Shown: one piece after another, positions 1 through 51,270 of the stretch
How the letters are laid out: each line of letters starts with the position of its first letter
How positions within the stretch are numbered: position 1 is the stretch's first letter
Virus record (IMG/VR): IMGVR_UViG_3300028586_000751
Location: 1 to 51,270 of that record
Length of the DNA: 51,270 nucleotides
Strand: one strand, 5' to 3'
Source of the DNA: a virus
Lineage: Duplodnaviria; Caudoviricetes
Position numbers and translations under genes: made by a program
Notes under the pieces: generated by a model
Told to the model about the DNA's origin: nothing
Databases searched by the model: none
Seen by the model: the letters and a program-made list of their open reading frames with translations, nothing else

Positions 1-1023
1 CTAATCGCTTTGCGTACCGTCTTCAGCGGTTACCCGCTTGATCATCTTAGCGACTGCGGGAGAAGTATTAATTGGATGCATCCTTAGTTTAGGATGGGAT
101 TTCGCGAACACTCGAAAAACTTCATCTGCAAATCCCTGTCCGATCTCCCCTACACCGTCGAAATCTAGTATAACGATTTGAAATCTCTCAAACCTTCTAG
201 TCAGCCGCTTCGCTTGCGACCTAGACACTAGCTTTTCTCCCTCATGCTGAGCAAGTTTTACAGGGACAATCGTTTTAGCAAACGCGAATTCATCAGGCAG
301 GGCAAAGGTGTTGAAAACTTCTTGGGTCGTTCTTTTACTATCATTGTCTAGTATCATAGTTACACTCGTCCCATTGACAGGATTAGTAATACTAAGCAGA
401 ACGTCAGGCACGTCATTGCCGAGATGTACAAAGCTTAGTGAGCCAGAATCTATCAAAAAGCGGTCAAACATTTTTGAAGAGAAAAAGATACCCTCGCCCG
501 AGTGATTCGCAGGGTCAGTTGTCAGCTTTCCCTTGGAAAGCTCCAATATGGACTCTCTCTCGTCATATAAATTCAATGCACGTTGAATTTTCGCAAAAAT
601 ACCTTCACCGTTATCATGAACAGTGCAATATGTTTGAAGAGCAGTCTCACGCAATGTCACCAAAACCGTTTCAGCATTTGAGTGATCAATAGCGTTGTTA
701 ACCATTTCCGTAATACCGTGGTGCCAAATACCTCGGACATTATCGGGCAAGTTGGCAAGGAACTGTACGCACTGCTTGCGCCATACGAAGTCCTCTTCAA
801 GTCCTTCGCGTTGATACTCTGCGGACACCCCTCTAAGCTCGGCCAAGTAATAAAAGGTAGATCTTCCCGACCCTTTACTTATTATGAGCCCTTCCTTCTT
901 TAATCTAGACAGACGAGCGCTAGCTGCCTGTCGGCTCACGTTTAATTTCTCAGCCACGCGAGCAGCAACATTTCGTGAGTTCTCACAGATGAGCTCTAAC
1001 ACGGTAAGTGTAGTTTTGTCCAT
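1..1023 (-). CDS. HTH + HATPase_c + STAS-like (DUF4325) protein
   Basis: N-terminal wHTH (VSRQAASARLSRL), GHKL motifs (EMVNNAIDHS, DNGEGI, GEGIFF) and C-terminal SRSQAKR/DFDGV..IGQGFADEVF. ATG at 1023 preferred over TTG 1080 because of the promoter upstream. Confidence 0.8.
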   Translation of the reverse strand: MDKTTLTVLELICENSRNVAARVAEKLNVSRQAASARLSRLKKEGLIISKGSGRSTFYYLAELRGVSAEYQREGLEEDFVWRKQCVQFLANLPDNVRGIWHHGITEMVNNAIDHSNAETVLVTLRETALQTYCTVHDNGEGIFAKIQRALNLYDERESILELSKGKLTTDPANHSGEGIFFSSKMFDRFLIDSGSLSFVHLGNDVPDVLLSITNPVNGTSVTMILDNDSKRTTQEVFNTFALPDEFAFAKTIVPVKLAQHEGEKLVSRSQAKRLTRRFERFQIVILDFDGVGEIGQGFADEVFRVFAKSHPKLRMHPINTSPAVAKMIKRVTAEDGTQSD

Positions 1024-1029
1024 GACATC

Positions 1030-1058
1030 ATTGTGGGGTTGCACCACTGATTCGTCAA
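1030..1058 (-). promoter_or_regulatory. sigma70 promoter, likely leaderless transcript
   Basis: TTGACG-17-CACAAT, then 6 nt to ATG 1023. Confidence 0.5.
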
Positions 1059-1216
1059 GGCCCCGCCAAATATTTGTCAAGAGAAATCGGCTATTCCCCG
1101 ATCGGCGGTGACGAATTGCTACAGGTGCTCCGTCACGACGTGCGCTGTGAGCGCTATCTCAGTGGCGACCATTGCTGAGAGTTTATTTCTCTACACGCCT
1201 CGTACCTCTCGACTAC

Positions 1217-1674
1217 CTAGTGGTATTGCCGCACGATTCGCGCAATGTCTTCTACGTCGGCGAGAATTTCAACAGCAACCTCCGGCACTAGCTCCGGTCC
1301 TGGTCCGTCAGCGTCAGATGCGGCGGCAGTGGGTCGATCGTCGGGCGCGGTGCCGGCTGGTACTGGCCCTGCGGGGCAGCGCAGCCGGTCATCGCCAGCG
1401 CGCACACGGCGCTGAGCAGCAGCTAGATCTTGGGGATGTTCCTGTTCCTTTCTATGTGCGGCCGAGTCGCGCGCCTGCAGTTGCGCGCGCAAGTCGGCCT
1501 TGGTGATGCGGTTGTCTCAGCGGCGGCGTCGCGCGCGGTTTTGCCTTTGGCGACGGCGGCCGCATAGCCGGCGTCGTAGCGCTTGCCGCCGTAGTGCATC
1601 AAGCCCAACCAGCCGACCACCAGCAGGCCGGCCAGCACGATCAGGGCGGCAAGGGTGCGCTCGAAGGTCGTCAC
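1217..1674 (-). pseudogene. Rz-like i-spanin (with embedded Rz1) pseudogene
   Basis: Aligns by eye with 11760-12212. A 1-nt deletion near 1510 splits it into two ORFs, it is 3'-truncated, and the embedded Rz1 has ATG>ATC plus a TAG (IPKI*). Confidence 0.85.
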
Positions 1675-2042
1675 GGCGCGCCCCAATCCGGCATATCAAC
1701 CGTCTGCCCAGCAAGTGAATGCGAGCAGTCGTCCAGGAACTGGATACGGCCGTCAGTCACGAATGAATGGCAGCAAGTGCACGTGAACGGATCAGGATCT
1801 TCGGGATGCTCAGCGTTGTAGGTGCACCAGCATGCCCCCGGCTCTTGACCGCGATCGGCACGTAGTGGCCTGCGCACAAGCACGGATGGCGTAAAAGTTG
1901 GAGCGTCCGCGTTGCCGTTGTAGCCCCAGCACGGGCCAGTACCATCCCCCACGCTTATCTGGTGGGCCTCATTGCACCCCGGACACTAGAAAGCCAGCCG
2001 GCCACCCGCCAGGCTGCGCAGCTTTTTTGATATTGCCACCAT
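1671..2042 (-). pseudogene. DUF6527-family protein, interrupted by in-frame TAG
   Basis: MVAISKKLRSLAGGRLAF*CPGCNEAH...WGYNGNADAPTFTPSVL...CHSFVTDGRIQFLDDCSHSLAG; TAG at 1986-1988 where Trp is expected; TGATG coupling to the lysozyme. Confidence 0.75.
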
Positions 2043-2523
2043 CACGAAAGTCCTTTCAAGCAGATCTGGCGCTCGGCCTGGCGCCGCCGGGTGAGCCCGC
2101 GCACCTCCTTGCCGCCGACCTTGTTCCACATAAGCAGCGCGTCGCACGCGCCGGCCATGTCGCCGGCATTGGCGCGCCGCGCCATGCTTGAACCGCAGAA
2201 CGCGCCGACGCCGATGTTGTAGGCCGCGTCGACGAAAGCCACCTTCTGGCCATCGGTCATCATGGCCAGCGACACGCAGCGCGCGATGCCCGCGGCGTGT
2301 CGCTCGAGGTCGCGGTCGAGCTGGGCCCGGCACAGGTCCGGCGTGTAGGTCTTGCCCCACTGGGCGTCCTCGGTGGCGCCGGTGCAATAGGTCAGCACGC
2401 CACCCATGTCGCGGTAGGTGGTCAGCACGGTGCCTTCGAACTTCGGCGTGAGCGCGAGCAGCGCCGCCGCGGCCATGGCGCCGATCAGGGCGACCAGACC
2501 TCACCGCTGGGTGGTTCAGCCAT
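2042..2523 (-). pseudogene. GH24 SAR-type lysozyme with damaged 5' end
   Basis: FEG..Y.D..G..T.C.G.T catalytic motif, YNIG and GLTRRRQAE. ATG 2523 is 1 nt out of frame and a TGA at 2501-2503 precedes the hydrophobic GLVALIGAMAAAALLAL segment; the remaining ORF is 2042-2476. Confidence 0.8.
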
Positions 2524-2620
2524 TGCCGGTCACCGACGGTGGCGCCACCACTCGCCCTATCGCGGCTGCGAGCGAGGTCAGGTCGGCGGGTACCAACAGG
2601 GTGGAGGCGGTGCCAGTGCT
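2516..2620 (-). pseudogene. possible holin remnant
   Basis: ...LTSLAAAIGRVVAPPSVTGNG* overlaps the lysozyme ATG (AATGGCTGA) at the holin position; upstream part has a stop. Confidence 0.35.
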
Positions 2621-2698
2621 TGTGAATTATAGAACCCAGGCGACGGATAGCACCCCAGACTGGCCGGTCACCGAGATTTTTATAAGGTTCGCTTCAGT

Positions 2699-2917
2699 TT
2701 AGAGGTCTGGTTTTGGTGGTGACGACGAACTTTTATTCGTCATGAGCCCGTACGGGTGCCGAATTGAGCGCGCCAGTAGTTCTATGGCCACGTCTAAGGC
2801 GACCTCTGCTTCAAATAAGTAGGCGGCCGATAGACGAACACCATGGACGCGGCGGAGCTCCAAAGCTGTAGCCAGCACCAAGGGGCCTACGGTTGTTTTT
2901 GTGGCGTGATCACTCAT
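2699..2917 (-). CDS. small hypothetical protein
   Basis: ORF divergent from the recombinases; loosely resembles 9774-9965. Confidence 0.35.
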   Translation of the reverse strand: MSDHATKTTVGPLVLATALELRRVHGVRLSAAYLFEAEVALDVAIELLARSIRHPYGLMTNKSSSSPPKPDL

Positions 2918-2978
2918 CCTCATATAGTCTTCCAGAACCCCTGCGGCGCATTGCGCCAGGTCAAACACTGGAGGCTCT

Positions 2979-4508
2979 ATGGTCAACCATGCTGCGAACC
3001 GTGCTGTCATGTACGTGCGCATGTCGACCGAGAGCCAGGACTACTCGACAGACCACCAGCGCGCCAGGATCCGTGAATACGCGGCCGCGCGCGACATATC
3101 GATCATCCGCGAGTATGTCGACGACGGTAAGAGCGGCCTGGACATCCGTCGCAGGGCCGGCCTTCTGAGTCTCATGCAGGACGTCCAGTCGCAGGATCCC
3201 GACTTCAGCCGCATCCTCGTGTTCGACATCAGCCGATGGGGGCGATTCCAAGACATCGACGAGGCCGCCTACCACGAGCACACCTGCAGGCGCGCCGGGA
3301 TCGAAGTCACCTACTGTGGCGAACGCTTTGCCGACGACGCAGGACCATACGCTTCGCTCCTCAAGAGCATGAAACGCGTTATGGCAGCCGAATACAGCCG
3401 CGACCTATCCGAAAAGGTATTCGCAGCCCAGGCCAGGTTCATCGAAATGGGATTCAAGCAAGGTGGCCTGGCTGGTTACGGCCTCCGGCGCTTGGCGCTC
3501 AAAGCATGCGGTACGCCACGCGCCATCCTTGAATATGGCGAGTCGAAGATATCTGCAACGGATCGTGTTGTGCTGGTATGGGGCCCCGAGCATGAAGTGG
3601 CAACGGTCCGGCGCGTGTACACCCTCTACCTCGAGCAAGGCGCCAGCGAGGCTGGCCTAGCGCGCATGCTCAATAACGAAGCCGTGCCCAGCGGGTTCGG
3701 CCGGCCTTGGACTCAGGCGATGATCAACTCGCTACTGACCAATGTGAAGTATTGCGGCGCCCTCGCCTACAACCGGCGCTCGGGCAAGCTATCTACCCGT
3801 CGAACTCGAAATGATACCGACCAATGGATCGTAAAGCAGGAGGCGGTCGCCCCGATCGTCGGCGCCAAGGTCTTCGCTCAGGTCCAGGCGGAGCGCGCGC
3901 GTCGGATGAAGCGCTACAGTCGGGATGAGCTGGTTGCCCTCCTCCAGTCTTGCCACAGCCGGCACGGGACCGTGAACGCGAAGATTATCGCGGCCGACAA
4001 GCAACTGCCGGATCCGCAGCTGCTGGTACGCACGTTCGGATCCCTCATGAGCGCTTACGAGGCTGCCGGCCTACCGACCTTGCCGAAATATGCATTTGTG
4101 GCGACAAAAAGACTGCTCACCGCGGCGCGGACCGGACTCCTACAAGAGGTGGAAACGCTAGCCCGGACCGCTGGCGGCGCCACCGATCCTGGAGAGGAAC
4201 CGCACACAATTCTGATGAATGGACAACTTCGGGTGCGGATCGAGATTGCCGTCCAGCGAAACCCGCGGCGCGGTCAGCGGAACTGGCGGATTCGCGGTAG
4301 GCCTGATGCCGACTTCACCATCGTGGGCCGGATGGAGCCGATCGCAGGGACCATTGCCGACTACTTCCTTTTCAGCCAGGACGACCTGGCGCCAGGGGTG
4401 ATCTATCTGAAAGACTCGAACCTAGACCGGTTCGCTCGCATGCGGTACCCGACTGTGCGTGGGATATTTGGTCTTGATGCTCCCAGCTCGCCGGAGTCCA
4501 CGTGCTGA
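2979..4508 (+). CDS. large serine recombinase
   Basis: YVRMST catalytic Ser motif, DISRWGRFQ, MAAEYSRDLSEKV, GYG recombinase domain. Confidence 0.92.
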   Translation: MVNHAANRAVMYVRMSTESQDYSTDHQRARIREYAAARDISIIREYVDDGKSGLDIRRRAGLLSLMQDVQSQDPDFSRILVFDISRWGRFQDIDEAAYHEHTCRRAGIEVTYCGERFADDAGPYASLLKSMKRVMAAEYSRDLSEKVFAAQARFIEMGFKQGGLAGYGLRRLALKACGTPRAILEYGESKISATDRVVLVWGPEHEVATVRRVYTLYLEQGASEAGLARMLNNEAVPSGFGRPWTQAMINSLLTNVKYCGALAYNRRSGKLSTRRTRNDTDQWIVKQEAVAPIVGAKVFAQVQAERARRMKRYSRDELVALLQSCHSRHGTVNAKIIAADKQLPDPQLLVRTFGSLMSAYEAAGLPTLPKYAFVATKRLLTAARTGLLQEVETLARTAGGATDPGEEPHTILMNGQLRVRIEIAVQRNPRRGQRNWRIRGRPDADFTIVGRMEPIAGTIADYFLFSQDDLAPGVIYLKDSNLDRFARMRYPTVRGIFGLDAPSSPESTC

Positions 4509-6055
4509 AGGCGTACGCCGACCGGGCCGCACTGTACCTACGAGCCTCAACCGAGCACCAAAACTATTCGACCGAGCATCAAAAGGCAGCGCTACTGGAG
4601 TACGCTGTGGCGCACGGCTTCACGATCGTTAAGGTTTATCGCGATAAGGGGCGCAGCGGCCTCACCTTGGACGGGCGGGCTGGCCTGCTGGAGCTGCTGA
4701 CCGACATTCAGGCCGGCCGCGCCGACTTCAACGTGGTTCTGGTCTACGATGTGAGCCGCTGGGGCCGCTTCCAGGACGTCGACGAGAGCGCCTACTACGA
4801 ATATGCCTGCCGCCGGGCCGGCATCGCGGTGGCCTACTGCGCGGAGCCATTCACCAACGATGGATCACCCCTCGCCGCTGTCCTGAAGGGCCTCAAGCGG
4901 GCCATGGCCGCCGAGTACAGTCGCGAGCTTTCAGCGAAGGTATTTCGAGCGCAGTGTCGCCTTACCGAAGCAGGGTTCAAACAAGGTGGCCTGGCTGGAT
5001 ACGGCCTCCGCCGTGTTGTGATCTCGGCGACTGGCCAGTCAAAGGGGCTGCTCGGCGCCGGCGAGCGCAAATCCATGCCGACGGACAGGGTCACCTATTC
5101 CATAGGGCCTGATGATGAAGTGGTCGTGATTCACCGCATCTACGAAATGTACCTGGGCGAGCGCATGTCGGACACCGGCATTGCGCGCCGCCTCAACCAT
5201 GAGGGCATCGCGAACGAATTCGGGCGCACCTGGTCGCCACACCATGTCAAGCAGATCCTCACGAACGATAAGTACGCCGGCACACTGGTATTCAACCGTA
5301 GCACGCAGCGATTAAAGAGCACTCGACGCTCCAATGCGCAGGCCTCATGGGTGAAGGTGGACGATGCATTTGCGGCGATCGTGTCGCGCGAGAACCTGGG
5401 GGAGGCGCGCGCCGAACGGGACCGCCGGCGCCGGCAATGGTCCGACGATGAGATGCTCGACGTGCTCCGTCAGATATTCGTCGAGCACGGCAAGGTGACG
5501 CCCGACCTCATCAACGCTAGCGGCGGCCCGGCGGTGAAGTCATATGCCTACCGGTTCAACGGCATCACATCTGCTATGGGGCTCGCCGGCGTCAGCTGGC
5601 CATCGCTCACCCGCAGCACGATCACCAGGTATCGAATGCGCTGCATCACCCGTGACATGACGATCGAGCTCGAGCGATGCGCGGCCGCGGCGAACGCCCA
5701 GGTCGAGAAGCTCAGCCCGCGTACCTTCCGCCTAAACGGGGTAACCGCCCGCTTGCTGTGCACTCGGTGCCGCTACGAGCGAAGCCACCCGTGTTGGAAG
5801 GTCGCGCTGGCGCACAAGCCAGCGGTCGACTTCATCATCTGGGTGCGGGCAGATCCTCTGAACGAAGGGATCGAAGGAACCTACCTGCTCCCTGTGGCCG
5901 ACTTCCCCGACCACCTCTACATCTGGCCGTCCGCTCGAACGCTGGCGAAGTATGAGAAGTATGCACATCCGTCAATTGCTGCGATCTTTGGCCTACCGAT
6001 GGCCGGGCGCGCCAAAGCCAACAGCACTTCAAACTGCGAAGTAACAGTGCAGTGA
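4502..6055 (+). CDS. large serine recombinase (paralog)
   Basis: YLRAST, DVSRWGRFQ, MAAEYSRELSAKV; overlaps the first gene by 7 nt. Confidence 0.92.
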   Translation: MLKAYADRAALYLRASTEHQNYSTEHQKAALLEYAVAHGFTIVKVYRDKGRSGLTLDGRAGLLELLTDIQAGRADFNVVLVYDVSRWGRFQDVDESAYYEYACRRAGIAVAYCAEPFTNDGSPLAAVLKGLKRAMAAEYSRELSAKVFRAQCRLTEAGFKQGGLAGYGLRRVVISATGQSKGLLGAGERKSMPTDRVTYSIGPDDEVVVIHRIYEMYLGERMSDTGIARRLNHEGIANEFGRTWSPHHVKQILTNDKYAGTLVFNRSTQRLKSTRRSNAQASWVKVDDAFAAIVSRENLGEARAERDRRRRQWSDDEMLDVLRQIFVEHGKVTPDLINASGGPAVKSYAYRFNGITSAMGLAGVSWPSLTRSTITRYRMRCITRDMTIELERCAAAANAQVEKLSPRTFRLNGVTARLLCTRCRYERSHPCWKVALAHKPAVDFIIWVRADPLNEGIEGTYLLPVADFPDHLYIWPSARTLAKYEKYAHPSIAAIFGLPMAGRAKANSTSNCEVTVQ

Positions 6056-6140
6056 ATATTGATGAGGATTGATGCATCCTCGCCCCGCTATACTCGCGGA
6101 GCGAAACGGCACGCTTAGATGACCGTCCACTGCAAAAATT

Positions 6141-7025
6141 ATGCGTGCCAGCACAGGCCATGAGCATTTATGCAGTACGAACACTGGAGGCGAAGTGGAG
6201 GTAATAGAAATTGAGCGTGCACTTGCCGATCTTAGTCAGGCAGTAAAGGTGCCGGCGACCGCTGATTCGACGGAGCGCGCGACATCTGCGGATTATCAAA
6301 TGATGATCGGCGCTCTTGAGGAAATGCTGGAAGGGGTGGAGGCGCCGCATCCAGACATAGAGAAATTGACCGCTCTGAAAAATGAAGTGCAGAGAATACT
6401 GCAAACGATGCGACTCAGGACGATCAAGCGTATCGAGGCAGCAACCCGGGCCGTGGCATCTGGAGCGCCGTTAGATGAATTCCTAAAGCCGCAGTCTAAC
6501 CTTAAGACGGCCACTGCCATTTTCGATGCACTGTCGAGGAAATTTGTTGCCGTCGCGAATCGGCGCGCCGCCAAGTTTGGCGCTTCGACTGAAACACAAG
6601 AGCCTATCGTGGTTGACAGCCCCCAATCTACAGATGATGATGCAGTTATGACTACCCCGACCCAAAGTGAAATCGATCTGAAAATAGAAAACATGCAACT
6701 ACGCATGGATGGGCGTCTGTCTTCAATTGAAGGGAAGATGGACGCGCTTGCAGCCCAGGTCAGTGGCAGCGAGCGAGCCATGGCTCTCCTTGCTGAGCGC
6801 GCCGTGGCCGCCGCCGAAAGCGCTGGGAATCTGAAGCAAACTCTCTGGATTACCTCGATAACGACGATACTTTCGGTGCTTGGAATTGCACTTGCTGCTT
6901 ACTTCGGCACTCAAGCATCCAACCTTGGGATTGTCAGCTCGACGATCTCCGCCTTTGAGGCTGGTCGGGCTGCAGGCACGCCATCACAAGCCGCCGCCCC
7001 AGCCCAGGCAACGCCTGCAAGGTAA
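6141..7025 (+). CDS. hypothetical coiled-coil protein with C-terminal TM helix
   Basis: 294-aa ORF (start may be GTG 6196); hydrophobic LWITSITTILSVLGIALAAYF. Confidence 0.6.
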   Translation: MRASTGHEHLCSTNTGGEVEVIEIERALADLSQAVKVPATADSTERATSADYQMMIGALEEMLEGVEAPHPDIEKLTALKNEVQRILQTMRLRTIKRIEAATRAVASGAPLDEFLKPQSNLKTATAIFDALSRKFVAVANRRAAKFGASTETQEPIVVDSPQSTDDDAVMTTPTQSEIDLKIENMQLRMDGRLSSIEGKMDALAAQVSGSERAMALLAERAVAAAESAGNLKQTLWITSITTILSVLGIALAAYFGTQASNLGIVSSTISAFEAGRAAGTPSQAAAPAQATPAR

Positions 7026-7597
7026 CCTCGTTCTCAGCAGGATATCAGCCCGCCGTGCGCGGGTTGTTTTGAACTCGCCCGTTACTCGCCCAGCGAGGGC
7101 ATCGTTATGCCCAAGGGGCAGGTCATCGTGCGCGCTGGCGCCGCGGCTCGCCCGGCCCGATTTCTCTCCCCTGCTATTAAGAAGGATTCTGCTGATTTTC
7201 GGAAGCGGTCCGATACGGACCTTTCAAAGATCTTATGAGCTGAACCAATGAATGAGTTAATGCTCATTTCGGGGACTATTGCGGCTGAATTCACAAGGAT
7301 GCCCATAAGTCTAGTAACAACGATTTCGATGGCCCCCAGTCTGTCGAGCCGCTCGATCTCTAGAGGTGCGTTGTTTCATGGTCCACCTTCCCACCCTGGA
7401 TTCGCAGTCGCTCAGCGTCACGCCAGCATCGATCGATCAAGTCCAATAACGCCAAGCCATCAAATCCCATGTGAATCTGATCGTAACTGCGCGCGGTAAT
7501 CTTGCTATGATACTTAGACGCAGTTCTCAGAGCGGACAGCCAGCTCAGCATTAGTCACCAAGTCCCTATTTACCGTATCCCGTAGATTCAACGATCC

Positions 7598-8440
7598 ATG
7601 ACTTTCGATTCCATAGAAACCTATAACGCGCTGCCGCCAGTGTTCTACAAATACATGGCGATTGGGCCGTGGCTGGAAGCGTTTATTGCAGGTGACTCGA
7701 TCAGATTTTCGACGAGAATGAGCTTTAATGATCCGTTCGATTGCAGGCCTGCTTTTCGCATCGGAGACGGTCGGGAGGTGAGGAAATATATAAACGACGG
7801 GTTAAAAAGCTTCGGGATGACTCCAGCGAAGCGCCTAATGGCGATGTCACGTGCTTCGAGATTGGACCCAGATTTTTTTAGCACGCAAGCCACTGCTAAA
7901 CATCTCGATGAAGTCGGGATACTCTGTTTAGCTCCAGCCTGGGATAATTCTTTGATGTGGTCGCACTATTCCGACCATCATAGAGGTATTTGCATCGGAT
8001 TTCACAGCGACATTGATATATTCAAAACTGCTTTAAAAGTATTTTATCAAGAAGATCTGCCTATAGTTACAGCACCGACGACGAGAGATCGAGAACTCTA
8101 CGACAAGGTTTTTATGACGAAGGCACGATGCTGGGAGTACGAACAAGAGTGGCGAATTATTAAGGTAGCGATGACTGATGAAGCACGGGATTCTCAGTAT
8201 CGAGATTTGTGTTGCTATGTAAGCCCAGCCCTTGCAAGATCGCTTTCGAATCAGCGCGGCGCAGGTATATACAATTTTGATAAATCAGCAATTCAAAGCC
8301 TTACTTTAGGCATGAAAATTTCTAACGCGGATGAGGAACGAATTAGACAGGCTGTAAGAGCTGCGGGTTTAGATGTCCCTATATACCGCATTTCGCAGCC
8401 AGAGAGAAGCTACTCCCTATCCCGCACATTGCTCCCCTGA
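7598..8440 (+). CDS. DUF2971-family protein
   Basis: YKY, FNDPFD, LMWSHYSDHHRGICIGF, K..CWEYEQEWR motifs; lower GC than surroundings. Confidence 0.85.
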   Translation: MTFDSIETYNALPPVFYKYMAIGPWLEAFIAGDSIRFSTRMSFNDPFDCRPAFRIGDGREVRKYINDGLKSFGMTPAKRLMAMSRASRLDPDFFSTQATAKHLDEVGILCLAPAWDNSLMWSHYSDHHRGICIGFHSDIDIFKTALKVFYQEDLPIVTAPTTRDRELYDKVFMTKARCWEYEQEWRIIKVAMTDEARDSQYRDLCCYVSPALARSLSNQRGAGIYNFDKSAIQSLTLGMKISNADEERIRQAVRAAGLDVPIYRISQPERSYSLSRTLLP

Positions 8441-8655
8441 CTATCAATTTAGAAGTCAGACGCTCTATTGGCATTTTGGGCAATCGAATCAATCTCTTGG
8501 AGCGCAGGTCCTGCGCTATTCATTCACTGATTGAGTCGCTGCAAGTGCTTGATTCCACTGGCAGCCAGCGGATTGAATAGCGCAGCTTGCTTCGCGAAAT
8601 TGCGCTCCATACGCGCGAGCGGTAAGCTGAGCGTATGGCGATGTCGGAGTGAGCG

Positions 8656-9231
8656 ATGAGCAATTCAGAACGTAATTTTTTAGAGGCTTTTTTAGAGGGT
8701 GGCGAAGCGATTGCGGACCTTCTAATTAACAATGAGGCGCTTGAGGCGGTTCCAGTAGTTGGTACTGCATTCAAATTATCCAGGGGCCTGACCGACCTGC
8801 GTTCGAGGGCACTGAGCGCGAAGCTACTTAAGTTTTTGACCGAGCCGAGCTTGATAAGATCGATCGAAGCGGGACGCGCACGTGATCGCCTCAATAAAGA
8901 TGAGTATAGGGGTGTGGTCGGCGAGGCATTGTTCCTAACGCTGGATAAGGTAACCGATCTGAAAAAGCCAGCACTTCTCGGTCGCGCTTTCGCTGCATAC
9001 CTGGACGCAGTCATCGATACTGAAACGCTGCTGGCTTTGGCACATGCTGTCGACTTGGCGTTCGTTCGAGACCTGGAGTACTTCTTAACGCACCATGACC
9101 CAGAGGGCCAAGAAGGTAATCCATCTGCTTTCCGCCTCCTGCCTTCTGGCCTGGTCGACTACTCGAAGTTCCAAGACACACCTCTGGGCGCAGCGTTGAG
9201 GACGGTCGCCAGACACACGCAAACGCCGTAG
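8656..9231 (+). CDS. hypothetical protein
   Basis: 191-aa ORF with GGAG RBS. Confidence 0.6.
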   Translation: MSNSERNFLEAFLEGGEAIADLLINNEALEAVPVVGTAFKLSRGLTDLRSRALSAKLLKFLTEPSLIRSIEAGRARDRLNKDEYRGVVGEALFLTLDKVTDLKKPALLGRAFAAYLDAVIDTETLLALAHAVDLAFVRDLEYFLTHHDPEGQEGNPSAFRLLPSGLVDYSKFQDTPLGAALRTVARHTQTP

Positions 9232-9240
9232 TTCCCGAGA

Positions 9241-9273
9241 AAGCATGGTTAGGCTATGAATCTAACCACGCTT
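9241..9273 (+). terminator. hairpin after 8656-9231
   Basis: AAGCATGGTTAG-9-CTAACCACGCTT inverted repeat with a T-run shortly after. Confidence 0.35.
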
Positions 9274-9399
9274 CGGCATTTTTCCGTTTCCCGACAACGA
9301 CCTAGCAGCGGTCGCTTGTACTATGGATGAGCCGCAGGTGCCGCCGCAACCCATTGTTTCGATTCAGGTCGGCCCTGCTCAATAGTACAGATCAGTACG

Positions 9400-9651
9400 C
9401 TATAGCTTCGGCTGCTCCTGCACCACCGGCTCGGCGCCCAGGTCGCGGAGCAGCGAATCGCGCATGATGCCAGCGGTCGACGACTGCGGATTGATGCGCA
9501 GGTAGTCGTGCGTCCGGAGCGTCAAAGCACGCAGGCGAAATAACTCCCAGAGTAGTGCGCGGCCATCGTCGGAGCCGCGTAGGCGCTCTTGAATTTCTAG
9601 CAGCTCGGCGCGGGTAAGCGGCGCGCGATCGGTTCGCTTAATACTGTTCAT
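9400..9651 (-). CDS. small SOS-regulated hypothetical protein
   Basis: MNSIKRTD...LLWELFRLR; start codon lies inside a LexA box. Confidence 0.65.
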   Translation of the reverse strand: MNSIKRTDRAPLTRAELLEIQERLRGSDDGRALLWELFRLRALTLRTHDYLRINPQSSTAGIMRDSLLRDLGAEPVVQEQPKL

Positions 9652-9661
9652 ACATACAGTA
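9642..9661. promoter_or_regulatory. LexA (SOS) box
   Basis: TACTGTTCATACATACAGTA = TACTG-N10-CAGTA; overlaps TGcTATACT -10 and ATG 9651. Confidence 0.8.
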
Positions 9662-9773
9662 TAGCAGCGGCCAATCAATGGCCACCGACGCGCCGGCGCA
9701 ACAGCGGGATGCGCGACGCATAGTCTAACCTCCGACATATACCGTAGGTATCACGCTCTGCCATACTGATTGG

Positions 9774-9965
9774 ATGGACCAACGAACTGATCGCCTCACG
9801 GCAGTGCAAGTCGACCTGGCCGTGAACATTGCCGGAGTGTTTGGGATGGCCGCAGGAGTGCGATCGCTGCACGAGTGCGGCATACCACTATCGGTTATCC
9901 AGCGCGTGCTAATTCAGGGCGGACAGCGGCGCGGTTCTATTTCGGCCCCGCCTGTGTCCTCTTAG
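9774..9965 (+). CDS. small hypothetical protein
   Basis: 63-aa ORF. Confidence 0.5.
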   Translation: MDQRTDRLTAVQVDLAVNIAGVFGMAAGVRSLHECGIPLSVIQRVLIQGGQRRGSISAPPVSS

Positions 9966-10004
9966 CGAAGTAGGCAGCAAGACAGCGTGAAGATGTTGGC
10001 CGGA

Positions 10005-10496
10005 TCAGTCCTTGAACGTAATCTGGCCGTTCACTTTAATCGTACCCGCGCCGGTTGCCATGTCTTCGGCGCCAGTGAAGTTGCCTCCACCAGCAGCCTT
10101 CTTGTACCGGCCGGTGCCACCAGTAATTTGGAATGTAGCATTACTAAACACAAATTTCGCGCCCTCGCCGGTCGGAACAAACTGGCCGCTGTAGTTCAAG
10201 AAGATCTGATCGCTGTCTGTCGTGACTATCGTCATGCGACCCTCTGCGAAGTTGAACAGCGGGCCATTTTGCGTAATACAGTCAGTTCCGATGAAGGCGA
10301 TTCGACCGAGAAGAGCGCTATTTCCTTGCCCGACAATCGTGCCGCCAAAATTCGAAGGGCATCGCGCAGATGGGCCGACGAACTCCTGTAGCACGCCTTC
10401 AATGACCAGCGGCTTTGTAGAAGCTGGCGCCGCGGTCGCCGACACAGAAGCGCAAAGCATCAGCGACAGAGCAGTAGTGCGGACAAGGTTTTTCAT
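10005..10496 (-). CDS. secreted beta-rich hypothetical protein
   Basis: Signal peptide MKNLVRTTALSLMLCASVSATA; ITGGTGRY..A.G motif as in dirigent/allene-oxide-cyclase-like barrels. Confidence 0.65.
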   Translation of the reverse strand: MKNLVRTTALSLMLCASVSATAAPASTKPLVIEGVLQEFVGPSARCPSNFGGTIVGQGNSALLGRIAFIGTDCITQNGPLFNFAEGRMTIVTTDSDQIFLNYSGQFVPTGEGAKFVFSNATFQITGGTGRYKKAAGGGNFTGAEDMATGAGTIKVNGQITFKD

Positions 10497-10924
10497 AATA
10501 GTTGGCTTTCGTAGGGTGGGTAGTGCCCGCATACTAATATGGAAGAGTTAACACCCACGCACGAATGAAATCCCTGACGCTATCTGCCGGCTCGACGATC
10601 CTCTCGCCTACTTCGGCCAGGCCTGAACCGTCTTCGAGTGCCGAGCAGCACATTCCGCATACTGGCGCAGCAAATCGATAGCCCAGGCGCGCCAGGCGTC
10701 GAAGTCGTCAGTTGTCATCCGTGTCGTAACCGGTGAACCGCGCCGGTAGAACGAACGGAAAAACTCTGTTTGGGCTTTTATTCACTTGCAGCAGCGGTGT
10801 GAGCCTACCTACGCTGGTCGATACAAAGATTTGGCGCCGGCGACGCCGCCAAGCTCCATATCGCATGCTTGCCATCCGCCGATGACAACAATACTTTGAC
10901 CTCCGACGGTGTATGAACGACAAC

Positions 10925-11019
10925 TGTCGGTTATCTTGACACCCGTCAGTGATGTCGTGGTTTAGGTGATCGCAAATCATTGATTTAGCGAAACAATTTG
11001 TTTAGGCATTAAATTTGCT
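10925..11019 (+). promoter_or_regulatory. enhancer (TGT-N11-ACA) + IHF site + sigma54 promoter
   Basis: TGTcggttatcttgACA 10925-10941; AATCAAtgatTTG on minus strand 10973-10985; GG-N10-GC (AGGCATTAAATTTGCT) 11004-11019. Confidence 0.7.
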
Positions 11020-11058
11020 TAAGCTAACAGAACAATTCTAATTACTGAAAGAGCTTGC

Positions 11059-11643
11059 ATGAAAACCTTCCACGCTTTGATGATCGGCATCACCTTGACC
11101 GTTGGCTCTAGCGTATTGTCGAACAATGCCCATGCCGGCTATTTTGGCGCAAGCGCAACCCTCACGTTCGATAGCAAAGGCGCGCTAGGTCCAGTCACTT
11201 TTGCCAGCCCGGCAACGGTCGGGTCTGGAGTTGAATTCACTGGCGGAGCGAGAGATGTCTTCGGCGCCTCCTGGACATTTATGTTCGATGTGCTCGATAC
11301 CGGCGTCTTTATAAAAATGGCCGCCGAAGACCGCAGAAACATCTTTAGCGGTCTAGACGGTTTCATTTTCGATCTGAGCTTTTCCGATGCTATGGTCAAT
11401 GACCTTGTGCTCACCAACTACAGCCATACGGCTGGATTTCGTTCCGGACTCAGCAGTGTGACAGCGACCAGCCCGAACAGTATCCGTTTCGGCTTCAATG
11501 GCCTGTACGACACAGCAGAGTACACGTTTACCAATACTGCCGAAGTGCCGGAGCCGGCGTCGGTCGCGTTGCTGGGAATGGGGTTGGCCGGCCTGGTCGC
11601 ACTGCGCCGCACGCGCCGGCACAATGCAGTCAAACCGACCTGA
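11059..11643 (+). CDS. PEP-CTERM sorting domain protein
   Basis: Signal peptide ending AHA; C-terminal VPEPASVALLGMGLAGLVALRRTRR. Confidence 0.92.
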   Translation: MKTFHALMIGITLTVGSSVLSNNAHAGYFGASATLTFDSKGALGPVTFASPATVGSGVEFTGGARDVFGASWTFMFDVLDTGVFIKMAAEDRRNIFSGLDGFIFDLSFSDAMVNDLVLTNYSHTAGFRSGLSSVTATSPNSIRFGFNGLYDTAEYTFTNTAEVPEPASVALLGMGLAGLVALRRTRRHNAVKPT

Positions 11644-11708
11644 ATATTGCAGCAGGACCCATTCCGGCAGATGGACTGTTTGTCTACCCCATCTGGGCCT
11701 TAACAAGG

Positions 11709-12212
11709 CTAGCGTGCATTCACCGCCCTGCAGGCTTCAAAGCTCTCGATGACGCGGTCGTACTGCCGCACGATTCGCGCAATGTCTGCTCCGTCGGCGA
11801 GAATTTCAGCAGCAACCTCCGGCACAATTGCCGGTCCTGCTCCGTCAGCACCAGGTGCGGCGGCAGTGGGTCGATCGCCGGGCGCGGCGCTGGCTGGTAC
11901 TGGCCCTGTCGGGCAGCGCAGCCGGTCATCGCCAACGCGCACACGGCGCTGAGCAGCAGCGAGGTCTTGGGCATGTTCCTGTTCCTTTCTATGTGCGGCC
12001 GATTCGCGCGCCTGCAGCTGCGCGCGCAAGTCGGCCTCGGTGATGCGGGTGATCTCAGCGACGGCGTCGCGCGCGGTTTTTCCCTCGGCGACGGCAGCCG
12101 CATAGCCTGCGTTGTAGCGAGTGCTGCCGTAGTGCATCACGCCGAGCCAGCCGACCACCACCAGCCCGGCCAGCACGATCATGGCGACCAGGGTGCGTTC
12201 GATGGTCGTCAT
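11709..12212 (-). CDS. Rz-like inner-membrane spanin
   Basis: MTTIERTLV...N-terminal TM then coiled coil; ATGA overlap with endolysin. Confidence 0.8.
   Translation of the reverse strand: MTTIERTLVAMIVLAGLVVVGWLGVMHYGSTRYNAGYAAAVAEGKTARDAVAEITRITEADLRAQLQARESAAHRKEQEHAQDLAAAQRRVRVGDDRLRCPTGPVPASAAPGDRPTAAAPGADGAGPAIVPEVAAEILADGADIARIVRQYDRVIESFEACRAVNAR
11720..11974 (-). CDS. Rz1-like outer-membrane lipoprotein spanin embedded in Rz
   Basis: MPKTSLLLSAVCALAMTGC lipobox, Pro-rich, alternate frame wholly inside Rz. Confidence 0.75.
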   Translation of the reverse strand: MPKTSLLLSAVCALAMTGCAARQGQYQPAPRPAIDPLPPHLVLTEQDRQLCRRLLLKFSPTEQTLRESCGSTTASSRALKPAGR

Positions 12213-12874
12213 GGGATCGCCTTCATGGCCTGGCCGGTCAGCGCCCGGCGCTCGATGTAGCCGATGGCATCGCCTACTCGCTCGGTCTTGCGGCCGATGT
12301 TGATGCAGTCGGACACGCCGTCGACGTCGTCGAGGTCGGCGAAGCGGTTCAGGTTGTTGACGTGCCAGAACCAGCCGGCGCCCAGGGCGGCGCCCATGTC
12401 CGTCGACAGCCAGGCGCCGATGGTGTCGCGCGACAGGCCGAAATAGTCCGCCACGGCGTTGTGGTTCGTGGTGCCGGTGATCTGCATCCAGCCAGCGCCG
12501 CGCGTACGCCAACCATCGCCGCTCTCCGGGCCCCGGTTGCCCATGCGGTTCGCGTAGGCGATGTTGGCGATTGTCTGCTGGTCGGCCGCGTGCGCAGCCG
12601 TGCGGCCGAAGCGCTCGGCCTGCTCAGGCGTGAAGCGCGTCACCTTCTTCGTATTGAACCTGGACAAGATTGCAGCCGGCACGTAGTTCAGGTTCTCGCG
12701 CTTGCGCACAAATCCCCCGCTCTCGTGCGCCACCTGGGCAAGGAAGTGGGCCAGGCGCCGGCGGGTGTTGATCCCGAAGCGCTCGATGGCCGGCTGCAGC
12801 GCGTTGGCGACGACGGCCGCGTTCGCGCCGCACTGCGGCGCCACACGGCGGATCATGTCAGCAGTGACGATCAT
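12209..12874 (-). CDS. GH19 (chitinase-like) endolysin
   Basis: AHFLAQVAHESGG, ENLNY, YANRMGN, GDGWRTRGAGWMQITG. Confidence 0.9.
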   Translation of the reverse strand: MIVTADMIRRVAPQCGANAAVVANALQPAIERFGINTRRRLAHFLAQVAHESGGFVRKRENLNYVPAAILSRFNTKKVTRFTPEQAERFGRTAAHAADQQTIANIAYANRMGNRGPESGDGWRTRGAGWMQITGTTNHNAVADYFGLSRDTIGAWLSTDMGAALGAGWFWHVNNLNRFADLDDVDGVSDCINIGRKTERVGDAIGYIERRALTGQAMKAIP

Positions 12875-13266
12875 GGCTGCCCCCGCACGTCGCGCATCAC
12901 GTCGGCCAGCGTTGCGTTTCGCTTCGCGTCGATGTAGTTGAACAGCCAGCGCACGATGGCCCAGCCCGGCAGCCCGCAGGCGAACACTAGGCCCAGCATC
13001 GCGACCAGGCCGATTGGTTTGTGCGCCCAGGCGTCCAGGCCGTAGTGCTGGATGACGGCCGCGCCGCCGCCGATCGACGACACGACGGTCGAGATCAGGC
13101 CCACGGCCCACTCGCGCGGGCTGCGCGGCGTCATCATGCACATCACGACCACTGCCGCCAGGCCAGCGCCGATCGCGCCCATGCCGGCCATGCCGCCCAG
13201 CAGCTTCCAGCCGAAGGCGCCGGCGGCGGCGCCGGAAATTGGTTCACTCATTTGGGATACTTTCAT
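12871..13266 (-). CDS. holin
   Basis: Several TM segments; ATGA-coupled to endolysin; start may be 13251. Confidence 0.75.
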   Translation of the reverse strand: MKVSQMSEPISGAAAGAFGWKLLGGMAGMGAIGAGLAAVVVMCMMTPRSPREWAVGLISTVVSSIGGGAAVIQHYGLDAWAHKPIGLVAMLGLVFACGLPGWAIVRWLFNYIDAKRNATLADVMRDVRGQP

Positions 13267-13281
13267 GGCGTGAGTGCATCA

Positions 13282-13312
13282 GAAAAAACAAAACCCGCCG
13301 GAGCGGGTTGTT
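13282..13312 (-). terminator. intrinsic terminator
   Basis: AACCCGC/GCGGGTT stem followed by T-rich tail on minus strand. Confidence 0.55.
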
Positions 13313-13345
13313 GGGATAGCGAAGAAAGCTTTCGCCCGTTGTCGG

Positions 13346-14029
13346 TCACCACCGGATCGCCTCAACCGCCTCCGGGGTCTCAGCGGCTTCGAGCTGCTCC
13401 TTGAGATGCTGCGAATGGTTGAAGTTCTCCGTTCCCTGTGCGGTCATGCTGGCGAACAGGTCGCGAAATGCGTCGATGTCCGGCAGCGGGAAGATCGAGT
13501 TATCGACCGTCTTCCAGCCGCCTGGGAAACCGTCCGGGTATGTACCGAACAGCGCAATGTGGTTAGCCACGGCGTCAATGTCAGAGCGCGACAGCGTGTC
13601 ACAGGAGAAGTGCTTGCCGGCGAACGGGAAGGTCGACAGGTTGGCGCGTGCGCGCCAGGCATTGATCTCCTCGTTCTTTGCTGCCTTCAGCTCGCCCAGC
13701 GTAGGCGGCGGCTGCAGTGGTGATCCATTAACTACCTGGCCGATCGCTACAATGGGCATTGGTGTTGGTATCGACGGATCCAGTACTGCGTGCTTGAGGT
13801 CGAACCAATCGACCGGACAGTATTGCATGATGAAAGCGGCCAACTCAACGCCTTCGGGCGCCGGAATCGGCACAGTGATTGCATAATCTGTGCGGTAAGC
13901 GACCGGCGTGCGGCCATCTGCAGCATACTCGGCCACGAGCTCTGATTCCGGCAATAGGTCGCTGAAGAAGCGGACGATGAGCTGCCGCTCCTTATGGTTG
14001 ACGTCGACGATACGAAATTTGATTGTCAT
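13346..14029 (-). CDS. tail fibre-associated protein (DUF4376-like)
   Basis: LGELKAAKNEEINAWR...WKTVDN...LKEQLEAAET.EAV..I.W; position after fibre genes. Confidence 0.75.
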   Translation of the reverse strand: MTIKFRIVDVNHKERQLIVRFFSDLLPESELVAEYAADGRTPVAYRTDYAITVPIPAPEGVELAAFIMQYCPVDWFDLKHAVLDPSIPTPMPIVAIGQVVNGSPLQPPPTLGELKAAKNEEINAWRARANLSTFPFAGKHFSCDTLSRSDIDAVANHIALFGTYPDGFPGGWKTVDNSIFPLPDIDAFRDLFASMTAQGTENFNHSQHLKEQLEAAETPEAVEAIRW

Positions 14030-14919
14030 ACTTGTGACCCTGTAATAGTTCCAACTTTGGCGAATTGGACCAGGCTAGCTCCTTGAATGGCCGCCCCGCG
14101 TGGCCCTGTAGCGCCATCGCTACCGTAATCGGACGCGCCGCCGGATCCCCGTACGCCGCCCGCCCCGCCGGCATATCCGGTGTAGGTGTAGGTGCCGCCC
14201 GAACTGCTTGCCGCCGATTGACCCCGGCCGCCGTTGATCTGTAGCCCCCCACCGTCTCCGCCGAATGTTCCGGCCCCGCCGCTCCCTGATCCAGCGCCTG
14301 CGGCTACACCGTCGCCGGCCCCGCGCCCACCGTTGCCACCAGTGCCCAGCACCTCGTTGCCATTTGAGTTATTGACGGCGCGATTGCCGCCACCACCGCC
14401 GCCGCCGCCGCCACCGCCGCTACCGCCGTTACCTGTGCCTCCGATACCGCCGGGGCCGCCGGGGCCGCCAGTAATGCTGCCGTCATTCGTGACCGTTACG
14501 GGGCTCGACGCCTTGAGCGCAGCACCACCGGCGCCGCCGGCCTGGCCGCTCGATGCACTACCGTCGCTACCCGAACCACCCGCACCGCCGGCCGTTCCGC
14601 TTGCACCCGATCGGCCGTTCCCGCCCGATCCGCTGGCGCCGGCCCGGCCACGCGAACCGCTGCCGTGCGTGCCGGTCGGGCCCTGGCGGCCGGTGATGCT
14701 GCCGCGGTTGATCAGCATCAGTACCGACCCCGCGCTCCACCCCGCGCCGGTATCGAACGCCGGCGTTGAGGTGCTGCTCGACGTGATAGCCCCTTCTGCA
14801 AGACAGATGACGACTGCCGGGCCGACGATATTGCCGGCTGCAGTGCGCATGTTGTAGTTCGCAACCGTGCCGGGCTTGAGGATCACGGTCCGCGCCAGCA
14901 CGGGCGCCATCATCGTCAT
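14026..14919 (-). CDS. glycine-rich tail fibre/receptor-binding protein
   Basis: Extensive GxG/poly-Gly tracts; tail module position. Confidence 0.65.
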   Translation of the reverse strand: MTMMAPVLARTVILKPGTVANYNMRTAAGNIVGPAVVICLAEGAITSSSTSTPAFDTGAGWSAGSVLMLINRGSITGRQGPTGTHGSGSRGRAGASGSGGNGRSGASGTAGGAGGSGSDGSASSGQAGGAGGAALKASSPVTVTNDGSITGGPGGPGGIGGTGNGGSGGGGGGGGGGGNRAVNNSNGNEVLGTGGNGGRGAGDGVAAGAGSGSGGAGTFGGDGGGLQINGGRGQSAASSSGGTYTYTGYAGGAGGVRGSGGASDYGSDGATGPRGAAIQGASLVQFAKVGTITGSQV

Positions 14920-15614
14920 TTCGTGAACCCCGGCAGGTAAGATCCGTACAGGTTCGCCCCGTCACAGATAAACGAGAACACGGTACGTCGGTTGGCGGCC
15001 TTGGCAATCTCAGGCGGCACGTCCTCAATGAAGACAAAGGCCGCATTGAAAGTGAGATTGAAGTTGCCGGTGGCGTTCTGCTTGACGTGCAAGACATATA
15101 CGCCGGCCTGCATGTTGGTCGGCGCGGCCAGGATGCGATTGCCCCCCAGGACGATGGTCGCGATCTGCACCGCACCGGCGTCCCATTGAATGGCGGTAGC
15201 GTTGTCGGCGAGCGTGGCCGCCACAGGTCCAACGTTACTGATGTTCTTCCAGTTGGTCGGATCATTGGCTGGGTCGATCGTGGTCGCGCTGGTGGCGGTT
15301 CGTTTCCGATAGGTGAGCTGATTCGACGGACTGACGCGTGCGGTATTGAGCGCATACGTACCGGCCGTCCAGGTCACGGCTCCGGCGGTCAAGGCGGCCT
15401 GCTCAGCAGCAGACGCTGAGTTCGCGGCTGCGAGTGCCTTGTCGTTGATGTCTATGGCCAATTCATTTGCCTGATCACCGAACAGATCAATTGACTCCTG
15501 AAGCGGCGGCAGCTTACGCATCAAATCGTCTGCTAGATCGTCGAAAGTCTCCGGACTATCCGGGTCGGGGGCGCTGCCAAGCTGCGGCAATTTAACGGTA
15601 ATTTGTGCGACCAT
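14916..15614 (-). CDS. tail fibre protein
   Basis: MVAQITVK...; TGATG-coupled to upstream gene. Confidence 0.6.
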   Translation of the reverse strand: MVAQITVKLPQLGSAPDPDSPETFDDLADDLMRKLPPLQESIDLFGDQANELAIDINDKALAAANSASAAEQAALTAGAVTWTAGTYALNTARVSPSNQLTYRKRTATSATTIDPANDPTNWKNISNVGPVAATLADNATAIQWDAGAVQIATIVLGGNRILAAPTNMQAGVYVLHVKQNATGNFNLTFNAAFVFIEDVPPEIAKAANRRTVFSFICDGANLYGSYLPGFTK

Positions 15615-16531
15615 CAGGTCAACTCCTGAATCTGAAGGTTGAGGAACGAGCCTTCTGGGCCCCTTATGACGATCTGGAAATCTTGAACAAAGCCGAATAG
15701 GTTCAGCAAGCCGAATAGCGGCGTTCCAAGCCATGCGCGAGGAGCAGACTTTGCCAAGGTCAGCAAGCGCAGCACCTCATCGACACTTTCATTCGCGATG
15801 AACAGATCGAACTCGACGACACGGACCGCGCGCCGAGGGGTGAACCTTGTATTTCCCCAAACATCCGTCTCGACTTTTGAATAATCGACAGTCCGCACGC
15901 TCGGCTCCCACTGGACTTGGCCCAGATAATCGAATCGCCCGAGCTGTACTTCACCGACCTCTGGCTGCCTACCCTGCCAGGTGACGATGATTTCGATGAC
16001 GGCATTCCGATACATCGGCAGATCCGTGAACGAAACATCCCGACGGAACGATCGAGGCTTCGTGAACCACTCGCTCCAGCTCCTGCAGTTTCGCAGGCGA
16101 AGATTCTGTGTCTTGTCGTACTTCACGAGTCCACCGACCGTCACGCGAACCCGGACACTGGCAGCACGCACACCAAAGAGCACAACCGAATCGACACGCG
16201 CCACTGGCAACAAAGTCCAGGAAAGGACTTCGCCATCCCCTACGCTGGCTGTGCTCATTACGGAATCGAAGGCTGCATAAAGGTTGGTGGGCCGGACCAA
16301 TATCCACTTCGCCGACGTTCCTGCCAGGTTGTTCTCTGGGTAGTCCATCGTGACGTCAGCAGCGGTGTGGGGGGTAACACATTCGTAGACCCTATGATCA
16401 GGCCGGCGCACGCGTTGGCCTTTCGTTTTCGCCCCAGGGCTCCAGAGAGGTGCGTCGCCGCTGTCACTTTCGGACAGCGACGACGCCACCAATACGGAGT
16501 CGGTGATCGCGATTGGAGCGATCAGTTTCAT
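15614..16531 (-). CDS. tail tip/distal tail structural protein
   Basis: Follows the TMP with ATGA overlap; DYS....D.WG motif. Confidence 0.6.
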   Translation of the reverse strand: MKLIAPIAITDSVLVASSLSESDSGDAPLWSPGAKTKGQRVRRPDHRVYECVTPHTAADVTMDYPENNLAGTSAKWILVRPTNLYAAFDSVMSTASVGDGEVLSWTLLPVARVDSVVLFGVRAASVRVRVTVGGLVKYDKTQNLRLRNCRSWSEWFTKPRSFRRDVSFTDLPMYRNAVIEIIVTWQGRQPEVGEVQLGRFDYLGQVQWEPSVRTVDYSKVETDVWGNTRFTPRRAVRVVEFDLFIANESVDEVLRLLTLAKSAPRAWLGTPLFGLLNLFGFVQDFQIVIRGPEGSFLNLQIQELT

Positions 16532-19500
16532 GCATTCTCCTCATCTCGAATTTCGACGCCAACGCGGTCGATGTGCTCGAGGCTGTTGGCGCTTCGGCCG
16601 GTGTTCTTGGCCGTCTGGTACATGGCCTGGAACATCTCTGCTCGCATGCTCTCGACCTCCCGAGTCAGCCGCGCTACCGCTGCGACCAGAACTTGGTTGT
16701 TCTCGGACGGGCTGGTCAGGCGGCGCATCAGCTCGCGGTTGTCAGCCGCAGGAATGATGCGTTCGCCCTCATGAGCCAGGATCGGCATGGTCGATGGTAG
16801 GTAGTTCGTACCAACCGCAAAGCCGCGCAGCTTCTTTTTGGCCTCCTCCGTCGTCAGCATTGCCTCTCGGATGGTGTCGAGCGACATGCCGCTGTTGGCC
16901 TTGTCGAGCCAGAACTTCAGCCCGCCCGCGTCGGCAGTACGCCCTAGCACGTCCTTGTAAAGCTTCTGGATCTGCGCCTCAGGAGAGCCTTTGATAGCGC
17001 CTACAATCGTGTCGACAGAAATTCCAGACGCTGCCTTGTCCTTCCAGAAGTCCAGCCCGGCCTGGTCCGGAGCCCGGCCCAGCGCGCTCTTATAGGCGTC
17101 GCTGATTGCCGAGCCGGCCGAATTCACCGGGTTGGAGCCGGCGGCCAGCACTGCGCTGTGAAGCGCGGCCAACGCCTGCTCGATCGACAGGCCCGTGACC
17201 GAAATCCCTTTCAGGACGTCGATCTGCTCCTGCTCGCGCTCGAGCATCAGGTCATACTGCTTGACCTGGTCTTCGAGCTTCTTCAGGCTGCGCTCCTCGG
17301 TCGACAGTGTTTTGTCGGTCAGGCCGGCGAGATCCTCGATACCGTTTCGGGTAGCGTAGAAATCGCGCAGGTAGTCCTGCTGGGTCGCGAACTGGGTCGA
17401 GGCGTCCTTGCTGACCACCGACAGGGCGTTCTTCAGGTCGTCTGCGCTGGGCAGCTTGCCGCTCGCTTTCGCGATGGCCAGGGCCGCCTGAATCTGCGCC
17501 TGGGCGGCCTGACGGTCTTCGACCTCGCGGCCCTGCACCGTCATGCCGTCCAGCGTGCTGCGCAGCGACTGCGACAGGGCCTCGATCGTCTGGATTGATT
17601 TCGTCCGGACGTTGATTTCCTCCTGCAGCGCCTTTTTCTGCCGCTCGACCACCTTCTGCAGCACCGAGAACGCACCATCCACGCCACCCATCAGCGCGGC
17701 CGCATCCGTTTTCACCTGTTCGGTCGCCTTGGCGGCGGCCTGCAAGCCCCACAGTTGCAGCGTGGCGCCGCGCAGCGCCGGATCCAACGCCGCCAGGGCG
17801 ATGGCCTGCTGCTGCGCCAGCACTGCGGCCGCGCCGGCCTTGTTGCCGTTCAGCTCGTAAATCTGAGCCTGGAGCGACAGCAGCGAGTTCGCCGTTTCCA
17901 GCGCTGTCGCTTCGTCCTGCAGGGCGTAGACCCGCTCTTGCAGTGGGCGCAGCGAAGCGTCCAGACCGGCCAGCTCAGCCGCCCGGCTTGCGGCCAGCGC
18001 GCCGGACTTGTTGCCCAGCAGCTCCATCACCTCGATTTCCAGATCGCGCCGCGCTTCCAACCGCGCCGCATCGACGTCCGCAATCTGCTTGAACGCCGGC
18101 GCGATCTGCATGAGCGTGGCGTACGCGCGCGCGCCGGCCTCGGTCGTCAAGTCCAGGCCGGTGACCACGCTGCGGAACTGCTGCAGCGAGTCGTCGGCAC
18201 CAGTCTTGATGCCGAACTGGTCGAGCGTCGGGTTGATCCGTGCACGCAGCGAGTTGGCCCGCTCCTGGTCGGTGTAGAAGTCGCTCAGGAACTGGTCAGC
18301 GCTCGAGGTGAATTCGTCCAGGCCACCGACCAGGTCGATCAGCCGCTCGCGCGCGCCGACCGATGCCAGCCCCATGGCGCCGAACGTCATCCCCATCGAA
18401 TCCGTAACCACCGTCACAGCCTGGTAGTTGGTGGCCACCCGGGTGAGCGTCTCGAGGTAGCCCTCGCCCACCTTCTGGAACTGCTCCAGGCCGCCCACAC
18501 CAAACTTGGCTAGGTCGTCGCCGACCTTCGAGAACACGGCCGACAGCTCCTTCTGGATCTCGTCGGCCGTCTTCCCTTTCAGACTGATCTTGCCGATGTC
18601 GACCACATAGCCGTTCAGTTCGTCCGCGAACGCATCCGCGCCCAGGCCGATCATCGTGCCCGCTTCGAACACGGTGTCGTACAACGACAGCAGAACGTTA
18701 GCGATCTGGCGGTTGCCCTCCAGGCCTAGGCCCTCGAGCGCGGTGTTGTTCTTGTCCTTGCCGAGCCAGCCGCCCGACGTTTTGATGTCGGCATACTGCA
18801 TTGAACTGAGAGCGCCGTTCTGGATGCCCTGGAAGGAAATTGGGTCGATGGCGAAACCGGTATCTTCGACGGTTTTCTTGCCACCGAAGACACTGGTCAT
18901 GACTTTGCCAATCTGCTTTCCAAGCACGGCGCCCAATACCGCGCCGATAGCCATGCCGACCGGGCCGCCCAGCATGAGCCCGATCTGGCTGGCCCCCATA
19001 CCAACATACGCGCCGCCCATCGCGCCCAGCACCGCTCCGCCGGCCGCGCCGCCGATCCCGATCGCTTTCGAGTCGAACACGTTCTTGCCCATGTCCTTGC
19101 CGAAGTCGCCGGTCACGCCGGTGGTGCGCACCAGCAGCGAGGCGAACTGCCCAATGCCTGCCTCGATGTTGCGCAGCGAGGTCAGCATGCCGTTGCTGAT
19201 GCCCAGGCCCTGGAGCGTGGCACCCTCGACGGCATCGAGCGAACGCGCGATCGATTCCGACTTGGCGTCCGAGCCCAGCACCGTGCCGGTGCCCTGCCTC
19301 TCCTGCCGCTGCTGCGTCAGGCTGACCGATCCACCGCCGCCGCCGAAAGCGCCGCCCAGAACCGCGGCAACAGCCACGGCCGCCGCTGCCATGCCCCACG
19401 GGCCCAGTGCGCTCATGAACGCCATGAACACACCAGGAACCTTGGCGGTGTTGCGCGCGGCCTCGCCGGCCACAACAGCGGCGGTTTCCACGCCCTGGCC

Positions 19501-22194
19501 GGTCGCCGTGGCGGTGGCCTTGGTAGTGGTCACGAAGAGGTGCGTGTACAGCGACTGCATCTGATTGGCCAGCTCGATCGCGCGATACGTGCGCTCGGCC
19601 GCCTCCATCACCCGGTAGCCGGTGGAATTCTCCTTGAAGAACCCTTTTGCAGCACCAGCCATGTCCGCGTATGCCGACACGCGCTCACGCTCCTCAATTG
19701 CGTTGATCTTGCCGACCTCGCGCGCAATGCGCTTCTCATCATCACCGTACTCCAGACGCACCTTGGCCCGGGCCATCTCGGCCGCGGCCTGCCTGTCGCT
19801 GTAGTCCTGGAACGCACCGGTGAGTTCGCCCAGGGCGTTGCCGGCATTGCCAAACGCGGAGCGCAGCGCCTGGCCGAACGTCTCGACCCGGCCGGTCTCG
19901 AACAGGCTGTCGAGGTCGTCGCGCACATTCTGCAACCCCTCCAGCTGCGTGAGCTTGTCGATCGAATCCATCACGGCCAGCATTTCGGTGCCGTAGTTGT
20001 CGGCTGCGATCAGGTCGGCGCGGCGCGCTTCCAGCTTGGCCAGGTTGTAGCGCGTGATGGCGGCGGCGCCCATGCCGTAAGTGTCGATCTCCTGCTGCAT
20101 CTGGTCGATGCTGCCCTGCAGGCTGGACTGCTCCTGCGCTCGCGCTTCAGCCTGCGCCTTGATTGCGCTGTCGTACTGCTCGCGTGACAGCGTAGACGCG
20201 TCGACTGCCTCCTTCTCCAGCGTCAGCGCCAGGGCGCTTTCCATGATTTCAAGCCTCAGTGAGGCTGTTGGAGCCAGAGCGGCTGCACGCGCCGCGTTTA
20301 GCATTCTCAGCTGATCACCACCCAGACCGAGTTCTTCGCGCTCGTGCTTAAGGCCAGCAATGAACTCGCCTGCCGCTTTGGTGGCCGACTCGTAGGCATT
20401 CTTCTGAGCGTCGGCGTGCTTCTTCGCTCTAGCCTCGGACTCCTTATACGCATCCGACGCCTTGTACGTCTCGCTTGCGAGCTTCGAGACAAGTTCGGTA
20501 TATTCATCCTGGCTGACGGCGCCTTTATCAAGCGCAGATTTCAACACGCCAAGGTCTTTGATGTACTGCTGGTTGACACCGTTCAGACGCTCGCGGACTG
20601 CTACAACGTCTTTCGCGATCTGGCCGTTTGCTTCGCTTTCACGCTTGAGATCGACGTTGTCCAGAATTTCTTTGTTCAAGGCGCTGTAGATTCCCTGCAG
20701 CGAGATGAGCCGGATCTGATCCGACGCGTCGAGTTGCCCGCCACGCTGTTTTAGAGCGTTGATTTCACGCAGGGTTTCCCGCAATTCCTCGGAGCCGGTC
20801 CCTTCGCCTGTAACGGCGCTGCTCGCTCCTGCATTCTGCAACGCGATCCGCTCGCGAAGCATCGCGTTCACCTTCGACAGGCTCTCGGTGATTTCGCCGG
20901 CACTGGCCTTGGTGTCCGATGCTGCTTTTTCGTTCGCCTTGGTCTGGGAGTACTCGTAGGCGCCCCAAGCCGTGGCCGCGATACCAAGTGCAGTGATGAT
21001 CAAGCCGAATGGCCCGCCGGTCAGCGCTAGGAGCGCGTTCAGCGCGCGCGTGCTCGCCGCCGCTGCACTCTGCGCAGTGACCAGGCCAAACATCGCTGCG
21101 CTATGCGTGGCTGCTGCGGCCGCTGCAGCGCGCTGCGCGGGCACAAGCCCATTCATTGTCAAGGCGAGACGAATATTGCTGGCAGCACCCACAGTGGCTG
21201 CTCGGATCTCCGCCAAGCGCGCATTGGCCAGAAGCGATGCCTGTGCCGTGGCCGTCGCATTAGCCTGTGCGGTTGCGACGTTCGATGCGATCAAAGCGTT
21301 ATTCGCCCGTACCGATGCCACCGTTCGAGTGATCAGCGAGTCCAGAAAATTGACGGCCTTGACTGCCACCACCGTCAGCAGCGCGCCGGCGACAAGATGC
21401 AGATTGTTCGCCAGCCCTGTCATCAAACCAGCAATGGCCGACACCGCGCCCGACGCTTGCGCAGTTGAGCCCACGAACTCAATAGTGTTGTTCTTCAGGA
21501 GTACAAATGAGCCAGAAATGGTCTGGATGTTCTTCGCTTCTTCACGCAGGGACGCCAGCGCTTTCGGCAGAACATTGGCCATGATCTCTGACGTGATCAG
21601 ACCCTCCTCGGCCATTTTCTTGAGAGCGCCAACAGGCACTCCGATGCCGTCAGCCAGCGCTTTCATGAGCCTGGGCGCTGCCTCGTTCACCGAGTTGAAT
21701 TCCTCGCCGCGCAAGGTGCCTGATGCGAACGCCTGCGACAACTGCAGCTGCGCAGAAGCAGCTTCACTAGCAGTAGCACCGGATACCAAGAGAGACAGGT
21801 TGACTGTCTCGACGATGTTGCTAAGTTGCTTCTGCGACACGCCCAACTCCCTCGTACCATTCGCAATCCGGGCGTAGAGGACACCTGTTTCCTGCAGGCC
21901 CTGCGTCGAGCCCGCGGCGATTCGCTTCACGTCCGCGTACGCCGTGTTGTATTCGCGCTGAGACTGAGTGGCGAGCTTTAGTTGAGAGGTAAATTTGACG
22001 TATTGATCGACCATACTGGCCAACTGCTGCACGCCAACACCTGCGGCAATCGACGCAATGGCCGCTTTCGCTGCATTGGCAGCGCGCTCCATGCCAGCCG
22101 TCGCATTACTTACGCTCTGGCGCGCTGCAGTCATGTCACGCTGCAGGCGCGCAATATCGGCCATCAGACGGATCTCGAGATTGCCAACGATCAT
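16528..22194 (-). CDS. tape measure protein with C-terminal DUF4214-like repeats
   Basis: QLSQAFASGTLRGEEFNSV tape-measure motif; Ala-rich; two LGR..D..GL.FW repeats; FAVG...AHEGERIIP. Confidence 0.92.
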   Translation of the reverse strand: MIVGNLEIRLMADIARLQRDMTAARQSVSNATAGMERAANAAKAAIASIAAGVGVQQLASMVDQYVKFTSQLKLATQSQREYNTAYADVKRIAAGSTQGLQETGVLYARIANGTRELGVSQKQLSNIVETVNLSLLVSGATASEAASAQLQLSQAFASGTLRGEEFNSVNEAAPRLMKALADGIGVPVGALKKMAEEGLITSEIMANVLPKALASLREEAKNIQTISGSFVLLKNNTIEFVGSTAQASGAVSAIAGLMTGLANNLHLVAGALLTVVAVKAVNFLDSLITRTVASVRANNALIASNVATAQANATATAQASLLANARLAEIRAATVGAASNIRLALTMNGLVPAQRAAAAAAATHSAAMFGLVTAQSAAAASTRALNALLALTGGPFGLIITALGIAATAWGAYEYSQTKANEKAASDTKASAGEITESLSKVNAMLRERIALQNAGASSAVTGEGTGSEELRETLREINALKQRGGQLDASDQIRLISLQGIYSALNKEILDNVDLKRESEANGQIAKDVVAVRERLNGVNQQYIKDLGVLKSALDKGAVSQDEYTELVSKLASETYKASDAYKESEARAKKHADAQKNAYESATKAAGEFIAGLKHEREELGLGGDQLRMLNAARAAALAPTASLRLEIMESALALTLEKEAVDASTLSREQYDSAIKAQAEARAQEQSSLQGSIDQMQQEIDTYGMGAAAITRYNLAKLEARRADLIAADNYGTEMLAVMDSIDKLTQLEGLQNVRDDLDSLFETGRVETFGQALRSAFGNAGNALGELTGAFQDYSDRQAAAEMARAKVRLEYGDDEKRIAREVGKINAIEERERVSAYADMAGAAKGFFKENSTGYRVMEAAERTYRAIELANQMQSLYTHLFVTTTKATATATGQGVETAAVVAGEAARNTAKVPGVFMAFMSALGPWGMAAAAVAVAAVLGGAFGGGGGSVSLTQQRQERQGTGTVLGSDAKSESIARSLDAVEGATLQGLGISNGMLTSLRNIEAGIGQFASLLVRTTGVTGDFGKDMGKNVFDSKAIGIGGAAGGAVLGAMGGAYVGMGASQIGLMLGGPVGMAIGAVLGAVLGKQIGKVMTSVFGGKKTVEDTGFAIDPISFQGIQNGALSSMQYADIKTSGGWLGKDKNNTALEGLGLEGNRQIANVLLSLYDTVFEAGTMIGLGADAFADELNGYVVDIGKISLKGKTADEIQKELSAVFSKVGDDLAKFGVGGLEQFQKVGEGYLETLTRVATNYQAVTVVTDSMGMTFGAMGLASVGARERLIDLVGGLDEFTSSADQFLSDFYTDQERANSLRARINPTLDQFGIKTGADDSLQQFRSVVTGLDLTTEAGARAYATLMQIAPAFKQIADVDAARLEARRDLEIEVMELLGNKSGALAASRAAELAGLDASLRPLQERVYALQDEATALETANSLLSLQAQIYELNGNKAGAAAVLAQQQAIALAALDPALRGATLQLWGLQAAAKATEQVKTDAAALMGGVDGAFSVLQKVVERQKKALQEEINVRTKSIQTIEALSQSLRSTLDGMTVQGREVEDRQAAQAQIQAALAIAKASGKLPSADDLKNALSVVSKDASTQFATQQDYLRDFYATRNGIEDLAGLTDKTLSTEERSLKKLEDQVKQYDLMLEREQEQIDVLKGISVTGLSIEQALAALHSAVLAAGSNPVNSAGSAISDAYKSALGRAPDQAGLDFWKDKAASGISVDTIVGAIKGSPEAQIQKLYKDVLGRTADAGGLKFWLDKANSGMSLDTIREAMLTTEEAKKKLRGFAVGTNYLPSTMPILAHEGERIIPAADNRELMRRLTSPSENNQVLVAAVARLTREVESMRAEMFQAMYQTAKNTGRSANSLEHIDRVGVEIRDEENA

Positions 22195-22236
22195 GCGACA
22201 CCTAAAAAGAGAATGCCCAGCAATGCCGGGCAGGGT

Positions 22237-22689
22237 TTAGCTGAAGAACACGCTCAGTGCGCGGTCCATTTCGGCCTGCTTGAGCCTTGCGGTGTCGGTC
22301 GATTCCGTGAACGGCGGCGGGCAATCCGGCTTCGTCGCCTTGAACGACTCGTTCAAGTACTCGATCGACAGCCTGCGCAGCGTCTTGCACTCCCAAGGCG
22401 ATAGGCGGATGCCTTCGTTCTCCTGGTAGTTCCGCAGCTCGGTGTTGTCGATCGCCGCGTCGCCCAGCGTGGGACCAACCTGCCACAGATGCGCGAGCAG
22501 GTACTGAGCGGCGCCGGGGTCCGGCATGTCCGGTTCGAATTCCTCGTCCCGGGCGGCGTCTTTCAATCGCTGCACCCTAGTCTTCGAGGGCGCCTTCGAC
22601 TTGTCGGATTCTGGCTTGTCCGGCGCAGCGCCGAGCCACGCGCTGTGCCGGACGTAGAGGCTCAGATCATCGCCCGCCAGGGTTAGAAA
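22237..22689 (-). CDS. tail assembly chaperone GT-like extension (-1 frame)
   Basis: Open -1 frame from the slippery site (FLTLAGDD...) runs into ORF 22237-22575. Confidence 0.7.
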   Translation of the reverse strand, partial: FLTLAGDDLSLYVRHSAWLGAAPDKPESDKSKAPSKTRVQRLKDAARDEEFEPDMPDPGAAQYLLAHLWQVGPTLGDAAIDNTELRNYQENEGIRLSPWECKTLRRLSIEYLNESFKATKPDCPPPFTESTDTARLKQAEMDRALSVFFS

Positions 22690-23087
22690 TTTCCCCAGTC
22701 ACCGTGGAAGGCGGCCACCTGGTCGGTGATATAGCCGAGCTTCGGATTGCTGAACACTTCCTGCGGCGATGCCGGGAAGTTCTCGAAGCGAACCGTCACG
22801 GCCAGCAGCTTTTCGACGCGCTCGGCGCGCTTGCTTTCGACCGTTTCCTTGCTGGCCTTGCCGCGCATGGCCGCGTACGTGCGGGTCGTAGCCGCGGTCT
22901 CCAGCTTGTGCTGGGCGCTCGATGCTTCCTTGGTGCCCGGGCTGCGAACTTCGACACGCACAGGCAGGCCGCCGACTAGCAGCGGGCCGTCGCCCTTGAT
23001 ATTTTCCAGTTCCAGCCACGCGGTATCTGACGCCTCGAAATCGGCCAGGTTGAAAGCGGTAGCAGCTGCGGTGTTTTGGTATTCCAT
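22683..23087 (-). CDS. tail assembly chaperone (G-like)
   Basis: MEYQNT...WGNF*; between tail tube and TMP; AAGGA RBS. Confidence 0.75.
   Translation of the reverse strand: MEYQNTAAATAFNLADFEASDTAWLELENIKGDGPLLVGGLPVRVEVRSPGTKEASSAQHKLETAATTRTYAAMRGKASKETVESKRAERVEKLLAVTVRFENFPASPQEVFSNPKLGYITDQVAAFHGDWGNF
22686..22696 (-). other. -1 ribosomal frameshift slippery site
   Basis: G GGA AAT TTC TAA: two overlapping X XXY YYZ heptamers (GGGAAAT, AAATTTC). Confidence 0.7.
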
Positions 23088-23197
23088 GATGATTCCTTTT
23101 TTCGCGGTAGAAATGAATGCCCGTGCCTGCCGCCGCTCCCCGCGAAAGGAAGACGGCGGCCGGTCGGTGCCAGGTGATGGCCAGGTGGCCGTGATGG

Positions 23198-23662
23198 TTA
23201 GGCGGTGACGGTGTCGGTCTGGCGCAGCAGGGTGAACTGGCCTTTGACAGCATCGTCGGAGGTGCCGTTGTTCTCGACGAACTTCGAAACCTGGGCGGTG
23301 AAGTAGCGGGTGGTCTCGGTGTCCTGCTTGATCAGCTTGAACGAGGGAATCGAGTAATTCTTGGATGCTGCCGCGATCAGGATCTGGCCGGCATCGTCTT
23401 CGGCCCATTCACACTCGAATTCAGCGTTGGGCAACTTGAACGAGCCCTTCTTTTCGCGTGTCTGCGCGTCCCCGATGGTCGTGCTCGAAGACGTTGCATA
23501 TTCCCGGCCGACGACGCTGCCGATAGAGGTCAGCTGGCCAACCTCCACCCAGGTGAGCAGCTCGAATGCTGCTGCAGCGCCGGCGCCTTCGGTGACGGTC
23601 GGCGCTGCGGTCGAGATATACAACTTACTGCCGGCGACGGTGTCGAAACCTTTTTCTGCCAT
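23198..23662 (-). CDS. major tail tube protein
   Basis: WVEVGQ..SIG.VG, KKGS, DDAGQ motifs; position. Confidence 0.8.
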   Translation of the reverse strand: MAEKGFDTVAGSKLYISTAAPTVTEGAGAAAAFELLTWVEVGQLTSIGSVVGREYATSSSTTIGDAQTREKKGSFKLPNAEFECEWAEDDAGQILIAAASKNYSIPSFKLIKQDTETTRYFTAQVSKFVENNGTSDDAVKGQFTLLRQTDTVTA

Positions 23663-23676
23663 GGTAAAACTCCTAT

Positions 23677-23716
23677 AAAAAAGCCCGCTCGCTGTATGCG
23701 AAGCGGGCGGGCTAAA
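23677..23716 (-). terminator. intrinsic terminator within late operon
   Basis: AGCCCGC..GCGGGCT stem + T-run on minus strand; second hairpin at ~23728-23749. Confidence 0.5.
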
Positions 23717-23768
23717 ACAACGGACGTAAAAAAACCGCCCGGAGGCGGATACGGTGGTCTGAGCGCTG

Positions 23769-24167
23769 CTACGGCTCGATGAACGCGACCTTGAAGTCGC
23801 GCGACTGTTCGAACGTCGGAATTGCCGGGTTGCCCAGGTCGGGGCCGATCATGTCGCGTAGGACGCTGCGCACGGCATAACCTGCGACCTGGCCCGTGAA
23901 CACGCCGTTGCCCAGCTTGGCCGCCTTCAAGATGGCCTTCTGCTGCGGGTAGGACGTGGCATACACCGTGACCTGGACGCGCGACGTGATCAACGTGTTG
24001 CTGGCGCGCGCCACCGTGTCTTTCTCGACAGCGCTGATTTCGCGGATGCCGATCGCCGGCAGGTCGCCATCCGGCACGTCGCCAGCGACAATGCGCACCG
24101 GCGGCACGAGCGCGACCAGGGGCGCGTGGCCAACCAGCAGCGCGCGCATGATCATGACCGCGCTCAT
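23769..24167 (-). CDS. tail terminator (DUF3168-like)
   Basis: RVQVTVYA motif; synteny. Confidence 0.7.
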   Translation of the reverse strand: MSAVMIMRALLVGHAPLVALVPPVRIVAGDVPDGDLPAIGIREISAVEKDTVARASNTLITSRVQVTVYATSYPQQKAILKAAKLGNGVFTGQVAGYAVRSVLRDMIGPDLGNPAIPTFEQSRDFKVAFIEP

Positions 24168-24412
24168 TTGCGCCGCCTGGGCTTCAGGGGAATTGGCTCA
24201 GGCAACTTGCCGGCTTCGGCGTCCGCCGGCTCAGGCTCACGCGTGACCGCAGCTACAACTACAGCTACCGCGACACCCTGCTTTATGTGGTGCCGGGCCA
24301 GGCGCTCGCCACGCGGCGAATCGACCGTCTCGTATTCGCTGCCTTCGACCAGTTCGCGCACGGTCTCGCCGTCGAGCGATCCCTGCACGGTTTGCGTCAT
24401 GCGGATTTTCAT
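24164..24412 (-). CDS. hypothetical protein
   Basis: ATGA-coupled on both sides. Confidence 0.6.
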   Translation of the reverse strand: MKIRMTQTVQGSLDGETVRELVEGSEYETVDSPRGERLARHHIKQGVAVAVVVAAVTREPEPADAEAGKLPEPIPLKPRRRK

Positions 24413-24891
24413 TCTGCCTCCGGTGCCGGGACGTTGAGACCCTCTTTAGTGAGCCGTTCGCGAATCTTCTGGCCGACCGCTTGGATGGCTGCTGGCGGTT
24501 TGGCGTCGAACGCCGGCCGCATGAACGGATGTGGCTTCGCGCCAGGGTGGTCGGCCGAAAACACCACAGCGCCGCCGACCGTCAGCCCCCCGCCCTTCTT
24601 CGCCTTGATCTGGTGCGGCTTGGTGCCGAACTCGACCAGGTGCGCGTGCGGCGCCATCTTGCCGCCCACCTTCAGCTTCGCAGTAACGCGGCCCTTTTTG
24701 GAGCTCGTCGAGACCTTGATGCTCCGGCGCAGCGCACCCGAGTCGACCGGCGCTTTTGCTTTCGCCTCTTCGCGGAAGACGGCGGCGCCGGCGCGCATGG
24801 CCGCGCGGAGAATATTTCGCTCGACCTTTACAGGAAGAGATTGCAGCATGGCGTCGAGCGCGCGCCCGCCAACGATGGTTTGATCAGCCAA
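24409..24891 (-). CDS. HK97 gp10-like tail component
   Basis: APVDSGALRRSI, HLVEFGT, PHPFMRPAF; TTG start. Confidence 0.85.
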   Translation of the reverse strand: MADQTIVGGRALDAMLQSLPVKVERNILRAAMRAGAAVFREEAKAKAPVDSGALRRSIKVSTSSKKGRVTAKLKVGGKMAPHAHLVEFGTKPHQIKAKKGGGLTVGGAVVFSADHPGAKPHPFMRPAFDAKPPAAIQAVGQKIRERLTKEGLNVPAPEAE

Positions 24892-25231
24892 TTTTGAAAC
24901 CCTCCAGCATGAATTCGACGTGCCGCCGGTCGTCCAGCAGGGCTGGGCCGGCAATGATTTGCATGACGCGGTCGCCCTTGCCGTGTAGCGTGACGCGCAT
25001 GGCCGCGGTGATCCGCGCGTCGTTCTGGATCCGCAGGCGCGTGCGCATCACCGCCGTGGTCAGGCCGTTCGACGTCGATTCGCCGCGGCTGGGCAGCTGG
25101 TCCTGGGCGTTGGCCCAGATCGCGGTTGCCACCGGCACCCAGGCGTCGATTTCGGTCCCGTAGTCGGGATCGGTCGCGGTAGTGCGCTGCTCGATCGTCA
25201 CCTGTTCGTTGAGCCGGAACGGGGCGGTCAC
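24884..25231 (-). CDS. head closure / head-tail adaptor
   Basis: RLNEQVTIEQ...D.DYG...W...IWA; GTGA overlap. Confidence 0.8.
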   Translation of the reverse strand: MTAPFRLNEQVTIEQRTTATDPDYGTEIDAWVPVATAIWANAQDQLPSRGESTSNGLTTAVMRTRLRIQNDARITAAMRVTLHGKGDRVMQIIAGPALLDDRRHVEFMLEGFKIG

Positions 25232-25773
25232 GAATACACCATGAATCGGTCGAGCCGGCGCGCCAGGTGCTGGGCGTTCGGGTTCGGGTAATAGTGGTGC
25301 TCGAGCATGCCCAAGATGTATTCCTTGATCGCCGGCGGCACATTGGCATCGGTCAGCCCGTAGCCGCACACGTACTGCACCTCGACCGCATGGACGCGGG
25401 GCTGTGTCGCTGGCCAGCCGCATCCGGGCGCCAGCACGAGCCAGCCCGGTGCGCTCTTCGTGTCCGCCAGGTAGTCTTGCGGATCCAAAGTGCGCTGCAC
25501 ACCGCCGACGTCGACAAACTTCACGTGATCGACGCTGGCCAGCGGCGCCATTGGTAGCTTGATCGAGCGCGACACCGGGAAATTGTCGAGCGCCGCCTCC
25601 CAAGTCTGGGTGATCAGCGCGCGGCCGATCTTGTGCTCCACCTCTTCCGTAATGCCCCGGACCTTGTCCTCGAGCTCGGCGTCCAGGGCTGTGCCGCTGG
25701 CGCGCGCGGCGCGGCGAGCCGCGTCGATCGACACCGCCATCGCGACCGGTGGAATGATCTGTCGTTTCGTCAT
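25228..25773 (-). CDS. head-tail connector (gp6-like)
   Basis: GRALITQTW, V.Y.CGYG....VP.AIK motifs. Confidence 0.85.
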   Translation of the reverse strand: MTKRQIIPPVAMAVSIDAARRAARASGTALDAELEDKVRGITEEVEHKIGRALITQTWEAALDNFPVSRSIKLPMAPLASVDHVKFVDVGGVQRTLDPQDYLADTKSAPGWLVLAPGCGWPATQPRVHAVEVQYVCGYGLTDANVPPAIKEYILGMLEHHYYPNPNAQHLARRLDRFMVYS

Positions 25774-25931
25774 CGGGTCGCTTCCTGTATTGCTGGCGGC
25801 CGGCCGGCGCCGGCTTTCACACTCGGCGCTTGCGGCGCACGCGCATATTCAACGGCCGGCGCCGGATCGAGGTTCTGCTCGGCTTGCTCGATCAGTTCGC
25901 GCACGGCAGGGAGTTTGCTCACGTCATACAT
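25770..25931 (-). CDS. small hypothetical protein
   Basis: MYDVSK...; coupled to both neighbours. Confidence 0.45.
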   Translation of the reverse strand: MYDVSKLPAVRELIEQAEQNLDPAPAVEYARAPQAPSVKAGAGRPPAIQEATR

Positions 25932-26275
25932 CAGGTGTTCCTCAGGCGGAAATTTGTCGTTTTGTCGAACCGCTCGCCGTTCGCACAACTCACGCGCGCC
26001 GTCCACTTCCAATCTGCTGGAGGGTCGCCACCAACGCCACCAAGAAAGGCGATTGCGTAGGTGCGCTGAACGCCCGCAACCGTCACGACCTGAAGCTGCG
26101 GCATCTCCAGCTGGACCACACCTACCAGTACTAGCTCGAGCGCGCCGTTGGCTTTGGGTGACGTCGCCCGGTCTATCAATTCAGATGTGAGATCAGCTGC
26201 GTAGTAGCTTCTCTCATCAGGGTCCCGGAAGACGAACCAGTCACTGCCTTCCTGCCAAGGGGCTTTTTCATTCAT
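25931..26275 (-). CDS. hypothetical structural/adaptor protein
   Basis: RDPDE..YY..D and GERFDKT; AGAGG RBS. Confidence 0.6.
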   Translation of the reverse strand: MNEKAPWQEGSDWFVFRDPDERSYYAADLTSELIDRATSPKANGALELVLVGVVQLEMPQLQVVTVAGVQRTYAIAFLGGVGGDPPADWKWTARVSCANGERFDKTTNFRLRNT

Positions 26276-26287
26276 TCAAACCTCTCA

Positions 26288-26530
26288 TCAGTTGTTTTCG
26301 TCCTCGAACGGGGTTACCCGGCTGCCGCTACCCTCAAAGGGCGTGAGACGGGAGCCACTGCCGCCAAACGGCGTGAAGCGGCTGCCCGATCCTTCGAACA
26401 CGACAATCCGAGACGGAGAAATCTTTGTCACATCAATCGGACTCGGCGGTGGCAATTCGCCCGGCGGCTCAATGCCGACTGGACCCATCGCCCCCAGGAC
26501 AGTCATGCCCAGCGGCGAATAACCGAACAT
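26288..26530 (-). CDS. small protein with 10-aa repeats
   Basis: MFGYSPLG...; F(E/G)GSGSRxTP x3. Confidence 0.55.
   Translation of the reverse strand: MFGYSPLGMTVLGAMGPVGIEPPGELPPPSPIDVTKISPSRIVVFEGSGSRFTPFGGSGSRLTPFEGSGSRVTPFEDENN
26302..26410. repeat. degenerate 30-bp coding tandem repeat
   Basis: About 3.5 units encoding FEGSGSRFTP/FGGSGSRLTP/FEGSGSRVTP. Confidence 0.7.
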
Positions 26531-26531
26531 T

Positions 26532-28073
26532 TCAGCTCCCGGTGATATTGATAGGGGCGCATGGCTGCAGCGGGCAACCATACGTCGAGCTCAGGATCGG
26601 CCTGTCGTCGCATGGAACCGATGCGGCCACAACAGCAGTTTTTGGGTCAGCCCGGTCGGTGTTGTGCGGGTTGTTCATCATCGCGTACGAGACGGTTGCA
26701 GGGATTCCGTTGACGGTGAATTGCAGGGTCGTCGGTCCTGCAATGCTGGACGTATAGGCCAGAGCCGCGCCGCTTGAGTCCTTGAACTCGAACCCGGTGA
26801 GCGCGCCGCCGGTGCCGCCGGCACCGTCCTTCAACGTCGAGCCGCCGGTGTGCTGCACGGTCAGCGTTACGACCGAGCCGACCCGGGACGCGCTCACAAT
26901 GCGCGGGCCCGCGCCGGTGGCGCCGACACCCAACCGCGACAGCAACGACATCACGTTGCGCACTGCGACCCGACTGTGACTTTCCGCAATGATGTGCACC
27001 ACGTCGTTAGTCTGTGAGTCATGCGCCGAGCCGGCCATGAACGCGCCCGCCGTGTTGTTGGCGAACTGCACATGCGCCGCGCGCATATTACCGAACTGAC
27101 CCTCGCTCGAGCCAAAGGTGCCGGGGCCAAGCGAGATCACGCCGAAATGGAAATTCGATGCGTTGCGGCCGGTGAGCGTGTGGCACTTGGCTTGCAGCGT
27201 GTTCAGGTAGCCGAGCATCGTCGCCGTGCTAGTGCCGTTCGCATTCGACTCGCCCTGATACCACAGGGCGAATTCGCAGTCGCTACCGACAGCCGTGACC
27301 GCATCAGCCGCAGCTTTCCACTTGTCGTTGGCCGGGCTCCCAAGGCCAATCCAGTCGATCATGTTCGAGCCCCCGACTGCGCGCTCGACCAGGCAGACGA
27401 TGCAGTTCAATCCCTGTGCGAGCAAGTTGGCGGTGTACGCATAGCCATCGGCGCGGTTGCTTTGAATCGTCAGGCCGGAGCTGTAGCCGGGCACGTCGAG
27501 CGTGGTGTTTGGTGGCATCCGGTCGTTAATGTTGCCGATCCTGATCAGCGCCCCCTGCCGGTTGTACTCAATGCAGCGCGGATCGCCGAGCGGGGATTTG
27601 ATCGGCCGTTTCGGCCGCTCCTCCATATTCGACTGACCGATCAGCAGGCCGATAATGCCCACTCCGAACCGTTTCGCCGTTGTAACAGTATTGGTCCCGT
27701 CGTTGGCCTGAAGCTTGCACCAGTCCCCTTGTGGAACGGTCAGCATTCCATCGAACGACCCAGCCGACGCCGGGATGTCGGTCCAAGCGGTGTGCGCCAC
27801 ATTGGTAGATGCGATAACCGCGCGAACGCGGACGCTCGTGACGCTCGGGTCGCACTGCCCCTGCACCCGGACAGGCTTGCTTGTTCCAACGCGCTGGTAC
27901 GGCGTCATGTCGTTGGCAAAATCGACGATCGACAGCGTGCCCGCCGGCGGACCTTCGCCGCCAGGGTCGGTTGGGTTGGTCGGGTCAGTGGGATCAACCG
28001 GCACGCCCGCAATCACCAAGGCAGCAAGGCCGTTGCGCAGTGCCAGCACACCGTTTCGTAGGCGAATCGCCAT
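26532..28073 (-). CDS. SGNH / sialate O-acetylesterase-family protein
   Basis: IGQSNM (Ser), WYQGES and DVVH motifs. Confidence 0.85.
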   Translation of the reverse strand: MAIRLRNGVLALRNGLAALVIAGVPVDPTDPTNPTDPGGEGPPAGTLSIVDFANDMTPYQRVGTSKPVRVQGQCDPSVTSVRVRAVIASTNVAHTAWTDIPASAGSFDGMLTVPQGDWCKLQANDGTNTVTTAKRFGVGIIGLLIGQSNMEERPKRPIKSPLGDPRCIEYNRQGALIRIGNINDRMPPNTTLDVPGYSSGLTIQSNRADGYAYTANLLAQGLNCIVCLVERAVGGSNMIDWIGLGSPANDKWKAAADAVTAVGSDCEFALWYQGESNANGTSTATMLGYLNTLQAKCHTLTGRNASNFHFGVISLGPGTFGSSEGQFGNMRAAHVQFANNTAGAFMAGSAHDSQTNDVVHIIAESHSRVAVRNVMSLLSRLGVGATGAGPRIVSASRVGSVVTLTVQHTGGSTLKDGAGGTGGALTGFEFKDSSGAALAYTSSIAGPTTLQFTVNGIPATVSYAMMNNPHNTDRADPKTAVVAASVPCDDRPILSSTYGCPLQPCAPINITGS

Positions 28074-29515
28074 CAGCTCGCCGTGATATAAAGTGGCGCG
28101 CTTGCATTAACGCACTGCGCCGCGCCGTCGATCGGCTTCACCCACATGAACCACGGTCCGGACGCGCCCGGAGGGGCAATCAGGTCGTTCACGATGCCGT
28201 AATTGTTAGATGGCCTGTCCATTGGCGTCATGCCGTTTATGCTGGCAGCCCCTGCGCGGTTTTCGGATAGTGTAATGGTCGCGGGTGGCACGGTGCTCGA
28301 CGCCCCCCAGCCTGCAACGGCGCTCGCGGCGAGAGGTGCAATCGTCCAAATGCCGGACACGGCCAGTGTCGGCGTATGCGTAAAGCGGAAATAGGTGCCC
28401 CCATCAAACGAGCGCGAGGAAGCTGGCACGCTGGTTTTGATGATCCCGTTATTCGAGAAGGGCGCAATCGTGTACGGCGCTACCTGATCGGCAGCCGTGG
28501 TCACGCTCGCACTCAGCACGTTCGACATATTGCCAGCAGCATCATGCGCGCGCACGCGTAGGTTGTCCGTCGTGCTGGCCGGGCGGCCAGTGACGGTGCG
28601 GTTCAGCGCGGTGCCGACGCTGGCCCAGGACGCGCCGCCATCGATGCTCGTCTCATAACGAACGACCCCGACGTTATCCGAGCCGGCCGACCAGGCGAAC
28701 GCGTAGCCGCCGGCGGTGATCGAGCTGGTGGTGATCGAGCCCGACATGCTCGGCGCAGTCGTGTCGCCCGAAGCGCCCGCCGTCGTGACCGCCAGCGTGC
28801 GAACGGTCGAGATATTGCCCGCGGGGTCGATGGCGCGCACCCGCATGGTGTAGGTGGTGCCGGCGGTACGTCCGGTCAAATTCACGGACAGCGCCGTGCC
28901 GGCAGTGGTCCAGGTTGAACCGTCGTAGCTGTATTCGTAGCGCGCGATACCGTTCGCATCGGTTGCCGCTTGCCATGCCAGCGTGAAACTGGCTTGCGTG
29001 ACAGCGGATGACGACAGCGCATCGGGGAATGCTGGCGCGATGGTGTCGCCCGGCTGCGTGCCGCCGCTGCCGAAGATTGATTTCAAGGCAGCCACGCTGG
29101 CTTTGAACGAGGTACCGGTCACGGAATCGAACAATTCCATAAAATATGCGTCCGAAATCGATCCTGCAACAGCTAGGCCACCGACGGTCAAGCCGCCATC
29201 CAGCAGTGCGAGCGGCGCCATGGCGCGCGCGGTGGGCGTGCAGAAGACTTCCTTCAAACCTGCAGAGAACGACACCGCAGCCCCATTATTCGAGCTCGAA
29301 TCGATCGACGTACGGGTCAGCGTTGCGCCATTGGTCAGCGTGTAAGTACCGTTTTCCCACGCGCCCTTCCCGTCGTCGATGCAGACGGGGATGCCAGTAT
29401 CGCCCACGGCGAAAGCAGCGGCGAACGTGCGGAAGCTCGCTACCGAGCCACTAAGCGCAATAGTTGCCGCGCTGGTTGCCGTGGTGGTTTGCTTCACTCG
29501 GTCAGCGAATTTCAT
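28073..29515 (-). CDS. virion fibre protein with two FN3 domains
   Basis: N-terminal ADRVK.TT fibre-anchor-like domain; two D..AP...W.A.D..G..RYE...VRA.D.AGN.S repeats. Confidence 0.8.
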   Translation of the reverse strand: MKFADRVKQTTTATSAATIALSGSVASFRTFAAAFAVGDTGIPVCIDDGKGAWENGTYTLTNGATLTRTSIDSSSNNGAAVSFSAGLKEVFCTPTARAMAPLALLDGGLTVGGLAVAGSISDAYFMELFDSVTGTSFKASVAALKSIFGSGGTQPGDTIAPAFPDALSSSAVTQASFTLAWQAATDANGIARYEYSYDGSTWTTAGTALSVNLTGRTAGTTYTMRVRAIDPAGNISTVRTLAVTTAGASGDTTAPSMSGSITTSSITAGGYAFAWSAGSDNVGVVRYETSIDGGASWASVGTALNRTVTGRPASTTDNLRVRAHDAAGNMSNVLSASVTTAADQVAPYTIAPFSNNGIIKTSVPASSRSFDGGTYFRFTHTPTLAVSGIWTIAPLAASAVAGWGASSTVPPATITLSENRAGAASINGMTPMDRPSNNYGIVNDLIAPPGASGPWFMWVKPIDGAAQCVNASAPLYITAS

Positions 29516-29543
29516 GGTGCCCCAATTGTTCGGTTAGGCCGCG

Positions 29544-29801
29544 TCACCGCAGCTCGATGGTTTTCATTCGCCCGTGCCGCTCGTACATCACCGTGGTGAC
29601 GCCGAGTTCGGCGAGCATGGCCAGGGCCTGTGCATAGGTCGCGCGCGAGACTTGGCCAACGGCGCCGTGCACATACACGACGCGGTCTGTCAGGTGGGTG
29701 ACCGTGATGATTCCGGCGTATGGCCGGCGAGCCTCGTAGCCGCCCGGCGCGTCGTACACGCGGATGGTCGAGACGGAGGTGGCCATATGCAGGTGGGCCA
29801 T
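29544..29801 (-). CDS. hypothetical protein
   Basis: MAHLHMA...; 85 aa. Confidence 0.55.
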   Translation of the reverse strand: MAHLHMATSVSTIRVYDAPGGYEARRPYAGIITVTHLTDRVVYVHGAVGQVSRATYAQALAMLAELGVTTVMYERHGRMKTIELR

Positions 29802-29820
29802 GACGGTCTGCCTGGCAGTA

Positions 29821-29994
29821 TTACTTCGCGCCAGCCAGCGATTTGGCGTAGGCGACAGCGGCTGGCTCAGCATCAACGACGCCTTCCAGCGACTTCACCT
29901 CGGACTGGTCGATCGCGATGACGTCATTGCACTTACCGTGCACGCAGTCGATCAGCACGCGCGCTTCAACTTTTTTGGCTTCGGCCATGTTCAT
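29821..29994 (-). CDS. small capsid-associated protein
   Basis: GGAGA RBS; MNMAEAKKVEARVL...AAVAYAKSLAAK*; not in the supplied track. Confidence 0.6.
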   Translation of the reverse strand: MNMAEAKKVEARVLIDCVHGKCNDVIAIDQSEVKSLEGVVDAEPAAVAYAKSLAGAK

Positions 29995-30039
29995 TTCTCC
30001 TATGATTGCGGCCAGCGAAATGCTGGCCGCGGGTTTCGA

Positions 30040-31230
30040 TTAGGTCGCGCTGTTTTGGAAGACCTTGACGGCCGCCGGCTCGAGCAGGTTGCCGCCCGAG
30101 CGGGTCCATCCGCAGAAACCAACCTGGCCTTTCAGTGCGAAGGCCGAGTCGTCGAAGCGGCGCATCGTGGTGCTGTTTTGAACGTCGCGGATGGTGTATT
30201 GCGAGAAGTCGCCGAAAGCCATCGACTTGGCGTTAGCCGCCATCGGAGCGATGTCGTCGTTGATGGTCACTGCGTGGCCGTTCAGCAGGTCTGGAGCGTC
30301 TGCAGTGATCGCAGGCGTCCAGATCGGGCGGCCGGTGGTGTCCTTCAGCTTGCTCACGGTCGCGACGCTCAGGTCGTTCATCATGTAGCGCGCGCGGGTG
30401 CGGTACGCGCGATTGACGGCGTGCTTCAGGTCAATCGTGTCGTCGTAGGTAATCGAAGTGGCACTGCCGGTGGCGCCGACCTTGCCCACACCCGCGCGCG
30501 TCACCACGCCGAATGGCTGATTCGTGCCGGTACCGACAGTGTTGTGACGGTTCTGGACGCGTGCGATACGCATGGCGATGCGAGCAACCACCAGAGCGAT
30601 GACGTCGATCGCGCTGTCCTGGATCAGCTCCAGCGGCAGAGCGATCGATTTCGAAGAGTACTTATAGACCGGCAGGCCCACGGTGCCGAAATCGACATCG
30701 AGCGCACCCGCGCCAGCGTTTTCAGCCACGATCTCGCCTTCCTCGCCGGTGCCGTCCGAGGTCGGGAAGTTCAGGGCGTTACCGCTGACAGTGGTCAGAA
30801 TGGTGGCGACTTCACGCATGCCGCCGTAGGCTTTCAGCTTCTCGATCACCATGGTGGCGATCTCTGCTGGGACAGTGAACCCGCCTTCGGAACCGGTGCC
30901 GGTCGACATCGCGTTACGAATCTGGATGGCCTGCTCGTTGGTCACATCCTTGCCGTGACGGAAGTACAGAGCGATGCCCACCAGTGCGTCGACTGGCACA
31001 TCGCTGTCCTTCTTCGGGCCGGTGTTCTGGAAGTGCTTGTCGGCTTCCAGTTCGCGCATCGTTTCGATGTTCTTGATCTGGGCCTTCGTGCTGTTGATGT
31101 CGTTGGTGAAGCCGTCGAACTTCGCCTGGTCCTCAGGCGACCAGATCTGATCACCCTTCTCGGAGAGCAGATGGTTGGCTTGGGTTGCGAGGTTGGCAAT
31201 CTTCTCGCGCAGTTGCTGGATGGTGACCAT
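30040..31230 (-). CDS. HK97-family major capsid protein
   Basis: Delta-domain coiled coil, GGFTVP, ELIQDS, FGDFSQY. Confidence 0.95.
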   Translation of the reverse strand: MVTIQQLREKIANLATQANHLLSEKGDQIWSPEDQAKFDGFTNDINSTKAQIKNIETMRELEADKHFQNTGPKKDSDVPVDALVGIALYFRHGKDVTNEQAIQIRNAMSTGTGSEGGFTVPAEIATMVIEKLKAYGGMREVATILTTVSGNALNFPTSDGTGEEGEIVAENAGAGALDVDFGTVGLPVYKYSSKSIALPLELIQDSAIDVIALVVARIAMRIARVQNRHNTVGTGTNQPFGVVTRAGVGKVGATGSATSITYDDTIDLKHAVNRAYRTRARYMMNDLSVATVSKLKDTTGRPIWTPAITADAPDLLNGHAVTINDDIAPMAANAKSMAFGDFSQYTIRDVQNSTTMRRFDDSAFALKGQVGFCGWTRSGGNLLEPAAVKVFQNSAT

Positions 31231-31247
31231 GTGGTTCCTTCAAATAG

Positions 31248-31271
31248 AAAAGGGAGCCTCTTGGGCTCCCT
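31248..31271 (-). terminator. hairpin between protease and capsid genes
   Basis: AGGGAGCC/GGCTCCCT stem + TTTT on minus strand. Confidence 0.45.
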
Positions 31272-31314
31272 GAAACGAGGTGAAACGACCTCGGGCGGTC
31301 TTGCGCGAGAAGCG

Positions 31315-32112
31315 CTATGCAGCGATGGCCAGCGCCAGGCGATTCGCGTTCATCTGCGACGCGCGCGGGCCGGTTGGTTCGGGCGGAGGTGGAGCGATTG
31401 GCTCCGGCTCGAGCGGCGGAGTTGGTGCGGACGGAGTTGGAGTTGGAGCTGGCGCCGCGGCGCGCGGCGCGGCCACATTTGCCGGCGCTTTGGAATACGC
31501 GGCCAAGTTCCAGACGTTCTCAGCCTTGGCTTTCTCAGCTGGAGCCTGCGCCATGCGGTCGACGAAGCCATGCTCGATCGCTTCGGCGGCGCTGAACCAG
31601 GTTTCTGCGTCCATCCAGGCGACAATGTCAGCCTCGGGCTTGCCGGTCTTGGCCGTGTAGTCGGCGATGATCGAGCCTTCCACCTTCTGCAGCAGGTCGG
31701 CGGTGGTGCGCAGGTCGGTCTTGTCGCCCCACGCCATGCAGCTGGCGTTGTGGATCATGAAGAAAGCGCCGTCTGACATCTCGACCTCGTTGCAGGCCAA
31801 TGCGATGCCGGTGGCAGCGCTGGCGCACAGGCTGTCGACGTGCGCAACCGTCTTGCCCTGAAAGCGCGCGATGGCCGCCATGATGGCGCGCCCCTCGAAG
31901 ACGTCGCCGCCAGGGCTGTTGATGTACACGTGCAGCACCTCGGCGCCGGCCGCCTGGGTGACGGCTTCGATCACGCTGGTTGCGCTCACGCCCCAGTATG
32001 CGTCGATGATGTCGTAGATGTAGAGCGACGCCTCGGCGGCGTTGCGCACCAGGTTGACTGGTGCCTTGGTGCGCTCGGCGTTGTCACGGTACAGCTGGAG
32101 GATCTTGCTCAT
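31315..32112 (-). CDS. ClpP-type prohead protease
   Basis: INSPGGDV, CASAA, FMIHN, ETWFSA.EA. Confidence 0.92.
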   Translation of the reverse strand: MSKILQLYRDNAERTKAPVNLVRNAAEASLYIYDIIDAYWGVSATSVIEAVTQAAGAEVLHVYINSPGGDVFEGRAIMAAIARFQGKTVAHVDSLCASAATGIALACNEVEMSDGAFFMIHNASCMAWGDKTDLRTTADLLQKVEGSIIADYTAKTGKPEADIVAWMDAETWFSAAEAIEHGFVDRMAQAPAEKAKAENVWNLAAYSKAPANVAAPRAAAPAPTPTPSAPTPPLEPEPIAPPPPEPTGPRASQMNANRLALAIAA

Positions 32113-33394
32113 CGGCTTTCGTGCCTTCTGGTTTCGGTTGATCGGCCTTCCTGCCGGGGTCGCGCGGCGCGCGGTAAATCTCGTCACCGCCTTCGATTGG
32201 CGGCAGGCGCCGACTACGACGCACCTCGTTGACCGATGTCCATCCATCGCCGGTACCGGGGCCGCCGAGCGCCACCCGATCCGCCGCAGACTGTGCGGTT
32301 ATGTCGCCCTGGTACAGCGCTTCGCGATGAAATTCGAGGAAGCGACCGTTGTTGCGCGGGTAGAGCTTTCGGTTCAGCTCCTGCTCGATCTTGCGCAGCC
32401 AGGTTTGCAGCGTGTACTGCACGAAGGCACGGCCAATCGATTCCAAACCGGTGCCCCAGCTGGTCGATCCGGTCGACTCGTTGATCATGAAGCCCGGAAC
32501 GCCGAACGCGCGGGAGATGTCCATCACCTGGAACTTTCTCGCCTCGAGCAGCTGGGCATCCTCGGCTGATAGGCTAAGCTCCTTTGCAGTGAGCCCTTCA
32601 GTCAGGACCAACGGCAAGCGGTGTGCGTTGGCCAGGCCGGCGTAGCGGCTGGCGAACGCCGCCTGCAGCTGCGTCACCTGTTCCGGATCCATCGTCCCGG
32701 CAGCCTGCAGAATGATTGAAGGATGCGCGCCGCCCTCGAAGAACTTGCCGCTGTATTCATCCATGGCCAGCGCGTTGCCGATCGCGCTACGGGCGCCGAA
32801 CTGGATCACCGACATCGACCGCATGGTCGAATCGTCAAAGCCCAAGCCCGGGAAGTGCAGGATGTCGGACGGATCGAACCAAGTCGAGATTCCATGCGAC
32901 GGAAGGTTCACGTAGTAGCGCACACCCTCGCCCGGAATGCGCACGGGGGACACCGAGCCCCACGGCAAGGGCAGGATCTCGCGCAATGTGCCATTCATCC
33001 GCCAGCGCAGCAGCCCATATGCGTCACCGCGCAGCAGCTGCGCCATGCTCACGCCTTCCCACATGGAGGCAGCGGTGTACTGCGGGCTTGGCTGCTCGTT
33101 CAACAGGTACCAGAGGTCGCTGCGCGCCATCCTGGCAGGAATCTCACCACCATCCAGGCTGTATTCGTGGATCGGCATGCTGACGATGGCGCCGGCGATT
33201 TTCGCCACACACGCCGCCACCGCCGAAACGCGCATTGCCGACGTGGCGGAGACAGTAGTGCCCGTCGGGGCCACGCCAAATGCCTCCATCACATCGGGGC
33301 TGTACTGGGTCTGATTGCTCACCTTTCCGTAAGTCGGATCCGGCACGGCCTGTCGCCAGTGCTCAGTAGCGGCCAGCGCGTCGAACAGTTCCAT
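32084..33394 (-). CDS. HK97-family portal protein
   Basis: SAVAACV..IA, LL.GDAY, ILHF, I.RAFGVP, S.NEVR. Confidence 0.93.
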   Translation of the reverse strand: MELFDALAATEHWRQAVPDPTYGKVSNQTQYSPDVMEAFGVAPTGTTVSATSAMRVSAVAACVAKIAGAIVSMPIHEYSLDGGEIPARMARSDLWYLLNEQPSPQYTAASMWEGVSMAQLLRGDAYGLLRWRMNGTLREILPLPWGSVSPVRIPGEGVRYYVNLPSHGISTWFDPSDILHFPGLGFDDSTMRSMSVIQFGARSAIGNALAMDEYSGKFFEGGAHPSIILQAAGTMDPEQVTQLQAAFASRYAGLANAHRLPLVLTEGLTAKELSLSAEDAQLLEARKFQVMDISRAFGVPGFMINESTGSTSWGTGLESIGRAFVQYTLQTWLRKIEQELNRKLYPRNNGRFLEFHREALYQGDITAQSAADRVALGGPGTGDGWTSVNEVRRSRRLPPIEGGDEIYRAPRDPGRKADQPKPEGTKADEQDPPAVP

Positions 33395-33402
33395 AGGGTT
33401 CC

Positions 33403-35130
33403 TTATAGGACAACGAAGCCCTGAGTAATTTTGGTGCTCTTGGATTCAACGCGGTTGACCAGGCCGGCGGCCATCACCGCCGCGATGATCAAGTCGATGC
33501 GGCCAGTGGCCTTTTCCTTGTCGAGCTTGCGACTCCCTGTTCCGTCTTGGACCGTCACCGCGTTACCGGCGCACATCGTCAGCACCTTGTGCCCGTTGTG
33601 TGCCAGCTCGCCGTTGAGGAGCATCGTTTCAAACTGCTCGATAGCCGGACTCATGTCCTTGTAGCCCTGGCCGAAGGCTTCCATCGGCGGCAGGCTGATG
33701 CCATCGTCAGATGCCATCTGCTGCAGGTCTTCGATGCGCCAGCGGTCGTAGCCGCATAGTGTGATGTCGAAGAAGTCGCACATCGCGGACAACTTCTGCA
33801 AGATGATCCGCTTGCTGATCGCGCGGCCAGGCGTGGTGTCGAGCAGGCCTTCCGCCTTCCAGTCGACATACGGCACCATATCCTGCTGCGAGCGCCGTGC
33901 GAGGTCAGCGTCCGGTAGCCAGGCATAGGGCACTAGCTTCCACGGCTCTCCGGGCTCGACCGGCTGAACAAGGAAAACTAACCCCGTCAAGTCGGTCGTG
34001 CTGGCCAGGTCGAGCGCGCACACCGCGCGGCGCCCACGCAGTGACTCGACGTCGTAATCGAGCTGCGCGCCCTTCCATATTTCGTAGCTGATCCAGGGGG
34101 ATTCGGCGTCCGTCCACTGGCAGAAGTTCAGCCGGCGCACAAGGGCTTCCTTCGACGGCATGCCCTTCGCTTCCGTCACCTGCTCCCGGATGTATTTGTA
34201 CCCCGGAAGGTCAGCGTCCTGCAGGCTGGGATTTGCCTTCGGCCAGCACTCTTCGCTTTCGAATGGATCGTCGCCTTCGTCAAGCGCGCAGATGTACGGA
34301 AAGAAGGCGTCGTCGATCAGCTCGCCGGAGGCCACCTTTGCGGCGTATTCGTGCAAGTTCCAGCACGGCGATTTGCGACTCGCACCTGCATTCGTGATGA
34401 CGAAGATTAGCGCCTGGCGCCGACTCTTGGTACCGGCTCGCAGCATCTCGAGCACGGTTGCCGTTTTGTGCTCGTGGTATTCGTCGACGAGCGCAACGTG
34501 CGGCCGCGGGCCGGACTGGCCGTCGTCGCTGCTGATTGGACGGAAAAAGGATCCGGTCTGGAGGAAGGCCAGGTTCCACGCCTTCTCGCCAGTACCGCTC
34601 TTGGTCAGCCGCTTCTCCAGCTCCGGCGACTGGTCGTACATGGCGACCGCATCCCGGAACAGGATCATCGCCTGGTCTTTTTTGGTCGCTGCCGAATAGA
34701 TCTCGGCGCGCGGCTCGCCATCGGCGACCAGACCCTTCATGCCAACGCCAGCGGCCAGGGGCGACTTGCCGCTGCCCTTCGCCGTTTCGACGTAAATCAC
34801 GCGGAAGCGGCGGTACCCATCGGCGCCTTTCCAGCCAAAGATGCTGCCGACAACGAACTTCTGCCACGGCAGCAGCTCGAATGGCCGGCCTTCGAAGTCG
34901 CCGCCATTCAGCTTCAGAATGTCACGATAGAACCCGATGGCCTTCAGCGCCTCGGCGACATCCCATACCAGGCCGCGCGCGGCGCCGGTTGCAATGTCGG
35001 CCAAGTGACGCGCGCACTGCGCACGCACGTGCGGGCCGGCGATGCGCGCGCCGTCGACGACCGACTGCGCATATTCAGTAACTGGGTCAGCCGAAGTATC
35101 CGGCGAGCGGGTCTTTTTTCTCGTCGCCAT
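33403..35130 (-). CDS. terminase large subunit
   Basis: L.PWQ.F, AKGSGKS Walker A, LVDEYH Walker B, DLAST.D, RID. Confidence 0.95.
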   Translation of the reverse strand: MATRKKTRSPDTSADPVTEYAQSVVDGARIAGPHVRAQCARHLADIATGAARGLVWDVAEALKAIGFYRDILKLNGGDFEGRPFELLPWQKFVVGSIFGWKGADGYRRFRVIYVETAKGSGKSPLAAGVGMKGLVADGEPRAEIYSAATKKDQAMILFRDAVAMYDQSPELEKRLTKSGTGEKAWNLAFLQTGSFFRPISSDDGQSGPRPHVALVDEYHEHKTATVLEMLRAGTKSRRQALIFVITNAGASRKSPCWNLHEYAAKVASGELIDDAFFPYICALDEGDDPFESEECWPKANPSLQDADLPGYKYIREQVTEAKGMPSKEALVRRLNFCQWTDAESPWISYEIWKGAQLDYDVESLRGRRAVCALDLASTTDLTGLVFLVQPVEPGEPWKLVPYAWLPDADLARRSQQDMVPYVDWKAEGLLDTTPGRAISKRIILQKLSAMCDFFDITLCGYDRWRIEDLQQMASDDGISLPPMEAFGQGYKDMSPAIEQFETMLLNGELAHNGHKVLTMCAGNAVTVQDGTGSRKLDKEKATGRIDLIIAAVMAAGLVNRVESKSTKITQGFVVL

Positions 35131-35560
35131 CCGGTAGGTCCACGTTCACTTTCGATCGCGCGGCCGGCGTCAGGCCGAATTCCACCAGGTAGCTTTTGAA
35201 TTGCGCGTCGGCGGCGCGCAGCTGGTTGACCGCAGGGTTGTTCTTGATGAGGGTGTTGGAGTTCTGGTCGATGGTGGTGTACGTGCGACCGTCGCGTTCA
35301 ATCAGCTCGCGGCACGCCAAGATGTCGGCGTAGCAGTCGCATAGCCGCTCGAGCGCCAGGCCGTCGGCCTCGGTCATCACCCCCATTCGCCGCAGCAACG
35401 TGCACAGCTTTTTCCACACCGCCTTGCCCTTCGCATCGAGGTGCGGGGGGCAAACTGGTGCTTTTGTGCGCGGTTTTGGCTCTTTTTTGTTCAGTGGCCG
35501 CTTGCCCGGATTACCCGTGACCAGCTTGAGCGCACTGGGTGTCGGGCGCCTTCCGGCCAT
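35087..35560 (-). CDS. terminase small subunit, P27 family
   Basis: GRRPTP..LK..TGNPGKR; EFGLTPAARS. Confidence 0.92.
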   Translation of the reverse strand: MAGRRPTPSALKLVTGNPGKRPLNKKEPKPRTKAPVCPPHLDAKGKAVWKKLCTLLRRMGVMTEADGLALERLCDCYADILACRELIERDGRTYTTIDQNSNTLIKNNPAVNQLRAADAQFKSYLVEFGLTPAARSKVNVDLPDGDEKKDPLAGYFG

Positions 35561-35579
35561 GATTTCAGTCCCAGAAAAA

Positions 35580-35665
35580 AAGTTTCATTTCGCGGTTCTG
35601 CGCAAAGAGGGGGCATGCGGTCCCCTTGGACGAAGGCCCCGAAGATTTGATGCCCCCGGTACTAT
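35580..35665 (-). other. probable cos region
   Basis: Intergenic between HNH and terS, the usual cos position in HK97-like phages; exact cut site not determinable. Confidence 0.35.
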
Positions 35666-35712
35666 TTCAAAGAAGAAATGTATTCCTTGCGAGAAATGTT
35701 TTTCTAAATGCA

Positions 35713-36030
35713 TCAAATCGGCCATCCATCCGGCCCTGGCACGCGCTTCACGCGCTTCGTCTTGCCCTGCTCGGCCTCGGACTTGACCGCGTGGCAGGGA
35801 TCGCAGATGGCCTCCAGATTGGACGGGTGATCGGTCTGCGCGCGCGTCCAGCGCAGCGTTGCGGCCTTGGCCTTGCTGACGATATGGTCGACCGCGCGAG
35901 CCAGCGTCATCCGGCCTGCTCGCTTGCACCGCTGACACTGGCCGGCGTCGCGCGCCATCACCTGGTTGCGGACCTTGACCCAGGCGCTGTCGTAACCGCG
36001 CTCGTGGCGACTCTTCGTGCCCCAGACCAT
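35713..36030 (-). CDS. HNH endonuclease (terminase cofactor type)
   Basis: RGYD..W, C..C, VDHI, NLEAIC..CH..K. Confidence 0.9.
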   Translation of the reverse strand: MVWGTKSRHERGYDSAWVKVRNQVMARDAGQCQRCKRAGRMTLARAVDHIVSKAKAATLRWTRAQTDHPSNLEAICDPCHAVKSEAEQGKTKRVKRVPGPDGWPI

Positions 36031-36179
36031 TACGCCGCGTCCGTTTCAATCTTGATCCCGCAGTCGACGATGGCGTCGATCCAGCGATCCGCCAGCATGA
36101 CCAGCACGAATGCCGCTGCCAGGGATGGCTGGACCCACCAGGCAACGCGTGTGCGCAGCTTGATTGTCACCGTTGCCAT
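36030..36179 (-). CDS. small hydrophobic protein
   Basis: 49 aa, coupled by TGATG/TAATG overlaps. Confidence 0.45.
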   Translation of the reverse strand: MATVTIKLRTRVAWWVQPSLAAAFVLVMLADRWIDAIVDCGIKIETDAA

Positions 36180-36484
36180 CAGCTCGCCTTCCATGGCTCG
36201 TGAGCCTCGGAGATTTCAGCTGGAGGCGTGGGCGGCCTAGACTTGAAGATGTCGCGCAGGATCTGCTTGACGTTCCCCGGCACGCTGCGCGCGATTTCGA
36301 CGAACGACATGCCACCGCGGCCGTGACCCTTGGCACGGAGGATCGTCTGCGCTTCCTCGCACTCGGCAAGGTGCTCAGCAATCTGGTTCAGGCGCGTGAG
36401 GTTGTGCGCCCGGTTTGGGTGCGGACTGCCACCCAGGACGGCGCGTAGGATCTCGGCGCGGTACTTAAAGGCGAGGTCATTCAT
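36179..36484 (-). CDS. hypothetical protein
   Basis: GGAG RBS, 101 aa. Confidence 0.6.
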   Translation of the reverse strand: MNDLAFKYRAEILRAVLGGSPHPNRAHNLTRLNQIAEHLAECEEAQTILRAKGHGRGGMSFVEIARSVPGNVKQILRDIFKSRPPTPPAEISEAHEPWKAS

Positions 36485-36563
36485 GCTCCACCTATCCCCT
36501 CTTCGACCTGCTCGCGGTGGCGCTGCACCGTGTAGCGCAGCCAGGCCAGTTCGTCCTCGACAC

Positions 36564-36875
36564 TCATTCGGTCACGCGCAGCGCGAAGGCGCCCAGGTCA
36601 TTGATCGCGCCTTGGATGGCGCTGCCGATCTTTTGCAGCTCAGCGACGCAGGCCATCTGCTGATAAACCAGATCAGCTTGGTCGGGCTGCAACTCGACCG
36701 AGGACGGTGCGAGGGCAAGAGGGTGCACCGTAAAGCCGGACGGGACCACGACCACAGTAGTGTCGGCAGGAAGCTGACGCGCAATCTCGGCGCGGACCCA
36801 ATCGACCTGCTCGCTAGTGAGCGGGCGCGGCGCGGTCACGATCAGCGCGCAAGTGCTGCTCTTCATTGTGGACAT
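36564..36875 (-). CDS. hypothetical protein
   Basis: GAGG RBS, 103 aa. Confidence 0.55.
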   Translation of the reverse strand: MSTMKSSTCALIVTAPRPLTSEQVDWVRAEIARQLPADTTVVVVPSGFTVHPLALAPSSVELQPDQADLVYQQMACVAELQKIGSAIQGAINDLGAFALRVTE

Positions 36876-36886
36876 GGATACCTCGG

Positions 36887-36928
36887 AAAAAGAAAAGCCG
36901 CCCGGCGCATTGCTGCGAGGGGCGGCTA
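36887..36928 (-). terminator. intrinsic terminator
   Basis: AGCCGCCC/GGGCGGCT stem + TTTTCTTTTT. Confidence 0.5.
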
Positions 36929-37026
36929 GATTGTCGTGTGTGTCAGAGCAGTCTCACACCGTCACAAGAGCACTTGCGCAGGGTGGGCTGATATATTTGT
37001 TACATCAAAATGAGCTAGGAAGCCGT

Positions 37027-37284
37027 ATGTCTAACATTGTTGCCACCGCGATTAACGCTGCAGCGAGGCTGTACGGTACTAACGAAAAGACTGAGTGGTT
37101 CGTAACTTTCACAACCAACGATACAAAACGCGGTCGACTAACACCGCTAGAGGAGGGATTTTTCTCACTCTGCGATGGAAGGTCTGTTTATATATTTCAC
37201 ACAGAGCAGATTGTCCATGTGAGCCCGCAATTCCCGCCCGGTGAAAACGTCGACACGCTCGGCCGTATTAGATCTGATGAATGA
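37027..37284 (+). CDS. counter-oriented hypothetical protein (moron)
   Basis: AGGA RBS, MSNIVATA...; lower GC. Confidence 0.5.
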   Translation: MSNIVATAINAAARLYGTNEKTEWFVTFTTNDTKRGRLTPLEEGFFSLCDGRSVYIFHTEQIVHVSPQFPPGENVDTLGRIRSDE

Positions 37285-37409
37285 CCTCCGCATCTCGTCG
37301 TCATCAGGTTGCCGGGTACAGCGTCCGGCGGCGTTAGCGCGCCCGGGCAGACGCTCGCCTGCTCTGGCCGGTGCCAGATCAGCATTCAGTTATCGCGGGA
37401 CGTAAACCA

Positions 37410-37435
37410 CAAAGCCCGCTCAATGGCGGGCTTTG
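37410..37435. terminator. tR'-like terminator
   Basis: CAAAGCCCGC-6-GCGGGCTTTG perfect stem. Confidence 0.65.
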
Positions 37436-37471
37436 CTTTTCTCTGGACGTGAAAAATCGCCCAGTGCGCAC

Positions 37472-37500
37472 AGTCTACAAAAAATACAGCTGCGTTGCAA
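37472..37500 (-). promoter_or_regulatory. late promoter pR'
   Basis: TTGCAA-17-TAGACT overlapping the stop of the Q-like gene. Confidence 0.6.
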
Positions 37501-37903
37501 CGTGTTTCCGCAGCTTGGCTTCCAGATCCTCGCGCGCGCCAGCGAGCGTGGTACCGAAGTCAGCATTCGGGAACCGCCACGGCTTGGTGATCCCCTGGCT
37601 CTTATAGATGGCCCAGCGATGCAGCGCCGGCAGGCTCCGGACCATGGCGTCCACCGCATCGCCTACTTTCAGGTCGGCTGCGCGCTGTGCGTCGTGCACG
37701 TTGGTGTCAGGAGCAGCATCGCTAGCCAGCTTCATGCCGCCCACACCCAGATCCCGGTCGTCGGCGCGCATGAAGTCGAGCCAGCACGCCATCAGCAGCG
37801 AATAGGGATCGGGCTTGTCAAAGGCCGGCTTCGCCACCTCGTTGCGACGAACACGACGGAGGGGCGATCCGTTGAAGATGCCGAGCGATGCGATGGTGGA
37901 CAT
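37475..37903 (-). CDS. putative late-gene antiterminator (Q-like)
   Basis: Position before the late operon, followed by promoter and terminator; helical C-terminus; AGGAG RBS. Confidence 0.55.
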   Translation of the reverse strand: MSTIASLGIFNGSPLRRVRRNEVAKPAFDKPDPYSLLMACWLDFMRADDRDLGVGGMKLASDAAPDTNVHDAQRAADLKVGDAVDAMVRSLPALHRWAIYKSQGITKPWRFPNADFGTTLAGAREDLEAKLRKHVATQLYFL

Positions 37904-38025
37904 GGTCTCTCCTGTGAATAAACACAGCTATTCTCCGCGTTCCAACAGGAAATTTCCTACGGTCATGCAAATTTATTTGGACACTGTGCCGACATGCTAC
38001 GATCAGATTTTTTGCTAATTCATCA

Positions 38026-38655
38026 ATGAAACGCAAACTACGTCTCGCCCTGCGCGCCGGGCTCTGGGTTGGAACGTTATCCACATTCGGGATCGTCGCG
38101 GTTGAGTACATTCCACAGTTGCCAGGCTGGACGAACAAGATGCCGGAATGGGTGGGCGCGATTGGCGCGATCGGGGCCTTCGGTGGAACAATCGTGATTG
38201 CGAGCACCGAGAGCTGGCGCCGGCGCCGCGCAGAGAATGACTTGGCAATAATCGCCGGCGCGGAAATCATTGACAGACTCCGAGAGTATCTTGTTACTGT
38301 CGACATCTTATCCAGCATTTTCCTACCCGAGATCGAGCCGATGTCTCGCGAACTGCTGGATGGGTATAAGGGCAAGCTTCTAGAAGAGCAGATGTGGGGG
38401 CGGGACGAGATCATGCCATTAGTTGTGCTGCCGGATGAAGTCGCCCCGCGGCTCCAACGTGTGGCGGCTCGCCATCGTCGTTTGATCAAAAATATGGAGC
38501 TGCTGAAGTATGCGACTTGGCCTGCAAACGTCAGCCGTCTATATGCGTTGGTGCACGCCGATTTGCAAAAATCACGCGATGATTTGATCAGATGTAGGAA
38601 TGAGATCGAGCACACGTTGCGTGGTATGTACAAAGTCGACGATCACATGAGTTAG
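38026..38655 (+). CDS. counter-oriented membrane protein (moron)
   Basis: Two N-terminal TM segments, WVGAIGAIGA. Confidence 0.6.
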   Translation: MKRKLRLALRAGLWVGTLSTFGIVAVEYIPQLPGWTNKMPEWVGAIGAIGAFGGTIVIASTESWRRRRAENDLAIIAGAEIIDRLREYLVTVDILSSIFLPEIEPMSRELLDGYKGKLLEEQMWGRDEIMPLVVLPDEVAPRLQRVAARHRRLIKNMELLKYATWPANVSRLYALVHADLQKSRDDLIRCRNEIEHTLRGMYKVDDHMS

Positions 38656-38756
38656 AAACAGCGGTGCGCCCGAAGCGTTGTTACTTCGGGCGGGTTCGAT
38701 CAAGCTATTTCCGATGACTCTTGATCATCCGTAACCCTTGGATTTACGGGCCGTGT

Positions 38757-39800
38757 TCAAAGCTGCTCGCCACTTTCGCGCCGCATGAACCCAACATTTG
38801 CGCCGATTTGCTCTTGCGCACGCACGGCCAAGTCGAGGTTCTTCTCCAGGTAACCCATCGTCGTGACCGGGCTCTTGTGCCGCATGACGCGCTGGATCGT
38901 CTGCACCGGTACGCCCGCCTCGGACAGCAGCGTGGCGAACGTCCCGCGCAGGCGGTGGGGCGTGATGCCCTTGAGCGAGCAGGCCGTGTTTGCCTTTCTC
39001 ATCACCTGGCGCGCGAAACCGCTCTTGAATTCCTGTCCGTCCTGCTTGAGCACGATCAGGCCCTGGGCTTGGCGCTGCGGCGTCAGGTGCTCGACCAGCC
39101 AGGCCGGCATCGGCACCGGCTCCGCTTCCCTGCCCTTCGTGATACCCGGCGTGTACATCGCTCGCTGCCAGTCGACCCATTCCCAGCGCGCTGTCATGCA
39201 CTCGCTCTCGCGCAGGCCCAGGGCGAACATCAAACGCACCGCAGTGGCGATCGCCGGCGCGCGGCCGGCAGCGGCGTCGACGGCGTCGAACCAGGTCCTG
39301 GCCACGTCGAGCGGCAGGATCGCCCGGGGGCGCTTTTGCACCTTCAACATCGGCACACGCCATGGCGCCGCCACCAGGGTGCCGCGCTTGACGGCCCACA
39401 TGGTCAAGAGCTTCAGGATCCGCAGCCAGTGGTTCGAGCTGGCCGGTTTGTGGTCCTGAAGGTGCAGGTTGCGCGCCAGCTCGACATCGGCGGTGGTGAT
39501 GGCATCGATGCGGCGCTCGCCCAGGTCGTACATGTGCAGGCGCCGGAACTTATCCACACTGCGGATGTGCGCCGCGCTTGCCACCGGCCGGTTCACGACA
39601 ATCCACACTTCGATCAACTCATCGAGGGTCGGTACCGGCTGGCCGCCATTGGCGCGCACCACCGCGGCCTCGAACGCGCGCTGGGCCAGTTGCTCGGCGG
39701 AGCGTCGGTTGCGCAGCTTGGTGCTGCGCTGCACGCGCTGGCCGCCCACCTGGAAACGGTAGTGCCAGATGTCGCCCTGCTTGAAGACGTTCGCACTCAT
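38757..39800 (-). CDS. tyrosine recombinase/integrase
   Basis: GLRESE (R), HRLRGTFA (HxxR), MRHKS, TMGY (Y); ATGA-coupled to DnaB. Confidence 0.9.
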   Translation of the reverse strand: MSANVFKQGDIWHYRFQVGGQRVQRSTKLRNRRSAEQLAQRAFEAAVVRANGGQPVPTLDELIEVWIVVNRPVASAAHIRSVDKFRRLHMYDLGERRIDAITTADVELARNLHLQDHKPASSNHWLRILKLLTMWAVKRGTLVAAPWRVPMLKVQKRPRAILPLDVARTWFDAVDAAAGRAPAIATAVRLMFALGLRESECMTARWEWVDWQRAMYTPGITKGREAEPVPMPAWLVEHLTPQRQAQGLIVLKQDGQEFKSGFARQVMRKANTACSLKGITPHRLRGTFATLLSEAGVPVQTIQRVMRHKSPVTTMGYLEKNLDLAVRAQEQIGANVGFMRRESGEQL

Positions 39801-41161
39801 AAATGCGCTGCCAGGCCACGGTTCGAACGGCGTTCTTTCGATTCGCGCTTCGGCGGCACCCAGCCGCGTGCCAGGTTCTCGAAGCGGGTCTGCTCGCCGA
39901 TGTAGGCCAGCGCGGCCATGCCGGGCGCACCCTGCCGGCATAGCGCTACGTTCACCTCGCACACGCCAGGATCGTGGCTATCCGGGTTATAGACCTCGTC
40001 GCGATACAGGAAGATCACGGCGTCTGCATCCTGCTCGATGGCGCCGGAGTCGCGCAGGTCGGCCGGCATTGGGCGCTTGTTCGGCCGCTCTTCCAGCTTG
40101 CGGTTTAACTGCGACAGCAACACGACGCCGATACCGAGTTCCTTGGCCAGCGCCTTCAGGCCGCGCGTGATGCCCTCGATCTGCGTGTTTCGGTTGTCGC
40201 CATCGCCTTCCATCAGCTGCAGGTAGTCGACCACCAGTAGATCCAGGCCGTGCTTGCGCTTGACCGCCTTGGCCTTCATGCGCACGTCCAGCAGGCGCTG
40301 GCCGCCTTGGTCATCGACGAACAGCTTCATCGCCTCGATCTTCATCACCGCATGCGTCAGGCCCGCCCAGTCGGTTTCGGTCATAAGCGCCGGCTGCAAC
40401 AGGTGCGGTAGCGGGATCCGGCCCAGAGCCGCGATGTTCCGGTCGTGCAGCTGCGCCTTCGGCATTTCCATCGATAGCACCAGCACGCTCAGCTGCTGGT
40501 CGGCCACATTGCAGGCCACATTCAGCGCAAAGCCAGTCTTGCCCATCTTCGGGCGCGCTGCCAGCACGATCAGCTCACCTGGGCGGATGCCGCCGCTCAG
40601 GCGCGCATCGACGTCCGGGAAGCCGGTGCTGATCGCGCGGGCTGAGCCGTCCATCCGGCGCTCGATCTCCGCGACGTGGCCGGCCAGCTCGTCTGCCGCA
40701 CGCACCGGCTCGATCCTTGTGCGCGCCTGGGCCAGCTGCTCGAGCAACGACGAGGCCTGGTCGACCAATGCCGTCGATTCAGCCGGCGACGTGGCGGCCG
40801 ACTCGGCCACGTCGCGGCCGAACTTGATCAGCCCGCGCTTGATGGCCTTGTCTCGCACGATGGCGGCGTAGCGACCAATGTTCGCTGCCGACGGCGTGCT
40901 CTGCGCCATCTCGTTCAGGTACGGCATGCAGTTGCCCACCGTAGTGCGAAGTACGTCGCCCATCGACACGACGTCGCAGCTGCGGCCGGCCACCAGGTTG
41001 CGCATCAGCTCGCGGAAGATCACGGCGTGGTCCGACAGGTAGAAGTGCTCGGCGCGCAGGTCGCCGATGCGATCGACGGCGTCGTTGTCACGCAGCAGGC
41101 CGCCGATGACGCTCTGCTCGGCCTCGAGGTTGTGTGGTGGCGGTTTGATGTCATTGCTCAT
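39797..41161 (-). CDS. dnaB: replicative DNA helicase
   Basis: EAEQSVIG, ARPKMGKT, VDYLQL, LSQLNR, DLRDSGAIEQDAD. Confidence 0.95.
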   Translation of the reverse strand: MSNDIKPPPHNLEAEQSVIGGLLRDNDAVDRIGDLRAEHFYLSDHAVIFRELMRNLVAGRSCDVVSMGDVLRTTVGNCMPYLNEMAQSTPSAANIGRYAAIVRDKAIKRGLIKFGRDVAESAATSPAESTALVDQASSLLEQLAQARTRIEPVRAADELAGHVAEIERRMDGSARAISTGFPDVDARLSGGIRPGELIVLAARPKMGKTGFALNVACNVADQQLSVLVLSMEMPKAQLHDRNIAALGRIPLPHLLQPALMTETDWAGLTHAVMKIEAMKLFVDDQGGQRLLDVRMKAKAVKRKHGLDLLVVDYLQLMEGDGDNRNTQIEGITRGLKALAKELGIGVVLLSQLNRKLEERPNKRPMPADLRDSGAIEQDADAVIFLYRDEVYNPDSHDPGVCEVNVALCRQGAPGMAALAYIGEQTRFENLARGWVPPKRESKERRSNRGLAAHL

Positions 41162-42144
41162 GCAGCTTCCTTCGATTCGTAGATTTTCTGGGCGGCCTTG
41201 CCCTGCGTGGTCAGGAACCACTGCTCATCCGGGCCGATCGCCCACAGCTTCAGGTAGTTGCCTTCGACGTACTTGCGGAAGGCCTGGCGCCAGTCCTTGT
41301 AGCGCTTTGCCTCCCCCGTACCGCCCGGCAGGAAGCGGCGCCGGAACTCGATCCAGGCCAGCGCGATAAAGTCCTGCGACAGGCCGGCGCCCTTGGCGTA
41401 GTTCCACAGCGGCGCATAGTCGCGCAGCGGGCGTTCGCCGCGCTCCTCGCAGCCAGCAAGGAACGTATGCAGCGCGATCGCACCAGCTTTTCGTTCCGTC
41501 CGCACAAGGCCCCCGTCAGGGGGTTTGGGGGAAGTTGTTAACTCTCCCTGTCCTTCTCCTTCTCCCTTAAGAGAGTTTTCCACTGGATTTCCAGCAGATG
41601 GGTTGGATGTGTTCTTTGCTTCGGGCTGTTTTTCCGCTGGAATTCCACTGGCTTCCGCTGGAATGCCGGAAGAAAGTACGCTCGGTTCCGGCGGAAGCGG
41701 CAGTAGCTCTACGCCGTCCAGCGCACGCTGTTTGTTGGCTTTCCGTATGCGGTCGCACTCCTTCCGCCACTGGTGGACCAGCTTCGCGCGCCAGCTTTCC
41801 AGCGCTTTCTCAGCGACCACCGGGTGATATAAGCGGCCGTCGGCACACTTGACCCAGCCATGCAGCGCGCCGCTACGCACGTTCTCCCATTCCTTGACGA
41901 CACGGCCATAGCCGGCCGCCTTCGCGAGAAACCGATCGTCGTCAGGCAATGACGCTGCAGGGACCTGGTGCCACGCTGCGGCCCACAGGAGGACTGCGGC
42001 CCAGCACGCCTCGGGCGATTCGTACGCGGCCATGTCGCTGTCACGCAAGCGCGCGACGTCGAGCGGCATGAATGCGAAGTCGCGCAAGTCGCATCCTGGT
42101 GGTGTGAGCGGTGTGGGGAGCTTGATCTCGTCCTCGCTATTCAT
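41158..42144 (-). CDS. replication initiator (DUF1376/YdaU-like)
   Basis: FMPLDV.RL..S, SLPDDD..LA, DGRLYHPV; C-terminal KDWRQAF. Confidence 0.8.
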   Translation of the reverse strand: MNSEDEIKLPTPLTPPGCDLRDFAFMPLDVARLRDSDMAAYESPEACWAAVLLWAAAWHQVPAASLPDDDRFLAKAAGYGRVVKEWENVRSGALHGWVKCADGRLYHPVVAEKALESWRAKLVHQWRKECDRIRKANKQRALDGVELLPLPPEPSVLSSGIPAEASGIPAEKQPEAKNTSNPSAGNPVENSLKGEGEGQGELTTSPKPPDGGLVRTERKAGAIALHTFLAGCEERGERPLRDYAPLWNYAKGAGLSQDFIALAWIEFRRRFLPGGTGEAKRYKDWRQAFRKYVEGNYLKLWAIGPDEQWFLTTQGKAAQKIYESKEAA

Positions 42145-42542
42145 ACGCCCGCCTGACGGCCGGCGCCGAACAACGCGGCCACGAGCGGATCACGTCGGCA
42201 GAACTTTGGCCAGGTGCGCACGATGGCCTGGAACGGCACGATCACGCGTTGCCGATCGCGCGGCAGCTCCTGACCCAGCGCGATCTGGGGCGCGATCTGG
42301 GCACCGGGTGCGGCGCCGTAGCGCCATTGCTGGCACAGGCCGTGGGAGTGTTCGCGGGGAATGCTCAATCGATGCACGCGTTGCTCGCGCTCGAGCTGCT
42401 CGAGGCGCACGCGGATCGCTGCGGCGGTATATCCGAACTCGCCCACTAGCTGGTCGACGCGACGAGGCCCTGCTTCGATGAATTGCTCAAGGGCTGACAG
42501 CAGCTGCCCGATCGGTACTTTACGTTTGGCGGGGCCGATCAT
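42141..42542 (-). CDS. wHTH hypothetical protein
   Basis: ATGA-coupled; RRDPLVAALFG tail. Confidence 0.6.
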   Translation of the reverse strand: MIGPAKRKVPIGQLLSALEQFIEAGPRRVDQLVGEFGYTAAAIRVRLEQLEREQRVHRLSIPREHSHGLCQQWRYGAAPGAQIAPQIALGQELPRDRQRVIVPFQAIVRTWPKFCRRDPLVAALFGAGRQAGV

Positions 42543-42751
42543 GGTGCGGTGGCCCCGTAAATAAGGCCAAGGAAGCATGAAAATCCGTCCTTTCCTTGCG
42601 CCACTTCCTCTTGTCGCCAACGCCATCCAGCCTGCCAGTCTGCTGTTGCAGGCGCCGTGGGGTTCATATCGTGTTCATCCACGGCTAGCCCCCTGTCAAA
42701 GCCAGCAGCGCCGCGGCCGATCATCATCGTGCGAGAAACGATCTGATCCAT
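42539..42751 (-). CDS. hypothetical protein
   Basis: MDQIVSR...; coupled. Confidence 0.55.
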   Translation of the reverse strand: MDQIVSRTMMIGRGAAGFDRGLAVDEHDMNPTAPATADWQAGWRWRQEEVAQGKDGFSCFLGLIYGATAP

Positions 42752-42927
42752 TAGCGGCCTCCCTGGGTGTCGATCGCCTCGCGCAGCTTCTGGCGTGCTT
42801 GGTACTCGGCCCGGCGCGTGATGTCGCTGCGGTTCGCTACCGCGTCCTTGTCGCAAGCGCGCCACCTCCGCGCCTGGTGCGCGATCTTTTCGTCCGGCGT
42901 CGCTTTCCGGTTTTCGTTGTCTTGCAT
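42751..42927 (-). CDS. hypothetical protein
   Basis: MQDNENR...; AGGA RBS. Confidence 0.5.
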   Translation of the reverse strand: MQDNENRKATPDEKIAHQARRWRACDKDAVANRSDITRRAEYQARQKLREAIDTQGGR

Positions 42928-42986
42928 GAGGTTCTTCCTGTCAATCTGATGTGGCCCAGGCGTGGGCGCGGGGTTTGAAATCGCCT

Positions 42987-43268
42987 TTAAAGACGACGGT
43001 GAAAGCCGCCCGCTGCGACGGCGCGGCCGGGGAATCGTTGAACATGGCCATGACGTGGCCATTCGCCCCGGCGCCGGGCCGGCGTAGGATTCGCTGCTGG
43101 GGTTGCCGCTGCGCGAATATGCGCGAAGGCGGCCTGGCGGACGAACGGCGCCACGTGTTGGCCGATGCTGGCGCAGAACTGGCGCAGGGCCTGGTCCTCG
43201 GTTTCGTTGAGCGGCACCTTCAGCGTGTTCTCACGCTTTGGGTTCGGTTTATGGGTTGGGTACGTCAT
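42987..43268 (-). CDS. CII-position ribbon-helix-helix-like regulator
   Basis: LKVPLNETEDQAL...APFVR; AAGGAG RBS; downstream of cro. Confidence 0.55.
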   Translation of the reverse strand: MTYPTHKPNPKRENTLKVPLNETEDQALRQFCASIGQHVAPFVRQAAFAHIRAAATPAANPTPARRRGEWPRHGHVQRFPGRAVAAGGFHRRL

Positions 43269-43360
43269 GGTTTCTCCTTTTGATGCGGTGATTCAGGGGG
43301 TGGGTGAGCAGCAGGCAAGGGCCCCAGAGCCACTTGGCGGCCACAAAAAAGCCGCAGCGG

Positions 43361-43609
43361 TTACCGCGGTTGGGTATCGACGTGATGCTTTTTGACTAAT
43401 TCTGGCCAGTACCGCTCCCAGTCGTCTGGAAACATCTCCTTGCGCGTCACTAGGCCACCGGTTGCAGCTTCGATAGCGGCGCCGTGCACGAAAGGTATCG
43501 GTCTAGTGCCATCGGCCCAACGGCTGATATCAGGCGCATGCGCGCCAATAGCGCGGGCCAGTGATGCTTGGCGCCCACGCTCCTGAATGAGGTACTGGGA
43601 AAGGTTCAT
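43361..43609 (-). CDS. Cro/YdaS-family repressor
   Basis: QASLARAIG....ISRW, IEAATGG.VTR, WPEL. Confidence 0.85.
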   Translation of the reverse strand: MNLSQYLIQERGRQASLARAIGAHAPDISRWADGTRPIPFVHGAAIEAATGGLVTRKEMFPDDWERYWPELVKKHHVDTQPR

Positions 43610-43615
43610 GACGGC

Positions 43616-43696
43616 AGGTTAGCCTAAGGCTAATCAATCTGCAAGGGAAATGTTAGCTTTTGGCGAATTTACTATTTTAGCCATCGGCTAAATAAT
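43616..43696. promoter_or_regulatory. OR region: three operators, pR and pRM
   Basis: TTAGCCTAAGGCTAA 43619-33, TTAGCTTTTGGCGAA 43653-67, TTAGCCATCGGCTAA 43677-91; pR TTGCAG-17-TAACCT (minus); pRM TTTACT-17-AATAAT (plus). Confidence 0.8.
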
Positions 43697-43702
43697 GCAC
43701 AG

Positions 43703-44404
43703 ATGAACACTATTGAAACCATCCATCGAGAAAATCTGCAGGCTCTGGCGCGCGAGTATGGAGGTGTCGCTTCAGTGGCAGCAAAGATCGGCTGCAGCTC
43801 ATCTCAGTACAGTCAGTGGATGAACGGATCACAGAATTCGGGCACTGGCAAGCCGCGTGGCATGCGCGCCAGCTCGGCGCGACGCATAGAGAAAGCGACA
43901 GGCAAGCCCGTTGGCTGGATGGACAAAGCGCATCCCACAGCAGATGCGCCTCAGATTTTTGATCAGAACGTGAGACCGGCCTCCGTTGGCGCGCGGCCGA
44001 TACCGGTGATCTCATCTGTACAGGCCGGAGCATTGAGGGATATGGAAGCCCCATATTCGCCTGGTGCTGGGTATGCATACGAATACACCGACCAAGACCT
44101 TTCCGAGTGGGCTTTCGCGCTGGATATCGAGGGTCTTTCGATGATGCCGGAATTTCGACCTGGCGATCGGATCATAGTCGACCCCGAAATATCTCCGAAC
44201 CCAGGTGATTTTGTCGTCGCTCGCAACGGGACCGACCAGGCCACCTTCAAGAAGTATCGCCCGCGCGGAATTGATGCGAGCGGCAACATGGTCTTCGAAC
44301 TGGTGCCGCTGAACGACGACTACGCAACACTTCGCAGTGACACAGAACATTTAACTGTGATCGGCGTGATGACCGAGCATCGAAAGAAGTATCGAAGGAC
44401 TTGA
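43703..44404 (+). CDS. CI repressor with S24 autopeptidase
   Basis: HTH, VQAG cleavage site, GLSM (Ser), TFKK (Lys). Confidence 0.93.
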   Translation: MNTIETIHRENLQALAREYGGVASVAAKIGCSSSQYSQWMNGSQNSGTGKPRGMRASSARRIEKATGKPVGWMDKAHPTADAPQIFDQNVRPASVGARPIPVISSVQAGALRDMEAPYSPGAGYAYEYTDQDLSEWAFALDIEGLSMMPEFRPGDRIIVDPEISPNPGDFVVARNGTDQATFKKYRPRGIDASGNMVFELVPLNDDYATLRSDTEHLTVIGVMTEHRKKYRRT

Positions 44405-44423
44405 GGCGCAACGGCACGCCTGG

Positions 44424-45326
44424 ATGCCGATCGAAATGGACCTGCTTATGATCGAAGAATCAGTCGATAACACTCCAATATTTTTTAGAACTGTTGAGGA
44501 GTTCTGTCGACGGCCGAAATATCAGCTTAGGCTTCAATGCACAAGTGATAGTTTGGATAGGATTATCGGGAAATACGAGCGACCAAAGGACAATCAGATT
44601 CAATGCGGACTCAACGGCTGCACGAAGGAGCACATGTTTGGGTATGTGATTCGCGCAAAGGATGGCACTGAAACGAATTGCGGCCAAGTGTGCGGTAGGC
44701 GCGAGTTCGGCGTGAAATTTGAGGAAGTCGAGGCCCTATATAAAAAGGCCGAAGATGCACAGCTACGTAAGCGTCTACTGACGGAACTGGCAGAGAACCG
44801 AACAACCCTCCTGCTACAGGGTGAGGACGTCCACGGTCGCGTCAAAGAGTGCAGCGAACGCATTTCGAAGGTGGTCACAGAGGTCGAAAAGGACTTTGCT
44901 CTCAGCAGCGCCTTTCGTTCTTGCATCCGCAGCGGGGGAAAGATCCGGGTCGAAAATAAAGTTGATGAAGCGCTGCGACGCGCAAAGGCAGACCTTATAA
45001 CGATTGGGGAAATTCAAGGAAGTACGGCTCTTATTAACTATGAAGAACTTCCCAAGACGATTTACTATAAATTTCTTTTGCCTTTACGAGAACTTGACAT
45101 CGCGCACCTAGACAATCTTGAAAATAATGAACTGGAGAAGAAAACCCGCGAAGTGAAAGATCTATCTTCGATTCTGGCTAACGCACGAGATTTTCTTATC
45201 GATGCAGAAAAATTCACAGAGCCGGAAAACTTGCGAGAATTTTCAAAGCTGAAGGAACTAATGCCTACGAAATCCAAGACAGGTCGAGTAGATAGGATTC
45301 TATCGCGGCTGCCGGGAGTTTCTTAG
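44424..45326 (+). CDS. low-GC hypothetical protein with putative Zn-binding N-terminus
   Basis: CGLNGC..H and NCGQVCG; directly after cI. Confidence 0.7.
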   Translation: MPIEMDLLMIEESVDNTPIFFRTVEEFCRRPKYQLRLQCTSDSLDRIIGKYERPKDNQIQCGLNGCTKEHMFGYVIRAKDGTETNCGQVCGRREFGVKFEEVEALYKKAEDAQLRKRLLTELAENRTTLLLQGEDVHGRVKECSERISKVVTEVEKDFALSSAFRSCIRSGGKIRVENKVDEALRRAKADLITIGEIQGSTALINYEELPKTIYYKFLLPLRELDIAHLDNLENNELEKKTREVKDLSSILANARDFLIDAEKFTEPENLREFSKLKELMPTKSKTGRVDRILSRLPGVS

Positions 45327-45599
45327 AGCGTTCACGCCATCCTGATCGAGGCCCAGTGCAGACACGATCTGTCCACCCGGAACGAGGCGCTCAGCCTCTA
45401 CATTTGCAGCTAAAACGTCGCGCGCCCATGCTATCGCCTTGACGGCGTGTGATCGGCAGTGTTCAGCTGATCCGAACGTAAATCCATCGACGTTCACCAT
45501 AATGCGCCCAGAAAATTCGTCTTTGGAAATCGTAACAGTGCCGATCTCCGTCATATCACTGTAGTCGGCTTGGCCGGCTTCCAGCACTGTCTTCTGCAT
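45300..45599 (-). CDS. hypothetical protein
   Basis: MQKTVLEA... with GGAGG upstream. Confidence 0.45.
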   Translation of the reverse strand: MQKTVLEAGQADYSDMTEIGTVTISKDEFSGRIMVNVDGFTFGSAEHCRSHAVKAIAWARDVLAANVEAERLVPGGQIVSALGLDQDGVNALRNSRQPR

Positions 45600-45612
45600 C
45601 CCCACCCTCCAC

Positions 45613-45635
45613 GCCCCGCCCGCCGGGGCTTTTTT
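45613..45635 (+). terminator. immunity-region terminator
   Basis: GCCCCG/CGGGGC stem + TTTTTT. Confidence 0.55.
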
Positions 45636-45677
45636 ACGCGCGGACAACCCGGCGCTGGTGAATGATATATCAGACGA

Positions 45678-45730
45678 TTAGCTTAAGGCTAAAAATAAAT
45701 CTTGTGTCGTTGTTAGCTTTAGGCTAAAGT
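45678..45730 (+). promoter_or_regulatory. OL operators and pL
   Basis: TTAGCTTAAGGCTAA 45678-92 and TTAGCTTTAGGCTAA 45713-27; TTGTGT-17-TAAAGT at 45702-45730. Confidence 0.8.
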
Positions 45731-45783
45731 GGCTTCATCGCAAACTAGCTCAGAACCCGCTGAGCTGCCGACTGGAGACCAGC

Positions 45784-45933
45784 ATGAAGCCGTTTCTCAT
45801 CACCGCCCGTACCTCGACCTGCTGCCTGACCTTCAGCGCCCTGGCGCGCAGCAGCGCCGAAGCGGCCGAGTTGACCGCCGCCCTTCTGGGTGACCAGCCT
45901 TGCGGGATCACCGTCGTTGCTGGGGTCCGCTGA
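45784..45933 (+). CDS. small early protein
   Basis: GGAG RBS, MKPFLITART...; 49 aa. Confidence 0.55.
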   Translation: MKPFLITARTSTCCLTFSALARSSAEAAELTAALLGDQPCGITVVAGVR

Positions 45934-46139
45934 TGGCCAGCGCCAAAGACATGCGCGGTGCTGTCAGCCGCGCAGTAGACAAAGCGATCCACGCCTATCC
46001 AGAAGATAAAGCGATGCAGGCCCGGATGTTCGCAGCCTATCTCTGCGGCACGCTGGCCGCTATGGAAGAGCGTGCTCTCGAGGATGATCTGAACCGCCTG
46101 CTCGGTTTGTCGCCCACTTGTTCGACCGACGGTGCCTGA
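45933..46139 (+). CDS. small early protein
   Basis: TGATG-coupled MASAKD... Confidence 0.5.
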   Translation: MASAKDMRGAVSRAVDKAIHAYPEDKAMQARMFAAYLCGTLAAMEERALEDDLNRLLGLSPTCSTDGA

Positions 46140-46329
46140 AATGGTGCACGCCGAACCTGATCGCGCCGCGCTCGAGGTGGCCCACCGCATGCTTCGCACG
46201 CCCGCCTCGCTCGACGACATGCTCGCGCACCCAACGTTCAGGCTGGTCCTGAAGATCCTGGCGTGCCGGCACATGGCGCGGCGCGACCAGGTCGATGTGA
46301 AGAAGCTGCAGGCCAACGACCACGATTAA
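46132..46329 (+). CDS. small early protein
   Basis: D.KKLQAND C-terminus; overlaps previous ORF. Confidence 0.55.
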   Translation: MPEMVHAEPDRAALEVAHRMLRTPASLDDMLAHPTFRLVLKILACRHMARRDQVDVKKLQANDHD

Positions 46330-46364
46330 CCCGCCCTTCTGGGCACAACCACAAGGAAACGCCA

Positions 46365-46958
46365 ATGTTCACCAATCTGCATGAGCTCGCGAAGAAGGCG
46401 ACGCTGATGATCACCATCGCGCCCGAGGGCGCCGACCAGCTGCGCGTCAACATCACTGCGGCACCATTCGACACGAAGGCGAAAGCCAGCGTGCCGCAGC
46501 CGCTGTCGCTCGTCGCCACGCCGGCCGAGTTCGATGCCGACTTCATCGCCGCCCTGGCCACCTGGCAGGCGCCAAAACGCACGCTGCTGCAGCAGGCCCA
46601 GGATGCAGCCGGTGCGTTGGGCCTGCCGGCCGGCACCAGCGAGCCGCCGAAGGCGCTGCCAGCGCCTGAAAAGGCAAAGCCGGGCCGAAAGGCGCGCGGC
46701 GCGAAGGCTCCAGCCGACGCCCCATCTGGTGACGATGATGATGCGGGCGGTGCTGATGACACGGCGGCCGGCGAAGCCAGCGCTGGCGGGGACCAGACCG
46801 GCGCACCAGCTGCTGCGGGCGACACCAGCCAGGGCGATGCCCCGTCGCCGGCGGCGAGCGGCGAGCAGCAAGACGCACCCGTCGACCAGTCCGCGCAGTC
46901 CACCTCGGGCGCCGCCGGCGACGCCGTGGTCGACACGCACACCCTCGACCTCTTCTAA
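46365..46958 (+). CDS. PRTRC system protein E
   Basis: MF..L......L.I...LRV...PLSL.ATP.EFD..F then a low-complexity tail; AAGGA RBS. Confidence 0.85.
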   Translation: MFTNLHELAKKATLMITIAPEGADQLRVNITAAPFDTKAKASVPQPLSLVATPAEFDADFIAALATWQAPKRTLLQQAQDAAGALGLPAGTSEPPKALPAPEKAKPGRKARGAKAPADAPSGDDDDAGGADDTAAGEASAGGDQTGAPAAAGDTSQGDAPSPAASGEQQDAPVDQSAQSTSGAAGDAVVDTHTLDLF

Positions 46959-46968
46959 CGGAGCCCCC

Positions 46969-47175
46969 ATGGAAATCCAGAACCTTATTCGCGAGTTCAC
47001 CTACAACGGCGTCGCCTTGGGCGACCCGAGCTCTGCCTTCTCGCTCGAGCAAGTGCGCGACTTCTACGCCAACGTGTACCCCGAGATCACCAACGCGGAC
47101 ATCGAAGGCCCGAAGCAGGTCGGCAACAAGGCGATCTACACGTTCCGCCGCGCCGTCGGCACGAAAGGCGCCTGA
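46969..47175 (+). CDS. PRTRC system protein C (ubiquitin-like)
   Basis: REF.YNG..L.DP....S.EQVRDFY...YPEI.NA.IEGP...F.RAVGTKGA. Confidence 0.9.
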   Translation: MEIQNLIREFTYNGVALGDPSSAFSLEQVRDFYANVYPEITNADIEGPKQVGNKAIYTFRRAVGTKGA

Positions 47176-47177
47176 TC

Positions 47178-47375
47178 ATGAAACGTGAAGTCGCCCTGGA
47201 GCGCCTGCGCGCCGGCGGCCGCCTGTCGGCCACTGAGCAGCCGCTCAATGTCTTGACCGAAACGCAGGCATCGATGCCGCTGGCACGCACGGTCAAGCAC
47301 CTTATTGAGAACCACGTGCGCAGCAACGGCCCACGCTGCCTAGCACCGTCGCCCAACCACGCGGTGCTGCCATGA
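47178..47375 (+). CDS. small PRTRC-associated protein
   Basis: Between C and F; ATGA-coupled to F. Confidence 0.6.
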   Translation: MKREVALERLRAGGRLSATEQPLNVLTETQASMPLARTVKHLIENHVRSNGPRCLAPSPNHAVLP

Positions 47376-48430
47376 TCGCAATCCAGCCTAGCGCCGCACT
47401 GGCCCTGCCGCTGTTCGGGCCTGAGGTGCCGAATTGCTACACGATCCCGGGTGTCGACCAGATGACCATCCCGCTGACGATCGCGCTGCTCGATGCAAAC
47501 GTCATTACCGACGCCATGCTTCGCACGCCGCGCAACGCTTTGCTGGTCGACGTGTTCGGCGAGACCGAAAAGCAGCTGTCGCAGCGCGCGCTTTCGCACT
47601 GGTGGACCCGTGTGATCCGCGCCAATTCATGCAAGTTCTTCCGATGGAGTCTGCATGTGCAACAACTGGACGACGGCGGGCACGGCCACAGCAAGGAAAC
47701 CACTGCTTGGTTCTGCCTGAATCGGATGGATGGTGAAATGCCTCGCTTCGCACTAGCCCCAGGCGTCGAGAAGCTGGAGCGCCTGCTTGAGGGCTTCGGC
47801 CAGACCGTTCTGTCCGTGCTGCGCGACGCCACCAACCTGCTCCCTGACTCGTTCACGCCCTGGTTCGCGCGTGGATGGGTCGAGTCCTCCTATTGGCACG
47901 ATTCGCGCGACGACATTGAGCTGCTCGAGATGCGGCGCGAAATGAACGGATACGACACTGTGCAGGAGCTCCTCGAGGCCGAGCACGTCATCACCCGCGA
48001 CGTCTTCTACCGAGAAATGCCCGAGTGGGTATGCGAACCAAACCGTACACGGACCAGGGATGAGGTCGGCGCGGCCGCCTCGACTGATTTGGCTCGCCGG
48101 GTCGTCCAGGTATGCGATGAATTGCACGCCCTGGTTAGTAAGCAGGGGTTCGTACTCAGCCCAATTGACAAGGGCGTATACCGCTGCGGACACGACACGA
48201 TCGACGGTTCGATGGTGTTGCTGTGGAAACAGTATGACGTGGTCGGCCAGGCGATCGACGACTACCTCGAGGATCTCGGCAACGCCGGCGATTACTGTGA
48301 CTTCATCGACGCGAACCCTGTCCCCATGACCGCCGACGGTATTCGCGACTTCCAGATCCGGACCGAACAAGCGCTCCAGGTCGCGGTGCTGACCGAAAAA
48401 CTGCTCCTGCTGCTGGGGGAAAAATTTTGA
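47372..48430 (+). CDS. PRTRC system protein F
   Basis: Size and position between C and B; VEKLE....GFGQTVL..L motif. Confidence 0.75.
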   Translation: MIAIQPSAALALPLFGPEVPNCYTIPGVDQMTIPLTIALLDANVITDAMLRTPRNALLVDVFGETEKQLSQRALSHWWTRVIRANSCKFFRWSLHVQQLDDGGHGHSKETTAWFCLNRMDGEMPRFALAPGVEKLERLLEGFGQTVLSVLRDATNLLPDSFTPWFARGWVESSYWHDSRDDIELLEMRREMNGYDTVQELLEAEHVITRDVFYREMPEWVCEPNRTRTRDEVGAAASTDLARRVVQVCDELHALVSKQGFVLSPIDKGVYRCGHDTIDGSMVLLWKQYDVVGQAIDDYLEDLGNAGDYCDFIDANPVPMTADGIRDFQIRTEQALQVAVLTEKLLLLLGEKF

Positions 48431-49170
48431 GTCTCATACCTGTAGATATCATCGGCTCCGGCGAAGCTGTGCTGAGGCTGTCCAGTGCCGTGCTGGTGTA
48501 CGAATCGAATCAGGGCCACGTGTACGCGACATCACATCAGGTGGCACTCGACCCGAAATATACCGGCCGACCAATCATCGGTGCAGGCGTGCCCTTGTCG
48601 AAGGGCACCCTTGCGAAGTTCGCGGGTGCCGTTGCTGCGGCCACCGCCTTCAGTGGCTTCCTGCCAGAAAACCTGCTGTTCAGCTCGTCCAACGTGATCG
48701 CATGGTGGACGCCGGCACAGGTGCGCACCACCTGGTTTAAGAAAGCCGGCAGCGGCACGGTCGAAGGACGTGGGCCAGCTGCGCACCCTGCCCTGGTATT
48801 CGTGGCCACGCCGAACGACTGGTTCGTGTTTTCGCTGCGCAAAAGCGCCCGTCCCGCGCCCACCGACTATCTGTGCCATGCCCCTCACTTCAATGTATGG
48901 CAGGGCGGCCGGATCTGCACCGGCAATGTGGACTTGCCGGCAACGTTCGGCGCCGAGGTGATCGATCGCTACGAGACAGCATTCTTCCGTAGCCACTTCA
49001 CCCACCCGAACCACGCCGACGCTGTGAAGTACAAGGGCGGCATGCAGAAGCTGTGGCAGGACCAGTTGGCCAACCCTGATCCCGAGAAGATGCGCCGCGC
49101 GCTCGTCGACTCGAAAGAAACGCTGCAGGCCGCGATCGCGCGCATTGCAGGACGCAATACCACCTACTGA
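48427..49170 (+). CDS. PRTRC system protein B (E2-like)
   Basis: WWTP, HPALVF, APHFNV...G.ICTG, FF.S.FTHPN. Confidence 0.88.
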   Translation: MSLIPVDIIGSGEAVLRLSSAVLVYESNQGHVYATSHQVALDPKYTGRPIIGAGVPLSKGTLAKFAGAVAAATAFSGFLPENLLFSSSNVIAWWTPAQVRTTWFKKAGSGTVEGRGPAAHPALVFVATPNDWFVFSLRKSARPAPTDYLCHAPHFNVWQGGRICTGNVDLPATFGAEVIDRYETAFFRSHFTHPNHADAVKYKGGMQKLWQDQLANPDPEKMRRALVDSKETLQAAIARIAGRNTTY

Positions 49171-49185
49171 CCCGAAGAGGAAGAC

Positions 49186-49959
49186 ATGGACAAGCAAGAA
49201 TTCAAAGACAAGTTCGACGAGCTGCTCAGCATCACCCGCGGATCGTTTGAGACCTTCCTGGCCACTGCCGAGACCGTGCTGCGCGAGCAGCGCCCGCTGC
49301 CGCTGGCCGTCGATGAGGCGAATGCGCCGGCCGACCTGCTGCAGCTCGACCAGGCCCTTCTGGCCGCCGCGCCGATCGCGGCCGTGCCGCGTCACGCTCC
49401 GTTCTACCCCCTGCAAGAGAGCGGTCACCGCTTCCTGCTGGCTGCCGATGGCTTGCATCTTGAGGTCCGCCGGCCATGGCTGCACTTTATCCACAGGCTG
49501 GCCGAGAGCCCGAACGTGGCAATCCCGTATGGCGCGCTGGAGAAGAAGTGCACACTCGACTTCGGGTCGATCGGAAGCGCACTCCCGCAGATGAAGGAAT
49601 TTGCCGCAAAGGCCAAGGCCGATGCGCCGATCGAGGCGGCCGCCAGCCTGCTCTGGAATCACGCCGCGCGCACCTGGCGTATCGCCTACCCGGAGGTTAT
49701 CGGCGAGGCCAGCGCGAGCCGCATCCAGTATCACCAGGTCGAGGTCGGCGAGAACGAGAGCCTGGCGATTGACCTGCACAGCCACGGCCATCTAGTCGCG
49801 TTCTTCAGCGACACCGATGACGCGGACGACCGCGGCGCGGTCAAGATCTCGGCTGTGTTCGGCAATCTGAATACCGACAAGCCGACCGTAGCGTTCCGGA
49901 TGTGCGTGCTGGGCCTGTATATTCCGATCCCGGTACCGGCCGAGAAAGTGTACGGGTAA
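49186..49959 (+). CDS. PRTRC system protein A (JAB/MPN peptidase)
   Basis: E...DLHSHG...AFFS.TDD.DD JAMM motif. Confidence 0.9.
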   Translation: MDKQEFKDKFDELLSITRGSFETFLATAETVLREQRPLPLAVDEANAPADLLQLDQALLAAAPIAAVPRHAPFYPLQESGHRFLLAADGLHLEVRRPWLHFIHRLAESPNVAIPYGALEKKCTLDFGSIGSALPQMKEFAAKAKADAPIEAAASLLWNHAARTWRIAYPEVIGEASASRIQYHQVEVGENESLAIDLHSHGHLVAFFSDTDDADDRGAVKISAVFGNLNTDKPTVAFRMCVLGLYIPIPVPAEKVYG

Positions 49960-49963
49960 CCGC

Positions 49964-50743
49964 ATGCAGCACATAACGCCACCCTACATGCTGAGCCGCG
50001 CGCCGCGCATTGCCCTGATCGGCTGCGGCGGCAACGGTTCGCAGATGCTCACCGGCCTGGCCAGGCTGAACCATGCGATCACGGCCCTGGGCCATCCGGG
50101 CCTCGAGGTGCGCGCCTATGACCCGGACTCGGTCAGCGAGGCGAACATGGGCCGCCAGCTCTTTGGCGCCTTCGATGTCGGCTCGAGCAAGGCCCACGTG
50201 CTGGTCAACCGCGTGAACGCATTCTTCGGCCTGAACTGGCAAGCAGTCTATGGCCGATACGACGGGCGCGACCACCTGTGCGACATGGCGATCGCCTGCG
50301 TCGACAGCGCGCGGGCCCGGGCCGAGATCGAGAGCCACCTCGAGGCGCGCAACGTGCAATACCTGATGGACCTTGGGAATCGCGCGGCCGACGGCCAGGT
50401 TCTATTCGGCGAGCTGAGCACGAATCGCGAGCTGCCGGCTGGGAGCGTTGCCCTGCCAAGCCCGTACCAGGTTCTGCCGGAGCTGGTCGACCTGAACGCA
50501 CCCGAGGACGACACCCCGAGTTGCGGCCTGGCCGAGGCGCTCGAGCGCCAGGAGCTGTTCGTGAACCAGTCGATTGTGACGCCGGCGCTCAGCATCCTGT
50601 GGGAATTTTTCCGGCACGGTCGGCTGACCTGGCACGGCGCGTTCGTAAACCTGCGCACCGGCACCATGCGGCCGCTGAACGTGCGCGAGCCGGCGCCGCC
50701 GGCACCCGAAGAAGTGAAGATCAAAGTGCAGGTGAGAGCATGA
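49964..50743 (+). CDS. PRTRC ThiF-family (E1-like) protein
   Basis: IGCGGNGS, D.D.VS.AN.GRQ, CVDS..AR, DLGN, PSC..AEAL..Q.LFVN. Confidence 0.92.
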   Translation: MQHITPPYMLSRAPRIALIGCGGNGSQMLTGLARLNHAITALGHPGLEVRAYDPDSVSEANMGRQLFGAFDVGSSKAHVLVNRVNAFFGLNWQAVYGRYDGRDHLCDMAIACVDSARARAEIESHLEARNVQYLMDLGNRAADGQVLFGELSTNRELPAGSVALPSPYQVLPELVDLNAPEDDTPSCGLAEALERQELFVNQSIVTPALSILWEFFRHGRLTWHGAFVNLRTGTMRPLNVREPAPPAPEEVKIKVQVRA

Positions 50744-51270
50744 GCGAGAACAGAAACAAGCGGTGGGACGACAACCGCGCACGTGGGGAGCTCAATTGGA
50801 CCGAAGCCGCCAAGGCAGACCTGGTCGAGGCCCTGCGGGTTCCGGGTGTCCGGACGTGGCGCCAGCGGATCGGCGTCGGCAAGGACTGGCCTCTGCACGC
50901 GCCGAACGACGTCGAGCGGGCGATGGTGGCGGAGATTGCCGAGCTGCGGCTCGCGGCAGCAAAGGTTGCCGCCCTTACCGCAAAGGCCGAAACGCCAGCG
51001 CCAGTGTGGGGTCGCGTGCAGACCGTGGGCGACATGGTGCGCAACCTGCTGACGCTCGACCAGGGCGACCCGATCCACTCGGCGTTCTTTCTCGACTTCG
51101 ACGGAAAGCGACGCTGCCGCACCCGGCCCATTACGATCAGCCGCGAGCGGGTAATCGACGGGAAGTGGGTTGATTCGACTCGAAAGGACGTGCCATACGC
51201 GACCGTTGTGTGGGCCAAGCCCGACGAGCGCGCCGACCAGCTCGACCGCAGTCCGGGAGAGGAACCATGA
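50740..51270 (+). CDS. hypothetical protein
   Basis: ATGA-coupled to ThiF; MSENRNKRW... Confidence 0.55.
   Translation: MSENRNKRWDDNRARGELNWTEAAKADLVEALRVPGVRTWRQRIGVGKDWPLHAPNDVERAMVAEIAELRLAAAKVAALTAKAETPAPVWGRVQTVGDMVRNLLTLDQGDPIHSAFFLDFDGKRRCRTRPITISRERVIDGKWVDSTRKDVPYATVVWAKPDERADQLDRSPGEEP

Follow-up and report, generated by a model that had tools for sequence, protein, structure and literature searches.

A phage-adapted PRTRC cassette for putative ubiquitin-like conjugation in the predicted early-left operon of a lambda-like siphovirus

Why would a temperate phage carry a complete gene set for ubiquitin-like (Ubl) protein conjugation, of a kind found mainly on plasmids, and when would it be expressed? 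The window, meaning the whole 51,270-bp stretch of DNA that we analyzed, is the entire stored record of a lambda-like temperate siphovirus whose host is of the Oxalobacteraceae type, among the soil bacteria. An initial annotation had placed a ubiquitin-like PRTRC cassette in the early-left operon under repressor control, an interpretation that our analysis partly supports. The reading we favor, at a probability of roughly 60%, is that the locus is a phage-adapted PRTRC (ParB-Related, ThiF-Related Cassette; TIGR03734-TIGR03742) of type 6d, a complete Ubl conjugation set in the early-left operon that would serve an early or establishment function and not lysogen defense.

The cassette spans 46365-50743 and contains E, C (the Ubl), F, B (E2-like), A (JAB) and ThiF (E1), with a small gene, sD, between C and F (Table 1). 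Both the order and the tight coupling described initially were confirmed, with gaps of -4 to +35 nt from sA (45784) through the gene after ThiF, and the assignment to PRTRC was borne out by an NCBIfam profile search, in which all six PRTRC proteins exceeded the curated cut-offs. The motifs first noticed in B (N...C), A (HSH) and ThiF (GxGGxG and PSC) are likewise present. Protein B contains HFNVWQGGRIC, with N156 and the putative catalytic Cys164 (codon 48916-48918), and SHFTHPN; across 65 sequences, N156, C164 and H193 are each kept in 95% or more. Protein A joins a DUF2016 N-terminal domain, which has conserved R96 and W98, to a JAB/JAMM metallopeptidase with HSH-x7-S-x2-D (H198, H200, S208, D211) and E150 (conservation assessed in 42 sequences), and ThiF has GCGGNG at G20-G25 and PSC with Cys187 (63 sequences). 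Judged by these motifs, the catalytic residues of the cassette enzymes are intact. Protein F is mostly helical (model pLDDT 82.7), and that it is an adaptor or E3-like protein is a guess, because no solved fold matched it; B and A had no relative among PDB sequences at E values up to 1. The earlier statement that the window lacks both ParB and protein D holds for ParB (TIGR03734), which was absent in a profile search, but less firmly for protein D (TIGR03739), whose blank is weak because the search control matched nothing anywhere.

Table 1. Features of the immunity region, the cassette and its neighbors in the window
Feature	Position	Strand	Evidence and remarks
Cro-like gene, YdaS family HTH	43361-43609	-	Pfam YdaS_toxin, E 6.3e-12; first rightward early operon gene
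OR-like operator region	43619-43691	.	three TTAGC-N5-GCTAA palindromes: 43619, 43653 (1 mismatch), 43677
CI-type repressor, S24 self-cleaving peptidase domain	43703-44404	+	Pfam Peptidase_S24, E 1.4e-16
300-aa gene	44424-45326	+	phrog_7003, E 5.8e-30; G+C about 52%
99-aa ORF	45300-45599	-	between repressor operon and second operator region
Intrinsic-terminator-like hairpin	45613-45629	+	6 G-C pairs then T6
OL-like operator region	45678-45727	.	two perfect TTAGC-N5-GCTAA palindromes: 45678-45692, 45713-45727
sA	45784-45933	+	leader ORF, conserved in relatives
sB	45933-46139	+	leader ORF
sC	46141-46329	+	leader ORF, conserved in relatives; weak phrog_6236 match
PRTRC protein E	46365-46958	+	TIGR03741, 56.6 bits vs cut-off 37.95
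PRTRC protein C (Ubl)	46969-47175	+	TIGR03738, 103 bits vs cut-off 45.95; Pfam Prok_Ub
sD, 65 aa	47178-47375	+	between C and F; ends CLAPSPNHAVLP
PRTRC protein F	47372-48430	+	TIGR03742, 87.4 bits vs cut-off 58.4; alpha-hel2 PF14456
PRTRC protein B (E2-like)	48427-49170	+	TIGR03737, 201.3 bits vs cut-off 131.45; Pfam Prok-E2_D
PRTRC protein A	49186-49959	+	TIGR03735, 206.6 bits vs cut-off 101.8; Pfam DUF2016 + Prok-JAB
ThiF (E1)	49964-50743	+	TIGR03736, 307.6 bits vs cut-off 144.75; Pfam ThiF
Gene after ThiF	50740-51270	+	start overlaps ThiF stop by 4 nt; cut by record end

ThiF also gave weak matches to ThiF/MoeB-type adenylyltransferases, which raises the idea that ThiF and a ThiS-like protein work in sulfur-carrier or small-molecule biosynthesis, as in the thiamin and molybdopterin pathways, without tagging proteins. 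However, its scores fall far below the cut-offs of those metabolic families, the cassette invariably includes a JAB peptidase and an E2-like protein whose Cys is conserved, and the operon contains no sulfurtransferase or other biosynthetic gene; we regard this as the least probable of the readings considered.

Evidence on when the cassette would be expressed comes from the operators. The word TTAGCNNNNNGCTAA, allowing at most one mismatch, matches five times in 51270 bp (43619, 43653, 43677, 45678 and 45713), compared with a mean of 0.72 in shuffled windows, and five matches were reached in 0/100 shuffles. Three of the palindromes lie between the divergent cro-like and S24 repressor genes, two lie just upstream of the cassette operon and there are none elsewhere, so the observation that the same palindromes mark both places stands. 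The accompanying claim of a promoter overlapped by the palindromes fared less well: a consensus scan found no early-left promoter at 45678-45727, and a weak site read by hand (TTGTGT-N17-TAAAGT, 45701-45730; 7/12 consensus positions) was not confirmed by the scan, which did place a plus-strand promoter-like site in the OR-like region (43668-43696).

The terminator-like hairpin stands upstream of the OL-like operators, where it would end the repressor transcript ahead of an early-left promoter. From the operators to the end of ThiF, the sole plus-strand terminator-like site is a weak 5-pair stem within B (48812-48826), and the sequence scan revealed no convincing plus-strand terminator or promoter-like site inside the operon, in agreement with the initial view that none separates operators and cassette. 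That view of the operon's contents was incomplete, since three more small ORFs (sA, sB and sC) lie between the operators and E; sA and/or sC are present in 22/24 related viral loci.

We also compared operator sharing across the window and eight relatives, nine sequences with mutually different operator words. In 6/9 of them, the 150-bp bin closest to the 200 bp upstream of sA was the one immediately preceding the S24 repressor gene, and with 300 bp upstream of sA, relatives L003 and L006 also matched beside cro or cI. Given that the window's operators are common to both places, and that the same is seen in relatives despite their differing words, we consider repressor control of the cassette to be well supported in silico. 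Ralstonia phage Dina contrasts with the clear sharing in this window: 0 words proved common to its two candidate control regions.

Two genes near the operators deserve mention. Directly behind the repressor, at the lambda rex position, is the 300-aa gene; it has no Pfam or PADLOC family. The opposite-strand 99-aa ORF between the repressor operon and the OL-like operators has no family in NCBIfam, Pfam, PHROG or PADLOC and no tblastn match in relatives, and it counts against the reading that we favor.

The control region bears on whether the cassette might be expressed in lysogens and act in defense or superinfection exclusion by tagging incoming phages in the manner of Bil. Defense genes are common in prophages, the cassette is akin in kind to the defensive Bil, Bub and CBASS conjugation systems as their available texts describe them, and PADLOC returned weak E1-E2 matches (E about 1e-7), although for ThiF alone. 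Yet two repressor operators head the operon with a terminator before them, and the neighbor of the repressor gene is the 300-aa gene, not the cassette. Moreover, plasmids carry the same cassette in leading-region-like neighborhoods, and PADLOC has no model for 6 of the 7 cassette proteins (E, C, sD, F, B and A); the cassette is none of its listed defense systems. We therefore find expression as a lysogen defense improbable.

Is the cassette a resident part of the phage, or an inserted plasmid or integrative element? We found its synteny in 11 and, in a wider survey, 24 IMG/VR contigs and in 7 prophages in genomes, and the recurring order in viral contigs and prophages is replication genes, immunity region, small ORFs, cassette, then int and a tRNA. 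Within 2 kb after the L003 cassette come an integrase gene and tRNA-Gly, in that order, and L011 likewise has an integrase at this place. The cassette is also found in three isolated phages: Dina, Ralstonia phage YO105_4 and Burkholderia phage BgVeeders33. Dina runs from repressor through small genes, PRTRC and gp01 to int across the record ends, and BgVeeders33 has the same layout. These recurrences uphold the earlier view that the cassette belongs to the phage, and in relatives its slot, between the immunity region and int/tRNA, is the lambda pL slot. The pL-slot argument leans on relatives because the window stops before its own int/att end, 527 nt past ThiF; the contig of the probable source run extends 551 nt beyond 51270. 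The truncated last gene is kept in close relatives and has no NCBIfam, Pfam or PHROG family.

In a quick B+ThiF tree of 68 rows, a branch with SH-aLRT 99 had 21/21 phage-type rows on the same side. The phage copies are thus one lineage, and because of this the relatives' common layout is inherited rather than independent. As the initial annotation held, PRTRC is mainly plasmid-borne, with ParB as its neighbor: homologues of B were found in 243/72,556 plasmid records versus 4/50,697 phage records, and plasmid neighbors include ParB, ssb, dnaN, a protein of the Lar family and an orphan N6-methylase. The suggestion that its placement in a phage had gone unrecorded was overstated. In RefSeq, the Dina record (NC_055026) already has annotated PRTRC proteins, and a 2026 paper reports, in its available text, a cassette with an adjoining ParB in Burkholderia gladioli prophage AB2 (PMC13366799), so PRTRC in phages was already known.

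The AB2 authors proposed a "ParB/ThiF-partitioning cassette", and a role in partition or maintenance would suit both the family name, which refers to ParB, and the ParB directly upstream in 21/57 genome loci. The present lineage, in contrast to AB2, lacks ParB (0/24 viral and 0/7 prophage loci, and none in the window), relatives integrate via an int adjoining a tRNA, and, according to the same text, the AB2 authors were unable to recover a plasmid form. For this locus, we consider such a role very unlikely.

Further clues to function lie in proteins C and E. Protein C ends VGTKG-A, and the mature Ubl would end at Gly67 (codon 47167-47169). Across 81 loci (54 with E and B placeable), the Ubl of ParB-type loci ends G[TS]KG followed by a stop in 21/21, while in phage-type loci it extends past Lys-Gly in 26/28. 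Of the 23 viral loci that could be read, 2 have no extension, 2 have a single extra residue and 19 have 62-100 aa; in 12/23 (12 of the 19 long extensions), sD is fused in frame to the Ubl. The sD product has no family in NCBIfam, Pfam or PHROG and no Atlas match.

Protein E has an N-domain at residues 1-83, a basic patch with GRKARG (46662-46712), a long linker that is acidic and Ala-/Pro-rich, and THTLDLF at its C terminus (46935-46955); in the predicted structure only residues 1-83 fold and the linker is disordered. Among close homologues, the C-terminal residue is Phe in 76/78 and the end is [TA][LI][DEN]LF in 66/78. Phage-type E ends in an h-x-h-F motif, and the tail may, speculatively, dock on a replisome hub. 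The TLDLF peptide is the only lead toward the target of the cassette.

Taken together, these features make an early-expressed conjugation system with a Ubl matured by the JAB peptidase the most likely arrangement. In the lysogen, the S24 repressor would occupy both TTAGC-N5-GCTAA sites and keep the operon off. Upon infection or induction, a single transcript, suggested by the tight coupling of the genes and the lack of terminators, would cover sA, sB, sC, E, C, sD, F, B, A, ThiF and beyond. Protein C would be made with at least one residue after Lys-Gly, and comparative anatomy suggests that A trims it to ...GTKG. By homology, ThiF would adenylate the Ubl Gly and take the Ubl onto Cys187, from which it would pass to Cys164 of B and then to target lysines, with F and E choosing or holding the target. 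E would act as a tether whose small head is folded and is accompanied by a basic patch and a long, acidic, disordered linker, with the conserved C-terminal peptide as the docking element. That the cassette acts on host or replication proteins, as first suggested, is a hypothesis; its purpose would be to serve phage DNA that is entering or replicating, early or at establishment, in parallel with the slot that it occupies on plasmids near ParB, ssb, Lar and orphan methylase genes.

Early expression would also suit anti-defense, in which the cassette disables proteins of host immunity by tagging them, or its JAB removes Ubl-type defense tags of the host (Bil, CBASS Cap2), with no action on replication. 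The predicted repressor control, the anti-restriction-type neighbors on plasmids (Lar family protein, orphan N6 methylase) and the Ubl systems with which hosts are known to tag phage components, as described in the available texts of PMC11601603 and PMC10557695, are all compatible with this. However, no component resembles a known anti-defense family in Pfam, PHROG or PADLOC, a deconjugase would need less than the full E1, E2 and Ubl set, and nothing ties the cassette to any particular defense system. We judge anti-defense unlikely, if the strongest competitor to an early function on phage DNA.

How, then, does the locus compare with known systems? Like plasmid and ICE PRTRC, it has six proteins in the order E, C, F, B, A, ThiF, and, as in the plasmid sets viewed, a small ORF or Ubl extension between C and F. 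It differs in being headed by a phage repressor operator region, as predicted, and not placed after ParB (D was not found in a weak search); in encoding its Ubl as a putative precursor, where all 21 ParB-type loci end KG then stop; in an E tail of TLDLF instead of the plasmid-type ..L[WF](D/E/G); and in falling on a separate branch of the B+ThiF tree. Operon type 6d of Iyer, Burroughs and Aravind (2006; PMC1779556) shares a conserved His downstream of the E2 Cys (H193 in B) and a JAB N-terminal domain with conserved Arg and Trp (R96, W98); the available text of that account has no phage context, protein E or E tail. Our literature search found no demonstrated conjugation by any PRTRC system.

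The cassette is of the same phage lineage as those of Dina, where it occupies the same place from repressor to int, YO105_4 and BgVeeders33, which has the same order, although its B is only 36-46% identical to those of recorded phage cassettes. The records of these phages and AB2 do not discuss regulation, Ubl processing or the E tail, and the Dina paper has 0 mentions of ThiF (PMC7940629). Bil, Bub and type II CBASS (Cap2/Cap3) likewise combine E1, E2, Ubl and peptidase and, in the available texts, conjugate through a C-terminal Gly (PMC11601603, PMC10557695, PMC10097602); the likeness lies in the kinds of parts, with the sequence match confined to the nucleotide-binding part of ThiF. Those systems are host defenses, whereas this cassette is phage-borne and predicted to be under a phage repressor.

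The lambda pL region runs cI-rex, terminator, OL/pL, early-left genes and xis-int. Our phage resembles it in having a repressor, a passenger gene, a terminator, an OR-type operator pair and a long early-left operon that ends, in relatives, at int/att. It has two operators where lambda OL has three, no N-like antiterminator was identified in it, and its cargo is a Ubl conjugation set rather than recombination and host-takeover genes.

Between 46365 and 50743 on the + strand, six genes scored above the curated PRTRC cut-offs of NCBIfam, and this profile search, together with the presence of the catalytic residues, confirmed the PRTRC cassette that the initial annotation had proposed. The genes for proteins A, B, C, E and F are contiguous at 46365-49959, each exceeding the cut-off of its own family, and ThiF, at 307.6 bits, passed its cut-off of 144.75. 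In Pfam, the proteins are named Prok_Ub (C, the ubiquitin-like protein or Ubl), alpha-hel2 (F), Prok-E2_D (B), DUF2016 plus Prok-JAB (A) and ThiF (ThiF). Residues N156, C164 and H193 of the E2-like protein B were each conserved in at least 95% of the aligned sequences (n = 65), as were E150, H198, H200, S208 and D211 of the JAB protein A, along with R96 and W98 in its N-domain (n = 42). The same level of conservation held for G20, G22, G23, G25, D114 and C187 of the E1 protein ThiF, whose GxGGxG motif and Cys187 are thus both conserved in an alignment of 63 sequences. Positions of these and other features are collected in the table.

Features of the cassette, its control region and the rest of the window
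Feature	Position	Strand	Remarks
Two adjacent large serine recombinase genes	2979-6055	+	near the DUF2971 gene
DUF2971 protein	7598-8440	+	280 aa
PEP-CTERM-motif protein	11059-11643	+	just outside the tail genes
Tyrosine recombinase	38757-39962	-	Phage_integrase; phrog_1
Cro-like gene	43361-43609	-	
S24 repressor gene	43703-44404	+	
300-aa gene	44424-45326	+	directly behind the repressor
Strong terminator-like hairpin	45613-45629	+	5' of the second operator pair
Second operator pair (two palindromes)	45678-45727		57 nt 5' of sA
sA, sB, sC	45784-46329		three small ORFs upstream of E
PRTRC genes E (TIGR03741), C (TIGR03738), F (TIGR03742), B (TIGR03737), A (TIGR03735), ThiF (TIGR03736)	46365-50743	+	NCBIfam
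sD	47178-47375	+	65 aa, between C and F
sD C-terminal peptide	47337-47372		
Weak terminator-like site	48812-48826		5-pair stem

None of the seven cassette proteins (E, C, sD, F, B, A and ThiF) matched a PHROGs v4 family, and a sequence search of the PDB returned no matches to B or A at E values up to 1, or to ThiF at E values up to 0.01. The small ORF sD was also without a family match in NCBIfam and Pfam, and it had no usable match in the Atlas, where nothing nameable was found for the one further gene that lies 3' of ThiF and is truncated by the record end. The gaps between successive operon genes range from -4 to 35 nt. As the initial annotation had reported, no match to ParB (TIGR03734) was found in the window. 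The record stops 527 nt 3' of ThiF, but the ParB gene of other sets is located upstream. Protein D (TIGR03739) gave no match in a search of the window whose control matched nothing in any genome, and the ORF scans gave none either.

We examined the gene order in related viral contigs, prophages and isolated phages, and this synteny indicates that the cassette belongs to the phage, as had been claimed. On its - strand, the window encodes a DnaB helicase, a replication protein, terminase, portal, protease, capsid and tape measure proteins (Pfam). The order of replication genes, immunity region, leader ORFs sA/sC, E, C, sD, F, B, A and ThiF is kept in the IMG/VR contigs of relatives (11 contigs found via protein B, 24 via the B alignment), and seven genome prophages from Massilia, Duganella, a Burkholderiales MAG and Paraburkholderia tropica have it as well. 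In related locus L003, the 2 kb past the cassette contain an integrase gene, whose product has an arm-binding domain of lambda type, followed by tRNA-Gly; L011 also has an integrase past the cassette, and tRNA genes occur near the end of L002 and L010. Three isolated phages carry the cassette: the Ralstonia phages Dina, in which it sits between repressor-side genes and the integrase, and YO105_4, and the Burkholderia phage BgVeeders33, in which it is divergent from the replication genes. The window is a complete stored record, an IMG/VR provirus of 51270 bp. Its cover by the probable source run is even, a contig of that run extends 551 nt beyond position 51270, and we found no att repeat of at least 12 nt between 1-12500 and 50600-51270.

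Several other features of the window bear on its make-up. Contigs of the probable source run branch, as loose ends, at 46329, 46595, 47391-47400 and 49296-49309, a pattern suggesting that the sample also contained relatives of this phage with differences in the regions of sC/E, of the E linker and of the F start. Midway along the phage genome, the tyrosine recombinase gene overlaps the dnaB end. Most relatives keep it in this position, whereas the terminal integrase of the relatives is sited past the cassette. Toward the left end, the DUF2971 protein hits PDC-S31, a family of candidate defence proteins, at E 1.4e-39. The left part of the window (1 to ~11700) may not be phage but host DNA or a separate island. 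The PEP-CTERM-motif gene may mark the left prophage border.

The initial annotation had described common palindromes at cI/cro and at the operon head, and both placements stood: allowing at most one mismatch, TTAGC-N5-GCTAA occurs at five sites in the window versus 0.72 expected, a count reached in none of 100 shuffles, with three copies between the Cro-like and S24 repressor genes and the remaining two just 5' of sA. The operators at the head of the operon are therefore of the same sequence type as those of the repressor/cro region, as in a lambdoid early-left (pL-type) operon. In lambda, cI-rex is followed by a terminator and then by OL/pL. The window is arranged alike, with the 300-aa gene, an opposite-strand 99-aa ORF, the terminator-like hairpin and the second operator pair following the repressor gene in that order, such that repressor, passenger gene, terminator and operator pair correspond to the lambda sequence of elements. 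The 300-aa gene, in the position of lambda rex, has a G+C content of ~52% compared with ~62% for the window, and its sole match is phrog_7003, a family of unknown function.

A consensus scan returned no promoter at 45660-45780, around the second operator pair, where the promoter reading by hand was weak, and none inside the cassette, in which the sole terminator-like site was a weak one. On these results the operators stand firmly, the promoter is putative, and the cassette region is likely read as a single transcript.

We then compared the control regions of the window and eight relatives with other immunity types. In six of these nine sequences (the window, L002, L004 in a tie, L008, L009 and L010, all with repressors confirmed by Pfam), the 150-bp bin of the whole locus most like the 200 bp 5' of sA was the one immediately 5' of the S24 repressor gene. 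Over the 300 bp 5' of sA, L003 and L006 also have words in common with the region beside cro or cI, and L005 has just one weak common word. The words common to both places vary by locus (for example TCAAGCCAGCTTGA, TAACCTGTGGTTGTA and ATGCGTTTTCGCAT), and therefore the two control places change together. An exact-palindrome search, superseded by these mismatch-tolerant searches, had found common sites in two of the eight relatives, and the candidate control regions of phage Dina shared no 14-mers. From the palindromes of the window and the covariation among its relatives, the proposed wiring of the cassette under the phage repressor is well supported in silico. A look through RNA data sets listed none that contains 45600-50800.

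Homologues of protein B were present in 243 of 72,556 plasmid records versus 4 of 50,697 phage records, the latter corresponding to the three isolated phages, and a ParB-family gene lay directly 5' of E in five of the six plasmid contexts viewed, in keeping with the plasmid setting beside ParB that the initial annotation had described for PRTRC. Plasmid neighbours included a Lar family protein, an orphan N6 methylase, ssb and, once, dnaN. We rejected dnaN as a regular PRTRC neighbour, as it occurred in one of the six plasmid contexts and, by tblastn, in none of 57 genome loci. In the single case, on a Xanthomonas hortorum plasmid (L016), dnaN (3459-4583) is directly 5' of the PRTRC ParB and ssb (11474-12094) is 3', and the encoded SSB has seven extra residues, LVLDSMF, beyond the usual DDDIPF end. 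ParB was upstream in 21 of the 57 genome loci, seven were of the phage type without ParB, and the remainder were mostly of an Acidobacteria type. Three ParB queries in tblastn matched none of 24 related viral loci and none of seven related prophage loci, with flanks of 7-10 kb.

The two types of set also differ in the ends of two proteins, which we compared across the 54 of 81 loci in which E and B could be placed. In all 21 ParB-type loci, the Ubl ends at G[TS]KG followed by a stop and E ends in ..L[WF](x), whereas E ends in h-x-h-F in all 28 phage-type loci, 26 of which have a Ubl extended past KG. Among the 23 readable viral loci, the extension was 0 aa in 2, 1 aa in 2 (it is a single Ala after the Gly in the window) and 62-100 aa in 19, and in 12 of those 19 it is sD that is fused in frame to the Ubl. 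The Ubls of Dina and BgVeeders33 are extended as well. In a quick maximum-likelihood tree of B and ThiF (68 rows), all 21 phage-type rows fell on one side of a branch with an SH-aLRT of 99, and we conclude from this grouping of sequences that the phage version is one lineage that moved between siphovirus and myovirus backbones.

Given that ParB-type Ubls stop at KG while phage-type Ubls carry variable extensions, the conserved ...G[TS]KG probably marks the mature C-terminus, and the extensions imply processing. By analogy, the JAB peptidase A would be the obvious maturase; JAB maturation is proposed for other prokaryotic JAB/Ubl pairs by Iyer 2006 (PMC1779556). The series of Ubl forms (mature end, one added residue, and fusions with sD or with other domains) pins processing to Lys-Gly and predicts the JAB peptidase as maturase. 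The C-terminus of sD is itself a conserved short hydrophobic peptide containing proline, and it may be a second docking peptide. Besides the window, L015 (7740-7958) and L014 (26901-27086) were compared; the peptide reads ..LAPSxNHxVLP in the phage lineage, while BgVeeders33 has ..DLPVLP and a Burkholderia plasmid has ..DLPLIF.

Protein E is predicted to fold in residues 1-83 only, as a small alpha-beta3-alpha domain, and its head is followed by a basic patch, which reads GRKARG in the window and RGRGRPPK in both Dina and BgVeeders33, by a long acidic linker whose length varies, and by a tail. The best structural match to the head was T7 Gp1.2 (Z 6.5, rmsd 2.7, 69 aligned), and dsRNA-binding domains scored Z 4-5. 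We drew no function from this fold, as the alpha-beta3-alpha arrangement is common. Close homologues of E end in Phe in 76 of 78 cases and in [TA][LI][DEN]LF in 66 of 78. A profile of the N-domain recovered 1673 representatives at E values up to 0.001, and the tails of the best 150 of these comprised 48 of the form h-x-h-F, 36 of the form ..L[WF](x), 33 other hydrophobic ends, 25 others and 8 too short to class. Because a folded head, a variable linker and a conserved tail are combined, our best reading, from the predicted model and the alignments, is that E acts as a tether with a docking peptide. Some E proteins (L010 7932-8537; proteins P0038 and P0067) have the tail motif twice, internally as ..T[RH]TLDMF and at the terminus as ..PL[DN]D[VC]F.

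Protein F was modelled with a pLDDT of 82.7, and we found no solved relative of its fold by Foldseek against the PDB (best E 0.68) or by a wide VIA-align search (best Z 4.0, rmsd 3.5, 88 aligned); in BFVD it matched one uncharacterised phage protein (E 6.4e-4).

A more specific proposal is that PRTRC tags proteins on DNA-loaded clamps, with the plasmid E acting on its own ParB, the phage E on the beta clamp, and the Ubl-sD fusion as an inert pro-form. Under this proposal, the ..NLW(D/E/G) or ..SLF tail of plasmid E would bind the cassette ParB, a DNA-sliding clamp, and the phage lineage, having dropped ParB, would have switched to a TLDLF tail, which is close to the consensus of beta-clamp motifs. 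Early in infection, the phage would then bring E2~Ubl to the replication forks of the host or to the phage replisome, and the tag in the Ubl-sD fusion would stay inert until the JAB peptidase is made. The TLDLF tail matches four of the five positions of QLDLF, described in PMC3664792 as a strengthened clamp-binding motif, and this is a resemblance only. The class of E tail tracks the cassette type, which is not what a universal clamp partner predicts, dnaN is seldom a neighbour of the cassette, and we consider the proposal improbable as a whole. Were the E tail to dock on a replisome hub, a virus would be applying ubiquitin-like tagging at the bacterial replication fork.

Our best reading of the cassette is therefore the broader one, of an early-expressed conjugation system in which the Ubl would be matured by the JAB peptidase and E would serve as a docking tether. 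The phage version clearly points to when the cassette would act, at an early stage and controlled by the repressor. Such timing favours a role in offence or establishment over defence of the lysogen. The main interest is that the long-unexplained PRTRC family becomes testable in a small inducible phage: the carriers are small, inducible and partly isolated, so deletion should yield a readable phenotype. The ParB-type plasmid sets do not offer this timing, the Ubl series or tractable phage carriers.

Models for CBASS Cap2/Cap3, Bil and 6A-MBL (PADLOC, NCBIfam) gave no family-level match; residues 12-91 of ThiF scored 17-28 bits against the PADLOC E1-E2 models and ThiF scored 26 bits against 6A-MBL cap2_3 (cut-off 320, NCBIfam), and PADLOC returned nothing for E, C, sD, F, B or A. 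CBASS Cap2/Cap3, Bil (6C) and Bub (6E) have since been characterised, and the later papers state that other Ubl operon families are still uncharacterised (PMC10557695, PMC11601603). A PRTRC set with ParB in the Burkholderia gladioli prophage AB2 is interpreted as a partition cassette that has "not been studied," and PRTRC in phages is called unrecorded save for NCBI accessions (PMC13366799); a 2026 preprint describes PRTRC protein B as a variation hotspot in a Phocaeicola prophage (10.64898/2026.10.01.756045). Among the papers listed by a full-text literature search, none has PRTRC in its title, and PRTRC/6d is the one large bacterial ubiquitin-like operon family for which no experimental study was found. 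Compared with the PRTRC genome property (TIGR03734-03742), the window has A, B, C, E, F and ThiF but lacks ParB. The system is operon type 6d of Iyer, Burroughs and Aravind 2006 (PMC1779556), and it has the features of that type: a Ubl ending in Gly, which in the window carries one Ala after it, a JAB protein with an N-domain containing a conserved Arg and Trp, an E1, an E2-like protein with a Cys and a conserved His downstream, and an alpha-helical protein.
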